From a virus, in the IMG/VR virus record IMGVR_UViG_3300024263_000001, positions 10,353 through 74,352 of that record: a stretch of DNA of 64,000 bases, one strand, 5' to 3'. The position numbers and the translations under genes are program-made. The number at the start of each line of letters is the position of its first letter. The stretch's first letter is position 1. Below the pieces are notes generated by a model. The model did no database searches. It saw only the letters and a program-made list of their open reading frames with translations, and had not been told where the DNA came from. Below, in pieces: positions 1 through 64,000 of the stretch.

Positions 1-3000
1 GACGAGGCTACAGATCAGGTTACTCTTCGCTTTTGGGGCGAGGATAGCTACTCCCCCAGAGAAACTCCTCTTGCTACTGGTACGTGGACTTTCCCTCATG
101 GTACTCCCGCAACCGCTAATACCTTGGGGACAGAGGTGGCCCCTCATCAAGTGACGTGGGATACTCCTGGGGTTTATATGGTTCGGCTTGCTATTACTGA
201 TGCTAATGAGGAGGTTTCTTATGGTTATCGCCCCGTATTCATTTTAGACCATGCAGAATGTTCTAGTGGCCTTTATCCAGCAGATGACCTTTTCCCAGCA
301 GAAGATCTCTATCCGATGGGTAATCTTTATTGTTCAACTATGGATGCCCAGGATTTTGAAATTCGTGGGATACGAGGTAATTTCTCTACTGGTGGGTGGA
401 CAGCAAGTATCAGGGTTTTTAGACAGGCAGATGTAGAAGATTTCCCTGAAGGGGCCATGTTAATTATCTTTGCGGAGGATTGGTATGAAGGAGAACAAGT
501 AAGCATAGGAGGGTATGGCCATCGGGAGAATATTGTTTTCGTGGGTTGGATAATAGCCGATTCTGTTCGCAAGGAGCCCATGACTGGGGAAATCACATTC
601 TTGGCCCATACTGTGGACGGAGAACTGCGAAATTGTCCAGCGTTTTCTGTGGGGGTGGAAAGGGTAACAGATACACCAGATAATTGGTTTGAAATCCAAG
701 ACATGACTCTAGACTTATCAGGATTTTATATTGGATATTGGCATTCCACGCTTTATGAAGTGAGTGATGTTCTTGAAAGTGAGGATACCAGAGCAGTTAA
801 ATATATGGACATTCCCCAGTCCAACCTTTATAACCAATTAGATAAAGGCAATTTCGCCGAAACGATTTTTGCTCGCGCTCTCTCTGATCGCCAATCGAGA
901 TTCAAGTATGACGTTAATCCTCAATACCTGGTAGCATCCAAACGAGATGCACTAGATACAATTATGACTATCCAGGATGAGGACTGGCTAGGAAGGGTAG
1001 AAATACAAGAAATTCAGGAGAAACGAATCTCTTGGGTGGATGTATCGGGGGTAAGAGTTGCTCCTTGGGAGAGGAGTTATGGTGTTTATTCTATAGCTCC
1101 AGGGGATGTACCCTCTCCTGATGGTGCTTTCAAACAACTTACCAGGCTAGTGGCGGATGACCAAGCCGATATGAATAGATTGGCGGGGTTTACCTATGCT
1201 AATCTGAATAAGATGCACCCCCAACGAACAAGCGGGCTTTTCCGTGTTAGAGTGCCTCTCATGGGGAATTATCGAGTCTTTGATTTACATCCCCAGGAAT
1301 GGGTCTTATTTCCTTCTCTTGATACTATGCGAGAAGGGTTAGGACCTGGACACGAGACGGGAACTCCCTGGCCTACTGGAACGCGATTTATTCCTAGAAA
1401 TATAGACATTGGATTCCAGAATGAACTTGGCGCTTTCATGGTTACTGCGGATTTGGAGCCTGAAACAACAGGCACTTTGGGGGAATCTGTAACTTGGCCT
1501 GGGCAACCAGGGACGGGGGGGCAAGCAGCCATTGTGTTACAAATGACACAAAACCTGAATGGTACTGGGGACGATATTGATGTAGTTTTCATTAGTGAGG
1601 ATCTCTTTGCTGATAGTCCTACGTGGGCACAGAGACATAATGGGTTGCCCTGGTTTCCAGTCGCGGGGGCTAATTTTGATGTTAATACTTTGAGGATTGA
1701 CCCCTTTAATTCAGGTAAGGATGATGGAGACATTGTAGCACTTCTTGGTCTTCGCACTTCTGCTAATACTTATGCAGGCATCTATCGCAATGCTGATTTA
1801 GGAGATGGTAGTGTCTCTTGGGTGGCAGTATTGACGGGTGCTAATGTGCTAGCTCAATGTTATGCTGGTGCGGGAACTATCAATGACTGGCATGTTATTG
1901 ATATAAGATTTGACCCCACAACTGAAGGATGGGCCTATGCCGTGTTATGGGTTGACCATTCTGGTGATGCGGGACAAGGAAAAATCTGGGGTTTCGAGAC
2001 GTTTGATCACGGGCTAACCTGGACTATGGTAGTTGATATAAGCGTTTCAAGCGGCGGGGCGAGTAACGATATTTATAATGAGCGAGAGAATCTTGAAATT
2101 ATGGCCCCCATAGACCCTAATTATATGTACTTAAAGATCAAACGGGGGGCTAACCACTACTGGCTTAGGTCTGTCAATAAGGGTATGACCTGGGCTGTAA
2201 GGGCGGGAGGCCCTGGTACGAATGACATAAGCCTGCAACCAGGGCAAGGGAGTGATGATGCCTACTATGACCCCGCTGGGAGTGGTTGGTCTCTCACCTA
2301 CCTCAGCCAAATGGGGATGGATCTTCCTGGTAATAAATATTCTTTTGGTATTCGATTCCCTAACGCTGGTCTTACACAAGGAGCCACAATTAACTCCGCT
2401 GTTTGTCATATCAAAGCATTTCCAACTGGACAAATTGCTAATGCACTAACCGTCCGAATTAGAGGAGTTGAGGAAGAGTTTTTGCCAACATTTACCACAC
2501 GAGGGGCGTGGGACGCTTGGGGACGAACCGCCGCTTTCGTAGACTGGTCTCCGCCCAACTGGGCTCCTGGGGTTGTTTATGACACCCCCGATTTAACTGC
2601 AATTATTCAAGAACTTGTCAACCAAGCAGGCTGGGACTCTACTTGTGCAATTGCCCTAGACTTTAAATTAACTGTAAGTCCAATGGTTGTAATGCGAGTG
2701 GCTTATCACTATGAGAGTGTTCCCGCTGATACTCCCATTTTAGACATTAACTATGATTATGCTACTGTAACTGAAGGCCCAAGTAGACCAGTCGCACTTG
2801 ACCCTATCCACGACAGGGAAACTGTGGGGGTCTACTGGTATCAAGCTCCCCCCGAAGCCGAAAGGACGGTGGATGGTTTTGGAAGCACTTATAGTTGGTT
2901 TGGCCCTCTGGGTGCAGGGGATGGGCCAGTATCGGGATTGGTGGCTCTCGGTGCTCATAGCCCGCTCGTTTATATTACGACAGTAGAAGGTGTAGATAAT

Positions 3001-3327
3001 AATCCTGGCCCACAGACATTCCAATCTTATCTCTATGTTAGCCAGGATGGAGAAAACTGGGGGGCTCAGATTCTACTTCCCTGTGCAATTGCTCAATCCT
3101 TCGACGCTTGGCCTTGGATGATAAGCGGCGAGACACTAATGTATCTGGGTAATAGAACAGGTGACTCTGTTGGTACTGTGGATCATGTCCCGCTTCAGTT
3201 CTGGATATCAGAACTAACTGGAGAAGAAAGTTCCTGGATAGATAAGACTGGGAATCTCATTGACCTTTTGGTTGCCTTGAACCGAGGGTATGATCGTCTC
3301 AAGAGAATCAGACCCCTCTACCTGTAA
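1..3327 (+). CDS. Large tail/baseplate-associated protein, 5'-truncated (PKD-like N-terminus, Asp-box beta-propeller, inserted DNRLRE/CBM96-like domain)
   Basis: Frame is open from base 1 (DEATDQVTLRFWGEDSYSP...WTFP, PKD-like). Asp-box motifs TFDHGLTW, SVNKGMTW, SQDGENW. Lies next to tail fibre/spike genes. Confidence 0.7.
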   Translation, partial: DEATDQVTLRFWGEDSYSPRETPLATGTWTFPHGTPATANTLGTEVAPHQVTWDTPGVYMVRLAITDANEEVSYGYRPVFILDHAECSSGLYPADDLFPAEDLYPMGNLYCSTMDAQDFEIRGIRGNFSTGGWTASIRVFRQADVEDFPEGAMLIIFAEDWYEGEQVSIGGYGHRENIVFVGWIIADSVRKEPMTGEITFLAHTVDGELRNCPAFSVGVERVTDTPDNWFEIQDMTLDLSGFYIGYWHSTLYEVSDVLESEDTRAVKYMDIPQSNLYNQLDKGNFAETIFARALSDRQSRFKYDVNPQYLVASKRDALDTIMTIQDEDWLGRVEIQEIQEKRISWVDVSGVRVAPWERSYGVYSIAPGDVPSPDGAFKQLTRLVADDQADMNRLAGFTYANLNKMHPQRTSGLFRVRVPLMGNYRVFDLHPQEWVLFPSLDTMREGLGPGHETGTPWPTGTRFIPRNIDIGFQNELGAFMVTADLEPETTGTLGESVTWPGQPGTGGQAAIVLQMTQNLNGTGDDIDVVFISEDLFADSPTWAQRHNGLPWFPVAGANFDVNTLRIDPFNSGKDDGDIVALLGLRTSANTYAGIYRNADLGDGSVSWVAVLTGANVLAQCYAGAGTINDWHVIDIRFDPTTEGWAYAVLWVDHSGDAGQGKIWGFETFDHGLTWTMVVDISVSSGGASNDIYNERENLEIMAPIDPNYMYLKIKRGANHYWLRSVNKGMTWAVRAGGPGTNDISLQPGQGSDDAYYDPAGSGWSLTYLSQMGMDLPGNKYSFGIRFPNAGLTQGATINSAVCHIKAFPTGQIANALTVRIRGVEEEFLPTFTTRGAWDAWGRTAAFVDWSPPNWAPGVVYDTPDLTAIIQELVNQAGWDSTCAIALDFKLTVSPMVVMRVAYHYESVPADTPILDINYDYATVTEGPSRPVALDPIHDRETVGVYWYQAPPEAERTVDGFGSTYSWFGPLGAGDGPVSGLVALGAHSPLVYITTVEGVDNNPGPQTFQSYLYVSQDGENWGAQILLPCAIAQSFDAWPWMISGETLMYLGNRTGDSVGTVDHVPLQFWISELTGEESSWIDKTGNLIDLLVALNRGYDRLKRIRPLYL

Positions 3328-3339
3328 GGAGAAATAAAA

Positions 3340-3606
3340 GTGGGCGAAAGAGAGAAGGTCGTACGGCTTCTACGGAGGGGGTTAGCCCCCGCATTTAAGG
3401 CCGTTCTGGGGCGCGGAGACGGTGTTGTGGCCGTTCCTGGTAGGCCAGGGTATGTATGGTGTCGCAAATTGGGGAGAACTGAACTTCTGATAATAGCTTA
3501 TAACAGGAGTGGTTCTACTAGTGAGGGAACAACTGTTCTTGTTAAAGAAACTACTCTTGAAGGAGCCACAGGATATGAAGTTATTGATTTATTTGTGGCC
3601 GCATGA
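3340..3606 (+). CDS. Small tail-region protein
   Basis: AAGGAG RBS, GTG start, packed between tail genes. Confidence 0.55.
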   Translation: MGEREKVVRLLRRGLAPAFKAVLGRGDGVVAVPGRPGYVWCRKLGRTELLIIAYNRSGSTSEGTTVLVKETTLEGATGYEVIDLFVAA

Positions 3607-3626
3607 TATAATGAGGAGAGAATATT

Positions 3627-4112
3627 ATGCCCTATCCACGAACCGATTGGACAAACTTAGTACCTCCACCTCTTAGTGCAACCAACCTGGATAAGATAGA
3701 GGCTGGAATCTATCATGCCCTTGCCCATTCTGGTGGAATTAGAAACACGGCGGAATTTTTAGATGAGAACCCTGGTTCCACAACAGGAGGGCTTGCAGAA
3801 GCAATAGCCGATCTTGGAGGTTCCCCTGGTGTTGTTTTTGTAGCTCCCCACAACCATCCGATAGATGTTAATTATGCTGTTCCCGCAACTGTGCATCTCA
3901 TGGTAGGTAGGGGGGGAACTTTTACTATCGCCAATGGAGTAACTCTCACCATCAACGGCACGATTGAGGCGGGGCTGTATCAGATATTTAGTCTCGTTGG
4001 AACTGGAACTGTAGTGTTTGGAACTGGGGTGATTACAGAAGTGTATCCCGAATGGTGGGGGGCCACCGCATCCGCTGGGCTCCAAGAGGGATATGATGCC
4101 TTACCAATATAG
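3627..4112 (+). CDS. Tail fibre/spike N-terminal (attachment) module, apparently truncated
   Basis: MPYPRTDWTN...ATNLDKIEAGI is a typical fibre N-terminus. Ends shortly after VYPEWWGA, the motif that normally precedes a beta-helix. Confidence 0.6.
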   Translation: MPYPRTDWTNLVPPPLSATNLDKIEAGIYHALAHSGGIRNTAEFLDENPGSTTGGLAEAIADLGGSPGVVFVAPHNHPIDVNYAVPATVHLMVGRGGTFTIANGVTLTINGTIEAGLYQIFSLVGTGTVVFGTGVITEVYPEWWGATASAGLQEGYDALPI

Positions 4113-4120
4113 GATGTGAC

Positions 4121-5812
4121 ATGCTCTTAAAATTCAGTAGACCCAAAAAGATATACCTTATACCAGCCGATATGCCTTTGTCGTGGTTCGCCAAGTTGCA
4201 TGGGATGTTGCGGGGCAAATATTACATCAAATGTGATGGGGTTCGTGACGATGTGTTCTTTAACGAGGCTTATGAGTTTCTTCCCAAGAATCCAGGTGGC
4301 GAACTTAACTTGCAGGAAGGGGAATTCCAATTCTCAATCGTTGGTAGCGCAACTGCTCCCTCGTATTCAACGACTAGAGGCAGTGGCCCCAACGCAACCG
4401 TGCGGAGGCCCAATAACAGCACTTATAATGGGCCGCTTATCAAAACCGCCGATGGTGCAACTGGCGTCATCTTCGAGAAATTCTTGCTAGACGGGAATTG
4501 CTTGAATCAAGACAGGGTGGCTTTTCCTAATCAGGGCAACCTTCGGTTTGTAAATGCCACCGATAGTAAGGCTGTAGGGGTTTTCTCTATCGCGGGGACG
4601 AACTATGGAATATATCTTAGCGGTTCTGTGGGTTGCGAGGTTTTACATTGTGTTGGCCATGACCACGCTGGAGATTTTGGGGCGAGTGGTGCCCCAGGTA
4701 TGTTCATAGGCGTCCATCGTGGGTCAGATAATGTCATCGCCAATAATATCTGTCGAGACAACGAGGATGATGGCATTGCCATATCGGAATCGAAGCGATT
4801 TACCGTTGCCAACAATGTCTGTTTCGGCTCGACAGTTGCCAGTGGGATCGAGGTTTATTGCGGCGACCTGAATTACGAGGCTGCCGACGGTGTAATTGAG
4901 GGGAACGATTGCTACGACAATGCAAGGGCTGGGATAGAACTTCTTCACGGCGGGACAGCCCTATATGATAGTATTCATGGGCTTACAATATCGGGCAATA
5001 CTCTTGTAAATAATGGCACGCACGGCCTCTGGGCCAGGGGGGTAAAACTTACCATTGCCAAGAATGTAGTAGCGGCTAACGTAGACAATGGCATCTGCCT
5101 TTTCAACTGCGAAGACACGCCGGTTGAGGGGAATGTCGTGTACGACAATAACACGGGCAACACGGCGGGGTATTCGGGCATTTTTCAATATACCGTTGGC
5201 ATAACTATATACCGCGTAAGCATTCAAGGAAACACGATCACCAACGCGGCGCCTGGCCGTCAGAAATACGGCATAAATATCGCCGATGCTGGTTGTGCGG
5301 ACACCGTGATCGGCCCCAATACTTTTAATGGGAACGAAACCGCGCCTATCAATGATGCTGGCACGCGGACGAAATTTGTTCCGACGGGCCAATGTGCTCG
5401 AGTTTACCACGATGCTGACCAATTGATTGCCAATGGTGCCTGGACGGTTCTGAATTTTAATTCAGAACGGTTTGATAACGACGACATTCATGATACTGTC
5501 GTTAATAATAATAGGTTGACTTGCAAAACTGCTGGGATATATGAGATTACTGCCCAAGTTCAGTTTGCAACCAATGGGGCCGGGGAGCGGTTCTATATGA
5601 TTCGACTTAATGGCGCAATTGTAATAGCAGATACCAAGCATAAAGCGATATCAACTGTTGCTACTCAGACTGGGATGACCCTTACGACACTGTATCAATT
5701 ATCAGTCAATGATTGGGTAGAGGTATTAGTCTATCAAAACAGTGGTGGCGCACTTAATGTTGTAACGCTGGCTAACTATAGTCCAGAATTCATGATGGTA
5801 AGGGCAGCATGA
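4121..5812 (+). CDS. Tailspike/depolymerase: right-handed parallel beta-helix with C-terminal C1q-like domain
   Basis: CDGVRDD motif, repeated I.GN....N...GI units, C-terminal VLNFNSERFDND...AGIYEITAQVQF. Confidence 0.8.
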   Translation: MLLKFSRPKKIYLIPADMPLSWFAKLHGMLRGKYYIKCDGVRDDVFFNEAYEFLPKNPGGELNLQEGEFQFSIVGSATAPSYSTTRGSGPNATVRRPNNSTYNGPLIKTADGATGVIFEKFLLDGNCLNQDRVAFPNQGNLRFVNATDSKAVGVFSIAGTNYGIYLSGSVGCEVLHCVGHDHAGDFGASGAPGMFIGVHRGSDNVIANNICRDNEDDGIAISESKRFTVANNVCFGSTVASGIEVYCGDLNYEAADGVIEGNDCYDNARAGIELLHGGTALYDSIHGLTISGNTLVNNGTHGLWARGVKLTIAKNVVAANVDNGICLFNCEDTPVEGNVVYDNNTGNTAGYSGIFQYTVGITIYRVSIQGNTITNAAPGRQKYGINIADAGCADTVIGPNTFNGNETAPINDAGTRTKFVPTGQCARVYHDADQLIANGAWTVLNFNSERFDNDDIHDTVVNNNRLTCKTAGIYEITAQVQFATNGAGERFYMIRLNGAIVIADTKHKAISTVATQTGMTLTTLYQLSVNDWVEVLVYQNSGGALNVVTLANYSPEFMMVRAA

Positions 5813-5886
5813 CTTTCAAAGAAGACATCGAAGAGGGATGAACAATGAGCAAATATAGCAAAATGATAGTCAGGATAGACGATTAG

Positions 5887-6116
5887 ATGGATGAAACGAA
5901 GATTCACCAAGACTGTATCATAGTGAGGATTTCAAAGCGGGACATAACGTCATAATAGATGAGGGATGCGTCATAGGAAATAACGTGATGATTGATTCCA
6001 ATTCCTGCTTGGCCAGAAGAACGATAGTGGGAGATGGGACTTTCAAGAAAGACACCAAAGGGAGAAACCTTAAAATTTGTAATTACTGCTTGCAATTCCT
6101 TTTCATTGTGGTATAA
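5887..6116 (+). pseudogene. Frameshifted remnant of a hexapeptide-repeat (left-handed beta-helix) acetyltransferase
   Basis: MDETKIHQDCII (from 5887), then in a shifted frame EDFKAGHNVIIDEGCVIGNNVMIDSNSCLARRTIVGDG (from 5925). Confidence 0.6.
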
Positions 6117-6117
6117 T
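6066..6117 (+). promoter_or_regulatory. Sigma70-type promoter with upstream AACCTTAAAATT box (copy 1)
   Basis: AACCTTAAAATT 6066-6077, TTGCAA 6090-6095, TATAAT 6112-6117. Confidence 0.7.
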
Positions 6118-6137
6118 AGTACCTGGAGAACAACCTC

Positions 6138-6371
6138 GTGAGGAACGAAGAAGTCGTTAAACTAATCCAAGAGTATCACGAGACACGTATTGAGAACCTG
6201 GAAGGCCATGTTGATACCTTAAACAAAGAAGTGGGTAGAATTGACGGTAAGATTGATGGGTTATGTAAAGTAATTGATAACAATAACTTCTGGCTCAAGG
6301 TAATTGGCATTGGCACACCAGGAACTACATTTGTGTTGTGGATAATAATCCAGTTGATGGAAAGATATTAG
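6138..6371 (+). CDS. Coiled-coil plus single TM protein (XhlA/holin-like)
   Basis: Heptad coiled coil then a C-terminal hydrophobic helix; lysis-region context. Confidence 0.55.
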   Translation: MRNEEVVKLIQEYHETRIENLEGHVDTLNKEVGRIDGKIDGLCKVIDNNNFWLKVIGIGTPGTTFVLWIIIQLMERY

Positions 6372-6381
6372 GAGGAAAAAT

Positions 6382-7284
6382 TTGGTTCGACACACTCCCG
6401 TAAGAGGTGTCGTTTTCTCAGATACCCATTGCGGAAGCATTCTTGGCTTATTGCCGCCCTCCTACAAAGTCCCCGATCCGCAGTCCCTCAATCTCAATGA
6501 CGCCGAATATGAACATATCTGTCGACGAACCTTGTTAAATAAAGGTCAAGCCTATCTCTGGAAGTGCTGGGAAGATGAATGGGATTGGCTACCAGAGAAG
6601 AAATTAAACTTTGCTGTCCTCAATGGAGATGGTCTTCAGGGACCAGCAAAGAGAAATTCCAACGGTCTCTTTGGCCTTGTAAGCCCTAGACCTAGTGTGC
6701 AGGCTTCAATCCTAGAACAAGTAATTGTTCCTATCAGACATCGTTTTGAGGATTTCCATATTGTCGCTGGGACTGAATGGCACGAGGGCGAGTACGGTGA
6801 ATGGTTAGCCCAACTAGCAGAGAAAACAACTATAGATGCAACGCCCTACCCATCTGGAAGGCTCGTGGAGGATATGTTATTCCTAGATTGGGAGGGTGTC
6901 CTTTTAGATATTGGGCATGATATCTCTTACTTTATGATTTATCGAGGGACTCCCCTCGAACGAGAGATGAACTTCGCTCGCATAGATGAAGCTCTCGTGG
7001 AGGGAGCCCCAGACGCTATTATCAGAAGTCACATCCACACTTGGAACCTCTACAGAAATAGACATGGATGGTCACTTACAACCCCAGGACACATGCTTTC
7101 CATTAGACATGCTAGGAAGAGAACTAAAGCAAGAGGCCGAATAAACGACATTGGTCTGGTTTACCTTGAGATATACCCAGAGTTAAAGGGGAAGGAAGAT
7201 GATTATATAGTTGTGAAAGTGCGTAGATATAACCATCCCAAATACAAAGCAATAAGGAGGGAAAGGGAGGTACCTCGTGGTTAA
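6382..7284 (+). CDS. Calcineurin-like metallophosphoesterase
   Basis: DTHCG, NGD, GTEWH, GHD and SHIH motifs. The annotated start overlaps the RBS region, so the exact start is uncertain. Confidence 0.75.
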   Translation: MVRHTPVRGVVFSDTHCGSILGLLPPSYKVPDPQSLNLNDAEYEHICRRTLLNKGQAYLWKCWEDEWDWLPEKKLNFAVLNGDGLQGPAKRNSNGLFGLVSPRPSVQASILEQVIVPIRHRFEDFHIVAGTEWHEGEYGEWLAQLAEKTTIDATPYPSGRLVEDMLFLDWEGVLLDIGHDISYFMIYRGTPLEREMNFARIDEALVEGAPDAIIRSHIHTWNLYRNRHGWSLTTPGHMLSIRHARKRTKARGRINDIGLVYLEIYPELKGKEDDYIVVKVRRYNHPKYKAIRREREVPRG

Positions 7285-7549
7285 ACCACAACCTGACTTT
7301 GCTCTTGATGAACTCGTTAAAACGCTTGAGGAATTGACAGAGGAGGAAGAAGACAGTCAAGGATTCTTCACTACTACAGAGATTTGTGAGAAAATGGGAT
7401 ATGGACGGGAAAAGGTTAGATGGTTATGGAATAAAGCGAGAAAGGAGGGAAGATTGGTAATAGGATCAAAGAGAGTTCGATTTATAGACAATAGAGTATG
7501 TGATATAACCGCTTATAAAATAAAACCTAAAGAGGAGGAAAGGAAATGA
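7277..7549 (+). CDS. Small winged-HTH-like protein
   Basis: FTTTEICEKMGYGREKVR helix-turn-helix pattern. Confidence 0.5.
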   Translation: MVKPQPDFALDELVKTLEELTEEEEDSQGFFTTTEICEKMGYGREKVRWLWNKARKEGRLVIGSKRVRFIDNRVCDITAYKIKPKEEERK

Positions 7550-7809
7550 GTAGCGATCTGGTTATCTTTGGTGTTGCAGTCCCAGTCCTAATCATGGCAC
7601 TTGTGCAATTTGCCAAGATTCTGGGCCTAGAGGACGATAAGAAAAAGGCTGTGTTGTCTGTTGGGTTGGGAGCCGTAATTGGGTTAGGGGCATATCTCCT
7701 ATCCATTTTCCCAGAAGCCAAGCCGTTGGTGGAATCCATATTCTGGGGTCTCATCGCTGGGTTGACCGCAGGCGGACTCTATACTGCCCAAAAAGTTTTA
7801 CGAAGTTAA
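7546..7809 (+). CDS. Holin
   Basis: 87 aa, three hydrophobic helices, GLIAGLTAGGLY motif. Confidence 0.75.
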   Translation: MSSDLVIFGVAVPVLIMALVQFAKILGLEDDKKKAVLSVGLGAVIGLGAYLLSIFPEAKPLVESIFWGLIAGLTAGGLYTAQKVLRS

Positions 7810-7824
7810 TCCACCGAGACCGAA

Positions 7825-8319
7825 ATGGAAAGTTTGCCCGAATATGAAGATGCAGAATGGTTGCGTCAGAAATACTGGGGTGAAGAATTAACTCTTGCAC
7901 AAATGGCAACCATTGTCGGCGTTGATCCCAACACCGTTCTAAACTGGATGATTAAACATAATATCTCTAGGCGTTCAAAAAGTGAGGGGCGGCGGGGCGA
8001 CAAAAACTCAAACTGGAAAGGCGGACGACGGAAGAGCCAAGGTTATATTCTCATCTACGCTCCAGATCATGTCAACTCAGATAAGAGAAATTACATTCTT
8101 GAACATCGCTTGGTTATGGCAAATCATCTGGGTCGCCCCCTGGAATCCTGGGAGATTGTGCATCACAAGAACGGGATCAAGGACGATAATAGAATTGAGA
8201 ACCTAGTGCTATTGCCCCAGCAAGCGGAGCACCGAAGTCTACAAGCACTTGCAGTAGAAAATCGCAGATTGCAATCGGCTCTCAATTGGTTCATAGCTTT
8301 ATGGTTATTTAACCATTAA
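7825..8319 (+). CDS. Free-standing HNH homing endonuclease
   Basis: [32 protein letters not shown]; N-terminal HTH (WLRQKYW). Confidence 0.9.
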
Positions 8320-8362
8320 CTTGGTGGCCTTCGGGTCATCGTGGTTCACCTCCTTTTTGTCG

Positions 8363-8404
8363 CAAAGAACCCTCTCATTATCTAATTATCAGGAGGGTTC
8401 TTTG
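8363..8404. terminator. Hairpin between convergent gene blocks, probable bidirectional terminator
   Basis: 12-bp perfect inverted repeat CAAAGAACCCTC / GAGGGTTCTTTG. Confidence 0.65.
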
Positions 8405-8422
8405 TTTACTATAAGTATTGAA

Positions 8423-10018
8423 CTATTCTAAAAGCCTGTCAATGGCTTCTCTCAATCTTGAAAGATCTCTAAAGTCCTCATTAACAATTCTATCAAGATC
8501 TGATTGAATTTGTGTAGTTAATCCTGACACTTCATCTACTCTTATCCGCAACTGTTTATATTTGGCTTCCCAATCAGGGGCGGGAACTTCAGCTCCTTGT
8601 TCCAAATCAACGTCCCAGAAGAGATTATACTTTGGCACAAACCTCCTGAACCAAACATTGATAATCCAGTCTTCCATTGAGGGCCAGTAGGCACCGCCAG
8701 TATAGTAATAGTATGCACCTCTTAGATTTCCATTAGCGGAGTTCAATTTACTTTTCAGTTTCCTTAACCCCTCAATAATATTCGTATAAGGATCTTTTAA
8801 TTGTTCTATGGTTTTATCTGTGTGTTCTGCTACAACACCACAGAGCCCGACGGCGTGGAGTTTACGCCCCGTAGGTATGCCATCCTTCTTCTCATCAAAT
8901 TCATTCACAAAGTTGGGATCACAGGGATCCTTTTCATTGGCAATAATAACCGCCATCACCTTTGCTGGCGAGACAGGAATCCCCTTGTAATCTGGAATTG
9001 GCACATTATAATCCCTAGTTGCCCTTCCCACTTCTTTCTTGAATCTAGCCACATCAGGTCTAACATTCTTCCAGACATCCATTGGTTTCTCCTCCCAATA
9101 TACTTGCCCCTCTATCAGCTGACCTAATTGGGGTAGTATCGGCCCCACATGATAGCCACCCGTATTCCATTCACTTTCTCTGCCTGCATAGCAGAAGGTA
9201 TGGTGGGAAAAAACCCCTGGCTTGTGGTAGGTGTCATCGTGGGCGGCTTGGTGTGCCTGAATATATCCTTTGTCACTTAAAATGTTTTGATACCCATAGG
9301 GCTCGCCTCGCATCGGGTCGCCCTCTGGGAGTGCGTTCGTCCATATCTTCCCATCCAAGATTCCCTCGCCGATGATGACGGGGGGAATCTGGTCAAGTGT
9401 TCCCATTATTTGACCTATTCGGTCAAGTTGATGCTCCCAGTGCCCTATTCTCCATTTATAGCCCTGATCTCTGGAAGTGAAGACCCAGGGCCAATCATAC
9501 TCATTGAACCCAAGCGCATCTACATAAGGTAACGCATCTGCATATATCTCCCACAGCCCCAGGTTGCCCTTGAGGATATGAGATTCGGAGAAGCAGAAGT
9601 TCATGGAGAGGAAATCATAGGCGTGCATAACATCTGCAAAGCCATATTCTAAATTTGTCAGCTTGCGAGCATCACCAGATGACCCTATCCAAGGAAATCC
9701 AGGCTCATTATAGGAATGTCCCATTAAAGGATTTGGCATATCCTCGAAGGGAAAAAGGCACTTGACAACACGCCACGGTAGCGGTTCCTTCCCCTCCCCT
9801 ATCCCATCTGGCCAAGAGCGGAATATCCAGAGGGTCTTAGGCGAGGCATCCATGGCCCTTCGCATGGCATCTATCTCATTGTCCTCCCAAGGACGCCCTG
9901 GCCTTGCCTGGCCCCGCTCGTTTACCACGATTATGCTAACTGGTTTATACTTTGCGACCCAGTTCAAAACTTCATCGTGAACTCCGATAGAAACTAGGCT
10001 AAGTTTTGGGAGTCCCAT
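8423..10018 (-). CDS. Putative endolysin: glycoside-hydrolase-like N-terminal domain, SLT/lysozyme-like domain, coiled coil
   Basis: NEP and GE motifs of a TIM-barrel GH; SLT-like pattern IIANE...AVGLCGV...LKDPYTNIIEG...GNLRGAYYYY; adjacent to holin. Confidence 0.6.
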   Translation of the reverse strand: MGLPKLSLVSIGVHDEVLNWVAKYKPVSIIVVNERGQARPGRPWEDNEIDAMRRAMDASPKTLWIFRSWPDGIGEGKEPLPWRVVKCLFPFEDMPNPLMGHSYNEPGFPWIGSSGDARKLTNLEYGFADVMHAYDFLSMNFCFSESHILKGNLGLWEIYADALPYVDALGFNEYDWPWVFTSRDQGYKWRIGHWEHQLDRIGQIMGTLDQIPPVIIGEGILDGKIWTNALPEGDPMRGEPYGYQNILSDKGYIQAHQAAHDDTYHKPGVFSHHTFCYAGRESEWNTGGYHVGPILPQLGQLIEGQVYWEEKPMDVWKNVRPDVARFKKEVGRATRDYNVPIPDYKGIPVSPAKVMAVIIANEKDPCDPNFVNEFDEKKDGIPTGRKLHAVGLCGVVAEHTDKTIEQLKDPYTNIIEGLRKLKSKLNSANGNLRGAYYYYTGGAYWPSMEDWIINVWFRRFVPKYNLFWDVDLEQGAEVPAPDWEAKYKQLRIRVDEVSGLTTQIQSDLDRIVNEDFRDLSRLREAIDRLLE

Positions 10019-10301
10019 TTTTCATTTCCTCCTTCATAGGACAAATTGCTTCATAAAACATTTCATCCCTGCGCTCCCCTTTATGAGTACGAGCAGGCCG
10101 ATTGCATACAGAACAGTAATCCATAAATTTCTTTTGAAAGTAAATAACTCTAATGAGCCTTCCTCGGTCATGCCCACAAGAGAGTCGCTGAATCGCTTGG
10201 TAAGGATCGAAACTATAGGCAACCAGCCCACAAGGACATTCACATTTCCAGGCCAGAAGGGGATAAGGCATTGGTTTTATCTCTCTGGTCTTTCTTTTCA
10301 T
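9999..10301 (-). CDS. Hypothetical Cys-rich protein
   Basis: CECPCG and CSVC; overlaps the endolysin start. Confidence 0.5.
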   Translation of the reverse strand: MKRKTREIKPMPYPLLAWKCECPCGLVAYSFDPYQAIQRLSCGHDRGRLIRVIYFQKKFMDYCSVCNRPARTHKGERRDEMFYEAICPMKEEMKNGTPKT

Positions 10302-10397
10302 CCCCAGACCCTTATCATACTATTCAAAACACTTCTCATCGTCGCTACGGGCTTCTAAGGGGCCTCTCCCCCGCCTAGATTTCGCATAGGTTGCCTT

Positions 10398-10577
10398 CTA
10401 GGAGGTAGACGATGGGGTTTCCTTCTCCAGTTTATCAAGTGGCATTAACTTATCAGAACACTCATCACAGAAATAAAGCGCCCGAAACATTGTCGGCATG
10501 GGCCGCGAGAGTTTCCCCCCACACTTACAACAATCTTTAACAAACGGCTCTCCTTTCCCATACTCCTCACAGCTCAT
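10398..10577 (-). CDS. Small zinc-ribbon protein (59 aa, below the ORF-track cutoff)
   Basis: MSCEEY...CCKCGG...FCDEC; AAGGAG RBS; start overlaps the RuvC stop region. Confidence 0.5.
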   Translation of the reverse strand: MSCEEYGKGEPFVKDCCKCGGKLSRPMPTMFRALYFCDECSDKLMPLDKLEKETPSSTS

Positions 10578-11100
10578 TTTCTTTCTCCTTTAGATAAACC
10601 AACCCTTGGCAGATCGCATCTGCCTCATGCTGAGATAAATGTTCATTCCCCGTCCATTGGCGGGCATAAGCAAGGGCTCCTTGTTTTCCTTTTATTTTTA
10701 ACTTACTTCTTACACTAAGAACATTCATCTCTTTAACAGGGATATCAGATTCATAAGCAGACATTTTGATAATCCCACATATTTCTCCATTTCTAGTAGA
10801 GCGGAAACGACCAAAGGCAGGCTCAATGAGCATTATACCAAAAGTGTGGCGGAGTTTCAAATTCCAGAGATGACTCCAGAGTGATTTGTATCTGCCCGCC
10901 TCACCAAGATCTTTCTGGAAATCCATTACTCCACTTTCAAGAAGTATACTGTGAAAAACGCAGGGCAATTCAATAGGAGGATGAAGGACTGCCCACCCCA
11001 GTTTCCAGCCTGGGTCGATACTGAGAATGGTTCGGGGAATTACCTCTATCCAAGATATCTCATCTTCAGGTTTTATCTTAATCGAAGATTTTATTTCCAT
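10567..11100 (-). CDS. ruvC: RuvC-like Holliday junction resolvase
   Basis: ILSIDPG...IE...HEADA catalytic motifs. Confidence 0.8.
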   Translation of the reverse strand: MEIKSSIKIKPEDEISWIEVIPRTILSIDPGWKLGWAVLHPPIELPCVFHSILLESGVMDFQKDLGEAGRYKSLWSHLWNLKLRHTFGIMLIEPAFGRFRSTRNGEICGIIKMSAYESDIPVKEMNVLSVRSKLKIKGKQGALAYARQWTGNEHLSQHEADAICQGLVYLKEKENEL

Positions 11101-11343
11101 TTCTTATCTCGAAGGCCCCAAAGAAAAATATAGCCCGCCGCCACCGCTAAATACCCTTTCCATTTCTTTTTCCTCCTGTAGTTATTTAACATCTCAACGA
11201 TTTTATCATAGAACTCATCTGCTTCCAAATCCTTGAAGGTATCTGGTCCATACTTGGCTTCCCCGAATTTGAGACTGTCCCATATCTCATGGAAGAATAT
11301 CTTAAATTGGTCTTTGTATTCCATTAGAGGCATTTCCTTCTCC

Positions 11344-11625
11344 TTAATATAGGGAATCGGCAGGAGCACCAAATATAGTCTCAGCCCATTCAATAGATGA
11401 TGAATTTTCATTGAGGGGACGATTAGGCGCAAAATCGGGAGCATATTTCAGTTCCCCTACCAGTACGGATTGTTCTTTGGTTAGTTCCAGGTATGCATCT
11501 GCTTTCTTTCCACATGCTGGGCAAACATAAAGGATTGATGTTCCCAGCAATTTTTTAGTTCTGTTAGAAACTTGTATGTAATCATCCTCTCCACAGACAA
11601 TACATCCACATCTTAATAATTCCAT
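11344..11625 (-). CDS. Zinc-ribbon protein
   Basis: CIVC...CPAC; likely start MELL at 11625. Confidence 0.5.
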   Translation of the reverse strand: MELLRCGCIVCGEDDYIQVSNRTKKLLGTSILYVCPACGKKADAYLELTKEQSVLVGELKYAPDFAPNRPLNENSSSIEWAETIFGAPADSLY

Positions 11626-11852
11626 TATAGAGCCTCCTTTATTGTAAAGACCGCACCAAGAGCACCAAAAAGTGCAGGGCGACTCTCCACTCTTTTTTCT
11701 ATATACCAATCCCAAAGTATGTCTGCCAATCTTAATTGTGATGCCGTTGTTACATTCTTAAATTTCTTGATGATCCCACTTTTTAGGGTACATATAACGA
11801 GGGATGGTTCATATTGTATATAGATCTTTCGTTGAAGTGTTCTTTCTATCAT
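11625..11852 (-). CDS. Hypothetical protein
   Basis: Tightly coupled ORF in the operon. Confidence 0.45.
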   Translation of the reverse strand: MIERTLQRKIYIQYEPSLVICTLKSGIIKKFKNVTTASQLRLADILWDWYIEKRVESRPALFGALGAVFTIKEAL

Positions 11853-12199
11853 AATATCTCCTCATAATATGCCTTCATTAAATCTGACATTAGTTCCCAA
11901 GGTGCTATAGCAAAACATAGTGGGGAGCGGGCATTATCATCCAGACAAATCTGGAAGATTCCAATCCGATTACTGTCTATTGCTTTGTCGAAATGATCTT
12001 CCAACATTGAGCGGCGGAGGGTAACTTGTTTCTTGGCTGTCGTTTTCCCTTCAATCAGGAAACCATCGGCGATGAGTCCCTTAGTGGGCGGGCCTTTAAC
12101 ATCTCCTTTGGCTTGCCATCGGGCTCCACTTGCGGGTTGTCGTTTCCCACCAGTTTCCTTGGCTATTCGTTCCTCTTGTTTCTTACTCTTTTTTGTCAT
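11849..12199 (-). CDS. PD-(D/E)XK nuclease, Hjc-like resolvase
   Basis: KQEERIAK..GG...SGA....KGDV...LIEGK; likely start MTKK at 12199. Confidence 0.75.
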   Translation of the reverse strand: MTKKSKKQEERIAKETGGKRQPASGARWQAKGDVKGPPTKGLIADGFLIEGKTTAKKQVTLRRSMLEDHFDKAIDSNRIGIFQICLDDNARSPLCFAIAPWELMSDLMKAYYEEIL

Positions 12200-12346
12200 T
12201 TCCCTTTTTCGAGCAATCACATAAATGACCATCAATTTCATCTGACTTTTTGGGAAAGGGATTTATTTTTATTTCCCCAACTTTTCTACTTTCACCCGGT
12301 GACATTTGTATCCAACCACCACATTGTTTGCAAGTTTTACATATAA

Positions 12347-13330
12347 TCATTTCTCCTCCATTTTCTTTCTTACCTCTAAATATAGACTCTCATATATCTC
12401 TGGGTCTTGTAACAGCTCTCTGAATTTGGATGCTCTAATCTTATCCCCTTTATATTCAATCCACCCTCCCCCTGATGTTGGAAGAACCTTAAACTTACGG
12501 ATAGCCCATATTAAATCTTCAATGAGATTAAACTCTCTCTTAACAAATGAGAAATCTACTTGTCCTTGACGGAAGGGCGGGCCAACCTGACTTTTGGCAG
12601 TTCTAAATTTCATAGTGTAGCCAATTACATCCTTGTCCTTATCCTTTATCCAACTCCCTTTCTTAACTTCTAATCTGATACTAGTAAGATGTTTAATCTG
12701 CTTGCCCCCAGGTTGAATCTGTTGCCCAGGGATGAAAGAACCAATGGCATCTCTCATTTGATTGATAAGAAGAACAGTCGCTTGATCCTTTCGATTAAGA
12801 CTATTCCAGATAGGAAGAGCCTTATTCCATACTTTAGCAGAGATAGCAATAGTCTTCTTAGTAGCGGGGGCATCGGCAACCTCTTTCATTATAATGGAGG
12901 GGACAGAATCAATTACAATAAGCACTTTGCGTTCTTGGTTCTCAATAAGAGATGATATAAGTTCAATAAGAGTATCCCCTATATTGATATTTGAGACCAT
13001 AACTTTAGCCCTATCCACACCCAAATAGGAGGCAAACTTGGAATCTAATTTCCTCTCAGCATCGAAAAAGAAAACAGAGATACCTTGTCGCTGGGCGATG
13101 GAAACAAATCTAAGGGCTAGGGTAGTCTTCCCCGAATTTTCTCTCCCAAAGAATTCAGTAAAACGTCCCAAGGGAAGACCACCCCCCAACACCCAGTCAA
13201 CCGCAAGGATGCCACTTTCGATGAACCCTGGTCTTTCAGGGATCCCCAGACGGATAACACCCTTCCCATGCTCCTTCTCTAGTTGTTTAACTAGAGATTT
13301 GAGAGCGGCGGGGGATTTATCCTTTGTCAT
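12347..13330 (-). CDS. recA: RecA/UvsX recombinase
   Basis: GGGLPLGRFTEFFGRENSGKTT, DAE, VIDSV, INQMR, PGG; likely start MTKD at 13330 overlapping the MTase stop. Confidence 0.95.
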   Translation of the reverse strand: MTKDKSPAALKSLVKQLEKEHGKGVIRLGIPERPGFIESGILAVDWVLGGGLPLGRFTEFFGRENSGKTTLALRFVSIAQRQGISVFFFDAERKLDSKFASYLGVDRAKVMVSNINIGDTLIELISSLIENQERKVLIVIDSVPSIIMKEVADAPATKKTIAISAKVWNKALPIWNSLNRKDQATVLLINQMRDAIGSFIPGQQIQPGGKQIKHLTSIRLEVKKGSWIKDKDKDVIGYTMKFRTAKSQVGPPFRQGQVDFSFVKREFNLIEDLIWAIRKFKVLPTSGGGWIEYKGDKIRASKFRELLQDPEIYESLYLEVRKKMEEK

Positions 13331-13803
13331 TTCCAACTCCAAGAACGGATTGTTGGTGCCTTTGTCTGCGTTGCCCCCGTCCATATAACAATACAAGAAG
13401 GGAAGGGGGCAGAGGATTTGGCCCCCACAAATTTGACCCTCCCTCTAATAAACCAAATTTGTTGTGCTCTCATTACAAAACTATGCCACCATTTAGTATC
13501 TGTTCTGGCAGGTAATAGAGCAACAACAGTTATACTATGTTCCCGTGCCTCCCAAAACGCCTTTGCAACCCAATCATCTATTTCTCGGCCATAAGGAGGG
13601 TTCATCCAACAAATCTTGTCCTCCCAAGATTGCTTTAGGCTATCATCCTCAAGGTTAAAAAATTGCTCGCACTTAGTATTATTCTTGGTAGCACATACAT
13701 CCAAGTCAAAATGAAATATCTTATCCAATGTACCAAAAAGATCTTGTGGTGTTTCCCATTCACCACTTTTTGAAGAGAAGAGAGATGGGTTAAGAGTCAC
13801 CAT
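13327..13803 (-). CDS. Phage DNA N6-adenine methyltransferase (phage Dam family)
   Basis: WETPQ, LDVCA, WMNPPY, LLPARTDT.WWH, GRVKF. Confidence 0.9.
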   Translation of the reverse strand: MVTLNPSLFSSKSGEWETPQDLFGTLDKIFHFDLDVCATKNNTKCEQFFNLEDDSLKQSWEDKICWMNPPYGREIDDWVAKAFWEAREHSITVVALLPARTDTKWWHSFVMRAQQIWFIRGRVKFVGAKSSAPFPSCIVIWTGATQTKAPTIRSWSWK

Positions 13804-13963
13804 CGAATCCAAGGTACTGTTATTCCAAATACTATGGGGACCGCAACGAATAGGAACAATATAAAGAGGATGATGTGTCCTGCTATCCATAGGGTTCCAA
13901 ATCTTGCTTCATAAGGCAACTCTGCCCAAGAATTACCTCCCCATAAGCGCCGTAATATGAATC

Positions 13964-14584
13964 TCATTTCGTTTCTTTTACCCATTTGATACATTTCTTG
14001 AACATATCTCTATAATCATCAATCTTATCTCTGTTTCTATCCACAAAGTCGGGGGTCCAGGTCCCGTAAACTGTAAAGTCTATACCCCAATTGAAGGGAT
14101 CAGGGAATGTAGTGAATCTATCGAACTCCCCCCCTAATACTTCCCAAGTTACTTTTCCGAGGGCGATAATGAGTCGAGGTTTCACAATTCCTAACTCTGC
14201 ATAGAACCGCCCCTTACATCTTCTAAAGTAATAGGATTGAATATTAGTAACATCATTATTCTTAATAGCACACTTAACCAAACAAGTTAGGAAACTTTCT
14301 TTTAGCGGGAACTTGGCTTTCATTCCAAGCCATTGAATGAATCTTTCGCTCTTTTTATCCCCAAAGGCAGTAAGAGTTGTTTGTCCCTTGAAGACGGGCT
14401 GGGTTCCGACTACCATATAAGTTCGGGGTTCTAACCAGCCCGCTACAATTTTACCTCCACTATGAGGACACCATCCCCCAGTCTTACCAGTTATCTTTCC
14501 TTCCTGGGGTGTATTTCTTGGCCCCAGCCCCCGCTCACAATTCTGACAATTTTGAAGAGCATTGTCCCATTCGGTTCTAACCAT
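13964..14584 (-). CDS. Family-4 uracil-DNA glycosylase-like protein, catalytic motifs divergent
   Basis: CxxC, VVGTQP, LTCLVKC, ELGIVKPRLIIALGK. Confidence 0.7.
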   Translation of the reverse strand: MVRTEWDNALQNCQNCERGLGPRNTPQEGKITGKTGGWCPHSGGKIVAGWLEPRTYMVVGTQPVFKGQTTLTAFGDKKSERFIQWLGMKAKFPLKESFLTCLVKCAIKNNDVTNIQSYYFRRCKGRFYAELGIVKPRLIIALGKVTWEVLGGEFDRFTTFPDPFNWGIDFTVYGTWTPDFVDRNRDKIDDYRDMFKKCIKWVKETK

Positions 14585-15306
14585 GTATCTCTCCTTGCCA
14601 TTTCCTCCACTTCTCGGCAGTTTCTTTATCTCTTTCTTCAACAATGAACTGATAAGTAGAAAGATCAGCGAATAACCTTCCAGTTATATCAATGAATATC
14701 AAATGTTCGCTCAGGACTTCATTTATTTCTTCTTCGGCATATTCCCAGATATTTTTAATTTTTATCATGTCCATAACCTTTTCTCCAATTCTCGAATGAG
14801 TTCCTTGTTAGACGTTTCATTCAGAAATGCCCGACGAATGAGATTAACCGTTGCTCTCGGAAAATAGTTCTGTAACATAGTGAATAAACTCAAAGCATCA
14901 TCTTGTATCCATCCTTGATCTTCATTTAATGGCGGGCGGGGGTGAACTGTTATCTCTATTTTCCCTTCTTGGTTTATCGTTCCAATAGTATGAAAACTAT
15001 AGAGGATCATTTCCCCTCCTCTTTGCGAAGGGCGATGAAGGTACTTGCATCATCATGTAACATCCGAGCCATCCAGTCCCTATTCTCTATGTTGGCACTC
15101 TTGGGCCATTCCCATCGCCCCACCACTCTCAACTCTTCATCCAACCGCCCATCACGGACGGCGGAGAGAACAAGTCTAATAATTTGCGATGGGCTTTTAT
15201 CGGGCAACCTGTTCTCTTTTCCTGCTTTATATACATCTCTTATTTCTTTTATCAATTCCTCTGGCATCATTTCTTTTTCCTCCAATGTATCTTGAACTGA
15301 CCCCAT
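14577..15306 (-). CDS. Three small hypothetical proteins (14577-14774, 14765-15010, 15007-15306)
   Basis: Overlapping stop/start coupling between PolB and UDG. Confidence 0.45.
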
Positions 15307-17525
15307 TCCACATCTGGAAAAACTACATTAAGAATTCTCATTGTGGGTTTCATTATTTTTCTATCCCAATAATAATCGAGGGCGGCCTCGCCTCTATATT
15401 CTTCAAGAAGAACCCCTTCCAGTTTCTTCTGCTTGGGTGGCCCTTCCGTAATTACATATTGTATGTTAATACCAGGATAAAATGGCTTTCCATCCTCTAT
15501 CATTCGGGAGGCTATCCTTGCATATACCAAATCTGACTTATACTCAGCAGGGTATTTGCTTACCATCACGCTGATTGCCAAATCCTCCCCCCTTAGTGGT
15601 CCCTTTATAAATTTGGATTTATTCTCAACCAACCATTGTTTGAAAAGTTCGGGGTCCTCATCCCCGCTAGGGGCGATTAGCATATCGTAAAGTTCTTCGA
15701 GGAGTCTTACAGTATAAGGTATAGTATTTCTCTTAACACTCTCCAATCCCTTTACATCAATGAAATCGGCGGGGTGCTCACCACTCTGGATGACATGTCC
15801 AAAGTAATTCTTCTTCCCACAGATAACCAATTTATCATAGACGGTTTCTAATTTTATATCGAGGATCGGATGTTTAATACCAAAGTCTTCTTTAAGTGCT
15901 CTTTTCAGGGTTCGGGCATACATATCCATCATATTATCTAATCCCCACTGTTCTCCATCATAGACAATACCAATTGAATCCGTATCCCCGAATATAATCT
16001 CAGCCCCCTCAACAGGTTCAAAAAATCCTTTTGCCAGGTTCAAGAAATAATGACCTACCAAGGTTACGGACTCGGCAATCTTGGGATTAAAATACCTGCT
16101 TCCTTGCTGGGCCATCACACCATAGACGGCATTTGCCATTGCTTTGGCTACTGCCTGACCTACATCATGAACTTGATATTCTGGAGTATCAATGTCCATA
16201 ATGGATTGGGCGGCCCGCAACCCCTCCCGATACTCATTGAATCCTTGAATCACAGATGGAATAATCCCCATTGGCTTTTTCTTATAATAGAAATCATTAA
16301 CTGAACGATAACAACCTCTTTCTTTCTCTTCTCTGAAGGTCTCTGGGCTGATATTCCATGTTATTATGGTACTTGGGTACAAGGATTTGAAGTCATATAC
16401 ATAGACCATCTTATGATAACCCACTCTAGGTTCCAAGACTAGACCACCTTTAATTGCTGTTAAATGGCCCTTCCTCCGCCAGAATATGGTGGGGAAACGA
16501 TGATTACTAATACCTTTCCTACGTTGCCTCTCAGACTCTCGGAGGGCGGCCATATCTATAATCTTACCCGTACCACGATACTGTCTGCTTATGGCTCGCA
16601 TGGTTGTCCCACTCAACATGGCCTGTTGGATGAGGGAATTAACCATACCTGTCTTTTCATCTAATTCCTTGATCAACCTTACATCGTTGAGATTATATTC
16701 TTTCAATTTCTCTCTATCATGATTGAATAGTTCGGTCATTTGACCGACATAATTTTCCTTCGTTTTTCCAAGCATCTGCTCGGCCACGTTTTTGAGACTC
16801 CATCCTCTTATCCTCAACTTCGAGAAATAAAGTGAGACAACAAACCGATGAAGAAGATCAATATCTGCAACCTTCCAGAGAACATCCCTTAATCCATACT
16901 GCTCGAATCTTTTACGAAGATATGGCCAATCGAATTTACTTGAGTTCCATCCAACGGCAATGTCAAATGAAGATAATATGCGGCCAACCTTAACTAGTAA
17001 CTTTTCTTCATCATCCTCGGCTACCCATAATTCTTTCCCCTCCCTGTTTATGAACCCACAACATAGAATTCGATATTTGCCAATTTCAATTCTCTTTTCC
17101 GTGTCATCAGTCTCAATGTCAAAGTAGACAATCTTATAATTATCTGCTATGGGAATAAGGTTATCTATACAGTACCTATCGGCGAGCGAGAGGTCTCCTT
17201 CAAGTGGTTTAGCCCCCGATGCTATGATTTTTTCTAGGAGTTGCTGTTTGACTGCCCTTTCAGGGTAAGTGTGGCGATTGCTGTAGACACGCACATATTT
17301 ACCTACGGGATCCATCTCCGTTTTCCTAATCAACCCTTGCAACCGCCATTCCGTTAGTTGTTCCATGTCTAGTTTATTATAATCATCCTTCGTCAATAAG
17401 AAATACCAAGAGGTCGGGACCTGAGAAATCCTTCGCTTTCCATCATCGCCTCTTCTTACCAGGGATACGGTCTCGTTATCAGTTGTCCAAGCATCCAGAA
17501 TCCCAGGTCCCGACTCTTCTACCAA
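15267..17525 (-). CDS. polB: Family B DNA polymerase with 3'-5' exonuclease
   Basis: FDIET, GWNSSKFDWPYL, YNLND, YDFKSLYPS, KAMANAVYG, GDTDS, KKNY. Confidence 0.97.
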   Translation of the reverse strand: MVEESGPGILDAWTTDNETVSLVRRGDDGKRRISQVPTSWYFLLTKDDYNKLDMEQLTEWRLQGLIRKTEMDPVGKYVRVYSNRHTYPERAVKQQLLEKIIASGAKPLEGDLSLADRYCIDNLIPIADNYKIVYFDIETDDTEKRIEIGKYRILCCGFINREGKELWVAEDDEEKLLVKVGRILSSFDIAVGWNSSKFDWPYLRKRFEQYGLRDVLWKVADIDLLHRFVVSLYFSKLRIRGWSLKNVAEQMLGKTKENYVGQMTELFNHDREKLKEYNLNDVRLIKELDEKTGMVNSLIQQAMLSGTTMRAISRQYRGTGKIIDMAALRESERQRRKGISNHRFPTIFWRRKGHLTAIKGGLVLEPRVGYHKMVYVYDFKSLYPSTIITWNISPETFREEKERGCYRSVNDFYYKKKPMGIIPSVIQGFNEYREGLRAAQSIMDIDTPEYQVHDVGQAVAKAMANAVYGVMAQQGSRYFNPKIAESVTLVGHYFLNLAKGFFEPVEGAEIIFGDTDSIGIVYDGEQWGLDNMMDMYARTLKRALKEDFGIKHPILDIKLETVYDKLVICGKKNYFGHVIQSGEHPADFIDVKGLESVKRNTIPYTVRLLEELYDMLIAPSGDEDPELFKQWLVENKSKFIKGPLRGEDLAISVMVSKYPAEYKSDLVYARIASRMIEDGKPFYPGINIQYVITEGPPKQKKLEGVLLEEYRGEAALDYYWDRKIMKPTMRILNVVFPDVEWGQFKIHWRKKK

Positions 17526-18175
17526 GCCTCCTCTTCCTCCTCAGATTCTTCGAGGAATTCAAGTTCATCCTCTGGGGCTCCCTCAGTTACAGTAACGAAG
17601 CCTTTACCCACATAACCCTTGCTCAGAATGTCCGAAATCTCATCTGGGTCTCTCCTTTCATATTCCTTGTGGGCGGCCTCGTTTGCTTCTTCAATATCTG
17701 ATTTACTTACCTCCTTTGGTTTAGGGTACTTGCTCTTCTTCACGGGCACGACAGTCCATCTCGTCTTAAACCCAGTACCACTACGGCTAATCTTGAAAGG
17801 TATGCTAAGGATGGTATCTTCCTCTTCAAATACTGCGAAGAGTTGATTCATGAGTGTTATCCCGAAATCACGAAGGACAATTCTGCCATCCTGAGTAACC
17901 ATGATAAACCGTCCTCTACGGGACTTCCTACGCATATTCTCATCGGGATGGTTACAGAGCGGACAGCCCTCACCAGTACAACTAAACTCATACCATCTGC
18001 CTCGATACTGGATTCTCTTGCCGTGTCTCCAAGCCTTGGGGATTTCAAGGAGATCTTCGGTGAAGTACACAACGACAGACTCCCCATCCTCCACTCGGAG
18101 GAACCCCGTCCCGCTTGGTTTCCAGAATTCCTGAAGCTCTTCTATTTCTTTGTCCTTCTTACTTTTCCTTCCCAT
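17519..18175 (-). CDS. Single-stranded DNA-binding protein (gp32-like)
   Basis: H...CTGEGCPLC zinc site, ISRSGTGFKTRW, acidic tail EESEEEEEAW; next to the polymerase. Confidence 0.75.
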   Translation of the reverse strand: MGRKSKKDKEIEELQEFWKPSGTGFLRVEDGESVVVYFTEDLLEIPKAWRHGKRIQYRGRWYEFSCTGEGCPLCNHPDENMRRKSRRGRFIMVTQDGRIVLRDFGITLMNQLFAVFEEEDTILSIPFKISRSGTGFKTRWTVVPVKKSKYPKPKEVSKSDIEEANEAAHKEYERRDPDEISDILSKGYVGKGFVTVTEGAPEDELEFLEESEEEEEAW

Positions 18176-18337
18176 TTTCTTTTTTCTCCTTAAGGATACT
18201 TTCTAGGATCCGCGATAATCTCGCCCCATAGAGGAACCAAGCATCCGCTTGACCATCTACATAGCCCAGTTCCCCAATTAGGGTTTCGCAGAGTCCTTCT
18301 ACGATTATTATCTTTTTATCGTTTTCTTCCTTTAGTC

Positions 18338-19048
18338 TCATTTCAGTTTCTCCATTTTGTAGCATACATGGTGGAAGGAGCAATACCGACATGTTTCACT
18401 ATGCGGCGATTCTCCTTCCATTTCTGGTATCATTGTCTCGTCTACCGCTTTTAATATTTCATTTCCCCTCTCCTCTATTTGTTTAATGTCCTCTTCAGCT
18501 AGTTCGATATCTATAGCCTTAATTGGTTGCTTTGTCTGAGACCAATGTTTAGGATTAAATACCTTGGATTTGTCTACTAACAGGAGGAGCCCCTTTCCTC
18601 CAAGGGGACAAAGCATTGAAGTGAGCCGTCCCCTCCCCACATGTGGCTTTCCACCATTAAATGCATAAAGTGTGGCTTTTAGTTGTCTCTTGTATTCTAC
18701 TGATATCTTTTTCGGTATCTGTTTTAATGCTTTGATTTCAACGACAATTCCCTGCGGGCCGATATAATCGGCTTTTCCTATAATGGGGCCATGAGCCACG
18801 GTATAGTTTTCTCTCCCGCCATATCCCTTCATCAACAATCCCTGGATGAATGCATGAACCAGTGATGATTCCCCCATTCTTAATTGTGCTTGATAGGAGG
18901 GAGGAGTGGGTTCTCCCCGCATAGCAAGGTAAACTCTCCGCTTACACCAACCTATTCGACTTGCCCAGACTCGTTGCTTAACTGTCTGGGGCTGTGTCAG
19001 TTGGGCGAGAAGTCTGCGGCCTATGTCCTTGGATGTAAATTCAGTCAT
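18338..19048 (-). CDS. Cas4-like PD-(D/E)XK exonuclease
   Basis: ASRIGWCKR, GKAD...EIK, Q...TLY, C-terminal CRYCSFHHVC. Confidence 0.8.
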   Translation of the reverse strand: MTEFTSKDIGRRLLAQLTQPQTVKQRVWASRIGWCKRRVYLAMRGEPTPPSYQAQLRMGESSLVHAFIQGLLMKGYGGRENYTVAHGPIIGKADYIGPQGIVVEIKALKQIPKKISVEYKRQLKATLYAFNGGKPHVGRGRLTSMLCPLGGKGLLLLVDKSKVFNPKHWSQTKQPIKAIDIELAEEDIKQIEERGNEILKAVDETMIPEMEGESPHSETCRYCSFHHVCYKMEKLK

Positions 19049-19049
19049 T

Positions 19050-19436
19050 CTATCCCTTTACAATATCCTCAAAGTGCCCAGGAATCCATTTCTTGCCAGT
19101 CCTCATATAACAATCAGTGTCTTCTTGAGACATATCCAAGTATCTCCATTCAGTTGTATCCATAACCAGACCTTCATCGGGTGAGATTACCCACTTATGA
19201 ACCTTTTCACCTTCACGTCCATGTATAATGCGATAGTTCACCAGTTTCCCTTTCCCCCATTGGTATTGATGAACAATAATCGTACCGAAAGGTAGTAGAA
19301 ACCTCCAAGTATGACCATACCTTGTGGTCTTCTGGGGGAACATGAACTTACTAAACTTAAACATACCCGACACTCTATTTATCACCAATGCAATTGGTGA
19401 GATTGCTACCATTTTCAGAAACTCTTTACGATTCAT
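19050..19436 (-). CDS. Hypothetical protein with Tat-like N-terminus
   Basis: MNRKEFLK followed by a hydrophobic stretch. Confidence 0.5.
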   Translation of the reverse strand: MNRKEFLKMVAISPIALVINRVSGMFKFSKFMFPQKTTRYGHTWRFLLPFGTIIVHQYQWGKGKLVNYRIIHGREGEKVHKWVISPDEGLVMDTTEWRYLDMSQEDTDCYMRTGKKWIPGHFEDIVKG

Positions 19437-19774
19437 CTTTTCTCCCTATGTCCTTTAATATAAATTCTCTCGCTCTTGACAATCCTCCCTTTCCTTTCCA
19501 CGAACTGCGGAAGCGTTTGCTGACACCCGCACTTACACTCTCTAATAAGATTTAGTTTTTCTTCCTCCGTTAAACATCCTCTAATTTCCTGCGATCTTTT
19601 TAACCCCTCCGCCTTGAAATTAACATGAGGATAGTAACGCTTGAATAATTGGGAGATGGCGGGGGGAGTTATCTTATACAGTTCAGAAAGTTCTTTATAG
19701 GTATACCCCGCCTCCCAAAGATTAAACATTCGTTGAACTCGTTCAGGAATTTCTACCATTAAATATCTCCTCAT
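19433..19774 (-). CDS. HTH DNA-binding protein with CxCGC motif
   Basis: GYTYKELSELYKITPPAISQ; CKCGC...YIKGH. Confidence 0.6.
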   Translation of the reverse strand: MRRYLMVEIPERVQRMFNLWEAGYTYKELSELYKITPPAISQLFKRYYPHVNFKAEGLKRSQEIRGCLTEEEKLNLIRECKCGCQQTLPQFVERKGRIVKSERIYIKGHREKR

Positions 19775-20333
19775 AGAGCATACCAGGGCGGAGTGTGAGT
19801 CGCCATTCAGTTATACCTTCAAGTAAATCTGCACTTTCCAGATTTGAGATGATGGCCATAAGTGATTGCAGGCCGAGAAATATATCACCTGAAAGTTCAA
19901 ACAAAATGTCAATAGATGTCAGAGAAGCACTCAGTTCGATTTGATGGCTCTCTGCAATCAGAAGATGACCTCCATACAATCGTTGTTCAGGACGATACAA
20001 ACCGACTCCCCGCACATGTCCACTTAACAAGAACCTTCCAATTGCGGAGTTGTCAGGATAAAGATTGAATATCAACTCATTCCAAGCCTGGAGTGTCTGT
20101 TTGGGTGGGAGGGTTGCTTGCTTGCTCTCAAACTCTTTGATAAGAGTGGGAAGTGTATCCAAAGGGTAGCCCATCACATAAATTATCCCATCGAAATCGG
20201 CCAGCACTGTCGATTCATCCCTGCAAGCACCCGCCCCAAATGATAACACATTACTAATTCCATCAATGAAACCAATTATGTTATGGTCTCGAATGCTATT
20301 TCGCCACCCTGCCAGATATCCAAACGTTATCAT
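19743..20333 (-). CDS. Hypothetical protein, possibly a degenerate thymidylate-synthase fold
   Basis: C-terminal LSASLTSIDILFELSGDIF...LYEE loosely resembles the TS RSxD...D..F...H.Y region. Confidence 0.3.
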   Translation of the reverse strand: MITFGYLAGWRNSIRDHNIIGFIDGISNVLSFGAGACRDESTVLADFDGIIYVMGYPLDTLPTLIKEFESKQATLPPKQTLQAWNELIFNLYPDNSAIGRFLLSGHVRGVGLYRPEQRLYGGHLLIAESHQIELSASLTSIDILFELSGDIFLGLQSLMAIISNLESADLLEGITEWRLTLRPGMLYEEIFNGRNS

Positions 20334-20359
20334 TTTTCCGTCCCCCTCTTATCTCTTGC

Positions 20360-20575
20360 CTAGTCCTCTCTAAGGGCACAATACAGGGCATAAAGCGCAC
20401 CAACTAGAAATGCAGCTGCCGCCACCATATCGTTTATCAAGAATGTGTACCAACCTACCGACTGTTCAAAAGCGGTGCCTTCCGTGAATTCGCCAAATTG
20501 CCAAGCCCCATAGATCCAGACTGCTGCCAATGCAAATCCGACAAGGCTCAGCAGAAAAAGCTCATATCTCTTCAT
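20360..20575 (-). CDS. Small two-TM membrane protein
   Basis: Two hydrophobic helices, AGGAGG RBS. Confidence 0.55.
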   Translation of the reverse strand: MKRYELFLLSLVGFALAAVWIYGAWQFGEFTEGTAFEQSVGWYTFLINDMVAAAAFLVGALYALYCALRED

Positions 20576-20585
20576 CTTCTCCTCC

Positions 20586-21494
20586 TTACAATGCTAACTT
20601 TAATGAAGATAATGCTTCAAAAGTTTCTCTTTCACTCCACAAATCTGGTTCCTTCTCATACTGTTTGCGGGGGACAAGGCACTTCACAGATAATTCCCCA
20701 GCAATTCGCTTAGTGGCTCTTCTCCCTGCCTCATCGGGGTCTAAAAGGAGAACTACTTGGTCGTAATTTACCAACCTTCTAAATTGACCATCACTTAATG
20801 TAGTACCCATCAAGGCAACAACATTGCTCATCCCCTGACTGACCAATCTATATACACCCCAGTATCCTTCAGTCACGGTAATCTCATGAAAATGTGTCCC
20901 TTTCCATTGTTCTAATCCATAGAGCAAATCCTTAAACCTGGCACCAGATTCAGGGACAATTGGACAGTATTTGGGTTCTTGGTCAGCACGGGTGCGGCGG
21001 CCCACAATTACTCTTAGTCTCCCGAACTCATCGTGCACGGGGATTGCTATCTTCTCAGTTACGGGATCATACTTCACACTATATCGGTTATAAATATAGA
21101 AGGGGATATCTCGATACGATTCATATACATCCTCTATATTTAGATAAGTATCAAGGATTATATTATCTAAATATAGATTCCTTTGATCTGTCTGCAACAT
21201 TTGGATTTGCCGAGCGACCTCGCTAACATCTTCATAATCAGGAAGCACCTCATTGAGATATTGTTTCGCCTGCCAAAGAGACATTTCCTTTAAGTGCATG
21301 ACCAAGGTGATAAGGTTGGCATCTTCATTGCAAGCAAAACAGTGCGAAAGTCCAGAATCTAAGTTAATGCCCCAACTAGGGTGAACATCCTCGTGGTGCC
21401 CCCAAGGGCAACGACCACGAAGTTCGTCATCTACTACTAAGATTTTTTGGATCCCCAGATCTTTGCAAATTTGAATTACTTTGGCTCTCGACAT
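20586..21494 (-). CDS. dnaG: DnaG-type DNA primase
   Basis: CHC2 zinc finger CPWGHHED...CFAC; TOPRIM EGY, ALMGT, DPDEAG. Confidence 0.92.
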   Translation of the reverse strand: MSRAKVIQICKDLGIQKILVVDDELRGRCPWGHHEDVHPSWGINLDSGLSHCFACNEDANLITLVMHLKEMSLWQAKQYLNEVLPDYEDVSEVARQIQMLQTDQRNLYLDNIILDTYLNIEDVYESYRDIPFYIYNRYSVKYDPVTEKIAIPVHDEFGRLRVIVGRRTRADQEPKYCPIVPESGARFKDLLYGLEQWKGTHFHEITVTEGYWGVYRLVSQGMSNVVALMGTTLSDGQFRRLVNYDQVVLLLDPDEAGRRATKRIAGELSVKCLVPRKQYEKEPDLWSERETFEALSSLKLAL

Positions 21495-21673
21495 TCTCTT
21501 TCCTTGACCCCTTTAGTATCGCTTGATATAGATACCTCGCTGAGTGTCAATTTCCAAAGTCGATTGCAATGATGGCAATAGAAACGATGAGGAACGAGCC
21601 CTTTATCAGCAATAACTTTTATAAACTTGCCACAGTTGGGACAGGTAAGCGTAAAGCCAATTGGTATGCTCAC
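21476..21673 (-). CDS. Zinc-ribbon protein
   Basis: CPNC...CHHC. Confidence 0.55.
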   Translation of the reverse strand: MSIPIGFTLTCPNCGKFIKVIADKGLVPHRFYCHHCNRLWKLTLSEVSISSDTKGVKERECREPK

Positions 21674-22914
21674 TGTAGTTTTAATATCCCTCCCTCTGGG
21701 GTTAGTTCCCTCATATCACCGACATCCACGTTAAAAGCGAGCCTGATTATTCCACCGAGCCCTGCTAATGTCCTTTTCTTCCTCAGTTTTAGTTTAAGAA
21801 CTGTGTCTTCTTTCCCTCGATCTACTGTTAGAACAATATCAGCATGTTGTACCATTGCATAAGAAGTTGCTATATCCTCTAAATCTAAGGCTCTCTTATC
21901 AGCAGCGGGGCGGTGAGTCTGAGCGGCGATAATGATAGGAATCTGATAGACCTCAGCCAATGTCTTCAGGTCCCGACAAACATCATCCATCTCCTCATAT
22001 TTCTTCTCGTATCGTCTCTGTCCCCTCATCAATGTAATATAATCAACGAGGACTAACTTTGGTTCGTGGCGTTTAATTTTGGCATCAACGCGTGCGGGAG
22101 TAAAAGACCCCCCGTACCGCTGACCAACAAGTATAAAAGGCGTTGTATTGACATTTGACTTTAGGGTTTTCGTGTATTGCTCTAAATCTACTGTACCAAT
22201 AAATAATGAAGTGTTGGATATTTTATGGACAAAGGCGTCAAAACGATATGCTACTTCAATGGGAGACATCTCAAGGTTGATATAAAGAACTGGTTTCTTT
22301 TGCTCCCACGCCCGAAAAGCAAAAAGTAAAAGAAGAAAGGATTTACCGATTCCCGTCTTCCCCAAAACAACTGAAAGCATTCCAGGACTCCAACCACCTA
22401 TGAGATAATCTAGGGTTTTTATCCCAGTAGAAATTCCTACCATAGATCCTGATTTCCTCAGCAATTGTCTCCGCTCTTGGTCCTCTAGGCGGAACTCAAA
22501 GTCTCTAGCAAGATCTATATCAGTATCTCCACCATGAGCCATTTGAATCTCTCGTACCCGATTAGAAATCATTTCAAGAGCGGGGTTCGCCCCATCGGTT
22601 TGGAAAGTCTCAACTAATTCATTCATCAAAGAGAGCACTTTTCTATCCAGCAGTTTCTCGTTCAGTTCTCGGCGGAGTTTAGTGAAGTCATAGTTCTTAG
22701 AATCCCAAGAGAAATGAGAATAGTCAGGAAATTTCTCCACAAAGGCGGCGACAGTTGGTGTAGTCCTATATTTATCATAATAAGTATGGATATAAGACCA
22801 TTCTCTTGGACAGACAACAAAATGGTTGTTCGAGATGCCTGCTTCTATGGCTTCCAAGAAACTGGCAGTTGAAACTATATAGATGATTGTTGATTGTTCA
22901 ATGGAAGGAGTCAC
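21670..22914 (-). CDS. dnaB: DnaB-like replicative helicase
   Basis: GKTGIGKS, NLEM, VDYI, AAQ, QHADIV. Confidence 0.93.
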   Translation of the reverse strand: MTPSIEQSTIIYIVSTASFLEAIEAGISNNHFVVCPREWSYIHTYYDKYRTTPTVAAFVEKFPDYSHFSWDSKNYDFTKLRRELNEKLLDRKVLSLMNELVETFQTDGANPALEMISNRVREIQMAHGGDTDIDLARDFEFRLEDQERRQLLRKSGSMVGISTGIKTLDYLIGGWSPGMLSVVLGKTGIGKSFLLLLFAFRAWEQKKPVLYINLEMSPIEVAYRFDAFVHKISNTSLFIGTVDLEQYTKTLKSNVNTTPFILVGQRYGGSFTPARVDAKIKRHEPKLVLVDYITLMRGQRRYEKKYEEMDDVCRDLKTLAEVYQIPIIIAAQTHRPAADKRALDLEDIATSYAMVQHADIVLTVDRGKEDTVLKLKLRKKRTLAGLGGIIRLAFNVDVGDMRELTPEGGILKLQ

Positions 22915-23343
22915 TTATCCATAAGCCTCTCTTGGGTATTCGCCGTGTTCCTCACGGTAATTCTCCCTCCACATATCATGTTTGGTGAGTAGCTTACCGT
23001 TTCTCTCAACCAAGGGTTCATCATAAATGACTTCTTCGCCATGTGTAGTAACTCCATCTTTTCCTTCTCGCCACATGAAAATGTGGATTTCTCGACAACA
23101 ACTTACACAAACATATTTATTTCTTCCACTATCCCTAAAGATATACTTTCCTGGCTCCTCAAAAATGGATGAACTTCCACCCCAATAATTGGGTGGCCAA
23201 TTATCCAAGTACATCTGCTCTTGGCAATGAGGACACGATACAATTTCACGAACAATATCAAAACCAAGGATAAATCTCTTCCAATTACTAGGATGGCATA
23301 ATTTATCAAAACTCATTTTATTCTCCTTTGCTTTAATACTCAA
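22915..23343 (-). CDS. Hypothetical zinc-binding protein
   Basis: CPHC...CVSC. Confidence 0.5.
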   Translation of the reverse strand: MSIKAKENKMSFDKLCHPSNWKRFILGFDIVREIVSCPHCQEQMYLDNWPPNYWGGSSSIFEEPGKYIFRDSGRNKYVCVSCCREIHIFMWREGKDGVTTHGEEVIYDEPLVERNGKLLTKHDMWRENYREEHGEYPREAYG

Positions 23344-23782
23344 GAGCCTCTGTTTTAATGATAACCTCAGTCCCAGTTTCTAATATATCCACTACCGCAG
23401 TATAATCTTCTTCCCTAAACCCTCCACTTTCGCCATAATTTGCTACCCATACTGGGGTGGTTTTCCCCATAAGATATTCACCACCCTTATATCCAGTTAG
23501 TGTTCTACCAATTACACTCTTAAGTAACCTTAGTAATTCCGTAACTGTGAACGCCCTAGATTCATTGCCAACATATTTCAAAGCCAATTCATTATAACTA
23601 CCATGCCAACTATCTATGTTTACTGGGCGATAGGGTTTAACGTCAAATACAACTGGAAGGTCTTTATTTTTCACCGATTCCAGTTTCAATATCATTTCGC
23701 CAAGCGTTAACTGGGGCGACGTTTTCATTCTCTCGGCTCTGTCTACTTTTACTGCATTATCTAGTATTGTCTGTAAATCCAT
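23333..23782 (-). CDS. Phage hypothetical protein
   Basis: SWHGSYNELAL...GYKGGEY...TPVWVA pattern, recalled from phage hypothetical proteins. Confidence 0.6.
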   Translation of the reverse strand: MDLQTILDNAVKVDRAERMKTSPQLTLGEMILKLESVKNKDLPVVFDVKPYRPVNIDSWHGSYNELALKYVGNESRAFTVTELLRLLKSVIGRTLTGYKGGEYLMGKTTPVWVANYGESGGFREEDYTAVVDILETGTEVIIKTEALEY

Positions 23783-24213
23783 TTTATTTTCCCCTCTGGA
23801 TTAGAAACAGCCGATACTAAAAATAGCCAGAGATGTGCCAAATCCTATAAGAAGTCCACTCAAGAAAACACAAAGTATCAATAGTTTTCCTTGATTAGTC
23901 ATTTTTACATTCCCTTCCGCCCCATGCTTAGGCTTTATACACCTCATGGGTATGAGCCTTTTCTTCCAGCCTCTTGATTCTCTCTTCAAAACTTGGAGAG
24001 AAACAGAGTAATTGTTCTGCTACTTCCACGAAATAGTAACAATCTGACCGACATAAGGTTTAAGAAGTTTATTCGTAGCGGGGGCGGCCTCAAGGTTAAG
24101 ATAGAGGCCACGTTCGTGATCATCAACATAGAAAAGGTTTGTTTCGCATTTAGATTGTGCTAATTTTGCTTCAACGATTACTTTTTTCATTTCATTCTCC
24201 TTATTCTAAATTG

Positions 24214-24480
24214 CTACCTTATCCAGCCCTGCTTCCGCTTGAAACTTTCCCACCGTGACAGTTTCCAGTCTCTTGTCTCATAGGCTTTTGCCAGTTTGAG
24301 AAATAACCTTTCAACTGTACCTGAAGGAACCCCTCCCCACAAAACTTGAAACAGTTTTTCGGCATCTATATCATAACTCGTTATCTCTGCTTCTACTGGC
24401 CCATCCAACTCAACAGAGATGATTATATCCCCGCTGTTTCCTGGAGCATTAATCTTAATTTCTCTTCTTTTTCCAACCAT
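24214..24480 (-). CDS. Hypothetical protein
   Basis: AAGGAG RBS, operonic position. Confidence 0.5.
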   Translation of the reverse strand: MVGKRREIKINAPGNSGDIIISVELDGPVEAEITSYDIDAEKLFQVLWGGVPSGTVERLFLKLAKAYETRDWKLSRWESFKRKQGWIR

Positions 24481-24481
24481 T

Positions 24482-24949
24482 TTATTCTCCTTTGTTCCAA
24501 CTTGCTGCTTTACGATCCATCAACCACTCGGACATTTCTGATAACCACCTTTGGCTCCACCCGCTGGTAAGAAGAATGAAATTAGGATTCTTTACATTCC
24601 CCTGACCAAAGATAACATAGTCAATATAATCACACGCGCGGGACATATCACGGGAAAAATGAGCGTAGAGGGCTTTAGCAACGGATTCATGTTTCTTCCA
24701 CGTTGCCCATGTGAATATAGGCTGGGGTCGCCCTCCTCCTTTACTCTGCTGGCGGAAATAGTAGATGAGGTCAATTGCGAGGTATAACTCCTTTGATTTC
24801 TTGAGAAACCGTTTTCTGTTTCTGACATCAAATTGAATAAAATCTGCATCTTTTCGTTTTTTTGTTTGAGTTCTTCGCTTTATGTATCGTTTAATCGTTT
24901 CAATTTCTTCTTCGAGGGTTTCAATTCTCTGCTCTATGGTTTTGGTCAT
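24482..24949 (-). CDS. Basic hypothetical protein heading the replication operon (possible initiator or regulator)
   Basis: First gene after a strong promoter and structured leader; Lys/Arg-rich N-terminus. Confidence 0.4.
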   Translation of the reverse strand: MTKTIEQRIETLEEEIETIKRYIKRRTQTKKRKDADFIQFDVRNRKRFLKKSKELYLAIDLIYYFRQQSKGGGRPQPIFTWATWKKHESVAKALYAHFSRDMSRACDYIDYVIFGQGNVKNPNFILLTSGWSQRWLSEMSEWLMDRKAASWNKGE

Positions 24950-24974
24950 TTTGGGATTTTCTGTGTGGCTTTTG

Positions 24975-25187
24975 CTCTCGGTGGTAAGGACTGTCTAGGT
25001 GTCAGGGCAATCCAAACCGCAGAACTCTACACCCTGGTCTAAATCCCCCCTAGTCTGCCTATCCTTACCACCCAAAACAAAAACCATCGGCTTAGAAAGC
25101 GGCGGGGGCGAGGCCCCGCGGTCTTGGCGCCTTCGTCCTATCGTGCCTCCTACAGCCTCGCTGCCCTCCTCTGCTTCCCCACCGCTT
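24975..25187 (-). ncRNA. Structured RNA or 5' leader with two long stem domains
   Basis: AAGCGGTGGGG...CCCCGCCGCTT closes domain 1; GGTGGTAAGGAT...GTCCTTACCACC closes domain 2; starts just downstream of the promoter. Confidence 0.55.
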
Positions 25188-25190
25188 GTT

Positions 25191-28100
25191 TTATTCTATC
25201 ACAGACCAACAGTCAATGCAAGCAGAAATCAAAAACTTTAAGGTTCGAGCTCTAGGCCAGCTGGATTTGTCCTTGCTCAACCGTTCAGAACCACAGTTGG
25301 GGCAATATATCCTTTCCCGCTCAAATGGTGAAACCATCTGGCATTTTTCAAGGGCTATAGCACCGCGCCAAACTTCCACACTTTTATTGATAGCAAGAAT
25401 GAACCGATGCCCACAATTGCGACATTTGATAGCCAAATCATAAGTCTTAGTCATCCTTTTTCTCCTTTCAATCTAAATCTTCTAACATTTCTAATTCCCT
25501 TTGAATCTCCTTAATACTATAAGTCTTCGAGAGTTTCTTTAGTTTCCGTGCTAGGCTTTCCCCCCTCATAATCTGTATCGTTTCTTTGTAGATGCCCTGT
25601 TCTTCTAAACCACGCATAAATGAAGCACTTTTACACTTGTTATCAATATGCTCAACTAATCGTTCCTGGCATTGTTCCTTACTAGTACCTTGTATTTTTT
25701 CTCCACATAGTTGACATTTAGTTTGATAACCTATTACTATCTTTCTCTTTTTCTTCATTCCAAATCTTTAATGTTAAACCCTTCTGGTAATTGGTCTGCT
25801 ATGTTTTTACAAATTGCTCTACATACCCAGTCCCTTTCCTTTTCATACCCTTCATTTCTAAATTCATAGGCGGGCAGGTAGGGGCCAATCTTACAAGTAT
25901 AGTATTCCCCCAAACAACCATAACTTTTACGGTATTCTTGCCCGCAGAAATCGGCTAGTGCTCGCAGTTTCCCAAGGGAGATTTTGATTCGTAGCCGATT
26001 TAGGTTTGGCTTTTTGGAAACTTCTCCTCTGGTAGCCATATCTCCTCACCAACTGCAATTTGTTCTCCTTCCCATTCATCGGCGGGCAAGAACCATTCTA
26101 AGACACCAAGAGCATCTACACCATAGTAAATGTCTTGGTTTCTAATCCAATCATTCAACTTACCTTTGGGTTGACCAAAGGCATAATATAGTTGACGAGC
26201 TCCCTCCCCGCTTTCGATAGCAACTCGTTTGCCATCAGAAAATACTAAGTGCTTGATCCCCGACATAGGGTGGCCCTCAATCCCCAGCAAGATTCCCCTA
26301 GCCAAATGGTACAAAAGCCCGTCTTGCTCTCCTGGCAGGTATTTCAAAGTTGATCCTCCTTATGGCATTGGTCAAAAGGCGAACAACGACATTCATTCGG
26401 AATACAGAAGCAACCACAGACCTTACAAGTTATACAATTCCGACACCACCATTGACCATCACCCATAAAACAGCCATCGGGATAAGATTCAGCCAACATT
26501 GGTGCATAATCTTCCCATTCATATTCCTCACCACAGCGATCACAGTTCACCTTTTTGAGTTCAGCCATTTCTTACCTCCCAAAGTACATACATATTGCTA
26601 ATCCTATAAAAGCGATTAGCAGGAGAATGAAAGTCTCCTTATTCTCTAGGAAACTACCTAACCATTTCATTTTTTCTTGTCTCCATATCTTTCCACCTCT
26701 AGGTAAACACGATTAACCGCGCGAGGGCGGACAATGAGATCACCCTCTGGCGCACTAATATCAAATGCAACATTGTGTTCCCCTATATGTATTGATATTC
26801 GTTTGCCCCCTTTTGTTTCTAACTCTAGGTCAATTACTTTGCTTATATCAATATCCTCCCACACAAGTGACCCTTCCCTAAGACAATGAACTCGGCATTT
26901 CATATTTCTCTCCTTTCATATTGTGGAAACCGCCCCGATGTTACCTTTTCCATTGTAAATGATTTTGCAAATTCCTTTGCTTTATAGGTATAATACCATT
27001 CACGGGGCACTTGGGAATACCCTAAGTAAATATACCCACATTCAGGACACCGAGTAGAATTATTCTCAACATGGTACAGGTCTATTGTCCCCAGGAACCC
27101 GCACTCTTGGCACTCTAAGACCTCTACATGACCGCGCGCGATTCTCACTTAGAAAGTCCCAATTCACCTTCAATCTGCTTCCTAAATTGCTCAGTTACAT
27201 CAGCCCCGCAATCAGTACATTCTACCTCATTTACTGATAGAATGGGAGCATCCCAATCAAATATATCACCCCATTCCTCTTTTGCGGGATAATAGTATTG
27301 GGCTACTTTCTCGGTGGTTTCCACTATCACGCACTCATGTAGACACTTTAGCGTTTCCATCTTATTCTCCTTTCTATAAAATCTCTACAAACTTTCTTTC
27401 TAAGACCTGTAGATGGTAAAGAGCATTAGAAAGTTCATAGTAATGCTCTCCCGCTTCTAGGAAGTCAAAGAAAGCATCAGAATGTAGGTTGTGATATTCT
27501 AGTAAAGAAACCAAAGCAAACTGCGCTTTCTTTACCAATTCTAATGCTCTCTTTGCATCAGTTCTTACCTCCGTTTTGGGCTTTCGTCTTCTTCGCTTCC
27601 TAAAACGTCTGTATACTCCTGTTATGTATGGCATTTCTATTCGCCCCCTCCCGATAATAATACCCTACCAATAAGAGAAACTAACTCAGTCCCACCACAC
27701 TCTAACAACAGCGAGATCGGCGGGGAAGGGATGACTTCCAAAAGCAGAAGCCAGTTCTTTGCTTGTCATTCCTATTGGGCCTTCTGAACTTTCCGCACCC
27801 ACCCATCCAACCTCATCGGCTGACCAAGTGCTGATTACATCCAGCAACACGGAGAGGTTGTCTTTATATGTGAGGATATATAGTGTATCAGCATTGAGGT
27901 AATCATCAGGTAAATCCCTCAGCTCGATGAGCCACCCATATTTGAACCGCCCAAAGATGAAGGACTGCCATAGGTGCTGATTCCTTGCTAAAGAGTCGGC
28001 CACATCGTTGCCGTCAAGAAAGTTGAAGCTCCTAAGACGTAATCTTGTTAACTGAATTTTCTGTTTTTCGTTCATGTTACCTCCAAGAACTTATCATATT

Positions 28101-28533
28101 CATCTGGTGGGAGGATCCGATCACATATTGAGCAAAACAAGTTTGCATCATCGCGATCTCCATGTTGTTGCTCCTTCGGCTCATACCGACAGGCGTTATG
28201 GTCCCATCCATAGTGCGTAATCAGAAGCAAACCCTCAATATGCTCATTGAAAATGAACTGATTTCCACAGTAGGGACATTCAATTCTTTCTCTCATTTAT
28301 TCCTCCTAGTATACGCTACATTCTAGGAATTGATTGTACAAGTCGGGCAACCCCTTTAGGCATTCACCGCAAGTGAGAGTACCGCCATCATGCCCCCAAC
28401 TTTCAAAACGCTGATACTTGTAGGCTTGCTTTTCTTCATCCCATAGATGATATAGAGTTTGCGCTTCACCCCAAATATCTTCCTGAAAGTTGGTCGTGTT
28501 TCCGCATCTAGGACATTCAATTTTCTTGCTCAT
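25191..28533 (-). CDS. Array of about 12 small early genes, many with CxxC zinc ribbons (e.g. 25191-25454, 25468-25758, 26344-26568, 26900-27148, 27145-27360, 28072-28296, 28306-28533)
   Basis: Tightly packed ORFs with GGAG RBSs, downstream of the 30066-30094 promoter. Confidence 0.6.
25193..25245 (-). promoter_or_regulatory. Sigma70-type promoter with upstream AACCTTAAAGTT box (copy 2)
   Basis: Minus strand: AACCTTAAAGTT-N12-TTGCAT-N17-TAGAAT. Confidence 0.75.
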
Positions 28534-28550
28534 TTTTTCTCCTTCTGGTT

Positions 28551-28611
28551 TGCGGGGAGCAGGCTCAACTAGTTAGTGGGCATTACCAACCCTATGGGCA
28601 CTACTCCCCGC
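28551..28611 (-). other. GC-rich stem-loop between early genes (processing site or terminator)
   Basis: GCGGGGAGTAG...CTGCTCCCCGC, 11-bp stem on the minus strand. Confidence 0.5.
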
Positions 28612-28614
28612 CAC

Positions 28615-29439
28615 TTACGATGCCAACCCTAATTGCCTTCTTAGGTATCGGCGGAGGGATGATCTTAGTTGGTGTTCTGCTACCCGCGCAAAGTGAAGAA
28701 TCCGTATGTCACCTGGATGCACATTAACTTCTCCCCACAAATCCCCTAGTGCCCATTTAGCAGCTGGGGACACAGGGAATACCTCTATTGCTCGTACTAG
28801 GAGGGAGGGGACATAGTATTTTTCTTCAAAGTGGGATTTGAGATGATCGGGGGCGTGCATAGAACCATCAGCATTACTTACTACTAATGCACAGTTCCAG
28901 CAATCCCCAAGTCCAGGTTTAGGAACTTCCCCCGCAAATAGAGCCTTTATATAGTTGCGGGAATACTTGAGAATCTCTTTGTTTAGTTTCTTGAGTTCCT
29001 TAGCGGGAGGCCCAGCCCCTTCTACTATACCATCAGGATGATAGGAGAACTCAATTTTCATACCATCAGCAAACACCCAATTCTTATATAGTCTCTTTTT
29101 CCACCCTTTTCTTTGTTGTTTCCTGCGCTCTAAATACCAGATACTATCCTGCCGATAGATATAGTATCCTTCTGGTAAATGAGCGTTTAGTCTATCCTTA
29201 GTAGTCTTGGTATGAAAGCCTTGAGTGTCTATTATCACTATTTGTTCTCTAAATACCTCCTTATCGTGTTCACACAGATGAGGATAGGATATACAGTAAG
29301 TGATAATATCCGTGTTATGGTGTTTTATGGCGATACTAGTAGGACTTCTCCGTTCTACCCTAGTTTTGTAACGAATGGGGCGGGAATCCTTCTTCCCCAA
29401 ATACTCATTGGCTTGTTGGTAACTACGAATTTCTGTCAT
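28615..29439 (-). CDS. Early protein of unknown function, paralog A
   Basis: MTEIRSYQQANEYLGKK...SSLRRYLRRQLGLAS; clearly homologous to 31639-32409. Confidence 0.75.
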   Translation of the reverse strand: MTEIRSYQQANEYLGKKDSRPIRYKTRVERRSPTSIAIKHHNTDIITYCISYPHLCEHDKEVFREQIVIIDTQGFHTKTTKDRLNAHLPEGYYIYRQDSIWYLERRKQQRKGWKKRLYKNWVFADGMKIEFSYHPDGIVEGAGPPAKELKKLNKEILKYSRNYIKALFAGEVPKPGLGDCWNCALVVSNADGSMHAPDHLKSHFEEKYYVPSLLVRAIEVFPVSPAAKWALGDLWGEVNVHPGDIRILHFARVAEHQLRSSLRRYLRRQLGLAS

Positions 29440-29572
29440 TTTAGCTCCTCTGGATAAATTTGTTTGCCTTTTCAATATATCCGCAAATGGTCATGTTCAT
29501 TACTTATACGGATTGAGAATATACCTAGTTTTCCAAGCCATAAGCACCACCAACCAGAAAATCTATAAAGTG

Positions 29573-30044
29573 TCATTTTTTCTCCCTAAATTCAATACGT
29601 TCGGCTTCGTTGTAAATTATCACATAACTCCCATCTGGTCGGTTCCAAGCATCAATTCCACGCCTCATCATAATACGATGGCCTTCATTGATTAACTCCC
29701 CCGCCCTCTTCAGGGCTTCTTTGAGAACATAACTTACATAAATCTTATCGTTCATTTTTTTTCCTCCCCTTTTCCCATTATTTATTATATTTCGTTATAT
29801 ATAGGTGGCGGGGGCCAACCTACGCTATGGCTACTCGCTCCGCCATATCTAAGCCAGTTTGAAACGCCTCAAGCCAGTCGAGCATCCGCCCCGTGGGTAG
29901 GCGCGGAGAAATATACACCCCCTTACCCGCAAAGATTTTTCCCCCACCAGATGCCCAGTCAACTCCGATGTCAACCCCATAGATGCGTATGAGGGTATCA
30001 ACTTTGGACTTAATCCGCTTCCGTGTTATCCTTCCCATTTTCAT
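29573..30044 (-). CDS. Two small early genes (29573-29755, 29820-30044)
   Basis: RBSs; first genes after the leftward promoter. Confidence 0.5.
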
Positions 30045-30065
30045 CTCCTTTTCGCTTTTGCAATC

Positions 30066-30094
30066 ATTCTATCACAGATTTTTCGGCTTGTCAA
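30066..30094 (-). promoter_or_regulatory. Strong leftward sigma70 promoter
   Basis: TTGACA-N17-TAGAAT with extended -10 TG. Confidence 0.85.
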
Positions 30095-30341
30095 GTCCGT
30101 TCTAGTGTGATTTTAGACCATCTTCACGCTCAAAGCAACACAAATACCTCTTTTCTGCCCCCCTAGCATTTCTAATCATTTTATCTTCAAAATTCGAGAC
30201 TTTTCGTCCCAAATAATTTTTGTGTTCCAGGTTGCTGCTGGGTAGGGGGGTGGGCAATTTTTCGGCATGAAAGGTGACTAAGAAGGTAAAAAAGGTGAAA
30301 AAGACCAAAGTAGTAAGGAGACCAAATTGGTCTAGATTAAC

Positions 30342-30370
30342 TTGACATATATAACCTTAAATCGTATCAT
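30342..30370 (+). promoter_or_regulatory. Rightward sigma70 promoter
   Basis: TTGACA-N17-TATCAT; spacer contains AACCTTAAAT. Confidence 0.7.
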
Positions 30371-30576
30371 ATAGACGAAATTCGATGGTTGCAAGAAATA
30401 AAACCGTGATATACTTAACACAGAATGGGAAGCGTAAAGAGTAGATCACTAGCATACTGGAAAGAGATAAAACAAGCGCGGGAATTAGCGCGCGCTAAAA
30501 AGCTCGCTACTGGTGAACTAGTAATAGGTTTGAATAGGAATGGTAAACCTATTACATTACCGCGGAGGGGGAAAGA

Positions 30577-31637
30577 ATGAGAATCAACCAAGAACTAGAC
30601 GCAATCAACGAACTGGACAAACTAGACAATCTCTATACGCGCGAACCTTATGATCGTTGTCCTAAGTGTAAGTGGCTTAACTCAGCGATCATTCTTAGTA
30701 GCTCACCGTGGGTGCGATGTTATCATTGTCTACAGTCTAGCCACTTGAAACACTGGACTAGAATTTGTCAAGGCGAAGAAAAACCGCGGCCAAAAAGTAA
30801 ACATTTCTGGTAAACCTATTACACTACCAGCACGGAAAAAATAATGCACTGCGGATATTGTACCAAACACAAAAGAGATCAGCATTATAGTAACTGGTGC
30901 AAGGACCATAAACATACTAGTAATTCCATGATAAACGGTACTTTCAAGTCGTGTAGGAATTGCCAATACTGGCAAACATATAAGGAAAGGAGACAAAAGC
31001 ATGGTCAAATGCCCAGGTTACAATCATAGAGAATGCCAGAGCTATTTCAATTTGGCTCACAACTGGCGCGGCTTTTTCTGGCATATAATCAACTATCACT
31101 TGCGCCAGTTGTAGAATCAAAAGGAGACAAAAACAATGGTCAAGGTATCTGAAAACCTTATGGACGATCCAGCAATAGCAAGGGTTTTGCAAAAGCCAAA
31201 ACCTAAGTTTCCCCTGTGCTATTGTAAAGTGTGTCAAGGGGACACCAAACACGATGACCGTCCAAATAGGGATAACCCCAAACCGTGCCCGAAAAGTATC
31301 TGGTTTAGAGCATTAAGGGGAGAACCTATACCAGCAGTAGGGAGGGGATAAGATGGTAATGGTAAATCTACAATGGCTAGAAATCAGGCAACGTTGGCTT
31401 AAGAGATTAGCAAGGGGGGAAACAATGAGAATCTATGTAGTAATAGGCTCATTCTCTGGTGTACTGCAAGATTGCCACGCTTTTGACAATGAAAGAGAAG
31501 CGAAAGAGAAATGGGGAGAAATTGTCAAGTGCTATGGCATGGACCCCGACAAGCCACTACCAGGGTATGATACACCGGGACACAACGATTATCATGATGT
31601 TTGGGTTGCAACACCACTATTAGTGAAAAGAGGATAA
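30577..31637 (+). CDS. Cluster of small Cys-rich early genes (30577-30813, 30844-31029, 31136-31351, 31353-31637)
   Basis: CxxC pairs; repeated RBS context AAAGGAGACAAAA. Confidence 0.5.
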
Positions 31638-31638
31638 G

Positions 31639-32409
31639 ATGACACAGATAAGATCATATCAACAAGCCAATGAGTATCTAGGCAAAAAACCTAGCAGACC
31701 AATCCGGTATGCAACAAGAATCAATAGGCGCGGAGATAACATGGCAATCACACATCACGACACTGATATAATCACTTATCAGCCAGACGGTAATGTGATT
31801 ATAGATACTGATGGTTGGCATACTAAGACAACAAAGGATCGGCTCAACAATCACTTACCGTGGGGATCGCGTGTTTACCAGAAAGATAGTATATGGTATC
31901 TATGGCAAGGCTGTGGGGCTTGCTGGAGTCCATATCAAGCAAACCACGAACAAGACAAACATTTGGTATTTGCTGATGGTATAAAGATTCTACCAGATCG
32001 TACAATTCAAGGTGCTGGACCACCAGCAGACAAACTAAAGAAGCTAAACAAGGCGATCACCAAATACACGCGCGATTATATCAGCGCGCTATTTGCTGGG
32101 AAAGTACCAAAGCCTAGTAGTGGAGATTGTTGGTTTTGTCTTCTCAAAAGCCAAAATGGGGAGACAATGGGAGAAGCGTTTAGGGATCAAGACCATCTTC
32201 TTTCCCACTTCGAAGAGAAGTACTATGTACCGTCACTTCTGGTGCGCGCTATTGAGCTATACCCTACTAGTCGCTATGCTATGTGGGGATTGGGTTATTT
32301 GTGGGGAGAATTAGAGCATGGAAAGACATGTGTTGACGACTTGACCAAACGCCAGTTAAGATCATCGCTCAGACGTTATCTCAGACGACAATTAGGATTA
32401 GCCAGTTAA
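31639..32409 (+). CDS. Early protein of unknown function, paralog B
   Basis: MTQIRSYQQANEYLGKK...SSLRRYLRRQLGLAS. Confidence 0.75.
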   Translation: MTQIRSYQQANEYLGKKPSRPIRYATRINRRGDNMAITHHDTDIITYQPDGNVIIDTDGWHTKTTKDRLNNHLPWGSRVYQKDSIWYLWQGCGACWSPYQANHEQDKHLVFADGIKILPDRTIQGAGPPADKLKKLNKAITKYTRDYISALFAGKVPKPSSGDCWFCLLKSQNGETMGEAFRDQDHLLSHFEEKYYVPSLLVRAIELYPTSRYAMWGLGYLWGELEHGKTCVDDLTKRQLRSSLRRYLRRQLGLAS

Positions 32410-32420
32410 GGGGGGATCAG

Positions 32421-32756
32421 ATGAAAAAGACAATTGATTTTACTGGTACAGTCTCCCACGGTACAATGAGGCCACAAGACGTATTACCAGTATTACTGGG
32501 AATACTTGAGGAATACTGGCCTGAAAAAGCAAACAAGATCATAGAGTTCTATTCCTACGACTGGGAATGGCCATCTGCCGATAAAAGCCTAGTATTCCCC
32601 GATCCTCTACCAGACTATTTGCAAGACGCGGCTATGTATTTGTGGGAAGAGTTAGCAGACGCGCTCAATGAGATAGCACCAGAAACACATTACTTTGGTG
32701 CTAATATAGGCGATGGTTGTGACTACGGCTTTTGGTCAATAGACGATATACCATAA
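32421..32756 (+). CDS. Phage early hypothetical protein
   Basis: GTVSHGTMRPQD...APETHYFGA..GDGCDYGFW pattern, recalled from phage hypothetical proteins. Confidence 0.65.
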   Translation: MKKTIDFTGTVSHGTMRPQDVLPVLLGILEEYWPEKANKIIEFYSYDWEWPSADKSLVFPDPLPDYLQDAAMYLWEELADALNEIAPETHYFGANIGDGCDYGFWSIDDIP

Positions 32757-32775
32757 AATAACTGATCCTCTTCGG

Positions 32776-32830
32776 TAGCACAAAGAGCCAACAGTCAAGT
32801 AACACCTTACAAATGTTGGCTCTTTTGCTA
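32776..32830 (+). terminator. Intrinsic terminator-like hairpin closing the early island
   Basis: AAAGAGCCAACA ... TGTTGGCTCTTT stem. Confidence 0.65.
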
Positions 32831-33606
32831 TTCTAAAATCGTCTAAGAAGCTCAGGTCGCGCTACTTATACTGAAAGTGTTTAGGTGTATTTTAGGGGAT
32901 AGTAGGATATACAAGGGATAGTTTTAAGACCGCTAAGAGCGTCTAGGGGATTCTGATAAGTGATGATGCTGCTGGTGGAATAGAGATTGAGTGTATGATG
33001 ATGGAGTAGGAATAGATCATCAACAGATTATAGGTAATGATAAGACAATAAGACTATAAGTATACACTTATAGTGTTAAGTATGTATGAGCGGAGGATGT
33101 TAGTAACAGTAATGATTACTAGTGTTAAGATGTTATGAGTAGAGGTAGTACATTCTCTCTTGTCTCTTCCCGATCCCCAAAAGATGGTGACCAACCAGTC
33201 AGTTCAGGATTGTACTAGTACAAGTAGTACAATCTGAGCGTGAACCAGGCGTAAAAGAGTTTACGTAATGGACCTTATGTAGAGTAGCAAGCGTAACAGC
33301 CTATATGAGGGCAAGCTGTCCGAGAAGTGATCGTTTTGGGCAGGGATGCCCCTCGTTCCAGTGTATCCAACATTTTCCAGATCTCGTCTTAGAATACAAC
33401 CTCCGGAGATTATAAATTAAAATACAACTCCCACGAGTTATATTCTTCCCTCATTCTAATCTACTGTTGGTTTTCCAAACTTCACCTCATTATAAAATTC
33501 GATCTTAAAATCTTCCCCAAAACCCTATATTTCCCCCGCTGGGGAAAATTGGTATACAAAACGTATACTATAGGCTACAATTTGTATCCTATCACTTTTT
33601 ATCCTT

Positions 33607-33657
33607 AACCTTAAAATTCCTCGTTTGTCTTGATTTTTATTCATTCTGTGGTAGAAT
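33607..33657 (+). promoter_or_regulatory. Sigma70-type promoter with AACCTTAAAATT box (copy 3)
   Basis: AACCTTAAAATT-N11-TTGATT-N16-TAGAAT; an ATG follows at 33664, so possibly leaderless. Confidence 0.7.
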
Positions 33658-33663
33658 AAGAAC

Positions 33664-33864
33664 ATGGACCCTTTCACAGGACTACCAATCGAAGAAGATC
33701 CTCTCCTAGAATACCACACGGTTTATAATACTATTACTCGATTACATCTCCAAATCATTGCTCTCAGAAATCACTTGCTCCTCAATGTTATTCCTCGCCT
33801 TGCTATCCAAAAGGAGGGGGCGGAGATAGACGCAATCGCCAAGGAACTCTTGAACTGGGACTAA
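33664..33864 (+). CDS. Small hypothetical protein
   Basis: ORF immediately after the promoter. Confidence 0.5.
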   Translation: MDPFTGLPIEEDPLLEYHTVYNTITRLHLQIIALRNHLLLNVIPRLAIQKEGAEIDAIAKELLNWD

Positions 33865-33915
33865 CCTTAAAATTTTCTGCTACCGTTTGACTTCTACACT
33901 TTTCTGTGATAGAAT
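33863..33915 (+). promoter_or_regulatory. Sigma70-type promoter with AACCTTAAAATT box (copy 4)
   Basis: AACCTTAAAATT-N12-TTGACT-N17-TAGAAT. Confidence 0.8.
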
Positions 33916-34011
33916 GAGATAAAGGGAGGGCGCACCAATGACTAACCCATCCCCTGGGATCCCTGTGGGATTTCCAAGTGAGGTATACCGCATTTGCGAA
34001 AGGAGAGGAAG

Positions 34012-34218
34012 GTGAAATTCAGAATTGGTAGTCGTGTCAATCATAAGCATCGACAGCGCAGAGGTGTTATCAAGGAGTTTCTATCGCTGTCAGTAGAACC
34101 TTGGGGAGACGATGATTTGGCACCTGGCGCTGGGGTTAAATGGGATGATGACAGTAAACACGGGTGGACAGTAGTGTTATTAGAGGACTTGGAGGTTATC
34201 AATGACCTTCCCATCTAA
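34012..34218 (+). CDS. Small SH3-like beta-barrel protein
   Basis: KFRIGSRVNHKH...GVI...VKWDD; AAGGAG RBS before GTG. Confidence 0.45.
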   Translation: MKFRIGSRVNHKHRQRRGVIKEFLSLSVEPWGDDDLAPGAGVKWDDDSKHGWTVVLLEDLEVINDLPI

Positions 34219-34612
34219 AGACTACATCGCCCTCTGCACCAACCCAGAACCGGCAGAGAAGTTGAGGGAGGAGTGGGAGAAGCGGGGGGCACAAGAAGGT
34301 GATTGGGTTCGTGTTGAGGGACATGATTGAGCCTGGGTTTTTGTGGTTGCAAAGCATCAAGTATCATGGGCAAAATTAGCAACAGATAGTTCCATAGTGT
34401 TCTGGCTCCCCACCCAACGCCAACTCCAAGAGATGATTCAAGAGGCGGGATACTGGTGGATGATGGGGGTTGGAGCATCGGTTTATGATTACATCGTGGA
34501 AGTGAGGAATTGGAAGGGCGAAATGCCACTAATTGCCAAGGGCTCTGGCCCCGACCCCGAAACCTGCCTCCTGCGGGCCTTGCTGGAGGTGATGGAGAAG
34601 GAGGAGAGATGA
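34202..34612 (+). pseudogene. Hypothetical gene interrupted by an in-frame TGA
   Basis: MTFPSKDYIALC...GDWVRVEGHD*AWVF...WLPTQRQLQEM in one frame, TGA at 34328-34330. Confidence 0.6.
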
Positions 34613-34840
34613 TACCTGAAGAATACTACAAGAAATGGAATGGAAAATGGGGAGGCGAGGGAGCATGGCCCGACGAAAGGTGCATAGATTGGGCCGAAAC
34701 TTTCGAGCCTGGGCGCATACAATTTTGGCTGAAATACCACAAAGATTATACAAGGGCTTGTAGGGCTGTGGCAGAGAATATACCGTCATTTAACAACCTC
34801 TGGGAAGAAACATTTGCAGAAGTAACGGCGGAGCAGCCCC

Positions 34841-35099
34841 CCAAATGAGCATCGTACACCAAGAGGAGGAGAGAGATGACGCTTCCTAAGACGAAACCTA
34901 TTACTTGCGCAAGGTGTAAGAAGGAGACGAAGACCAACGAGGAGGTTGATGGTTGGCCGTGGATTCGATACGAGAGTGTTGAGCAACAATTAGAGGCCGA
35001 TCTGTGCTTTGAATGTGGCCCAAAACTGCTCAAATGGTTGGGGCTCGAAGGGGCCAAATGAGCATCGTACACCAGACAGGGAAAGAGGAGGAGAAGATG
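34841..35099 (+). repeat. 21-bp direct repeat flanking ORF 34876-35061
   Basis: CCAAATGAGCATCGTACACCA at 34841-34861 and 35054-35074, each followed by an AGAGGAGGAGA...ATG RBS. Confidence 0.85.
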
Positions 35100-35424
35100 G
35101 AGAAGTTGATACGGCTAGTAAGGGGTTACTTAAACGAAGAGGAATGGTCAGATACCCACGAGGCGGCCATAAGCCTGATCACCCGCATCGGCAAGGCTTA
35201 TGCAGAAGGGGAGTTGAAGATACGTGGGGAGGTGGGGCGGATAGAAGGTGTGTTGGCAGAAGAGATTATCCAGCACTTCTTTCCTGGCAAAGAGGGTGAC
35301 ATTCTCATCGCCCTTTCCCCTACGAGGAGAGGCGAAGAGGAGGAGAAGACTGGCGAATTTCCACATTTTGAACCAGATGAGCCATCCTTCATTGCGGAGA
35401 TTCACTAATGAAGAAGGGAGGTGA

Positions 35425-36096
35425 ATGATGGAAACACAAATAAAAATCCCACATACTGAGTACCCAGAAATAGCCAAAGAAAGAAGGGCGGGTAAAACTC
35501 TTGAATCTATTGCTGAACCTTATGGTATTACCAGAGAACGAATCCGTCAAATTCTGAAGGAACACTTTCCCGAAATTACAGCAAAGGTAGCGGGGCGGAC
35601 TAGAAAGAAGATTCTCAATCGAGAACGGGAAAAGGAAACTAGATTTTGTACCTGTGGATGTGGAACAAAAATTCCTGTATGGAGAAAAGTAAATTACAAA
35701 AACGGGAGATGGGCTCCTGCCCCCCGCTATGTTTCTGGACATCAAGGACGAAATCGTGTACCCTATGAAAGGACCCCCATAGATCGAGCAAGAATTTCAG
35801 TAGCAGCAAAGAGAAACTGGGCGGCGGGAAAGTATGATAATAAGATCTTAAAGAAAACCATTATAATGCGTCGCAAACTCTGGAAGATCCTCAAAGAACA
35901 TCCAGAAGGAATAACAACCACGGATATTATAAAGGCAACAGAAATCAGCCGTAGCACACTCAATAGATGGATAAGAACGCAACAATACATGAGATTTAAC
36001 ATTCGTCGACAAGGAAAGCGTGGGCAACCCTATATTATCTCATTAGCCAAAGAACCATCTGTGAATTTAGAGAATGAAATGTGTTCCCCCACCTAA
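35425..36096 (+). CDS. DNA-binding regulator: sigma70 region-4-like HTH, CxCGC motif, C-terminal HTH
   Basis: TLESIAEPYGITRERIRQI; CTCGC...YVSGH; ITTTDIIKATEISRSTLNRW. Confidence 0.7.
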   Translation: MMETQIKIPHTEYPEIAKERRAGKTLESIAEPYGITRERIRQILKEHFPEITAKVAGRTRKKILNREREKETRFCTCGCGTKIPVWRKVNYKNGRWAPAPRYVSGHQGRNRVPYERTPIDRARISVAAKRNWAAGKYDNKILKKTIIMRRKLWKILKEHPEGITTTDIIKATEISRSTLNRWIRTQQYMRFNIRRQGKRGQPYIISLAKEPSVNLENEMCSPT

Positions 36097-36117
36097 ACTT
36101 AGATACTGGAAAGAGAA

Positions 36118-36426
36118 ATGAGTAAGATGAGGATTATATACGAAGATGGTTATGTATTCGACATTTTCGGAAGACCTTGGGTTCTAAAATTCGTAACCGC
36201 CGAGGATGAAAAGTTAATTGAATTCCTTCGAGCAAAAGGATTAGAATTTGCGGGGCTCTGTGTACCCAATAAAGAGGGGGGCACACTATTCATCAGGTTG
36301 GATTACGGAAATCCCAAAGAAAGTCTCAGACATGAATTATCTGAAGCATTTTTGTCGGAGATAGTAAGGGAATTACATAAACCTCCCAAAGAAGAGAAGA
36401 AAAATGGCCAAGAAGGAACGGAATAA
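36118..36426 (+). CDS. Zincin-like small protein (HExxE variant)
   Basis: GLC....LFIR....ESLRHELSEA. Confidence 0.4.
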   Translation: MSKMRIIYEDGYVFDIFGRPWVLKFVTAEDEKLIEFLRAKGLEFAGLCVPNKEGGTLFIRLDYGNPKESLRHELSEAFLSEIVRELHKPPKEEKKNGQEGTE

Positions 36427-36521
36427 GAAACCGAAGAAGAAAAAGAGAAAAATAAAAACGGCTATCATCGTAACTGGTCCATTTTGCACGATTTTAGAAG
36501 TTCCTGTAAGTAAAGGTAAAA

Positions 36522-37043
36522 ATGGGTAAAAAGAGATATACTCAGGAACAAAAAGAAGCGGCCATTGCACAACTGACATTGGGGAAGAGCCCCACTAAGA
36601 TTGCCAGGGACCTAAAGATCCCCTATGGGACTGTTGCCTACTGGAAAGCCAACCTGAGAAAAATCAAAGAACAGGATGGAACGTTGGGATACCACTTCGA
36701 GAAACAAAAGAACTTTGTCGATAAAGCATGGAAAAACATTGATCTGGCACTCAAGAAAATTAAAGCGGGGCTGGAAATCGTTGAACTTAAAACTCCCAAA
36801 GATATAAGAGATTTAGTAGTAGTTCTAGGAATCTTCAAAGATAAAATAGACAAAGCAACTCCGCCCCAATTACCAGCAGGCGAAAAAGTCCCGCTTATTG
36901 ATCTCAGCAAGGTTTCAAGTGCTAGACTCAAGATAATCATTGCTGAGATAGAACAGATGGGGGAGATTGCGCCCCCACAATTAGAAGATGGGGATGTAAT
37001 AGAAGGTGAATCTAGGGATATTACTGAACAGGAGGCAAAATGA
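36522..37043 (+). CDS. terS: Probable terminase small subunit
   Basis: N-terminal HTH (KIARDLKIPYGTVAYW), helical core, upstream of TerL. Confidence 0.6.
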   Translation: MGKKRYTQEQKEAAIAQLTLGKSPTKIARDLKIPYGTVAYWKANLRKIKEQDGTLGYHFEKQKNFVDKAWKNIDLALKKIKAGLEIVELKTPKDIRDLVVVLGIFKDKIDKATPPQLPAGEKVPLIDLSKVSSARLKIIIAEIEQMGEIAPPQLEDGDVIEGESRDITEQEAK

Positions 37044-37519
37044 GTAAGAGAGAATTATTAGGAAAAATATTTGGATGGTGTAAGGAATATTCCTACAAAC
37101 CACATTGCTCAATTGATGCCCTCGCCGAGCAAGCGATAGTGATAGAGTGCGACATCAAGCAGTATGGTAAACCATATCCTGTAGAGACTGAACTTCTATT
37201 CCCCACCGCTACGAATGAAGATGGTGGAGTTCTTTACTTTGACGGTCATCACGGCACCCCAGGCAAAGCCTTGGCCATTATAGTGCCATTGGAGGAGGAA
37301 GATGAAAGCAGTTCTTGAGCCCAATGAGATCCTAATCCGAGTAATGCCCAGCAAGGAGATACCATCAGGACATTACTACACGCTCCAAACCAAAGGTCTC
37401 TTCAGAGTTTACGATGATCTACCAGAGATGTTCGATGAGATTGAGCGGCTTCTTAGAGTCTGCGCCAAAGAAGTAAACACTTAGAAAGAGGAGAGAATTC
37501 TGCAATTGTACATTTTTGA

Positions 37520-37670
37520 TAATCCTGTAATATATATATTATATAATAGAGTAATATATTATTATGATTATAAATTATAATTATAGTTATAAAAGATACC
37601 TACTAAGAATATGTACTCATATTCTTAGAGAGTTTTTAACATAAATTATGGTCAACTCTTGGCTAAGAGT
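37520..37670. other. Extremely AT-rich tract with inverted repeats (origin or pac candidate)
   Basis: Almost pure A/T over 37527-37594; CTAAGAATATG-N4-CATATTCTTAG at 37603-37628. Confidence 0.45.
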
Positions 37671-37705
37671 ATAAATAAAAATTTAGTTTCCTTGGGAGTA
37701 AGAAA

Positions 37706-37843
37706 ATGAATTATCGAGAACACAAATCGAGACTAATGAAAGATCCTAAATTTCATAGAGCTTGGAAATCCCTACGTTGGTGGTATCTCTGGCAGAAATT
37801 TTTGATTCGGTTGAGAATGATTATAGGGAGGAGAGGTGAGTGA
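37706..37843 (+). CDS. 45-aa peptide resembling the N-terminus of XRE/HigA-type antitoxins
   Basis: MNYREHKSRLMKDPKFHRAWKSL...LIRLR; GGAG RBS. Confidence 0.4.
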   Translation: MNYREHKSRLMKDPKFHRAWKSLRWWYLWQKFLIRLRMIIGRRGE

Positions 37844-38161
37844 GGAGTTCTTTGAGAGATTGGATAAAGTAGCAGCAGAGAAAATTGCCGACTCTACTTG
37901 CTTATATGATGTCCTGAAATACCCAGGTGCTCGCTATAGTGATGAAATACTCTTTGATTTGGCAAAAAGAGTTAAGAATGCCACCATTGAGGCATTGAGA
38001 GAGATGATGGTGGGCGAGCCGATAATAGATAAGCTGGAAGTTCGTAGAGGATATACTGGCCTAGACTATGGGAGTACCGGATGGCTTTGTGAGTTGTGGC
38101 GATACGATGATGATCTTGCTACCGATGGCGAAGAGGTAGTGGTTTTAGTAGTACGTTTGTC

Positions 38162-38190
38162 TTGATTTTTTAGAGGTTTCGTGTTACAAT
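38162..38190 (+). promoter_or_regulatory. Promoter upstream of terL
   Basis: TTGATT-N17-TACAAT with TG extension. Confidence 0.6.
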
Positions 38191-38206
38191 CAAGTGTTAG
38201 GGAATA

Positions 38207-39751
38207 ATGTCTGATTTTTTTAATCTAAATATAGATAAAGACGGCCTTATTCTTCAAGATTTGGCGAAGGAAGCCCAACTGGAATTGGCCAGGAGGGATC
38301 CTAACACCTTTGCCGAACTTTGCTTCCAAGATAAAGATGGTCTTCCTTGGGTACAAGCAGATTTTCATAGAGAATGGCATCATTTTCTCCCCCCACCAGA
38401 TGGCAATCAACACCTACTTTTGGTAGAAGCCCCCAGAGAACACGCAAAGACAACTCAGATAGCCGTAGCCAGAACAATTTGGGAACTTGGGCAAAATCAT
38501 AATCTCAGAATCAAAATTGTTACTGGTGAAGATGAACTTGGTAAAGATATTCTAAACGAGATCACACAGAACCTTGAACAGAACGGGAAAATTCACGAAG
38601 TTTTCCCCGATCTGAAACCAGATAAATCAGTAGGATGGACTAAGCACAAAATCTATGTTCAGAGACCAATAATTCAGAAAGATGCTTCGGTTCATGTTGC
38701 GTCGATTCTCTCCTCTGGTGTTGGTGGGCGGGCGGATTTATTGATTTTTGATGATGTGGTCAATCAGAGAAATGCTGTCTACCAACCAGCCCTCCGCCAA
38801 GTTGTAAAATCTACATTTAGAGAAGTTTGGATGAATCTGCTTACCGATGATGGTCGGGCGATTTATATTTTTACCCCTTGGCATACAGATGATTTAAGTC
38901 ATGAGTTGAAGAGAGACTCTGCATGGACATTGTGGAGTAAACCTGCTATAATAGACGGGGAATCCCTTTGGCCTGTTAAGTGGACGCTTTTCAAACTCGA
39001 ACAGAGAAGATTAGGTATTGGGGATCGGGCATTTCAGCGTCAGTTTATGTTGATTGCTCTGAGTGCAGAGGAAACCACATTTAGCAAGAAGGTAGTGGAT
39101 AAGTCGATTCATCAGGATAAGACGTTGGGAGAGATTTATCCAAGAAAGTGGCCCCGCTATGGAGGAATAGATTTAGCATCTAGTTTGGGGAAGAAAGCCA
39201 GCTACACTGTCATTTTTACGGTGGCGGTGGATCCTGATGATGGGAAACGATATCCAGAGGAGATAATCAGGCGCAAGGTTAAATTTCCAGAGTTAGTGAA
39301 ATTGATCGAAGATCGAGGGGATGTCCACCAGTGGGATTTGGTGTTTGTGGAGAATAATAGTTTTCAGGAGGCCCTCGTAACACATTTGGAAGACAAGAAA
39401 CTTGGTTTGGCTATTGAGGGTTATCATACTGGAACTCAGAAGTGGGATGAATTGTTGGGGCTCCCTGGTCTTGCTGCTGTAATGGATAATGGGGGATGGG
39501 TTATTCCTAAAGGCTGTTTAGGGTGTGGTCAAAGTCCATGCATGTGTCATCGAGGAGGGTGTGATTGTGTAGTTTGTGCGTGGGAGCGGGAGTTGAGATA
39601 TCACCCCGTTGCTGAAACCGCTGATATAGTCATGGCGCAATGGCTTTGCGATCAGGCAGTCAAGAAAAATATGCGAAGGGAACCACGAGAATTTTTGGAC
39701 TTGGGTGGAATTTGGAGTGAGTACGACAAACAGCGAGCAGAAGCAAAATAG
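38207..39751 (+). CDS. terL: Terminase large subunit
   Basis: Walker A APREHAKTT, GGRADLLIFDD, TPWHTDDL, nuclease GIDLA, ADIVMA. Confidence 0.93.
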   Translation: MSDFFNLNIDKDGLILQDLAKEAQLELARRDPNTFAELCFQDKDGLPWVQADFHREWHHFLPPPDGNQHLLLVEAPREHAKTTQIAVARTIWELGQNHNLRIKIVTGEDELGKDILNEITQNLEQNGKIHEVFPDLKPDKSVGWTKHKIYVQRPIIQKDASVHVASILSSGVGGRADLLIFDDVVNQRNAVYQPALRQVVKSTFREVWMNLLTDDGRAIYIFTPWHTDDLSHELKRDSAWTLWSKPAIIDGESLWPVKWTLFKLEQRRLGIGDRAFQRQFMLIALSAEETTFSKKVVDKSIHQDKTLGEIYPRKWPRYGGIDLASSLGKKASYTVIFTVAVDPDDGKRYPEEIIRRKVKFPELVKLIEDRGDVHQWDLVFVENNSFQEALVTHLEDKKLGLAIEGYHTGTQKWDELLGLPGLAAVMDNGGWVIPKGCLGCGQSPCMCHRGGCDCVVCAWERELRYHPVAETADIVMAQWLCDQAVKKNMRREPREFLDLGGIWSEYDKQRAEAK

Positions 39752-39778
39752 TCAGAACATTGGAAAGGAGATTGGGGA

Positions 39779-40450
39779 GTGGGTTTTACGGGCAGGAAAC
39801 ATTCAGCAGAAGCCAAACGGAAGATAAGTGAAGCTCAACGGGGTGAAAAGAATCACATGTGGGGAAAGCGTCATTCACCAGAAACTAAGCGAAAAATGAG
39901 TGAAGCTCAGAAAGGGAAAACATTGTCCTTAGATCATCGACGGAAATTAAGTGAGGTTAATCAGGGTAAGAGACACTCGCTAGAGGCTCTCCAGAAGATG
40001 CGTGAGGTCAAGGGGGGCAAAAATCATCCAATGTGGGGGAAGAGGCGACCACTAGAGGTGAGAAGGAAAATAGGTGAAGCTAATCGGGGCGAGAAATCTG
40101 GGCGGTGGACGGGAGGACGTAAACGGGATGGTGGTTATATCCGTATCAAAAAACGTGATCATCCCAATGCTGATTGTAATGGTTATGTTGCAGAACATCG
40201 CTTAGTTATGGAGGAACATCTAGGTCGTTACTTGGAATCTTGGGAGATTATTCATCATATAAATGGCATTAAGGATGATAATCGAGTTGAGAATTTAGAA
40301 TTATTACCTTCCCCAGCCGATCATCTTGTACGTTTGAGAATACAGGATTTGGAGAGAAGGGTATTGGAGTGGGAGCGAGCTTTTTATCGAAGTGTTGGTT
40401 ATTGGCTTGGTGAAAGGCGGGAGAGAATAGAGTTAGAGAGGAGAGCATGA
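39779..40450 (+). CDS. HNH homing endonuclease with NUMOD3 repeats
   Basis: Repeated GK.HS.ETK.K.SEA units; EHRLVM...[15 protein letters not shown]. Confidence 0.92.
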
Positions 40451-42822
40451 TAGAAAACGAGCAGGGTGGTTCGCCTGAAGTGGTAGTCAGTACCAAGGAG
40501 AGGTTGATTACCAAGACTACCCCCCGCCCCCGACAAATGGAATTACCGTTTCTTATGAGAAGGATCCCGTTCTACGTGGGCCATTACGACTATTTTAAGG
40601 CCACCCCCTGGCGCAATTTGGCTCGCTCGCAACCCATCGTTCAGAACTGTATCGTCGCGCTGACCTCCCAGGCCATTGCACTCAACTGGTATATTACTTC
40701 CCGCGAGAAAGGAAAAGAAGACGATTATGCTCCAGATATTCAGTATCATACAGACGTTCTAAATTCTTTCAATGATGAGGAGTATGATGTTGGGATTGCA
40801 AGAATGCTCTATGACGTTTTCACGATTCCTTTCGGCGGGGCTCTTGAGATTGTTAGATATCCCGATGGTCGGCTTTACAAAGTTCTAAATATAGATGCTG
40901 GAACTCTTCGTCCCACGAAAGCCTACGGTCCTGATTATCCCTATATTCAGTCGTTACCCTGGAATCCTCTTAATACTGTTGTCTTTCGCCGAGACGAGAT
41001 TGGTCGAATTTATCTCTATCCCCGCCCCGAAATTGACAAAGAGGGGTGGGGGATGGCCCCGACGGAGAAGGCATATCTAGCAATTGAGGCACTAAATCTC
41101 GGTGATAGATATTATGTTGGGCTCTTGACAGATACGCCAGAGGCAGGGCTTTTGGATCTCATGGATATGAAGAAGGATGAAGCCATTGCATGGGCACGGA
41201 GCTGGCGTGAGTTATTGACGGGGCAGGAATCAATAAAGGTTCCCATTCTTTATGATCATGAAGAGCCAGCAAGGTGGTTGCCATTTAGCCCTTCCCCCGC
41301 CGATATGATGTATGACCAGGTTCTCAAACGATATACCCAGATTATAACGGCCTGCTTTGGGATTTATATTTCTGATATTGGGCTCTATGAGGAACGCCAG
41401 ACCCTTGCTGGGACTATTCGTACCGAGAGGCGGGCACGAAGACAAGGGCTGGGCGCGGTGATGGCTAAGATTAAGAATCTTTGGGATAGGATTCTGCCCC
41501 CGCACCTTGAGTGGAAATGTGAGGAGGTTGATCCTGAAGATATTAGGTCTCGTGCCGCCGCTAAGGTTGCGACTGCGAATGCAATTAGTATTGGTATAAG
41601 GAGCGCGCTTTTTACTCAAGAAGAAGGCCGCCGTCAGATGATGCAGGATGGGATTTTCACTATCAAGACAGAAGAAAAACTACCTACGGAGTTGGAAGGT
41701 GCATCTCCGATACCAGCATTTACTCGCCCTCAAACCCCCTGGGGGAGTGAGCGTCCAGGTGTTGCCCCATCGGTTGGGGGTCGTGGTGGACCAGGTTCCC
41801 TAAGACTTCAAAGTTTGGCCGCCCAAGGATTCCAGAAGATGCTGGAACATGCATTAAAATTTTCACCTCCCAAAGAGATTATCAGACGGATGGTAGAGGA
41901 AGCACTAAAAGTTCTTTATCCTGTTGTTTTGAGGGCAGATATTGACAAGATTGAAAAAGCAGAGTATTATGAACGATGGCTCAACGAATTAGTACTGCTC
42001 TATTTAGGTGAAGAAAGTATACTTGCAGAAATCATAGAGAAGCAAGAGACAGACGAAAACAAAGAAAAAATCAAAACCATTATCGAGGAAGAACTAAACA
42101 AAAACAATTGGTGGGAAATCGACCTAAGCGATCTCCTAATTTTGGCGGCGCTCGCTGCCGCTTTCACTGAGACAGCAACGGAAACAGTAACCGAAATTCA
42201 GAGAGCATTATTTGAAGATGGAATTCTGGAAACACCAGAATTAGAACTTGGCTGGGAATTTGTGCTAACAGAAACTTTAACATTAGCCCAATTACGAGAC
42301 TACGCTGGACAGATGATCCAAAACGTAAACGAAGGAACCAAATTCTTTATCCGAAGGGCATTATATAGAGGTGTGAAGGAAGGGTTAAGTCAGGCCCGCA
42401 TCAGGGACATGATTGCAGCGGGGGAAAACATAGATACTATCCTAGCAGATGATCCAATCTTAGAATCCATAACCAAAACAACGATAGAAGAACTTAGCCA
42501 GATGACGGGGCCTAGAATAGACAGGATATTGGAGTTTGAGCTAAACCGAGCAAGGACGCTGGCCAAAATCGAAGTCATGAAACGTGCTGGGTTAACAACG
42601 AAGGGATGGGTGCATACTGGCCCTGAGAAAGAGGGCGATCCCTGTGAGATTTGTGTGGAGAACATTGCCTTGGGGTATGTACCATTGGATTATAGATATA
42701 AGAGCGTTTTTGGGGAATGTCTCGGCCCACTTGCCCATCCCCAGGGTCATTGCACGTTAAAAATCAATCGCCGAGAACTCTCGAAATTCACAGAACGGTT
42801 GCAATATTGGAAAGGGGACTAA
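40447..42822 (+). CDS. Portal protein fused to a MuF/head-morphogenesis-like domain
   Basis: Portal-like N-terminal half (IDAGTLR, GWGMAP.E, ACFGI..SDIG); C-terminal KGW...CEIC...HPQGHC. Confidence 0.8.
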
Positions 42823-42831
42823 GAAGAAGAT

Positions 42832-43404
42832 ATGAAACAATACCGAGATTCTAATTGGTTAAGGCAAAAGTATTGGGATGAAGGGTTGACACTTGCCGAA
42901 ATAGGGAATTTGATGGGTGTTTGTCGTAATACTATATTCAAATGGATGAAAAGATTTAATATTCCGAGACGAGGTTCGGCTAGTCGTTTTCAAGGAGGGG
43001 AGCGATCTCTAGAGACACGGAGGAAAATGAGTGAGGCTTTTAAGGGGAAGAATCATCGCCTTTGGAAGGGAGGTCGTTTTAAAGACACAGATGGCTATAT
43101 TCTTATTCATAATCCGAAACATCCTTGTGCGCGCGGTGATGGTTATATATTAGAACATCGTTTGGTTATGATGGAAGAATTGGGTCGTTATTTGGAGTCT
43201 TATGAAATTGTGCATCATAGAAATGGGATTAAAGATGATAATCGGGTTGAGAATTTGGAACTTTTCCCTCATGCAAATCAACATAATATATTAACTGTAA
43301 TAACAAATGAGCATATTAAGCGATTGGAAAGTGAATTGAATGTTCAAAGCCAAAAAACAAAAAACTGGATGGAAGCATATTTTCGTGTGTTAGTTGGTGT
43401 ATAA
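42832..43404 (+). CDS. HNH homing endonuclease
   Basis: WLRQKYW HTH, NUMOD3, EHRLVM...[15 protein letters not shown]. Confidence 0.92.
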   Translation: MKQYRDSNWLRQKYWDEGLTLAEIGNLMGVCRNTIFKWMKRFNIPRRGSASRFQGGERSLETRRKMSEAFKGKNHRLWKGGRFKDTDGYILIHNPKHPCARGDGYILEHRLVMMEELGRYLESYEIVHHRNGIKDDNRVENLELFPHANQHNILTVITNEHIKRLESELNVQSQKTKNWMEAYFRVLVGV

Positions 43405-43424
43405 AGGTAATTAGGAGGATTTGA

Positions 43425-43832
43425 ATGGTGAGTGAAGCAGAAAAGGCGGCAGTCGAGGTTGAACCTCTTTTGGAGGAAGCTAAACAACCACGAAAAGGCC
43501 GCCCTAGGAAAGAAATCACCGATGACGAAGCATTTCGTAAGGTTCATCTGAAGGGACAGCGGGCGATGGTCCGTGCCCTGAAAGGCATACGGGCAATGCT
43601 TGGTGAAAGCGGTGGTGGTCGGGCCAAGTATGTCGAAATCGGGCGGTATTTTATGCCGATGGAAGGTATGCCTGGGTCCGATGCTATAGAGGCGGAAGTG
43701 AACCGACTCATAGCGAGGTATCCCGCAGAAGGGTGGTATCCCCTTTATATTACCTCTCAACCTGGAACTTTAGATGCACAGGGAGGGCAAGTAAAGGGCG
43801 ATCACTTCACTATTCTGTGGGGTCATGATTGA
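43425..43832 (+). CDS. Hypothetical protein with AT-hook-like motif
   Basis: RKGRPRK; strong AGGAGG RBS. Confidence 0.55.
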   Translation: MVSEAEKAAVEVEPLLEEAKQPRKGRPRKEITDDEAFRKVHLKGQRAMVRALKGIRAMLGESGGGRAKYVEIGRYFMPMEGMPGSDAIEAEVNRLIARYPAEGWYPLYITSQPGTLDAQGGQVKGDHFTILWGHD

Positions 43833-44163
43833 GTATTTAGTCTATCTCGCTATTGGTAAACTTCTAATATTTATGATCCAGACGGCGGGGATTCTGGAGC
43901 CCGTCTGGTCTCTTCTTCGTACTCTCGAAATACGATGTCGGAGGCTATTTGCGTTCTGGCCCGCCGAGCATGATTTGGTTGATGAATTTCGGGAGTGCGG
44001 TTTTTGTATTGGTTGTTGGGTCTTCCCAATTTTGGCATTTTGTGGTAAAATAGATATACTTGATTTTATAAGTGGACCAATCGGATTAGTTTTAACTGGA
44101 TTTTTTTCCAGTTTTGTGGTACACTTAATGTCTGGGGGATGGAAGTATTATTTTGGTGAGTAA
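43825..44163 (+). CDS. DUF1360-like membrane protein
   Basis: TM helices with CGFCIGCW. Confidence 0.55.
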   Translation: MIEYLVYLAIGKLLIFMIQTAGILEPVWSLLRTLEIRCRRLFAFWPAEHDLVDEFRECGFCIGCWVFPILAFCGKIDILDFISGPIGLVLTGFFSSFVVHLMSGGWKYYFGE

Positions 44164-44165
44164 AT

Positions 44166-45944
44166 ATGCCATATACGAAGGATAAGCCGCCCGCTAGAAT
44201 TAAGAAGTTGCCTGCCCATGCTAGAGCGATTTGGATCTCTGCTTATAATTCGGCAATCAAGCAATATAAAGGCGATGAAAAGAAAGCAAATGCAACTGCT
44301 TGGGCCGCCGTTTCCAGAGATTATAAAAAAGTGGGAGATAAGTGGGTTAAGAAAATGGATGAAATGAAATATTTCTCTATGGCGTTTTCCAAGATTTCAA
44401 AGCGCCAAGGGATTATGCATTTTGAATTGACCAGTAGTGATACTGATTGGGATACAGAGGAAGAGCGTCTTACACTTGAAATATTTGATGATTTTCGGCG
44501 ACAAGAAGAGGAGAAGAAAGCAAAATTAGAGGAGGAGTATATTCCTCCGTATCTTTCTATGTCTCATTATCGGATGCCAATCGGCGATGTTAATGAGATA
44601 TGGACGCAGGGCGAGAGATTTAAGAACAGAGGTATTTTCTACGATGATAAATTTGGCAGAGCATTGTTCAAGGCTATATTGGAAGAACGGACTAGCGGAG
44701 AAGAGGTTGAGAAGCCTATCAAGGTTAGTATAGGTTTCTGGCCCCGTGAAGCCAGGGAAGAGAATGGTAGAATTGCTTATACTAAAGGTGAATTCGATCA
44801 TGTGGCTGCAACCAGAGTTCCCATCAATGTAAGAGCCACGTTTGACGAGGTGATAGAAAAAAGTATGCTTACAAAGAAAGATGATGCAACATCCATAATT
44901 GGCGAGGAATTGGCCATTGAATTGGATGATGACGAGAGAAGTCGCATGGAAAAAGGCGATTTGAAGGATGGCATGGTTATCAAGGCCGAAGATGAGGACA
45001 TCTTGAAATCACTCTTAGAGGATGAGGATAGTAAGGTTGATTGTGACCGTTTGTGGGCTGCCATTCAAGCTATTGGTAAGGGAGAGGCTGGGAAGCCCGT
45101 GAATGTACCTTCAGATGTACTCTCTAAGGCTAAGAGACTTTATGCAAAACGCTGTAAGGGGAAAGGTAAGGGCCTGGTTTCTATTGGTGAGAGCCCTGTT
45201 GTGGTGGATAGACCTTACGGCGGGGCCACGAGCATCGCCGATGCGGTGGCCTACATGGAAAGTCGAGAAGTTGTATGGGATATAAGAGACGATTTACATA
45301 TTTTCAGTGAGGTTGCAGAGAATATTCTCAAATCTCCTGAAGTTGAAGATAAGAAATCAGCAATGGCGAAAGCCATTAAGGAGTTAGAAGGGAAGTTAGA
45401 GGAAGATCTTATGAGTAAAGACAAAGAAAAAGCCAGTGTGTTAGATCTCTTGGAAGAGGGCATTAAGGACCCCGACGCCACCGAGGAGAAAGGTGATCAA
45501 GTCGTCGAGCCCGCGCCCGAAAAGGAGAGTTCTCTCGATGCACTGTTTGGGGTCTTAAAGACTGTCGTTCGCAATGAGGACCTGGATCGTGCAGGTAAAG
45601 TTGCTGGCGCATTTCAGTGCTTGAAGGCCATTAGCGCGGCTTGTGATCGGATTATCGAGGAAAGTACACCTCGCACCCCAGCAGATGTTATTGCTGAAAT
45701 TAGTGAGGCTGCGAGCAAGGCTGCTTTCGATAAAATGATCGAAGCCATCAAGCCTTTGGCTGAAAAGATAACTATTCTAGAGGCCACTATGAGGGCTCCT
45801 TCTGGAGATCCTCAGAGGAAAGGTCTCACAGTTATTGAGAAAGCACAGGTGCAAGGGCGCGAACCTGTGAAGAAGGGGACCATCGCGTATTATGCGGCAC
45901 TCGCAAGTGGCCTAGACCCCGAAACAGGAGAGGCCATATTTTAA
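44166..45944 (+). CDS. ChaB domain, prohead protease-like domain and scaffold
   Basis: LPAHARAIWISAYNSA...AWAAV...Y.K.GDKW (ChaB); H, VSIGF, HVA.T..P.N (HK97-type protease); helical C-terminus; directly upstream of the MCP. Confidence 0.8.
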   Translation: MPYTKDKPPARIKKLPAHARAIWISAYNSAIKQYKGDEKKANATAWAAVSRDYKKVGDKWVKKMDEMKYFSMAFSKISKRQGIMHFELTSSDTDWDTEEERLTLEIFDDFRRQEEEKKAKLEEEYIPPYLSMSHYRMPIGDVNEIWTQGERFKNRGIFYDDKFGRALFKAILEERTSGEEVEKPIKVSIGFWPREAREENGRIAYTKGEFDHVAATRVPINVRATFDEVIEKSMLTKKDDATSIIGEELAIELDDDERSRMEKGDLKDGMVIKAEDEDILKSLLEDEDSKVDCDRLWAAIQAIGKGEAGKPVNVPSDVLSKAKRLYAKRCKGKGKGLVSIGESPVVVDRPYGGATSIADAVAYMESREVVWDIRDDLHIFSEVAENILKSPEVEDKKSAMAKAIKELEGKLEEDLMSKDKEKASVLDLLEEGIKDPDATEEKGDQVVEPAPEKESSLDALFGVLKTVVRNEDLDRAGKVAGAFQCLKAISAACDRIIEESTPRTPADVIAEISEAASKAAFDKMIEAIKPLAEKITILEATMRAPSGDPQRKGLTVIEKAQVQGREPVKKGTIAYYAALASGLDPETGEAIF

Positions 45945-45962
45945 GTTGGAGTGAAGTGAACT

Positions 45963-47258
45963 ATGAGTCAACAGATTCCTGCTGAATTGGAGTCTCTTGC
46001 GTCTCTATATGATGAAGTGCTGCTTAACGTTCAGCAACTTGCTGGCACGAAAGAAGGCGGCAAGGTTTTGGTGGCGAAGCGTGACGCTCTCGAAACCAAG
46101 ACTGTTGATCCCGTTATGACTGTAGCACAACCATTCACTCCGTCACAGTTCAACTTCCAGTACCCGCAGCCATTAGATCCATTGGAGATTATGGCGGTCT
46201 GTGAGGAGGTTGGAGTTCTTAACGCTATTCCAGAGAAACAGACGCAGTTGAAGGTCGAACTCTGGATGGAGTTAAGTAACCTCTTTATGGATGTCGTTGC
46301 GGGAGGCCAGTATATTGCCTTTGCAGATGGGGAATGCCCAGAGGAGTTTGAGGAGACGGGTACTTATCGTCACGTCACTCTCAAGAACTTGGGCGTGAAG
46401 AAGTCCCTAACTCTCTCCGATATCAAGCATTCGGCGGCTATCTCTGGGGCGGGTGGCATCGCAGCTTTGCTCGGTGCTTTCCCTGCCAGTGAGCGGGAGC
46501 CAGGAGGTTTTGACCTCGCCACGTTCCAGAGAGAACTGGTAGCCGATATCCGTGAGAAGGAGATACGGAAGGGCGCGTCTCTCACCCTTGATGCTTGGGA
46601 CTGGATTCTCGTCAATGGTGCTCTTGCCACCGATCCGCTGGAATTTGACGGTATTACTACTATCGTCACAGCGGCTAATGGTGCCCACTGTAACACCGCT
46701 TGTCCCACTGGGACTTTCTCGGTGTCGGACTTTGATCGTTTCATTAGTGAAGGGTGTGCGAAACCCACTCATATCTTTGGTCATACGCAAGCTCTACAAG
46801 AACTCTCTGTTGCTTACTTCCAGTTAGGGTTTGCTGGTAGCCAGATTATTCAGATTCCTGGCCCTGAGCCCAGAGTCACCCCTGGCTATGGCTTTACTGA
46901 TAGAGTGAACACCCAGGTCGGTCCGTTGCAACTGGTGGGGGACTGGAACTTTGACCGTACTGCTCAGGCTGGTGTTTGTGGTGGCGTATTTACCTCGACT
47001 CTTTATCCTTTAAGGATGTTGCATAATGGGGAACCTCTGGTCTACAGAATTACCCAGATGCCGTTTGCTTATAAGGAATTGACTCCTGGTTGTACTGCCA
47101 TCAGCTTCCAAATCTGGGTGAAGACTGCTCTGGTGATTAAGGCACTGTGCGCTCAGGCTTGTTACCAGGCGTCGTTCAGTGGGAATATTGTTTCCACTTG
47201 CACTCGGATAGGATCACCTGGGCCAGGTCGAACTGGCGGAGCTCCTGTCTTAGCATAG
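45963..47258 (+). CDS. Major capsid protein
   Basis: Position after the scaffold; NG.....PLEFDGI motif as in SU10-like MCPs; 431 aa. Confidence 0.85.
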   Translation: MSQQIPAELESLASLYDEVLLNVQQLAGTKEGGKVLVAKRDALETKTVDPVMTVAQPFTPSQFNFQYPQPLDPLEIMAVCEEVGVLNAIPEKQTQLKVELWMELSNLFMDVVAGGQYIAFADGECPEEFEETGTYRHVTLKNLGVKKSLTLSDIKHSAAISGAGGIAALLGAFPASEREPGGFDLATFQRELVADIREKEIRKGASLTLDAWDWILVNGALATDPLEFDGITTIVTAANGAHCNTACPTGTFSVSDFDRFISEGCAKPTHIFGHTQALQELSVAYFQLGFAGSQIIQIPGPEPRVTPGYGFTDRVNTQVGPLQLVGDWNFDRTAQAGVCGGVFTSTLYPLRMLHNGEPLVYRITQMPFAYKELTPGCTAISFQIWVKTALVIKALCAQACYQASFSGNIVSTCTRIGSPGPGRTGGAPVLA

Positions 47259-47326
47259 AGATAGCTGGAGAAACCGATAGAGAAGGCTTTGAGGGGCGGG
47301 CCATAACCACCCCTCCAAAAGAATAT

Positions 47327-47400
47327 TGTTCGGTAAATCAGGGGTGTTCGCCCTAGGGTAAACATTTGGGGCACCCCAAACAGCATACATTTACCGAACA
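47327..47400 (+). other. Long bulged stem-loop after the MCP gene, abutting the next RBS
   Basis: TGTTCGGTAAAT/ATTTACCGAACA perfect 12 bp enclosing GGGGTGTTC/GGGCACCCC; a second hairpin lies at about 47290-47317. Confidence 0.6.
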
Positions 47401-47411
47401 GAGGAGAAATT

Positions 47412-47726
47412 ATGGCTACTAATACACCAGCGAAAATACCTAACGTCATTCGATTGGCTGTAGCAGTTGCAAGCGAAACACCTGTTACTTTTCACGGTGC
47501 TGTTAGCATCATTGCGTTACGGGTTCAATGTGTAGATGCTATTGCTCTTCGGGTTTCGTTTGATGAAGGCGGCACTTTCAGCACTGATAATTTCTGGACC
47601 ATAAAATCGGGAGCCGTGTGGAGACAGGATGATATTAACTGGACAGTTGATAATCCCGCAATGTGGGTTCGGATTCCCGTTTCGCCCAACGGCGATTCGA
47701 TTGTAGAGATCATATACTGGGGATAA
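47412..47726 (+). CDS. Small beta-rich virion protein (decoration candidate)
   Basis: Directly after the MCP; beta-strand pattern. Confidence 0.5.
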   Translation: MATNTPAKIPNVIRLAVAVASETPVTFHGAVSIIALRVQCVDAIALRVSFDEGGTFSTDNFWTIKSGAVWRQDDINWTVDNPAMWVRIPVSPNGDSIVEIIYWG

Positions 47727-47746
47727 AAGTTAAGAGGGTAAATTAA

Positions 47747-48151
47747 ATGGCTAAATGGTGTGATGAAGGCGAAACCTCGGTGGGGGATGTTTACCTAAAA
47801 GCCTCAGCAGGGGTAGCCAAGTGGTTGGGCCTGTTTGAGAATGCAGTCGAACCCGCGGAGGACGCCGTGATGACTGACATAACGGAGCAAGCAGTAGGGC
47901 TTGGTTATGGCAGAATCCAGTTACTCGATGCAGAGTGGACAGAGCAGGCCACGAAGGGCGAATTTAAGAACTTGGAAAAGACCTTTACCGCCAACGGGGG
48001 CGCTTGGGGCGACCAGTATGGTTATTTTATTACAACCGCTGAGACTGGCACGGCTGGGAAGTTGCTCGCCGTGGAACTATTCAGCGATGGCCCTTATGCG
48101 GTCAATGATGGCTGGAGCGTGAAGATAACGCCTACTATCACTGTTGCGTAA
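47747..48151 (+). CDS. Virion structural protein (fibre-base-like)
   Basis: GY.R......W...F.A.GGAWG...GYFI...G.LL pattern recalled from phage structural proteins. Confidence 0.55.
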   Translation: MAKWCDEGETSVGDVYLKASAGVAKWLGLFENAVEPAEDAVMTDITEQAVGLGYGRIQLLDAEWTEQATKGEFKNLEKTFTANGGAWGDQYGYFITTAETGTAGKLLAVELFSDGPYAVNDGWSVKITPTITVA

Positions 48152-48160
48152 TGAGGTGAT

Positions 48161-49558
48161 ATGAGCACGGCCCTCTATAATCCCAACAGCGATATTCAGA
48201 CTGAGTGGGATACTACTGGCGTTGACCATTATACTGAAATAGATGAGGGCACTACACCTGTTCTTGCTGACCATGTGCAGACCAAGGGCGGGGGGGATAT
48301 TGATGAGTGGGGATTCGCCACCCCTGGCGAGTCTGGTATCAATTTTATTAGAGCTCACATATACGCTGAGACTGGTAGTAATGCTACCTTCCTTATCAGT
48401 CTCCAGCAAGGCGGGGTCGAGCGGGCGAGTTTCCAGGTTCCTGTTGGTCAAAGTCAACAGTGGTTCTCCTGTCAATGGGATAATCCATCAGGAGATCTGA
48501 GTGCCCTGACCATTGAGGTTACGCACACCAAATCTGGTGGCGGCGGCCCGACTTATAGTACGGTTTATACTGCTTATTTGGAAGTAGATTATACTGAAAT
48601 TCAAGAGTTTCCTTATTCTGGTAATATTCCCCTGACTAGTACCCCAAGTTATTTGTCCTCTGTGATTATGACTTACGCTGGAATCGCTCCTCTGATGACT
48701 ACACCGAGTTATGATTCTCTTCTTGATAGGACCTATGATGGAGCCCTTCCCGTGGGGTGTGTGCCAAGTTACCTTTCAGCCTTGGAGAAGGGGTATAGTG
48801 GGATTGTTTCATTGGCGGTATTGCCAAGCTACCTCTCCGCTCTCGAAAAAGGATATAACGGTGTAATTTCCCCAAATTTGTTACCGAGTTACTTGTCTAT
48901 TCTTGATGGGGCATATGATGGGACGATTCCTGTGGCAATCTCTCCAGGTTATGATTCAAAGGTAGAGGTGATTTATGCTGGGGCAGTTGCAGTGGGAATA
49001 TTGCCCAGTTATAGTTCCATTGTAGAGATGTTATATGGGGGTCAGGTTCCTGTTCTTGTGGTTCCGAGCGCGAGTTATTCGCTGGAATCTGTGCAGGAAT
49101 TTGTTTATTCGGGACAGGTTGATATAGGATTATTGTCTAGTTACCTATCGACATTGGAGAAAGGCTATCAGGGGCAGATTTCTCTGATTCTTTTATCGGG
49201 TTATGATTCTATTGTAGATAGGATTTATTTGGGGGAGATTCCTCTAGTTGTTGTACCGAGTCGTTTGTCCGCGCTGGAAATGGAGTATGATGGTTCTGCG
49301 GCGCTGGTAATTGTACCTGAGAGTATCTATTCTTTGGAGGAGAGTGGGACTGAGTTTGTTTATTCTGGTAGTGTTTTTGTTTTTGTGTTGCCCAGATACG
49401 TTTTGGTCGCCGAGGGGGAAGTGAGAATGGATTCCCGTTATCCGCATTGTCTTCGTTGTGGTGGTCCTTTGGGGGTTCATGCTGGGATTAGGGGACCAAA
49501 TGTGCAGTATCACAATTATGAGTGTCGTTTGGGTTTAGAACATCCCGACTATGATTAG
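48161..49558 (+). CDS. Fibre-like virion protein with about 13 tandem 20-aa repeats and a C-terminal zinc finger
   Basis: YxGxxxxxxxPSYxSxxExx repeats over 48614-49399; CLRC...HNYEC tail. Confidence 0.65.
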   Translation: MSTALYNPNSDIQTEWDTTGVDHYTEIDEGTTPVLADHVQTKGGGDIDEWGFATPGESGINFIRAHIYAETGSNATFLISLQQGGVERASFQVPVGQSQQWFSCQWDNPSGDLSALTIEVTHTKSGGGGPTYSTVYTAYLEVDYTEIQEFPYSGNIPLTSTPSYLSSVIMTYAGIAPLMTTPSYDSLLDRTYDGALPVGCVPSYLSALEKGYSGIVSLAVLPSYLSALEKGYNGVISPNLLPSYLSILDGAYDGTIPVAISPGYDSKVEVIYAGAVAVGILPSYSSIVEMLYGGQVPVLVVPSASYSLESVQEFVYSGQVDIGLLSSYLSTLEKGYQGQISLILLSGYDSIVDRIYLGEIPLVVVPSRLSALEMEYDGSAALVIVPESIYSLEESGTEFVYSGSVFVFVLPRYVLVAEGEVRMDSRYPHCLRCGGPLGVHAGIRGPNVQYHNYECRLGLEHPDYD

Positions 49559-49563
49559 GCGAT

Positions 49564-49806
49564 GTGAGAATGGCTGATGTACCAGTTAGAGACTATCATT
49601 TCAGGCCCCGACAAAGACCAGTAAAGAGTCCCAGAACTGGTCGTAGATATAAATGGGAACATAAGGGATCACCATTTGCTATATGTATGGTAGCAGAGGG
49701 GGATTTGCAGTTTATTGAAGCTGTTAAGAAGGGCTGTTGTGGAAGTCGCGGGCGTTACTACAAACGAGCGACACAGGAGGAATACAACGCATGGTTGGGG
49801 AAATGA
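49564..49806 (+). CDS. Small basic hypothetical protein
   Basis: SPRTGRRYKW...KKGCCG. Confidence 0.5.
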   Translation: MRMADVPVRDYHFRPRQRPVKSPRTGRRYKWEHKGSPFAICMVAEGDLQFIEAVKKGCCGSRGRYYKRATQEEYNAWLGK

Positions 49807-50126
49807 ATGTTGAGGATTTTATACCTATTGATGATAGGGTGCTTGTGAGACCACATGAGATTGAGGAAAAGACTGAGAGTGGGGTTTATCTTCCCCCCGC
49901 CGCTCTTGCTGAGAAAAGAGAGATAGTACAGTCGGGCGAGATAGTTGCTATTGGTCCTGGCCGTCTAAACGCGGAGGGGAAGCGTGAAGCTATGATGGAT
50001 TTACGACCTGGGGACACGACGTTTTTCGCTCGCTTCCAGGGTTGGTTATTTGTGGTTGATGATGTAGAATACCGAGTGTTTGGGCAGCACGATCTGTTTG
50101 GTTATAGGAAGAGAGAAGGTGAGTAG
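49803..50126 (+). CDS. groES: Co-chaperonin GroES
   Basis: PIDDRVLVR...EEKTESGVYLP...GEIVAIGPG...GD; start at 49803. Confidence 0.93.
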   Translation: MNVEDFIPIDDRVLVRPHEIEEKTESGVYLPPAALAEKREIVQSGEIVAIGPGRLNAEGKREAMMDLRPGDTTFFARFQGWLFVVDDVEYRVFGQHDLFGYRKREGE

Positions 50127-50586
50127 ATGTGCCCGCTGTGGGACTCCTCTAGGGGTTCGTGTGGGCATTATGGTGGGAGGCGAGTTATTTTGCAATTATG
50201 AGTGTGCCCAAGATTTAGAGGGGGAAAGGGAACGGGCTCCCCTCCCAGTAATGGAGAGGAAAATGAATCCAGATGATCGGTATCCTCGGTGTGTTCAGTG
50301 TGATAAACCTTTAGGAGTTCACGCAGGCATTAAAAGGGAAGGTGTAAGGGTATGTAATCGAGATTGTGAATATCTTTACTTCGGCCCCCCCGATCCTTAT
50401 ACGGAAACAATGATAATGGATTTTAGTTTTCGTACTGCGCTGGAGGATTTGAAGAAACAAAACCCTGAAGTTGATGAGGCGGGTATTTTGGCCTTGTATT
50501 ATCTAGGTTGGGTGAAAGTTCCTAGTCGGGGGGCGGGGGATTACGATATTTACGAGAAAGTGAGAGGATGGTGTGAGGTAGAATAG
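50119..50586 (+). CDS. Protein with two tandem CxxC-PLGV-CNxxC zinc fingers
   Basis: CARCGTPLGVRVGI...CNYEC and CVQCDKPLGVHAGI...CNRDC. Confidence 0.6.
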   Translation: MSRCARCGTPLGVRVGIMVGGELFCNYECAQDLEGERERAPLPVMERKMNPDDRYPRCVQCDKPLGVHAGIKREGVRVCNRDCEYLYFGPPDPYTETMIMDFSFRTALEDLKKQNPEVDEAGILALYYLGWVKVPSRGAGDYDIYEKVRGWCEVE

Positions 50587-50638
50587 AACCTTAAAATTTC
50601 CAGTTTTGTCTTGTAATTGACTAAAACCATGATATAAT
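50587..50638 (+). promoter_or_regulatory. Sigma70-type promoter with AACCTTAAAATT box (copy 5), driving the glycan operon
   Basis: AACCTTAAAATT-N12-TTGTAA-N16-TATAAT. Confidence 0.75.
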
Positions 50639-50644
50639 GAAGGT

Positions 50645-50802
50645 ACTCCCCAGCATTCCTCTAGCGTGGTAGGGACGCCGACCCGTATGGGAGCGTTAGG
50701 GCGATGCTGGCGCGGGGCTGCTGACGAGCAGCCCTGGCTAATCCTCCCCGCCCCCCGCTGATGAGTAGACTGGCGGGTGGCTTGATAATCAATAGGGATT
50801 AT
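50645..50802 (+). ncRNA. GC-rich structured leader or small RNA
   Basis: CCAGCAT/ATGCTGG, GGGCTGCT-GACG-AGCAGCCC and TAATCCT/GGGATTA pairings in a non-coding gap after the promoter. Confidence 0.45.
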
Positions 50803-50834
50803 GTGGAAATCTAAATAAAGGTATCCTTTTCTTT

Positions 50835-51818
50835 ATGGGAACTCGGTTCAGTGTGATTGTGCCCACTACTGGTGGGCGTATGAAAAATTTAGATCTGGTT
50901 CTTTGTTCTCTGGCCAACCAATATTTTCCTAAAGATGATTATGAAATAATTGTGGTAAACGATGGTGGCGAGCCGGAGGTAAAGGATCTGGTTGCCTCCT
51001 ATAAGGGGGAGTTTGGGAAAATTGTTTATATTGTATCTCCCAAATTTGAGTCCATTCCCCTTTCTCAGGTTGCTCCAACAGATGTAGAGGCTACTATAAC
51101 TATTTGGGGGGAAGGGGGAGATCTTATCAAACTTGTTCCCAACGAACAACCCCGCAACAAGGGGGCAAGGCAGGCGGAACATGGTTTTTATATTTTCGCT
51201 GATTCTGATGTGGTTCTTTCTCCTATGACTCTCGCGCTCTATAACCAGGATATTTCTAACAATCCTGATCGGATCATCTTAGGGATTTATCATTGGTTAC
51301 ATCCTATGGAGATAACTAAAAGAGATATAATTGAACGATTTGATGATATAGTCCATCATCGTCTTATGAAGGTTCCTCTCAACCGCCCGCAAACTCATAA
51401 TATTTGCCGTGATATGCGGTTGAAAAATTTTGAAGCAACGACCCCAGATGAGGTTCACCGTGCCCCTAATCACATGAATGATGGTCTTGCTTGTTTTAGT
51501 GGGAATATATGTTGGCCCAAGAATCTGTTTTGGGATATAGGTGGTTATAATCCTTATCTTCATGCAGGAGCCCACGAGGATGGGATGAGTGGGTTGACGG
51601 CTTACTTCGCAGGGTTTGGAATCTCCTACGACAAGCGGATCATTGGTGGGCATATATACCATGACAGAGACATTTCGTATGTTGAATCTTTCAAGTGGGC
51701 CGAGATAGAGATTATAAATGATAAGTTTAAGGATGAACCAGAATTCAAAGGTGTACTTGAGCAGACGGAGGAAGAGAAGAAACAATTAGGCGTGGGGGAT
51801 TGGAAGAAAGAATGGTGA
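50835..51818 (+). CDS. GT2 glycosyltransferase
   Basis: SVIVPT, EIIVVNDG, RNKGA, FADSD, GGY...HED. Confidence 0.9.
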   Translation: MGTRFSVIVPTTGGRMKNLDLVLCSLANQYFPKDDYEIIVVNDGGEPEVKDLVASYKGEFGKIVYIVSPKFESIPLSQVAPTDVEATITIWGEGGDLIKLVPNEQPRNKGARQAEHGFYIFADSDVVLSPMTLALYNQDISNNPDRIILGIYHWLHPMEITKRDIIERFDDIVHHRLMKVPLNRPQTHNICRDMRLKNFEATTPDEVHRAPNHMNDGLACFSGNICWPKNLFWDIGGYNPYLHAGAHEDGMSGLTAYFAGFGISYDKRIIGGHIYHDRDISYVESFKWAEIEIINDKFKDEPEFKGVLEQTEEEKKQLGVGDWKKEW

Positions 51819-52117
51819 TTAAGTTATTCATCATTCTGACTATGGTTGTCACAGGGTATTGTGATGCTACTGGAGCCTCGCCATTTGAGGGAATGACTGC
51901 TTCGGGGGTTTATACAAATAGATTCACAACGGCTTGCCCTCCCGAAATGGAATTTGGTACAGTAATTATAATGGACGGAAAGATATTTATCTGCGAGGAT
52001 AGGGGCGGTGCGATTAAAGGGAATAGGCTTGACATTTGGTTCCCGACTTGTGATGATGCAATTTTGTGGGGGCGACAAGAAAAAGAGGTTTTAATATTGG
52101 GGGCGAGGGGGAAATGA
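51812..52117 (+). CDS. 3D-domain peptidoglycan-related protein
   Basis: Signal-like N-terminus, TASG, FGT, CEDRGGAIKGNRLDIW. Confidence 0.85.
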   Translation: MVIKLFIILTMVVTGYCDATGASPFEGMTASGVYTNRFTTACPPEMEFGTVIIMDGKIFICEDRGGAIKGNRLDIWFPTCDDAILWGRQEKEVLILGARGK

Positions 52118-52253
52118 TAATGATGGAATTTCGGATATGTCCAGATTGTGGTGGGTATGAAATGGTACCAATATCAGAGGAAATTGATTTCTATGGCACT
52201 AGTGATGCCAGTCAACGTCCTTGTGCTTGCAAGCTGAAAGAGGAAGAGGAGGA

Positions 52254-52811
52254 ATGGGTACAATTACCGTTATGGAACCAATCAGAATTAGACCAGACAT
52301 AAAAGGGATTCAATGTGTCCAAGAGGGTGCAATGGAATTGGGGGCATGGTGGGAGGAGCCCAATGTTAATCGCCTTTGGTTTAGAATTCCTTGGGAAGAT
52401 AAAAGTGTTATGGCTACTTCCACTCATCTCCTTATCTTGGAAAACATTCCTGATGAGATAGAAAGTGTGATGAGTGTGGGAGATGGTGGTCTATGGTGCT
52501 GGCTGGTCGCCGCCGCCCATAAAACAGCGATTGATGAGGGTGACATCCCAGAGTATGTAGCAGATACTCGAATTGTGTCCCCCGCTAATAAATTCAGAGA
52601 AAGAGTTAAAAGAGGATTTATTGAAATCCCTGATAGTGATGTAGTTATAGTATCTAATCTTGGAAGTTGGCACTATGGATGGTTCGAGCGCCATGCAAAA
52701 AAGAGAATAATTGTATATTCTCTGGGGAGTTTGATGTTTCTGAAAGCGAGGGGTTATGAAGTGAAGGGATTGGAAACGAAATTTGGACCAGAGTTCGTGG
52801 CTTGGAGGTGA
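52254..52811 (+). CDS. Hypothetical protein
   Basis: GAGGAGG RBS before MGTIT; operonic. Confidence 0.5.
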   Translation: MGTITVMEPIRIRPDIKGIQCVQEGAMELGAWWEEPNVNRLWFRIPWEDKSVMATSTHLLILENIPDEIESVMSVGDGGLWCWLVAAAHKTAIDEGDIPEYVADTRIVSPANKFRERVKRGFIEIPDSDVVIVSNLGSWHYGWFERHAKKRIIVYSLGSLMFLKARGYEVKGLETKFGPEFVAWR

Positions 52812-52817
52812 GGGATA

Positions 52818-53114
52818 ATGAGTAAGATTGAAGAGCTGGAGGAGCAAATAGAAGATTTACAGCGGGCTATAAAAGCGATTACGAAGATGGAGCCTGGTGG
52901 ATTTCCTGGAGATTATGCCGAGGTGCTCAACTTTCATTATAGGGGGCATGTTCAGGTTGGGGAAAGGTTGGTACGCCACGACCAGAAGTTAGATTATATC
53001 TCACAGACGTTGAAAAGATTGGGGCGAGAAGTGAAACAGATACGGTTGGCTATAATGCGGCTTGGGTCCGATGAAGCTATTCATAACCTGATTGGAAGGG
53101 GAAATAATGGGTGA
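52818..53114 (+). CDS. Coiled-coil hypothetical protein
   Basis: GGAGG RBS; heptad pattern. Confidence 0.5.
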   Translation: MSKIEELEEQIEDLQRAIKAITKMEPGGFPGDYAEVLNFHYRGHVQVGERLVRHDQKLDYISQTLKRLGREVKQIRLAIMRLGSDEAIHNLIGRGNNG

Positions 53115-53241
53115 ATATCTGGTTGATAAGGTTGATCTCTCTTGGGTTTGGAAAACTGTTGCAGCAATGGCTATAGTTATGTCATCTACGTTTATGGGTG
53201 GATTTTTACTGGGTTGGTTTCTTTGCGGGCGGTGGGGATGA
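53107..53241 (+). CDS. 44-aa single-TM peptide
   Basis: MGEYLVDKVDLSWVWKTVAAMAIVMSSTFMGGFLLGWFLCGRWG; stop overlaps the next ATG. Confidence 0.45.
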   Translation: MGEYLVDKVDLSWVWKTVAAMAIVMSSTFMGGFLLGWFLCGRWG

Positions 53242-54143
53242 GTAAGGTAGCTGTAGTGACAATGGCAAGAACGGGTTCTACAAGATTACCTAACAAGGTT
53301 ATCTTTGATCTTGGTGGCAAACCAGCGTTTATACAGGCTATCGAGAGAGTCACTAGTGTCGTAAAAGCGGATTATGTGGTTGTGGCTTGCTCGATTTATG
53401 CGCGGGATGATCCGATTGAACTCTTCGCGAAACAGTACGGGATAGATTGTTTTCGTGGCCCAGAGGAGGATACAGGTGGCCGATTGAGGATGTGTGGAGA
53501 ATGGTTAGGTCTAAAAGATGATGATTGGCTTGTAAGCTCTAGTTCTGACCAACCTTTGAGCATAACAAAGTGGTTGCCTTGGGGAATAGAGCAACTTCAA
53601 AAACGTGATTGTGCTTACTTAAGGTTTGTTGCGCCCCCCAATAATACCTTGCCTTGGGCTGTGCACGGAAGTGGCCTTACCTCTTGGCGGCTATCGTGGT
53701 GCAATTATAAAACATTTGGTTCCGAGAAAGGCATACATCATGCAACAACGAGAGCTGCGATGTATGTTGATGATTTTAGGCAATCAGGTGGCAAAGTGCT
53801 TATTGTGAATTGGCCTCCAGGGTATCTCAAACCTTGGCCTTGGGGTCCTTTGTTTCTTGACCATGAAGTACAGGCACTTGTATTAAAAGAGATTTACAGA
53901 CGTCTCTACAAGGGAACGCCGATTGATCCTTTTGATGTATATGAATTATTTAATAATGACCCGCATCTTGCTGAGTTTATTTCTGTTGACGCGCCAGAAA
54001 CTATAAATCCTACACCTACCCCAGTGGGAGATCCCTATCTGAGAAGTGTGAGATTGAATGCAGACTATGTTGAAGTGACTTGGAAAGGAGGGGTTGATGT
54101 AACATCGAAGTACGCAAGAAAAGACTATGCAAAACAAAACTAA
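53238..54143 (+). CDS. SpsF/KdsB-family cytidylyltransferase (CMP-sugar synthetase-like)
   Basis: ARTGSTRLPNKV...GGKP...DD.I...CFRGPEED..R; start at 53238. Confidence 0.85.
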   Translation: MSKVAVVTMARTGSTRLPNKVIFDLGGKPAFIQAIERVTSVVKADYVVVACSIYARDDPIELFAKQYGIDCFRGPEEDTGGRLRMCGEWLGLKDDDWLVSSSSDQPLSITKWLPWGIEQLQKRDCAYLRFVAPPNNTLPWAVHGSGLTSWRLSWCNYKTFGSEKGIHHATTRAAMYVDDFRQSGGKVLIVNWPPGYLKPWPWGPLFLDHEVQALVLKEIYRRLYKGTPIDPFDVYELFNNDPHLAEFISVDAPETINPTPTPVGDPYLRSVRLNADYVEVTWKGGVDVTSKYARKDYAKQN

Positions 54144-54155
54144 TAGGAGGTATGA

Positions 54156-55622
54156 GTGTTAAAACGAATAATTAGTATAATACTGCTAGCAACAGTATTA
54201 CTAGTGGCCTGTGCGCCAGCCGCCCCATCTCCTGAAGTAATCGTGGAGACGGTGATAGAAACCGTGGTGGTTGAAGTAACACCAGTCCCCGTTGACGAGG
54301 GTCCTGAACCTGTAGAACTCCTCTGGTGGACTGAGGACTGTGCCTACGTGCCGTGGGAAGCCTGTGAGGGCTGGAACGATACCTATTGTGGTGATGGCCG
54401 TATAACGGAGTCAGGAGATATAGGCCCAATATATGTCGAGGAATGGCACAAACTCTACCCCGAATACGCTCACGTCAATGTCAAGTGTATTATCGCTGGG
54501 TTCGGGGGTGGGCGCATAGGTACTGAATTGACGGCCATGATACGGGCAGGTGAAGGCCCCAACATCTATATGCTCTACGGGGGAAGGGGTTGGCTTGCCT
54601 ACAAGTTGGGCGTTAACCTTGATCCATACATATCGGACGAGGCCAAGGCTGATTACCTCAACTACGAACAGTGGTTCGATGAGGACGGTACAGTTGTTAT
54701 GCTTCCTAGTTCGGGTGTCATCGAGTATCCCGTAGCTAATAAGCAACTCATCGAACGTGCCTGTGCCCAAGAGGGATTTGATTGTGAGATCCCTGAGCGT
54801 TGGAGCATCATGTCCTATGATGACTACCTGGAAATCGCAGAGGCTATCAAGGCTCTCGATGACGGCTCCTACATGGGGATACTCTTCGGTATGCACGCAT
54901 CAGGCCAGACTTGGAACATGCTTTACTTCACCCAGGCAGGTCTCTCCCCGACCGAGGGTGGTAAGTTTACTGGATTCGCAGGTGGCGAAGATGTTCTAAC
55001 TGAACTCCTCCGCCTATACGATGAAGGTTACTTCTATCCTGATATAGCAGGCGCTTCTGATGACGATGCCATCAGGCTCTTCGCCCCTGGCAAGATTGGC
55101 ATCTTCATGGCTCGTCTATCAATTGGTCCTTCGTACATCGGCCCTGCTGTAGAAGCTGGGGAGTGTGAACCTTGGGATTTAATCCCGCTTCTGGGTATTC
55201 AGTTCAGAGAAGGCGTTACTCCTCTCATTGCAGGAAGCCAGTATGGTCGGGTCGGCTTCATGTCCGAGAACACGCCCGAAGAACATCGGGAAGCCGCCAT
55301 GAGCTTCCTGTCTTACGTTCTTTCTGCCCCCTGGATGGGAGAGTCACCAGGCGTAAATGCTATGAGTGGTGGGGACATGTTTATCCCTCTCCATTCAATG
55401 GTGGAACGCGGGATAGCAGCACCTGGTCGGGATGAAGCTTACGCCCATATTCAGGAATATGGCCTCGCCGACTATGGTTTGCAAATACCGTTCTACAACG
55501 ACGTTCGTGCAGCGTTCGGCGATATGCTCTCTGCTGTCGCTTTACATGAACTAACACCTGAAGAAGCTCTAGCACAATTCCAGGCCAAGATCGTAGAACT
55601 GGAAGAGGAGTGGAACAGGTAG
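54156..55622 (+). CDS. Carbohydrate ABC transporter substrate-binding lipoprotein
   Basis: Lipobox LLVAC, VETV.ETVVVEVT linker, AGEGPNI, NK.LIE, FAPGKIGI, TPEEAL. Confidence 0.9.
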   Translation: MLKRIISIILLATVLLVACAPAAPSPEVIVETVIETVVVEVTPVPVDEGPEPVELLWWTEDCAYVPWEACEGWNDTYCGDGRITESGDIGPIYVEEWHKLYPEYAHVNVKCIIAGFGGGRIGTELTAMIRAGEGPNIYMLYGGRGWLAYKLGVNLDPYISDEAKADYLNYEQWFDEDGTVVMLPSSGVIEYPVANKQLIERACAQEGFDCEIPERWSIMSYDDYLEIAEAIKALDDGSYMGILFGMHASGQTWNMLYFTQAGLSPTEGGKFTGFAGGEDVLTELLRLYDEGYFYPDIAGASDDDAIRLFAPGKIGIFMARLSIGPSYIGPAVEAGECEPWDLIPLLGIQFREGVTPLIAGSQYGRVGFMSENTPEEHREAAMSFLSYVLSAPWMGESPGVNAMSGGDMFIPLHSMVERGIAAPGRDEAYAHIQEYGLADYGLQIPFYNDVRAAFGDMLSAVALHELTPEEALAQFQAKIVELEEEWNR

Positions 55623-55625
55623 CAA

Positions 55626-56486
55626 GTGAAGAAGCACAATTGGTGGGGGCCGGTTCTGCTGGCCCCTGCCTTGCTCTTACTAATGTTCATGTATATTCTG
55701 CCAACTCTCTATGCCGCCCGCCTGAGTTTCTACGATGTGGGCTTTGCGAAAGATACTTGGTTGGGACTGGAGAACTTTCGCCGTCTCCTGTCTAAGGGGG
55801 GATGGGTGACAAGCATGCAAGTATCAGGAAAATTCCTAGTTCTGGTCTTGTTTGTAAGTTTAATAATTGCATATATTTTGGCATTAGCTCTCAGAAAGTT
55901 TAGTGAGCGGTTCTGTAGGATGATTTTGACCTTATATTATATCCCAACTATTTTTGCGGGGGTAGTAACAGTAGCGGTCTGGAGATGGTTTTATAGATAC
56001 CCGAACGGTGGGCTAAACAATATTTTAGACTCTCTTCATTTGCCTACTATCTCGTGGCTGGGAACTCCAATAACTGCACCTTGGGCTCTTGGATTTTTAA
56101 TGATGGGAACCATGTTTGGGTTCTCCACCTTGTTGTATGTGGCTGCTATTGGTCAGATAGATTTAGAACTCTTGGGGGCTGCTAAGATAGATGGTGCCAA
56201 TGAGTTCCAATTGATATGGTATATCATCACACCTCTGACCCATCGAGTGAGACTCTATATAACCTTGATCAGCACTGTCGGTGCTTTAAGTATTTGGGAA
56301 CATCCATTCTTCTATACGGGTGGAGGCCCCATAGGAAGTACCACAACAGTGCTCCTAAAAGTCTATCAGGAGGCTTTCGCCAGGGACAATATTGGATTAG
56401 GAAGTGCCATGACTACAGTAACAACATCTATCATTTTAATTTTTGCAATCTTCGGAGTAAGATATTTTAGGGAATTTTTGGGATGA
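55626..56486 (+). CDS. Carbohydrate ABC permease (MalF/UgpA-like)
   Basis: GLENF, GGLN..L....ISWLG, EAA-loop variant GAAKIDGAN, TGGGP..STT. Confidence 0.93.
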   Translation: MKKHNWWGPVLLAPALLLLMFMYILPTLYAARLSFYDVGFAKDTWLGLENFRRLLSKGGWVTSMQVSGKFLVLVLFVSLIIAYILALALRKFSERFCRMILTLYYIPTIFAGVVTVAVWRWFYRYPNGGLNNILDSLHLPTISWLGTPITAPWALGFLMMGTMFGFSTLLYVAAIGQIDLELLGAAKIDGANEFQLIWYIITPLTHRVRLYITLISTVGALSIWEHPFFYTGGGPIGSTTTVLLKVYQEAFARDNIGLGSAMTTVTTSIILIFAIFGVRYFREFLG

Positions 56487-57328
56487 GGGGATTCACGAGA
56501 ACACAAAAACTATTAGCAATCTTACTGATCTTGTTTGGGGTGATTTGGCTTTTCCCAGCCTATTTCACTATACAAACCTCGTTTCTTAGCAAATTCACCA
56601 GCCCTACGAATTTATGGGGTCACGTACATCTCGAAAATTGGAAGGCGCTTCCTTGGCGTAAGTTGGGTAGCTGGGCATTTAATACTGTTATTGTCTGTGG
56701 GATAGCAGTTATTCTTTCCCCTATAGTTTGTATAAGTGCGGGTTATGCTTTTGTTAGATATAACTTTTGGGGAAAAGAAGCAATATTTTATTTATTTTTA
56801 CTGGCGATAACGGTGCCTGGTGTTGCTTTGTTTTTACCTAGATACTTGCTAATTGTCCGCTCTGGTCTAAGGGGCACTCATCTTGGTCTAGCCCTTCCTG
56901 GGATTATGGCCCCCGCCGCGGTTTTTCTTGCAAGGCAATATCTCTCGCAAATGGATATATCTATTGTTGAAGCTGCTAGACTGGACGGAGCATCAGAGAT
57001 AAGGATTCTCCGTAGTATTGTTTTTCCACTTTCAGTGCCTTTAATAGTATTGAATTTAATTGGAGGATTTACGGCGGTCTATGGGGATTTTTTCTGGCAG
57101 TTTTTAGTTGGCGGAGGTATTCAGACCTTGGCAGTAGGCATCGGCCTGTTTATACTTTCTACGGATTCCGGTGGTGCATTGGGAGGGTCAGTTAGCTCGG
57201 CTTTGGGGGGGACCACTCCCATTACAGTGGAATCCCTTAGGGCAGCGGTCTCGGTTTTGCAATCTCTGCCATTATTGATCTTATTCATCGTTGGGCAAAA
57301 ATATTTTGTGAAGGGTATTAAAATATGA
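56483..57328 (+). CDS. Carbohydrate ABC permease (MalG/UgpE-like)
   Basis: AGYAF..YNF.GK, EAARLDGAS, IVFPLS.P, QKYFVKG. Confidence 0.93.
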   Translation: MRGFTRTQKLLAILLILFGVIWLFPAYFTIQTSFLSKFTSPTNLWGHVHLENWKALPWRKLGSWAFNTVIVCGIAVILSPIVCISAGYAFVRYNFWGKEAIFYLFLLAITVPGVALFLPRYLLIVRSGLRGTHLGLALPGIMAPAAVFLARQYLSQMDISIVEAARLDGASEIRILRSIVFPLSVPLIVLNLIGGFTAVYGDFFWQFLVGGGIQTLAVGIGLFILSTDSGGALGGSVSSALGGTTPITVESLRAAVSVLQSLPLLILFIVGQKYFVKGIKI

Positions 57329-58395
57329 AACTAGCAATTGTCGGCTGGCGTCCTTGGTCGGTTGTGCGGAGGTATAAGAGCTTAATTGTTAATGCTAAAA
57401 AGTTGGGCCACCAGGTTGTTGGCATTGCTCTTGAGCATTATGGTGATCGTCCAAAGACAGCATCTCTATTTCGGGATTTGGGGGTGCCAGTAGGTTCGTT
57501 GAATCAATTCCGCCCCGATGCTGTCTTTGGGGAATGTTTCTGGAACGCAGAAGAAAATGCTGCCCGTGTGTGGGCGCGGGGAGCACGCAAGAAGTATTTT
57601 GTGTTGGACCATGGTAAATGGAATGCGCCTGTTGATCTTTATAATCATGGTAATATGAAACCACCAAATGTAATGTTAACAGTAAATGAAAAGAATGCTG
57701 ATTATCTATGTAAGGAATTTAGAATTCAGGCGATTCCTGTGGGTGTTCCTAATTTTGATGTGGAATATGAGGTTGATATAGATAAAGTTAGAATAGATTT
57801 GGGAGTTACGAACCAACCAATGGTCGCTCTCTTCTTGGAAGTGGTTTATCAGGGAATCCGCTTAGAATATGAACGGGAAAGGTTATTTTCTTTTCTCGCT
57901 CTAGCCCAGAGGAAGAATTGGAAAGTTTTCATGCACATTGATCCCGATGAACAAGGAAGAAAAACCAGGTTCCTAGATCGGGGACATCCCCGCCGTGCTT
58001 TTCTCAGGGAACTCCAGGGTAGGGGAGGTATCTTTGTTTCATGTTTTCCTGGGGATTATAATGATGTTATATTCAAACCCTGCGGACCTATGGCTTTGAT
58101 GCGTTCTGCTGATCTTGTGTGTGGTACTTATCATAAGATGTTTGAGGCTTATGTTGCCACCAAGAAATATTTTTGGATGAGAGAAGGAGAAGAAGGTGAA
58201 GGACATATATCTCTGAATAGACATCCCAATCTTGTTAAGGTTGACCCAGATTATGGAAATATCGTAAAAGCGATTGAAGAGAATACGGCATCTTTTGAGC
58301 AACATCCAGCTTATGTGAAACGGTGGTTCTATAAATTGGACGGAAAGTGCTGGATGCGGATATTGGCTGTTGCAGAAGCATCGAGGAGAAGATAA
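57325..58395 (+). CDS. GT-B-like polysaccharide biosynthesis protein (TagB/capsule-type)
   Basis: DHG, VGVPNFD, ADLV, DGKC..RI pattern. Confidence 0.55.
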   Translation: MKLAIVGWRPWSVVRRYKSLIVNAKKLGHQVVGIALEHYGDRPKTASLFRDLGVPVGSLNQFRPDAVFGECFWNAEENAARVWARGARKKYFVLDHGKWNAPVDLYNHGNMKPPNVMLTVNEKNADYLCKEFRIQAIPVGVPNFDVEYEVDIDKVRIDLGVTNQPMVALFLEVVYQGIRLEYERERLFSFLALAQRKNWKVFMHIDPDEQGRKTRFLDRGHPRRAFLRELQGRGGIFVSCFPGDYNDVIFKPCGPMALMRSADLVCGTYHKMFEAYVATKKYFWMREGEEGEGHISLNRHPNLVKVDPDYGNIVKAIEENTASFEQHPAYVKRWFYKLDGKCWMRILAVAEASRRR

Positions 58396-59141
58396 TGGAA
58401 TTCGTACATGAAGCATTGAGAAACAAACACAAAGACCAGCCAGTTTGGGTTGTAGGTGCTGATCCCACAATAGTAAAGTTTCCCAAGGATTTCCTGAAGG
58501 ATAAATTATCTATAGTTGTAGGAAGTGCTTATGTTGCTTTTCCGAATGGAACTTATAATTACAATAACGAATATAGAACCGTTGAGGAATTTTGGCCAGG
58601 GAGGTTTCCTGATTATTTGACCAAATCACACATTTGGGCTTTCCCGTTTTATGGTATGGGTGAGGGAGGATCCAGAAAGTTTATTGAAGAACATAAACCC
58701 CCGAAACTTTGGTCTTTACATTATAGACCTTACCCACCAAAGGGTCGTCGCCCCGATATACTTACGGATGTGGGATACAATGCTATGGTTGGGTTAGTTC
58801 ATAAGGCAAATGAGGGACACCCAGGCCCCTACGGTGGGTTTGGCACGAGTCTCCATTGCGCGCTCTATTCTGCTATTATTATGGGTTGTAACCCGATTAA
58901 CATAATTGCTTGTAGCCATCGGATAATAGGTGGATATTATCATGCCCCAGAACTGGGTGGGGTTCCCGCCACTCCTCAGCAGATTGTCGCTGCCACCAAA
59001 AGCATGCGCAGTTTTAACGAACGGGGAACGCAGGCGATCATGGAAGGATGCCGAAAGGAGGGTATAACAGTTCTTAGGTTTATTGGTTATGAGGGGGTTC
59101 AAGCAGCCATTAAAATTGCAGAAGCAATGGGGAGGAAATGA
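58395..59141 (+). CDS. Maf/DUF115-like (sialyltransferase-fold) protein
   Basis: LRNKHKDQPVWVVGADPT, TSLH.A...A..MGCNPINIIAC. Confidence 0.7.
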   Translation: MEFVHEALRNKHKDQPVWVVGADPTIVKFPKDFLKDKLSIVVGSAYVAFPNGTYNYNNEYRTVEEFWPGRFPDYLTKSHIWAFPFYGMGEGGSRKFIEEHKPPKLWSLHYRPYPPKGRRPDILTDVGYNAMVGLVHKANEGHPGPYGGFGTSLHCALYSAIIMGCNPINIIACSHRIIGGYYHAPELGGVPATPQQIVAATKSMRSFNERGTQAIMEGCRKEGITVLRFIGYEGVQAAIKIAEAMGRK

Positions 59142-59836
59142 CAACAATTGCGGCGATTCTTTTACATTATTGGAAACAAAGAACGGGTAATGTCGAGAGG
59201 GTGATTGAAGATTTAAAACGAGGCACTCGCCCCCCCGATAAGATTATTGTCTTTAATAATAACAAGGACGTGGTATTCCCTTCCCTCCCCGAAGTGATTG
59301 TAATAAACTCCAATCATAATTATCATTGCCTGATGAGACATGCTATGGGGCTGATGGCGGGGACCGACCTTTGCTTATTTGTGGACGATGATATAACGTT
59401 GCAGGTGAACGGTTTGGCGTATCTGCTTCAACAGCACAACTCTCATCCTAAAGCAATTATAGGATTTGAAGGGAGAATACTAGGGAGAGATAAAAAGAAC
59501 CCTTACACCTCTGGTTCCAGAGTTCATCATGTATCTAGGCCCACACCAGTAGATATAGTTTTGGGAAGAGTTCATCTTTGTCATGTTAACAAACTTCTGA
59601 ATTCCTTTGTGATGAGAGCCAAGATAGGCAATTTCTCCGATGATAGTGTGGGGTCTTATTCAACGGATGATATTCTCTTGTCCCTCTCAAACAGGATTTT
59701 GAATAGAGCCCAGAATTATGTGGTTCCTTCCAAAGCAATAGAACTTTCAGAGAGAGGGGTTGGTTATCATGGTACAGATAAGCAACACTACCCCAGGAGG
59801 AATGCCGCTTGTAGGAAGTTATTAGGTTATGGCTGA
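59138..59836 (+). CDS. GT-A glycosyltransferase (GT2/GT64-like)
   Basis: IIVFNN, FVDDD, TDDILL. Confidence 0.75.
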   Translation: MTTIAAILLHYWKQRTGNVERVIEDLKRGTRPPDKIIVFNNNKDVVFPSLPEVIVINSNHNYHCLMRHAMGLMAGTDLCLFVDDDITLQVNGLAYLLQQHNSHPKAIIGFEGRILGRDKKNPYTSGSRVHHVSRPTPVDIVLGRVHLCHVNKLLNSFVMRAKIGNFSDDSVGSYSTDDILLSLSNRILNRAQNYVVPSKAIELSERGVGYHGTDKQHYPRRNAACRKLLGYG

Positions 59837-60368
59837 ATTTTTGACTTTTGTGACACGAACATGCAAGCGCCCTCACATGTTGTTGAAAAATATGGAATCT
59901 GTTCGCACACAAACGGATGATGATTGGAAACAGATTATTTTAGTGGATGATAAGAAGAGGGGGAAGTTTTATGCTAACAAGATGCTCGCTGCTCACAAAG
60001 GAAGAATTAAGGGACAGTATGTTTATATTTTAGATGATGATCATCGGTTGATTATTCCTGACTTTGTGACAGGGATTCGGAACATTGTTAAAAAGAAGAA
60101 TCCAGATATCATTATGGTGAAGTGTAAAATTCGTTATCATGGAATTTTGCCCCGCCGATGGAGACAGAAACCAAAAAGTGCCTATATAGATACAGGATGT
60201 TTTGTGGTTAGGGGAACATTGTGGAGGAAGCATATTGGAACATTTGGTGTGCCTGTGTGCGGGGATTATCATTTTATTACTAGGGTTTGGAAACAGAAAG
60301 GAGTAAGGATAGAATGGTGGGATAAGGTTGTCGCCGAGGATTTGAGGGAAACAATGCAATGGGGATGA
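59829..60368 (+). CDS. GT2-like glycosyltransferase
   Basis: RP..L...ESV..QT, ILDDD, GDYHFI. Confidence 0.8.
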   Translation: MAEFLTFVTRTCKRPHMLLKNMESVRTQTDDDWKQIILVDDKKRGKFYANKMLAAHKGRIKGQYVYILDDDHRLIIPDFVTGIRNIVKKKNPDIIMVKCKIRYHGILPRRWRQKPKSAYIDTGCFVVRGTLWRKHIGTFGVPVCGDYHFITRVWKQKGVRIEWWDKVVAEDLRETMQWG

Positions 60369-60754
60369 AAATCTGGGTCATTCGTGGTGGCGAGATAATA
60401 GATTATGAGCGTGTTGGTAAATGCTTGGGCTGTGGAGAGTGCTGTGGGCGATTTGCCTATCATTGTCAGATGGCCGAGTCCCCCAAAGAGGCCAAAAACG
60501 GAAAGTACGCAGATCTAACAAAGCGCGAGGGTTGGGCTGTAGAAGATTGGGATGATGAGAACGAGTGGCGATGGTGGGGACCGTTCGATATTACCGAGCG
60601 GAAGAAACCGTGTCAATCGTTCAATTCCAAAACCAGGCGATGCAAGGTATTTGGGGAGAAGAAATGGCCAGAAGTTTGCCGTAAGTTCCCTTTGAGGTCA
60701 GAGGACTTAGAAGGATTATCTAACTGTGGTTTTTCCTTTAGGGAGACACAGTGA
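60365..60754 (+). CDS. YkgJ/CxxCxxCC (FliB-like) Fe-S/Zn-binding protein
   Basis: CLGCGECC...C......CKVF...PEVCRKFP. Confidence 0.8.
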   Translation: MKIWVIRGGEIIDYERVGKCLGCGECCGRFAYHCQMAESPKEAKNGKYADLTKREGWAVEDWDDENEWRWWGPFDITERKKPCQSFNSKTRRCKVFGEKKWPEVCRKFPLRSEDLEGLSNCGFSFRETQ

Positions 60755-61245
60755 AATATAAAACGATACTGGCTGATCCTCCTTGGAAGTATGGCAAGGG
60801 TTGGGGGTGGGGGGCGGGCGAGTATTATCCGCTGATGACCGTTGAAGAAATATGTGCGCTCTCTATTCCCTCCGAGGACAACGCCCATCTATATTTGTGG
60901 TCGCCCAATGGGATGTTACCCGATGCTTTACGAGTGATGAAGGCCTGGGGGTTTACCTACAAGACTTGTATCACTTGGGTAAAGCATAGATCTATCTTTG
61001 GTTATTATTTTAAAGGGCAAACGGAGCAACTGCTTTTTGGTGTGAAAGGACGATTGCCCCCTGCCGATAGACGGCAAGTTACAGTTCTGTTTGCCGATAT
61101 TAGAAAGCACAGCCAAAAACCTAATGAGATTTATGAAGTAATAGAGAAGGTTTCTCCCCCACCATATTTGGAATTGTTTGCCCGCCAAAGGCATAATGGC
61201 TGGGATGTATGGGGCAATGAAGTAAGGAGCGATATAGAGATATGA
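60751..61245 (+). CDS. MT-A70-family adenine methyltransferase
   Basis: ILADPPW, LYLW, AWGF.YKT..TWVK, HSQKP, ELFAR, WGNE. Confidence 0.92.
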   Translation: MKYKTILADPPWKYGKGWGWGAGEYYPLMTVEEICALSIPSEDNAHLYLWSPNGMLPDALRVMKAWGFTYKTCITWVKHRSIFGYYFKGQTEQLLFGVKGRLPPADRRQVTVLFADIRKHSQKPNEIYEVIEKVSPPPYLELFARQRHNGWDVWGNEVRSDIEI

Positions 61246-62033
61246 AATTCGTTTCTCTATGTATTCTCAGTTACAAAAGATTGGCTTTTCTGAAAAGTAC
61301 GATCAATTCTATCAAGGAAACCACAAAATTTTCTTATGAGTTGCTAGTACATGATGATGGCTCGGATGAGAATTGGTTCTATATCCAAGACTTAATGTGG
61401 GCTAGGGAAATCAGCACCGCTATATACAACACAGGAAGTAATATGGGAGTGGGCGAAGCCATCCATCGGCTCTTTTCTTGTGCGAAGGGGGAATATCTGG
61501 TCAAGTTGGATGCGGACCTTCAATTCCGATCCAATTGGTTGACTTTAGGCGTGGCTCTACTAGATAAATACCCTGATATTGGAGCCCTTGGGTGGTTCGC
61601 CTACCCCGCTCCCAGCGAACATAAAATCACCCGCAATCGTGAGGATCCCAGCAAGGATAATACTCTCATTGAAATAAGAGAGGATTGTGAAATCGTTCAT
61701 GATTTCGTTTCCTCAGCAATGATTATCCGAAGAGAACATTGGGAGAAATATGGGATTGAACGGGGCTCAGAAGCATTTGCTGAGGATATTGGGCTCAAGG
61801 AGAAAATGAAAGCCGACGGCCTGCTGATGGCTATTACCAAAAAGGATTACATTGAGAATGTTGGATTTGGTCTTGAAAAAAGTGTAGTTGTAACTCCTGA
61901 TGAAGCAGGCCAACCCCAAGTGGCGAAGATTTGTAAATACCCTTTGCTTTTTAAGGACGGTAAAGCAATACCTATGATTGATATAAAGGAGGAGGAGAGG
62001 GATGAAATTAAGGAAAGCCTTGGACAAGATTAA
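61242..62033 (+). CDS. GT2 glycosyltransferase
   Basis: VHDDGS, N.GVG, KLDAD, AED. Confidence 0.88.
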   Translation: MKFVSLCILSYKRLAFLKSTINSIKETTKFSYELLVHDDGSDENWFYIQDLMWAREISTAIYNTGSNMGVGEAIHRLFSCAKGEYLVKLDADLQFRSNWLTLGVALLDKYPDIGALGWFAYPAPSEHKITRNREDPSKDNTLIEIREDCEIVHDFVSSAMIIRREHWEKYGIERGSEAFAEDIGLKEKMKADGLLMAITKKDYIENVGFGLEKSVVVTPDEAGQPQVAKICKYPLLFKDGKAIPMIDIKEEERDEIKESLGQD

Positions 62034-62304
62034 AAGGAAAGCATCAGGTTATATATTAGCTTATGACCCCCGTGGGAAGACTGAATATGCGTGTAGAGCG
62101 TGGTTTGCCGAACATGGACCTTGGTTCCATGGTTATGGGACTAGTGAGGAGGAGGCCGCCGAGGATTGCTTAATGAAATTGAAAGCATGGTGGGATGTGA
62201 GAGATAAAGTTAACGTGGGGGACGGACTTTCTCGGCGTCGGGAGAAGGATGGGAAAGAAACGGAAGAAAAAACGGATACCGAAGAGGAAACGAGAATCAC
62301 CTAA
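62002..62304 (+). CDS. HicB-like small protein
   Basis: GYGTSEEEAAED...W resembles the HicB G.T.EEA motif. Confidence 0.4.
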   Translation: MKLRKALDKIKRKASGYILAYDPRGKTEYACRAWFAEHGPWFHGYGTSEEEAAEDCLMKLKAWWDVRDKVNVGDGLSRRREKDGKETEEKTDTEEETRIT

Positions 62305-63133
62305 AGATTTGGTTGCATCACCAAGACCATTGGTGGATATTGTAATTCCCGTCTATGGGCATCCAAATATGTTGCGGGGCACAATTGCTTCTCTCAGGTT
62401 ACATCCCAGTTCAATCTCGTGGAGATGTTTCGTTGTAGATGATGCCAGCCCCGAAGAGAATGAAACAGAATTAAACACCATCTATCGGAGTTTGAAGAAG
62501 GATCGCCGTTTCCGTGTGATAAAATCTAAAAAGAATCTTGGTTATGCGGGAGCCAATAATAAAGGGGCCGCTTCTGGTAGTTCTCAATTTATTCTTTTGT
62601 TGAATAGTGATACGAGAACAACTGGGGATTGGCTCGCCCTCCTGGTGAAAGAGATGCATGATTCAAAAGTGGGAGTGGTTGGGTGTAAATTATTATTTTT
62701 TCCTGAGAGATTCAATGACCCCAAACGCCCCGCTGGTAGGATTCAACATGCGGGGGTGGTTTTTAATGTAACACGGGCTCCCTATCACAGGATGATTGGC
62801 TGGCCCTCAGATGATATACGTGTTAATCGAAGAGAGGAAATGCAATCTGTTACTGGTGCTTGTTTTCTTACAAGACGAAATCTCTGGAGTAAGATTCGGG
62901 GTCTAAACGAGATTTACACAAAGGGCAACTTTGAAGACGTGGAATATTGTGTTCACCTGGAGCATTTGGGTTATAAAGTGATTTATACTCCAGAACCTCT
63001 TATTTATCACTTTGGTGGGGGATCTGAGAATTATCAAACTGCTCAGAGGAATCTCCAGATATTTTTGATGCGGTGCGGACAGGCGGTCCGATTTGATGAT
63101 TACTGCTTCGCTCGGAAGGATGAGGCCCAATGA
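62249..63133 (+). CDS. GT2 glycosyltransferase (WbbL/rhamnosyltransferase-like)
   Basis: DIVIPVY, VVDDAS, NLGYAGANNKGA, LLNSD, IQHAG, VTGAC, FEDVEYC. Confidence 0.92.
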   Translation: MGKKRKKKRIPKRKRESPKDLVASPRPLVDIVIPVYGHPNMLRGTIASLRLHPSSISWRCFVVDDASPEENETELNTIYRSLKKDRRFRVIKSKKNLGYAGANNKGAASGSSQFILLLNSDTRTTGDWLALLVKEMHDSKVGVVGCKLLFFPERFNDPKRPAGRIQHAGVVFNVTRAPYHRMIGWPSDDIRVNRREEMQSVTGACFLTRRNLWSKIRGLNEIYTKGNFEDVEYCVHLEHLGYKVIYTPEPLIYHFGGGSENYQTAQRNLQIFLMRCGQAVRFDDYCFARKDEAQ

Positions 63134-64000
63134 GATGGCTATATTGTATATTTCAGAATTTGTGGCAAGAGGTAGTGGTTATTTTAGGATCGCGGAGGGA
63201 CTTGCTCCCCGCTTAGATGAAAGGGAGCCTTTATATTTCTTGGGTCTAAATTATCGGGGCGCGTACCATCCCTATAACTTTACAGTTGTTCCTACTAGGG
63301 CAGATTGGATTCCCGCCCAGATGGAAGAGATGCTGGGGGATAAATCTTTAGACATTAACAAAGTTGTTGTTGCTTTGGATCTTCCAGTTCAGACTCAAAG
63401 AGTTCTTGCCTTTTTCCCCCCACAGAAACGAGAGGGATGGAGATACATAGGAATTTTCCCTCTTGATGGTGGTCCCCTTTCCCGCAGGTTTGCCCTCCCC
63501 ATTCGATTTATGAACATTAGTTTCGCTATTAGTAAATTTGCCCATCATTGCTGTCTTGATTTGGATTTGGATGTTCATTATTTGCCCATTGGAATAGAGG
63601 AAAAATCTTGGCGGCCCATCGAAAAGGAACATAAAGAAAAAGTTAGAAAAGAATTTAATGTTGCCGACAAATTTGTTGTTCTTTTTGTGGGTGACAACCA
63701 CGAACGAAAATATGCTGTAGGGGCAATGGAAATTTTTGCTGAATTCTCTAAGGATAAGGATGATACAGAGTTGTGGATGGTAACTCGTCTCGGTAGTGCC
63801 TATGGTTTTGATTTGGAATATTATGCCCAGATGTGGGGAATAGAGGACAGAGTGAAATTCTGGGAGCGCACTCTTTCCCCCAAATCTCTTTGGCTTATGT
63901 ATGCTGCATCTGATGTTTTGCTTAACACCTCTAAGGCTGAAGGTCTGGGCCTCCCGCTACTAGAAGCAATGTCAGTTGGGGGAGCGATCCCTGTAGGTAC
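63130..64000 (+). CDS. GT4 glycosyltransferase, runs off the window (absent from the ORF track)
   Basis: MRWLYCISEF...VGDNHERK...YAASDV.LNTSKAEGLGLPLLEAMSVG. Confidence 0.9.

Follow-up and report, generated by a model that had tools for sequence, protein, structure and literature searches.

A glycosylation block of 13.5 kb lies between the head and tail genes of an uncultured tailed phage of about 74.2 kb. Its core set, formed by a cytidylyltransferase, a solute-binding protein, two permeases, a Maf-like and/or a GT-B protein, and glycosyltransferases, is also present in two other viral records (G002 and G001). Because this set recurs in two unrelated phages, the phage probably imports a sugar-like building block for a glycan. 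We favour, at slightly better than even odds (about 55%), that the scavenged building block feeds a cytoplasmic glycosylation pathway of the phage, leading from import through activation to transfer, with the virion as acceptor. In the literature, no publication describing a phage importer coupled to a glycosylation cassette was found.

Layout and gene content of the block

Positions refer to the window, the whole 64,000-nt stretch of DNA analysed. The block opens with a phage-wide promoter box, whose exact sequence is found in five copies in the window, each ahead of a promoter noted from sequence alone; with one mismatch, the window holds six matches against a chance expectation of 1.46. Promoter-like sites as a class are not enriched in the region (33 versus 30.5 in shuffles). 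It is plausible that a single promoter at 50611-50638 drives the entire block. The leader that follows matched no family in an Rfam search. Eighteen same-strand genes, mostly overlapping, occupy 50835-64000. From 54156 on, the gaps between them range from +12 to -56 nt and are mostly overlaps of 1 to 10 nt, a spacing that fits the proposal in the initial annotation that most genes are translationally coupled; larger gaps occur at 52117 (103 nt) and 53114 (123 nt).

50587-50638, + strand: promoter-like site; box AACCTTAAAATT at 50587-50598, -35 TTGTAA at 50611, 16-nt spacer, extended -10 TGATATAAT at 50630-50638
50639-50834, + strand: GC-rich untranslated leader of ~195 nt before the first glycosyltransferase gene, from reading of the sequence
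50835-51818, + strand: GT2-family glycosyltransferase, 327 aa (Pfam Glycos_transf_2, 43.4 bits, N-terminal part only)
51800-52117, + strand: 3D-domain protein, 105 aa, of cell-wall-binding or lytic type (Pfam 3D, 38.2 bits; phrog_6631 and peptidase-type PHROGs), with an N-terminal hydrophobic segment (residues 5-24)
52221-52811, + strand: ORF without assigned function, 196 aa (no match in Pfam and PHROG searches)
52818-53114, + strand: coiled-coil-like ORF, 98 aa (only a sub-threshold Pfam XhlA match, 19.8 bits versus a cut-off of 34.7)
53142-54143, + strand: KdsB-like cytidylyltransferase (Pfam CTP_transf_3, 39.9 bits)
54156-55622, + strand: solute-binding lipoprotein of a CUT1-type ABC importer, 488 aa (Pfam SBP_bac_8 and SBP_bac_1)
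55626-56486, + strand: ABC importer permease 1, five hydrophobic segments (Pfam BPD_transp_1; NCBIfam GlcT 76 bits, UgpA 65 bits)
56483-57328, + strand: ABC importer permease 2, six hydrophobic segments (Pfam BPD_transp_1; NCBIfam GlcU, UgpE, MalG)
57325-58395, + strand: GT-B-fold protein, predicted soluble (structure model, pLDDT 88)
58395-59141, + strand: Maf/DUF115 (MptE-like) protein with a sialyltransferase-like fold, 248 aa, predicted soluble (structure model, pLDDT 71)
59138-59836, + strand: GT-A-type glycosyltransferase, GT64/GT2-like, 232 aa (Pfam Glyco_transf_64, 20.4 bits, below the cut-off of 21.3)
59829-60368, + strand: short GT2-like protein, 179 aa (Pfam Glycos_transf_2, 25.2 bits, marginal against the cut-off of 23.3)
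60359-60754, + strand: CxxCxxCC (PF03692) metal-binding protein, 131 aa (Pfam, 34.5 bits)
60751-61245, + strand: MT-A70-family methyltransferase, 164 aa (Pfam MT-A70, 77.6 bits, whole profile)
61242-62033, + strand: GT2 glycosyltransferase, 263 aa (Pfam, 75.5 bits)
62002-62304, + strand: ORF of 100 aa (no match in family searches)
62249-63133, + strand: GT2 glycosyltransferase, 294 aa (Pfam, 75.6 bits)
63093-64000, continuing at the record start (L002:138-432), + strand: GT4 (GT-B) glycosyltransferase, 400 aa when joined (Pfam Glycos_transf_1, 46 bits; covering profile positions 3-118 in the window part and 81-143 in the record-start part)

Pfam thus bears out the gene content given in the initial annotation (GT2/GT4 glycosyltransferases, cytidylyltransferase, CxxCxxCC protein and ABC importer). 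The 3D-domain protein (51800), the MT-A70 methylase (60751) and three small ORFs without assigned function are further genes of the block that had not been listed there.

Importer, cytidylyltransferase and transferases

The binding protein starts with a lipobox (LVAC) and a Pro/Glu-rich tether. Its family is rare: only nine homologues were found among 5.8 billion proteins, and pattern scans of 185,579 species genomes and of GenBank phages gave none. Comparison with the PDB gave weak matches to binders of neutral sugars and oligosaccharides (E 1e-6 or weaker), and no solved binding protein closely resembles it. The best NCBIfam scores of the permeases correspond to glucose and glycerol-3-phosphate systems. 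Transport would be inward and the substrate sugar-like; that permeases and binding protein point to glucose, glycerol 3-phosphate and neutral sugars speaks against the main reading. An ABC_tran ATPase is absent from all three viral records (this phage, G002 and G001). In monoderm bacteria the shared ATPases MsmX, MsiK and MsmK serve ATPase-less CUT1 systems, and the phage importer presumably must borrow a MalK/MsmX-type ATPase of the host. The relative L003 carries a MalK-type ATPase (ABC_tran, OB_MalK, TOBE_2) immediately ahead of its own binding protein.

The cytidylyltransferase likely starts at M33 (53238), which gives 301 aa. NCBIfam KdsB models match it with scores far under their cut-offs, and its profile (A4) matched KdsB 3jtj in the PDB (E 5.9e-12) over ~105-130 N-terminal residues. 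The ARxxSxRLPxK and DxP motifs align with KdsB and the CTP-binding motifs are conserved. This likeness is confined to the nucleotide-binding half; the C-terminal half, with which KdsB and NeuA bind the sugar, matched no known family in the profile comparison with the PDB. The enzyme's chemistry would be of CMP/CDP type. None of the block's genes was assigned to a kinase family.

NeuB, KdsA, SDR epimerase/dehydratase, NTP_transferase and DegT were found nowhere in the record, nor in G002 or G001, while the positive controls of these searches, CTP_transf_3 and GT2, were found in all three. Their absence indicates that the building block is probably scavenged rather than synthesized. The NeuB-type synthase that might have lain past the window was looked for, and neck and tail genes occupy that place instead.

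Among the glycosyltransferases, six are of GT2/GT4 type, four clear and two marginal. The NCBIfam EpsD-like match of the GT2 at 50835 is confined to its N-terminus, it shows weak likeness to EpsD and GtrB, and it has no hydrophobic segment. The G002 homologue of the GT64/GT2-like enzyme (57% identity) passes the GT64 cut-off with 25.7 bits, and the short GT2-like protein is also kept in G002 (55% identity). Hydrophobic segments in the block are limited to the binding protein, the permeases and the 3D-domain protein; all transferases are predicted to be soluble. Neither a flippase nor a priming transferase is encoded in any of the three viral records.

The suggestions that 57325-58395 encodes a GT-B-like and 58395-59141 a Maf/DUF115-like protein are both supported by fold comparison of the structure models. 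The GT-B protein had no match in a Pfam sequence search. With VIA-align its model matched UDP-GlcNAc 2-epimerases best and then TagF-type polymerases (Z 21.4 for 1v4v, 20.9 for NeuC, and 19.2-17.9 for capsule polymerases, TagF and TarL), and its distant relatives bear Epimerase_2 and Glyphos_transf. By its model, the protein belongs to a new, small family within the Epimerase_2/TagF/KpsC/polysialyltransferase superfamily. TagF, TarL, capsule polymerases, KpsC-type enzymes and polysialyltransferases all use cytidine-linked donors, and one capsule polymerase among the relatives was solved with CMP. Since the best matches are epimerases, the GT-B protein may make rather than transfer a nucleotide sugar, and could itself be an epimerase. 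The initial statement that sugar-nucleotide synthesis enzymes are lacking therefore holds for the families searched above and is weakened at this gene.

The Maf-like protein itself has no Pfam match by sequence, and its L006 homologue scores 23.4 bits for MptE-like, under the cut-off; an atlas lead also points to MptE-like. In VIA-align the model has Maf 5mu5 as top match (Z 11.7, rmsd 3.5, 179 aligned), followed by MptE 8sd5 (Z 10.6), SteA (Z 9.4) and GT29/GT42 sialyltransferases (Z 8.4-6.7), and Foldseek retrieved Cst-I/Cst-II with probability 0.98-0.99. However, at 248 aa it is short and without the domains that flank the fold in true Maf proteins, and the fold is common also to the pyrophosphokinase MptE and to SteA.

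The core set in other records and its possible function

In G002 and G001 the core set shows 35-63% identity and a shuffled order; despite this, the linkage between transporter and glycosyltransferase genes, on which the annotated idea depended, is conserved together with the cytidylyltransferase. Four loci have flanks long enough to compare (window, G002, G001, L006), and in every one the cytidylyltransferase gene adjoins those of the transporter. These loci differ in gene order and have 31-63% identity; each combines the transporter with Maf-like and/or GT-B homologues and glycosyltransferase homologues. G002 is a 45.1-kb phage record with 32-nt terminal repeats. Its major head protein (phrog_212, E 1.9e-54) and its terminase are different from those of this phage, the two have only two genes in common outside the cassette, and its cassette begins immediately after the capsid gene. 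In G001 the set lies behind a portal-like gene, amid further glycosyltransferases and sugar O-methyltransferase-like genes.

In the pathway that we propose, the phage promoter would express the lipid-anchored binding protein along with its two permeases, forming a CUT1-type importer with a host ATPase. The imported compound, most likely a sugar acid of the Kdo or nonulosonic-acid type and less likely a phosphorylated polyol or head group such as glycerol 3-phosphate, would take CTP directly, with no need of a kinase, and the KdsB-like enzyme would turn it into a CMP- or CDP-linked donor. Transfer would be carried out by the Maf/sialyltransferase-fold protein, the TagF/epimerase-like GT-B protein, or both, and the GT2, GT64-like and GT4 enzymes would add the remaining glycan from host nucleotide sugars. 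As host UDP-sugar-using glycosyltransferases need no importer, the importer may serve one step only, or a separate purpose. The most likely acceptor is a protein of the virion, be it capsid, decoration protein or head fibre, because the transferases are predicted to be soluble, lipid-carrier and export machinery is lacking, and the set has a head-module location in three phages.

The same enzymes might instead remodel the host surface in infection (a teichoic-acid-like polymer, a capsule or an S-layer glycan), blocking superinfection or masking receptors, with the TagF-like GT-B protein adding the imported compound to a wall polymer. This is unlikely, although the structural nearness of the GT-B protein to TagF, TarL and capsule polymerases, the secreted or anchored 3D-domain wall-binding protein within the block, the EpsD/GtrB likeness of the first GT2, and permeases that match UgpA/UgpE nearly as well as glucose permeases would all suit it. 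The predicted solubility of the transferases argues against it, as does the lack of a Bac_transf priming transferase, a Wzx-type flippase and an integrase in the two closed genomes, although host export machinery may be usable. Genes known for surface conversion are as a rule moron-like and found close to lysogeny genes, and the set occupies the head module in three different phages, once right behind the capsid gene.

It is more doubtful still that the importer represents free-standing auxiliary metabolic genes for carbon or phosphorus uptake, set beside an ordinary glycosyltransferase cluster with no link to the cytidylyltransferase. Binding proteins and transporters do occur among the auxiliary genes of phages, cyanophage pstS being one case. 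Complete ABC systems occur in huge phages (bioRxiv 10.64898/2026.10.24.761521). The weak PDB matches of the binding protein are to ordinary sugar binders, and L003 resembles a plain operon of ATPase, binding protein and permeases. Against this, the cytidylyltransferase stays next to the transporter in four of four flanked loci despite shuffling and 31-50% identity, the whole set moved between phages with almost nothing else in common, and the rarity of the binding-protein family does not fit.

Glycosylation of the phage DNA, as in 5hmC hypermodification clusters and with the MT-A70 methylase as part of a DNA-modification block, is highly improbable. Phage clusters with a cytidylyltransferase and a GT-B enzyme are reported in a preprint to put heptose on 5hmC, and others to add a Kdo-like sugar acid (bioRxiv 10.1101/2023.12.21.572611); the MT-A70 gene within the block would agree with such a role. 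However, thymidylate-synthase-like hydroxymethylase, TET/JBP dioxygenase and C5-cytosine methylase were not found in the three records, so there is nothing to make the acceptor base. The 50 structures that best match the GT-B model do not include T4 beta-glucosyltransferase, and G002 keeps the core set with no MT-A70 homologue detected by BLAST. To our knowledge, no DNA-modification cluster described so far includes an importer whose binding protein is exported.

Genome closure and phage origin of the block

The two ends of the record join into a closed genome. Across the joint runs the last gene of the block, the GT4 gene, whose joined frame stays open to its stop; neck and tail genes come after it.

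63863-64000, no strand: terminal overlap; the record's last 138 nt equal its first 137 nt except for one base in a T run

In IMG/VR the record is entered as linear, with a completeness of 57%. Downstream of the joint lie head-tail adaptor and Neck1-type genes (weak matches, E 4.6e-4 and 2.3e-5), and terminase and portal were identified upstream of the block. That the block follows directly after the capsid genes, as annotated, stands by position only, the presumed capsid gene (45963-47258) having no match in family and profile searches. GC content and GC skew run on unchanged into the block. Exact contigs in two studies, at even 10-16x depth, extend over the fibre gene as well as the block; the upstream junction is bridged by one of them (50493-51214). 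Given the closure with the GT4 gene across the joint, the phage promoter box and the junction-bridging contigs, the block is genuine phage DNA, internally placed. Host chromosome or foreign DNA, joined through misassembly or at the edge of a prophage, could be suspected from the IMG/VR entry, the typically cellular nature of ABC importers and the reach of the block to the window end, but is dismissed as extremely improbable in view of the 137/138-nt overlap with an intact gene over it, the neck and tail genes that come next, the promoter box, the unchanged composition, the even-depth contigs, the presence of the set amid hallmark genes of G002 and G001, and the lack of an integrase. An identical binding protein was found also on a separately recorded contig of 75,247 nt.

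The block in the phage genome

The gene list given for this block in the initial annotation was confirmed by Pfam, PHROGs and NCBIfam searches. All genes of the block (50835-64000) lie on one strand. Four are clear glycosyltransferases (GT2 at 50835, 61242 and 62249; GT4 at 63093) and two are marginal ones, at 59829 and at 59138, the latter having a homologue that passes GT64 in G002, one of two other viral records with the core set. The block further contains a CTP_transf_3 cytidylyltransferase, an SBP_bac_1/8 binding protein, two BPD_transp_1 permeases and a CxxCxxCC protein. Absent from the earlier list are three small ORFs without assignment, a complete MT-A70 methylase and a small protein that has a 3D domain and, at its N-terminus, a hydrophobic segment. 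Every GT2 match of the genome falls inside the block, and from 54156 on the genes overlap or nearly abut. In a crude scan of the block, hydrophobic segments were located only in the binding protein, the permeases and the 3D-domain protein, the glycosyltransferases having no membrane segments.

The promoter postulated ahead of the block corresponds to a promoter-like site that consists of the box AACCTTAAAATT, a -35 element TTGTAA and an extended -10 element, TGATATAAT. The exact box, AACCTTAAA(A/G)TT, occurs five times in the window (6066, 25234 on the minus strand, 33607, 33863 and 50587) with one copy heading the block, hence the block appears to use the phage's own promoter type. When one mismatch was allowed, 6 matches were found against 1.46 expected, a number reached in 2 of 100 shuffles. 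No riboswitch or other Rfam family was detected in 50000-64000.

The source record of 74,352 nt, of which the window takes up bases 10353-74352, is listed by IMG/VR as linear and 57% complete, and the block reaches its last base. The first 137 nt of the record (L002:1-137, L002 being its first 10.4 kb) equal its last 138 nt (window 63863-64000), bar one base in a T run. Moreover, the GT4 gene at 63093 continues in frame into L002:138-432, yielding a 400-aa protein with a stop, and the two halves of the joined gene match successive parts of the Pfam Glycos_transf_1 profile. From the terminal overlap and the frame across the joint it follows that the record closes on itself, with a unit length of about 74.2 kb and either circular permutation or terminal redundancy. 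Its listing as linear plausibly stems from the single indel near the first base, and the completeness estimate of 57% is probably wrong. The genes on either side of the block are the following.

Upstream: large terminase (phrog_38, E 2.6e-68)
Upstream: portal and two HNH genes
Upstream: ChaB-domain protein
Upstream: capsid-sized protein of 431 aa, no match
Upstream: small protein, weak fibre match
Upstream, 48161-49558: 465-aa protein with PSYLS-type repeats of about 23 residues
Upstream, 49737-50126: GroES homologue (phrog_3188, E 4.3e-15)
Downstream of the GT4 gene: head-tail adaptor (weak match)
Downstream: Neck1/tail-completion match
Downstream: 856-aa protein
Downstream: HNH/NUMOD3 endonuclease

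Within one phage genome the block is thus flanked by head genes (portal, fibre) on one side and by neck and tail genes on the other. The GroES homologue, immediately ahead of the block, is bordered by the repeat fibre gene and by a Cys-rich protein of 168 aa. A NeuB-type synthase had been thought worth seeking past the window; neck and tail genes are located there, and no sugar synthase. That the block could be host chromosome or a chimeric assembly, as the initial annotation had allowed, is excluded for practical purposes by the overlapping ends, by a 722-nt Logan contig that bridges 50493-51214 and by an even Logan depth of 10-16x over fibre gene and block alike. Exact Logan contigs come from two runs of two studies (a seawater and a subsurface metagenome), and one of these runs may be the source sample. 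In a third study the capsid-side genes and the block, transporter genes included, are represented by 85-95% variants. GC content and GC skew are unchanged at 50.6 kb. The phage origin of the block is, therefore, well supported.

The major capsid protein of the phage was not identified by PHROGs, Pfam and PDB sequence searches, the presumed capsid protein gave no tblastn match among 50,697 GenBank phages, and a single-protein scan of IMG/VR returned no relatives of the portal. The terminase does not name a host, being only about 23% identical to its counterparts in Streptomyces phages. No tRNA was found. Scattered among the terminase, portal and tail genes are three genes for HNH/homing endonucleases (window 39779-40450 and 42832-43404; L002:7722-8390).

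Recurrence of the set in other viral records

Scans with homologue profiles yielded six loci, and the profiles of the binding protein (A1), of one of the two proteins without a family (A2) and of the cytidylyltransferase (A4) all gave only the same two viral records, G001 and G002. At every locus with flanks the cytidylyltransferase immediately adjoins the transporter, and Maf-like and/or GT-B homologues are present together with glycosyltransferase homologues, at identities of 31-63% and in a gene order that varies among loci. G002, a record of 45.1 kb that carries 32-nt terminal repeats, encodes another major head protein (phrog_212, E 1.9e-54) and another terminase than the present genome, with which it has only two further genes in common. 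Its order is capsid, GT2, GT2, glycosyltransferase, cytidylyltransferase, binding protein, two permeases, Maf-like and GT64-like genes. In G001, a 23-kb fragment, the set follows a portal-like gene and lies among glycosyltransferase, endonuclease and sugar O-methyltransferase-like genes. The transporter-glycosyltransferase linkage, whose absence from homologous phages would have spoken against the operon first proposed, recurs in both records. Judged from these gene orders, the set thus appears to have moved as a unit between unrelated phages, each time in the head module. No other finding argues as strongly for a joint action of importer, activating enzyme and transferases as this joint movement and the repeated head-module position, and functional coupling of import, activation and transfer is well supported.

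Two flanking proteins in G001, a class I SAM methyltransferase and a Methyltransf_24/CmcI-type (rhamnosyl O-methyltransferase-like) protein (L014:9466-10119 and L014:16233-16847, on a piece of that record), suggest that its glycan is methylated; PHROGs labels the second one as a DNA methyltransferase. G002 carries a radical-SAM protein at record positions 25446-26309 and a single ORF of 3,244 aa at 34661-44395 (L012:14661 to L013:4395, two pieces of the record).

The importer and the enzymes beside it

The binding protein matches the Pfam families SBP_bac_1 and SBP_bac_8 (45.9 and 36.6 bits) and has an N-terminal signal peptide, a lipobox, LVAC, and a Pro/Glu-rich tether. This lipoprotein signal with its tether points to a host without an outer membrane. 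The permeases, with five and six hydrophobic segments in a crude scan, obtain their best NCBIfam scores from glucose, glycerol-3-phosphate and maltose systems (GlcT/GlcU, UgpA/UgpE and MalG), i.e. the CUT1 family. No ABC_tran domain was found in the present genome, G001 or G002, the sole match being a 12.9-bit P-loop elsewhere. On a 3.9-kb contig, L003, a MalK-type ATPase (ABC_tran, OB_MalK, TOBE_2; L003:78-1196) is encoded directly upstream of a binding protein 48% identical to that of the window. Its gene content makes this contig the complete counterpart of the ATPase-less phage importers, and the phage version has accordingly lost, or never acquired, its motor. An importer with no ATPase would be incomplete alone and need a MsmX/MalK-type ATPase of the host; ATPase sharing among CUT1 systems is well known. 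The binding-protein family is small, with only 9 homologues among 5.8 billion proteins. No relative was detected by tblastn among 50,697 GenBank phages, by a single-protein scan of IMG/VR or by an A1 pattern scan of 185,579 species genomes, the latter a pattern-limited method. A GC-rich 13-pair hairpin at window 55642-55670 lies 20 nt past the binding-protein stop and within the annotated start of permease 1; like the hairpins of cellular ABC operons, it could determine how much permease is made relative to binding protein. The start of permease 1 may be further downstream than annotated.

The cytidylyltransferase, which probably starts at M33 (53238), scores 39.9 bits with Pfam CTP_transf_3, above the cut-off. 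The N-terminal CTP-binding motif ARxxSxRLPxK and the DxP metal site are invariant in the alignment of its three homologues (A4), as aligned to KdsB 3jtj, and the A4 profile matches KdsB structures at E 5.9e-12, covering the nucleotide-binding half alone. Matches end near profile residue 130, and for the C-terminal, sugar-binding half no characterised homologue was found; that half is conserved within its own family. Every NCBIfam equivalog cut-off was failed (16-38 bits against cut-offs of 155-281).

For both proteins without a family, homologues were collected and aligned (A2 and A3) and the structure was predicted, neither protein (57325, 58347) having a PDB match by sequence. The model of 58395-59141 (pLDDT 71) finds as its best match among 48,161 chains, in a comparison independent of Foldseek, the Magnetospirillum Maf 5mu5 (Z 11.7, rmsd 3.5, 179 aligned), followed by the MptE pyrophosphokinase (Z 10.6), SteA (Z 9.4) and mammalian and Campylobacter sialyltransferases (Z 8.4-6.7). 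The Maf match stands above the unrelated rows (Z below 5), and Foldseek retrieves Cst-I and Cst-II with probability 0.98-0.99. The protein has 248 aa and aligns solely to residues 261-510 of the 632-residue chain 5mu5_A; it is accordingly modelled as a bare Maf/DUF115 core devoid of the outer domains of the Maf architecture (about 600 aa). No PF01973 sequence match of this family was obtained at E up to 1 in the three records. Its homologue on contig L006 (29% identical) reaches 23.4 bits with PF01973, below the cut-off of 34.6, and only 10-17% of the members of its Atlas neighbours carry that domain.

The model of 57325-58395 (pLDDT 88) adopts a GT-B fold, whose top matches are UDP-GlcNAc 2-epimerases (Z 21.4 and 20.9) and then TagF-type polymerases (Z 19.2-17.9), one of them solved with CMP. 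In the Atlas its TM values are 0.75 for a cluster of Glyphos_transf and 0.66 for one of Epimerase_2; no PF04464 or PF02350 match appeared at E up to 10. A profile search gave only 49 relatives among 1.84 billion representatives, and of 16 distant relatives ten carry Epimerase_2, seven Glyphos_transf, three Capsule_synth and two polysialyltransferase domains. The conserved His96 and His204 are compatible with either Epimerase_2 or Glyphos_transf. Assignment of the HP motif of CMP-sugar GT-B enzymes was dropped, the His being conserved and the Pro not. The predicted fold is consistent with a protein that either transfers a cytidine-linked group or epimerises a nucleotide sugar.

This bears on the claim that the window has no enzyme of sugar-nucleotide synthesis. 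NeuB, a KdsA-type synthase, an SDR epimerase/dehydratase, NTP_transferase and DegT were not found in the two closed genomes and the fragment; the claim is nevertheless not secure, since the GT-B protein may be an epimerase. In these absence searches control genomes were positive for each family, Tet_JBP in one control only and below the cut-off, and the CTP_transf_3 and GT2 positive controls were found in all three records.

Comparison with known systems and the proposed route

The cassette shares with the flagellin glycosylation islands (Campylobacter, Aeromonas; Magnetospirillum Maf 5mu5; PseF/LegF-type synthetases) a cytidylyltransferase of the KdsB/NeuA/PseF superfamily beside a Maf-fold protein, soluble cytoplasmic enzymes, a presumed target that is a structural protein later assembled outside the cell, and a CxxCxxCC protein in the same block, a family that we take to include the flagellin methylase FliB. 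It differs from them in that its Maf-like protein is a bare core without N- and C-terminal domains or a Pfam MptE-like sequence match, in that an importer replaces the genes for nonulosonic acid synthesis, and in being phage-encoded within a head module. Sialic-acid scavenging is known from Haemophilus influenzae (SiaPQM, SiaB, Lic3A) and from Streptococcus pneumoniae, whose ATPase-less CUT1 importer SatABC is powered by MsmK. The logic of the cassette would be the same, a ready-made sugar acid being imported, CTP-activated and transferred with no de novo synthesis, and its importer resembles SatABC as a CUT1-type binding protein with two permeases and no ATPase of its own. Unlike in those scavengers, the binding protein has no found sequence kinship to a sialic-acid binder, the system is phage-borne and many more glycosyltransferases are linked to it.

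Phage glycosyltransferases encoded in the structural operon O-glycosylate mycobacteriophage virions (Freeman et al. 2023, as cited in e.g. PMC11256854). There too soluble GT2/GT4 genes lie among tailed-phage head genes and the presumed acceptor is a virion protein; however, the mycobacteriophages of that account have one to few glycosyltransferases, use host nucleotide sugars and lack importer, cytidylyltransferase and Maf-like protein, while the virion glycan of the cassette is only putative. With the TagF-type wall teichoic acid and capsule polymerases fed by CDP-glycerol or CDP-ribitol (TagF 3l7i, TarL 8va1, Cps/Bcs 8qoy and 8a0c), the cassette has in common the GT-B fold over the whole protein, distant relatives that carry Glyphos_transf, and a cytidylyltransferase as neighbour. 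It departs from them in the missing Glyphos_transf sequence match, the slightly higher epimerase scores, the absence of a membrane-association region and a cytidylyltransferase that is KdsB-type and not TagD/TarI. By analogy, then, the cassette would work like a bacterial scavenging-sialylation route combined with an island for protein glycosylation of Maf type, at the genome position that virion glycosyltransferases occupy in mycobacteriophages. It is not a member of these systems, because it has no importer ATPase, no Maf architecture and no synthesis genes and failed the NCBIfam cut-offs. Full-text searches of the literature found virion glycosylation, auxiliary phage transporters and phage DNA glycosylation, and no description of an importer coupled to a glycosylation cassette, in agreement with the initial annotation. 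Phage glycosyltransferase clusters and bacterial scavenge-activate-transfer pathways are each known; a virus-borne importer feeding glycosylation is undescribed in the papers searched.

In the proposed route the importer, installed by the phage, would bring in a compound that the phage cannot make. Given that no recognisable kinase is present and that the sole activating enzyme is a CTP-dependent one of KdsB type, this compound should be directly activatable by CTP. It could be a ulosonic acid (Kdo or a nonulosonic acid), from which a CMP-sugar would be made; glycerol 3-phosphate or another phosphorylated alcohol, leading to a CDP-linked donor, is the second option. The remaining glycosyltransferases would build the glycan from host UDP-sugars. 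To our knowledge, all characterised glycosyltransferases with the Maf/sialyltransferase fold use CMP-nonulosonates, and the protein with this fold tips the balance slightly above even towards a ulosonic acid. A phosphorylated polyol or head group is a clearly weaker candidate, kept alive by the Ugp-like permease scores and by TagF-like proteins among the relatives of the GT-B protein, and a compound of some other kind is given slightly less weight still. The most specific reading, to which we assign a probability of about 0.3, is that of a mobile cassette among unrelated tailed phages, whose importer, running on a host ATPase, takes up an environmental ulosonic acid (sialic-acid-, pseudaminic- or Kdo-like) that is CMP-activated and caps a glycan of the capsid or head fibres.

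Remodelling of the host surface by the cassette is rather improbable. Priming phosphoglycosyl transferase, Wzx-type flippase and tyrosine integrase genes were absent from all three records. A free-standing nutrient importer, which the transporter genes taken by themselves might represent, is unlikely in view of the conserved adjacency of cytidylyltransferase and transporter. Glycan hypermodification of DNA recalls phage clusters described in a preprint, which are reported to combine a cytidylyltransferase with GT-B and GT-A enzymes and to employ Kdo-like and heptose donors, placing Kdo-like sugars on 5hmC (bioRxiv 10.1101/2023.12.21.572611). The cassette, unlike these clusters, has an importer and a head-module position and is without a 5mYOX, ThyS-like or C5-methylase partner: no enzyme making an acceptor base, whether a thymidylate-synthase-like hydroxymethylase (PF00303), a TET/JBP dioxygenase (PF12851) or a C5-methylase (PF00145), was found in the three records, and this alternative is very improbable.

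If importer and transferases are coupled as proposed, some environmental phages would owe part of their virion or cell-surface glycans to scavenged compounds, the phage would exploit the shared-ATPase design of CUT1 importers, and the set would pass between unrelated phages as one transferable unit. Should ulosonic-acid capping be correct, virion surface chemistry would depend on supply from the surroundings. Moreover, the cassette makes three small unstudied families accessible to biochemistry: that of the binding protein, that of the minimal Maf-like core and that of the cytidylyltransferase, whose C-terminal half is new.

As to the acceptor, a virion protein is the likeliest, at even odds or marginally better, given the soluble enzymes, the recurrent placement in the head module and the lack of lipid-carrier, export or lysogeny genes. 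The Ser/Tyr-rich repeat fibre at 48161-49558 may be named, speculatively, as a candidate. This protein contains about ten repeats of the PSYLSxLExxYxG type, each of some 23 residues, with 11% Ser and 8% Tyr overall and a Cys/His motif at the end. In the related populations of the third study the genes flanking it are covered and positions 48003-49336 are uncovered, hence the fibre-like gene seems to be hypervariable.

Follow-up and report, generated by a model that had tools for sequence, protein, structure and literature searches.

At positions 54156–57328 of the window, the 64,000-nucleotide stretch that we analysed from a 74-kb sediment phage, three genes on the + strand form a single tight operon. 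They encode a lipoprotein solute-binding protein (SBP) of the CUT1 carbohydrate type (54156..55622), a MalF/UgpA/GlcT-like permease (permease 1, or TMD1; 55626..56486) and a MalG/UgpE/GlcU-like permease (permease 2, or TMD2; 56483..57328). The binding lipoprotein and the two permeases of the original prediction are thus all present. The two permease genes overlap by 4 nt, as do permease 2 and the gene that follows it, which encodes a 356-aa protein, and such overlapping start and stop codons join the permease genes to transferase-like genes downstream.

The SBP is a protein of 488 aa with a GTG start, an AGGAGG Shine-Dalgarno sequence 6 nt upstream, an LLVAC lipobox and a linker rich in Pro, Glu and Val. 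It belongs to the sugar-binding class SBP_bac_8 and SBP_bac_1 (PF13416, PF01547), and only 10 relatives were found among 5.8 billion proteins. When its profile is compared with the PDB, it matches exclusively sugar or oligosaccharide binders, and the best fold matches of a low-confidence structure model (pLDDT 58) are CUT1 oligosaccharide and glycoside binders. These profile and fold matches include binders of chitin oligosaccharides, maltose/trehalose and sulfoquinovosyl compounds, so the likeness is to oligosaccharide and glycoside binders in general, with no known sugar-acid binder among the matches. The description of this protein as unusually Cys-rich proved too strong: it is only moderately rich, at 1.6% (8 Cys), and the 7 that remain in the mature protein are each kept in 6–9 of the 10 relatives. 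The GC content of the gene is 0.52, against a genome mean of 0.44.

Both permeases carry the BPD_transp_1 domain (PF00528; E=3.5e-10 and 5.1e-11), and permease 2 has six hydrophobic segments. Their best NCBIfam matches, GlcT/UgpA and GlcU/UgpE/MalG, score 60–76 bits (permease 1: GlcT 76 bits, UgpA 65 bits), far below the equivalog cut-offs of 260–360. Each subunit has an EAA coupling loop, canonical in permease 2 (EAARLDGASE) and altered in permease 1 (GAAKIDGAN). This alteration had been singled out in the original prediction, and it is both real and unusual: the first EAA position is E or D in 122 of the 128 nearest motif-bearing permease representatives, and G stands there in only two, both from the clade of this phage. 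Across the five members of that clade, the AAxxDG core is invariant in the loops of both permeases. Permease 1 keeps AAxxDG...ITPL throughout, with G, E, G, A or D at the first position, so that three of the five members, this phage among them, have lost the acidic residue there. In MalFGK2 this residue contacts the nucleotide-binding domain (NBD), and its loss from TMD1 may weaken or alter docking on one side. In a phylogeny with their homologues, the permeases form an isolated clade on a long stem (support 100/100), for which no close cellular relative was found. Searching with permease 1 recovers its own clade at 494 and 355 bits, after which scores drop to 199 bits for the next representative; among permeases with a name, the closest are sugar permeases of the ordinary Firmicute kind.

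The genes surrounding the trio form a glycosylation cluster, also on the + strand. Ahead of it stands a promoter-like site (TTGTAA, 16 nt, TG-TATAAT; 50611..50638), the sole 10-of-12 match with an extended -10 that this strand shows upstream of the cluster; the resemblance is to the consensus only, and promoter-like sites of the region are no commoner than in shuffled sequence. The cluster opens with a GT2-family glycosyltransferase (50835..51818), in which the match to Glycos_transf_2 (E=4.5e-11) covers the N-terminal part only, and which also shows a weak EpsD-like match. Directly before the SBP lies a KdsB-like cytidylyltransferase (53238..54143; CTP_transf_3, PF02348, E=5e-10). Its ORF opens at 53142, and alignment to three homologues places the probable start at M33 (53238). 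The N-terminal CTP-binding fold of KdsB/NeuA-type enzymes is present, together with an (A)RxxSxRxPxK motif that is invariant in four homologues. The profile matches KdsB structures (3jtj, E=3.5e-14) convincingly over the N-terminal nucleotide-binding half only; most matches cover residues ~7–126, and two KdsB chains (three entries) align over 8–214. NCBIfam scores for this protein are 16–38 bits against cut-offs of 155–281.

Downstream of permease 2 come the 356-aa protein (57325..58395) and a 248-aa protein (58395..59141, in an ORF that opens at 58347), neither of which falls in a known family. An Atlas model of the 356-aa protein gives a TM of 0.75 to a PF04464 (TagF-type) cluster, which supports a predicted GT-B fold only. 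We rejected its assignment as a TagF-type CDP-glycerol glycerophosphotransferase, given that the PF04464 HMM is silent (E<=1); the PF05159 HMM likewise has no match, and no significant PDB sequence match was found. One further Atlas cluster for this protein carries PF07388 on 13% of its members. The 248-aa protein has a possible MptE/Maf-like fold (TM 0.69–0.71 to MptE-like Atlas clusters), a likeness that serves as a lead only. It was not accepted as a Maf/MptE-like nonulosonate transferase: the PF01973 HMM has no match at E<=1 in the three phage genomes, no PDB sequence matches the protein, none of its 11 relatives has a Pfam domain, and our own structure model of it is poor (pLDDT 52). The remaining genes encode a GT64-like glycosyltransferase (59138..59836; Glyco_transf_64 E=3.5e-4, just under the cut-off), a 179-aa GT2-related protein kept with the module (59829..60368; Glycos_transf_2 E=1.7e-5), then a CxxCxxCC protein, an MT-A70 methyltransferase and two GT2 glycosyltransferases (60359..63133; PF03692, PF05063 and twice PF00535), and a GT1/GT4 glycosyltransferase (63093..64000; Glycos_transf_1) that is cut by the contig end. 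No catabolic enzyme, whether glycoside hydrolase or kinase, was found in the cluster.

The window is evidently phage DNA, with TerL, portal, DNA polymerase and DnaB genes all present, and it also encodes a Beta_helix/NosD virion protein (4121–5812). The sequencing runs that hold the phage are labelled as subsurface and seawater metagenomes, and IMG/VR lists the record as 'linear, 57% complete'. The last 137 nt of the record repeat the first 137 nt, with 126 identical, which suggests that the 74-kb genome is effectively closed, a lesson in how such a label should be read. This overlap leaves the GT1/GT4 frame open, so that the gene runs on into the beginning of the record, where connector and tail genes come next. 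The cluster therefore has TerL and portal upstream and the connector and tail genes downstream across the circular junction, and it contains phage-typical genes itself (Cpn10, a 3D-domain protein and MT-A70). Hallmark genes on both sides, and recurrence in other viral genomes, mark the trio as phage auxiliary genes rather than host flank.

Two other viral records, G001 and G002, carry the trio (the present phage is G000). G002 is a record of 45.1 kb with a GP7-type head protein, TerL and a tailspike, and its exact 32-nt terminal overlap suggests that it is closed as well. Its module is flanked by the head protein and the tailspike; G000 and G002, two unrelated phages, thus both have a glycosyltransferase cluster set between head and tail genes. 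The cytidylyltransferase adjoins the trio in all four contigs that show the trio's flanks (G000, G001, G002 and a further contig, L007), even where the flanking genes differ, and in L007, where the order is rearranged, it adjoins the opposite end of the trio. In the ATPase-less phages, the permeases have no constant companions besides the SBP and the cytidylyltransferase. As for the other neighbours, the 356-aa protein has homologues in L007 (53%) and G001 (29%) and none in G002, the 248-aa protein is conserved in G002 (63%) and L007 (29%), and the GT64-like protein is 57% identical to that of G002 and ~90% to that of L007. The 179-aa protein is 55% identical to G002:3748-4353, which is directly upstream of the G002 cytidylyltransferase.

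Neither the closed phage genome nor G001 or G002 showed the MalK-type ATPase of a CUT1 importer (ABC_tran with OB/TOBE). The absence of an ABC ATPase had been noted for the operon and the window, and it extends to the whole record: the PF00005 HMM detects only the Walker A of DnaB, at 12.9 bits, no ORF combines a Walker A with LSGGQ, and tblastn with a related MalK-type ATPase gives nothing. A MalK homologue elsewhere in this effectively closed genome was thus sought and not found, and no ABC ATPase was found in G001 or G002. The contig L004, phage or cellular DNA, which is nested in the permease clade with support of 100/100, is arranged differently. A 372-aa gene (ABC_tran, OB_MalK and TOBE_2), complete, MalK/MsmX-type and cell-like, lies 120 nt upstream of its SBP, where there is no cytidylyltransferase, so that not every clade member has a cytidylyltransferase link. 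The product of this ATPase gene shares 65–82% identity with hundreds of 'multiple sugar transport ATP-binding' proteins. The nesting of this contig within the clade argues that the importer lineage uses a MalK-type motor, and makes borrowing from the host the best reading for the ATPase-less phages.

The SBP and both permeases are under strong purifying selection and not decaying, since dN/dS is 0.04–0.07 (TMD1 0.069; TMD2 0.038; SBP 0.074, G001 versus G002), both docking loops are conserved, and GC content fits the genome in which the genes lie. For the permeases and the cytidylyltransferase it is ~0.43–0.44 in the 0.44 of G000 and 0.52–0.55 in the 0.55 of G002; the outliers are the SBP, 2–7 points higher, and the G001 cytidylyltransferase, 5 points lower. 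Pseudogenisation, which would have spoken against the original prediction, has left no sign, and the genes are intact.

We interpret the trio as the core of a functional importer that depends on a MalK/MsmX-type ATPase of the host, a reading to which we assign a probability of roughly 0.6. The phage would carry the membrane-tethered binding lipoprotein and the heterodimeric channel of a CUT1-type (MalFGK-like) carbohydrate importer, leaving the motor to its host. Most likely, and with reasonable confidence, the two conserved EAA coupling helices would dock the host's shared MsmX/MsmK/UgpC-type ATPase, which would then power uptake during infection. Of the readings originally offered, this borrowing of an ATPase is the best supported, given the closed genome without an NBD, the conserved coupling helices, the purifying selection, the NBD of L004 and a documented precedent. 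The precedent is that of NBD-less CUT1 operons in monoderm bacteria, which are powered by the orphan multitask ATPases MsmX and MsmK, with NBDs exchangeable between species; examples are B. subtilis AraNPQ, GanSPQ and MdxEFG with MsmX, and S. pneumoniae importers with MsmK (PMC7658222). The phage trio resembles these operons in its SBP_bac_1/8 lipoprotein, its two EAA-loop BPD_transp_1 permeases and its want of an ATPase gene, and the MalK-type NBD with OB/TOBE that such a system would be expected to use is present beside the clade member L004. It differs in being phage-borne within an operon of virion genes, with a host-ATPase dependence that is putative here, in the depth of its separation (best outsider 199 bits, 355–494 within the clade), in the lost TMD1 acidic residue, and in having a cytidylyltransferase and glycosyltransferases as neighbours rather than catabolic genes or regulators. 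With E. coli MalEFGK2 and UgpBAEC and the archaeal glucose importer GlcSTUV (CUT1, TC 3.A.1.1) it shares TMD families and type I importer architecture; unlike them it has no NBD in cis, and it scores far below the equivalog cut-offs of their NCBIfam models. If our reading is correct, a phage that supplies channel and binding protein, keeps them under strong selection and relies on its host for the motor alone would clearly exemplify a virus–host hybrid molecular machine, and a testable one because shared sugar ATPases work across species.

The same observations have been, or could be, read in other ways. One suggestion was that the phage titrates the ATPase away from host transporters: the permease pair would sequester the shared sugar ATPase and stop host sugar uptake or, in a version without transport, lipoprotein and channel would block superinfection. 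The lack of a phage NBD and the conserved EAA loops are compatible with this, and the loss of the TMD1 acidic residue could mean non-productive docking. However, titration is disfavoured: neither an SBP nor full-length permeases would be required of a sink, yet selection strongly preserves all three genes, including the SBP with its conserved cysteines. The NBD of L004 would make no sense for a sink, and the genes appear to be expressed late, beside biosynthetic genes, so we consider the suggestion improbable. Slightly more doubtful still is transport without an ABC ATPase, through an SBP-gated facilitator or by group translocation coupled to a phage protein, the cytidylyltransferase. The constant company of SBP and cytidylyltransferase and the relaxed first EAA position of TMD1 would suit such a scheme, but the EAA cores show the conservation seen in relatives that depend on an ATPase, L004 has its MalK-type NBD, and the analyses run gave no positive sign of such coupling; to our knowledge, no type I importer works without an NBD. 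We are most sceptical of an artefact (host DNA at a prophage edge, a chimeric assembly or decaying cargo). The IMG/VR entry, a window that ends inside the cluster and an SBP with GC above the genome mean might raise that concern, but it is already contradicted by the overlapping record ends with connector and tail genes beyond the cluster, the interspersed phage-typical genes, the like position of the G002 module, the low dN/dS and the failure to find a close cellular homologue. Depth is also even across the cluster (~10–31x, mostly 12–18x), with no joints in two runs, which are possibly the source data.

Accepting that the importer borrows a host ATPase, there are two views of what it is for. 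It could be nutritional only, importing an oligosaccharide as a carbon and energy source while infection proceeds, possibly from capsule or EPS fragments freed by the phage's beta-helix depolymerase, with the glycosylation genes sharing an accessory-gene island and not a pathway. The SBP profile and fold, the Firmicute sugar permeases nearest to the trio, the Beta_helix/NosD protein and the pairing of the L004 trio with an NBD instead of a cytidylyltransferase all agree with this, and carbohydrate ABC transporters are listed as metabolic auxiliary genes in virome surveys (PMC8319345). Against it stand the adjoining cytidylyltransferase in four contigs despite rearrangement and differing flanks, the failure to find a glycoside hydrolase, kinase or other catabolic enzyme in the cluster, and the position of the genes in a late structural operon, with stop/start overlaps with transferase-like genes; we think it unlikely. 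The original prediction considered the three genes alone, without their neighbours. Once these are included, the likely purpose shifts from nutrition to the supply of a glycosylation pathway. An external sugar or sugar acid would be taken up, activated with CTP by the cytidylyltransferase and transferred to a virion protein or the host envelope. The adjoining cytidylyltransferase, the glycosyltransferases around it and the failure to find a matching sugar-acid synthase (neither NeuB nor KdsA in the three phage records) make such salvage the likeliest purpose, at somewhat less than even odds. The importer genes themselves appear to be expressed late, with the head-to-tail operon. We infer the direction of transport, the substrate and the link to the cytidylyltransferase. 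A fully self-contained version, in which an external ulosonic-acid-like or other unusual sugar enters through a phage importer driven by a hijacked host ATPase, is activated and is put on head or fibre proteins or the host surface, is more tentative; virion decoration would then depend on environmental supply. We give scant credence to its extreme variant, where the cytidylyltransferase would take the place of any ATPase in coupling transport. That the trio is constantly paired with a sugar-activating enzyme, in a head–tail glycosyltransferase cluster, suggests that its role goes further than nutrition, and the phage may be providing the units with which the virion or the infected cell is glycosylated.

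The proposed logic of importer, cytidylyltransferase and transferase has its counterpart in sialic-acid scavengers, which cannot make the sugar and combine a transporter with a CMP-sialic acid synthetase and a sialyltransferase; one CUT1-type importer of sialic acid, SatABC of S. pneumoniae, is energised by MsmK. Unlike those systems, the module is set in a phage, its SBP has no sequence or fold link to nonulosonic or ulosonic acids, and its cytidylyltransferase is KdsB-like in the N-terminal half only. Virion glycosylation by phage glycosyltransferases placed among structural genes is found in mycobacteriophages, and the clusters of G000 and G002, between head and tail genes, are similar in this respect. 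As far as we know, those mycobacteriophages draw on the nucleotide sugars of the host and have neither a transporter nor a nucleotidyltransferase, whereas both are carried here.

Cyanophage PstS, a single phage-encoded binding protein that works with the permease of the host, is a similar case of host-like uptake parts in a phage; the present phage, in contrast, supplies everything but the motor, with the SBP and the two subunits of the channel. Such parts also occur in marine-sediment viruses: 'ABC transporters for carbohydrate' are listed among the auxiliary genes of cold-seep viruses, at catalogue level and without completeness, synteny or selection analysis (PMC8319345). For phages of poorly known subsurface habitats, the ATPase of L004 may also offer a clue to the host, as its four relatives with an organism name, 65–69% identical, are all from Anaerolineae.

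The three transporter genes at 54156-57328 are tightly packed on the plus strand, and the original prediction described them correctly. The first, whose GTG start codon lies 6 nt 3' of an AGGAGG Shine-Dalgarno sequence, encodes a substrate-binding protein of 488 residues (SBP; 54156-55622, plus strand) that matches SBP_bac_8 and SBP_bac_1 and carries a lipobox, LLVAC, with a Pro/Glu/Val-rich linker after it. Seven of its eight cysteines are in the mature part, and each cysteine position is kept in 6-9 of 10 relatives. An AlphaFold model of the SBP was poor (pLDDT 58) and was used solely for naming the fold class. Both remaining genes give BPD_transp_1 matches: permease 1 (55626-56486, plus strand), with the EAA loop GAAKIDGAN, and permease 2 (56483-57328, plus strand), with the canonical loop EAARLDGASE. 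Their best curated matches are GlcT/UgpA for permease 1 and GlcU/UgpE/MalG for permease 2, at 60-76 bits against cut-offs of 260-360, and we therefore regard them as divergent CUT1-type subunits.

The SBP and permeases are isolated in sequence. Only ten relatives of the SBP were found among 5.8 billion proteins, all of them metagenomic. Searching 1.84 billion cluster representatives with a permease 1 profile recovered its own clade at 494 and 355 bits; the best outsider, at 199 bits, lies where the bulk of ordinary CUT1 permeases starts, and of the outsiders that carry a name, Cohnella sugar permeases come closest. A maximum-likelihood tree unites the module permeases in a clade with 100/100 support, whose stem is 1.3 substitutions per site long. 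No close relative was present among GTDB species genomes, which yielded only a 27% chance match, and a single-protein scan of viral contigs gave no match. Against deposited phages, blastn with the module found nothing, and tblastn with permease 2 returned just fragmentary, unannotated records of at most 32% identity; by these comparisons, none of the deposited phage genomes carries a comparable permease. One 5.4-kb metagenome contig (L009), with a distant SBP (27% identical), was considered as a distant member and dropped, since its permease falls among cellular ones in the tree. Between its SBP and permease this contig has a DUF5131 gene (L009:3353-4024, E=3e-35).

The altered EAA loop reported for permease 1 is a real relaxation, confined to one position of one subunit and specific to the clade. 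Among the 128 nearest permease 1 representatives with the motif, the first position is E in 97 and D in 25, and G is found in two sequences only, both from the phage's own clade. Across the five members of that clade the position reads G/E/G/A/D, the pattern AAxxDG...ITPL is invariant, and all four copies of permease 2 retain E or D. Taken as a whole, the coupling helix of permease 1 is intact. In MalFGK2 the acidic first residue of the EAA loop contacts the nucleotide-binding domain (NBD), the ABC ATPase that powers the transporter. We speculate that its one-sided loss may loosen or broaden NBD docking.

The claim that the importer lacks its ATPase depends on the completeness of the genome. 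The source record, an IMG/VR entry of 74,352 bp in which the window occupies bases 10353-74352, is labelled linear and ∼57% complete. Its first 137 nt (L019:1-137, L019 being the record start) recur as its last 137 nt (window 63864-64000); 126 of these match exactly, and the first 11 bases, which are ragged, include a 1-nt indel. A GT1/GT4 gene truncated at the 3' end of the window resumes at the 5' end of the record and so spans the junction. Such an overlap resembles the trace left by an assembler on a circular or terminally redundant genome, and we therefore consider the record essentially complete, the genome looking like an effectively circular or closed molecule of ∼74.2 kb. Over the whole 74-kb record, the sole match to the PF00005 HMM is the P-loop of DnaB (12.9 bits), no ORF in any frame contains both Walker A and an LSGGQ-type signature, and tblastn with a related MalK-type ATPase found no match in the phage. 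The original prediction had named a cognate ATPase elsewhere in the phage as a point against borrowing; none was found in the closed genome.

The window carries the phage hallmarks of a large terminase, portal, DNA polymerase and DnaB helicase. Past the junction, genes matching a head-tail adaptor, a Neck1/tail-completion protein and a tail terminator (two of these three matches are weak) precede a large ORF, probably for a tail protein. From these matches we derive the order terminase/portal/head, Cpn10, a 14-kb glycosylation/transport cluster, then connector/tail. Phage-typical genes also occur within the cluster itself: those for a 3D-domain protein and an MT-A70 methylase, and one with a weak XhlA-like match. 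Across the capsid genes and on through the module, the depth of the Logan contigs is even, with no joints (∼10-31x over the cluster, mostly 12-18x); the two runs behind these depths and the habitat labels are possibly the source data themselves. Beyond the window end the contig continues as a divergent strain variant, with 17 of 30 bases alike, which is no help with the junction. The large terminase, only ∼23% identical to Streptomyces phage terminases, gives no host inference.

The order cytidylyltransferase, SBP, permease, permease recurs in viral and metagenome loci, with a 356-aa, a 248-aa, a GT64-like and a 179-aa protein as variable members. Two other viral records carry the trio, and neither encodes an ABC ATPase: G001 (23 kb, GC 0.54) and G002 (45.1 kb, GC 0.55, with an exact 32-nt terminal overlap). 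G002 encodes a GP7-type major head protein, TerL and a tailspike, and its module sits between head and tail genes. Besides the module, our phage and G002 have only two proteins in common, one encoded at window 3627-4112 (47% identical to part of the G002 tailspike ORF) and the other at window 8423-10018 on the minus strand (53% identical to the ORF after that tailspike); therefore the module passes between phages that are quite unlike each other. This pair of phages may have receptor-binding parts in common, and hence related hosts.

Decaying cargo is rejected as an account of these genes by low dN/dS, matching GC and conserved cysteines. Between G001 and G002, dN/dS is 0.074 for the SBP, 0.069 for permease 1 and 0.038 for permease 2 (dS 0.7-1.2), indicating purifying selection and not the pseudogenisation that the original prediction had named as evidence against it. 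The GC of the permeases and cytidylyltransferase is in line with that of their own genome in both our phage and G002; the outliers are the SBP, 2-7 points above its own genome, and the G001 cytidylyltransferase, 5 points below. We take the trio to be long-resident, functional phage genes. The module is also mosaic: the trio is 88-92% identical between G001 and G002 and the adjoining cytidylyltransferase just 45%, and between the window and L007, a contig with rearranged gene order, the GT64-like protein is ∼90% identical and the SBPs 37%. Its parts are exchanged separately.

What powers the importer can be approached through its relatives. A 3.9-kb metagenome contig, L004, has an SBP 46% and a permease 1 53% identical to those of the window, the latter with the canonical E at the first EAA position, and falls inside the module permease clade in the maximum-likelihood tree. 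It encodes a complete ATPase of 372 aa (L004:78-1196; ABC_tran, 120 bits; OB_MalK; TOBE_2), the gene for which ends 120 nt upstream of the SBP. In contrast to the isolated SBP and permeases, the ATPase is of a cell-like kind: hundreds of proteins are 65-82% identical to it, many under the name 'multiple sugar transport system ATP-binding protein', and the four matches bearing an organism name all come from Anaerolineae MAGs (65-69% identical). L004 is either a phage with a captured host msmX-like gene or a cellular locus. In either case a MalK/MsmX/UgpC-type motor is what this transporter lineage is made to work with, and near-identical motors exist in hosts of the Anaerolineae kind. The Anaerolineae relatives are a possible host clue for the phage group. 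Anaerolineae have no outer membrane, in keeping with an SBP that has a lipoprotein tether and a long linker. A MalK-like ATPase gene also occurs on a viral contig (L018:3167-4210), following the genes for a GP7 major capsid protein (439 bits) and for Bbp16; no SBP or permease could be seen before the end of this contig. In the ATPase gene the codon for the Q-loop glutamine reads TAA (MVF*SYALYPHM). Stop-codon recoding was rejected, given that TAA also terminates other genes there, and the in-frame TAA is a nonsense mutation or sequencing error.

The original prediction had offered two fates for the host ATPase, namely that the phage borrows it or that the phage permeases titrate it. The literature documents orphan CUT1 operons that run on shared MsmX/MsmK ATPases, and these ATPases are exchangeable between species (PMC7658222). 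Given this precedent and a lineage with a MalK-type motor, we infer from such indirect support that the phage importer borrows a host NBD, this being the parsimonious reading; titration is disfavoured.

The neighbouring genes suggest a purpose for the import. Directly upstream of the SBP is the cytidylyltransferase (53238-54143), with an ARxxSxRxPxK motif, whose profile matches KdsB structures at E values as low as 3.5e-14, chiefly along its N-terminal half. It adjoins the trio in all three phage records, and in L007 it lies on the opposite side of the trio. NeuB and KdsA are absent from the three phage records, which encode sugar activation without synthesis. Genes downstream of the permeases are joined by overlapping stop and start codons. 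In its Atlas model the 356-aa protein following permease 2 adopts a GT-B fold, with TagF-type CDP-glycerol transferases as the nearest match (TM 0.75), and the 248-aa protein after it shows an Atlas likeness to MptE/Maf-like folds (TM ∼0.7); further downstream are the GT64-like protein and a number of GT2 and GT4 enzymes. The PF01973, PF04464 and PF05159 HMMs gave no match, and the TagF-like and Maf-like readings are leads only. Our own AlphaFold model of the 248-aa protein was poor (pLDDT 52), and no fold search was made from it. A complex prediction of the two permeases with the cytidylyltransferase scored 0.00, which speaks neither for nor against binding.

Under the pathway that we tentatively propose, with a probability of about 0.45, the importer would take up a substrate, the cytidylyltransferase would activate it with CTP, and the transferases would pass the activated product on. 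A Kdo- or nonulosonic-acid-like sugar would fit the KdsB-like enzyme, and a polyol phosphate the Ugp-like permease matches and TagF-like fold; as for the SBP, its likeness is to binders of neutral oligosaccharides and glycosides. That two unrelated phages both have the module placed between their head and tail genes suggests the virion as the target, the host envelope being equally possible.

By its proposed mechanism, the trio belongs with NBD-less, MsmX/MsmK-dependent CUT1 operons. The trio goes further than single-component PstS-type phage genes. 'ABC transporters for carbohydrate' are among cold-seep viral AMGs (PMC8319345), a catalogue-level listing that the trio exceeds. We regard the trio as a phage-specific, selected, motor-less importer core inside a glycosylation cassette.

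Several further features were observed. Within the SBP gene, minority strain variants with four substitutions (54836-54890) make up about a quarter of the depth in both runs with the phage. In G002, a single ORF of 3,244 aa (G002:34661-44395, or L011:14661-L012:4395 on the two segments of this record) takes up one fifth of the 45-kb genome and lies downstream of both TerL and a possible portal ORF of 597 aa; a radical SAM protein (L011:5446-6309) matches phrog_9298 (E=6e-39). Between the portal and probable capsid genes of our phage lies a 592-aa protein (window 44166-45944) with an N-terminal ChaB domain (E=6e-16) and a remainder without any match. HNH/NUMOD3-type homing endonuclease genes are found among the structural genes, after the portal (window 42832-43404) and in the tail region (L019:7722-8390).
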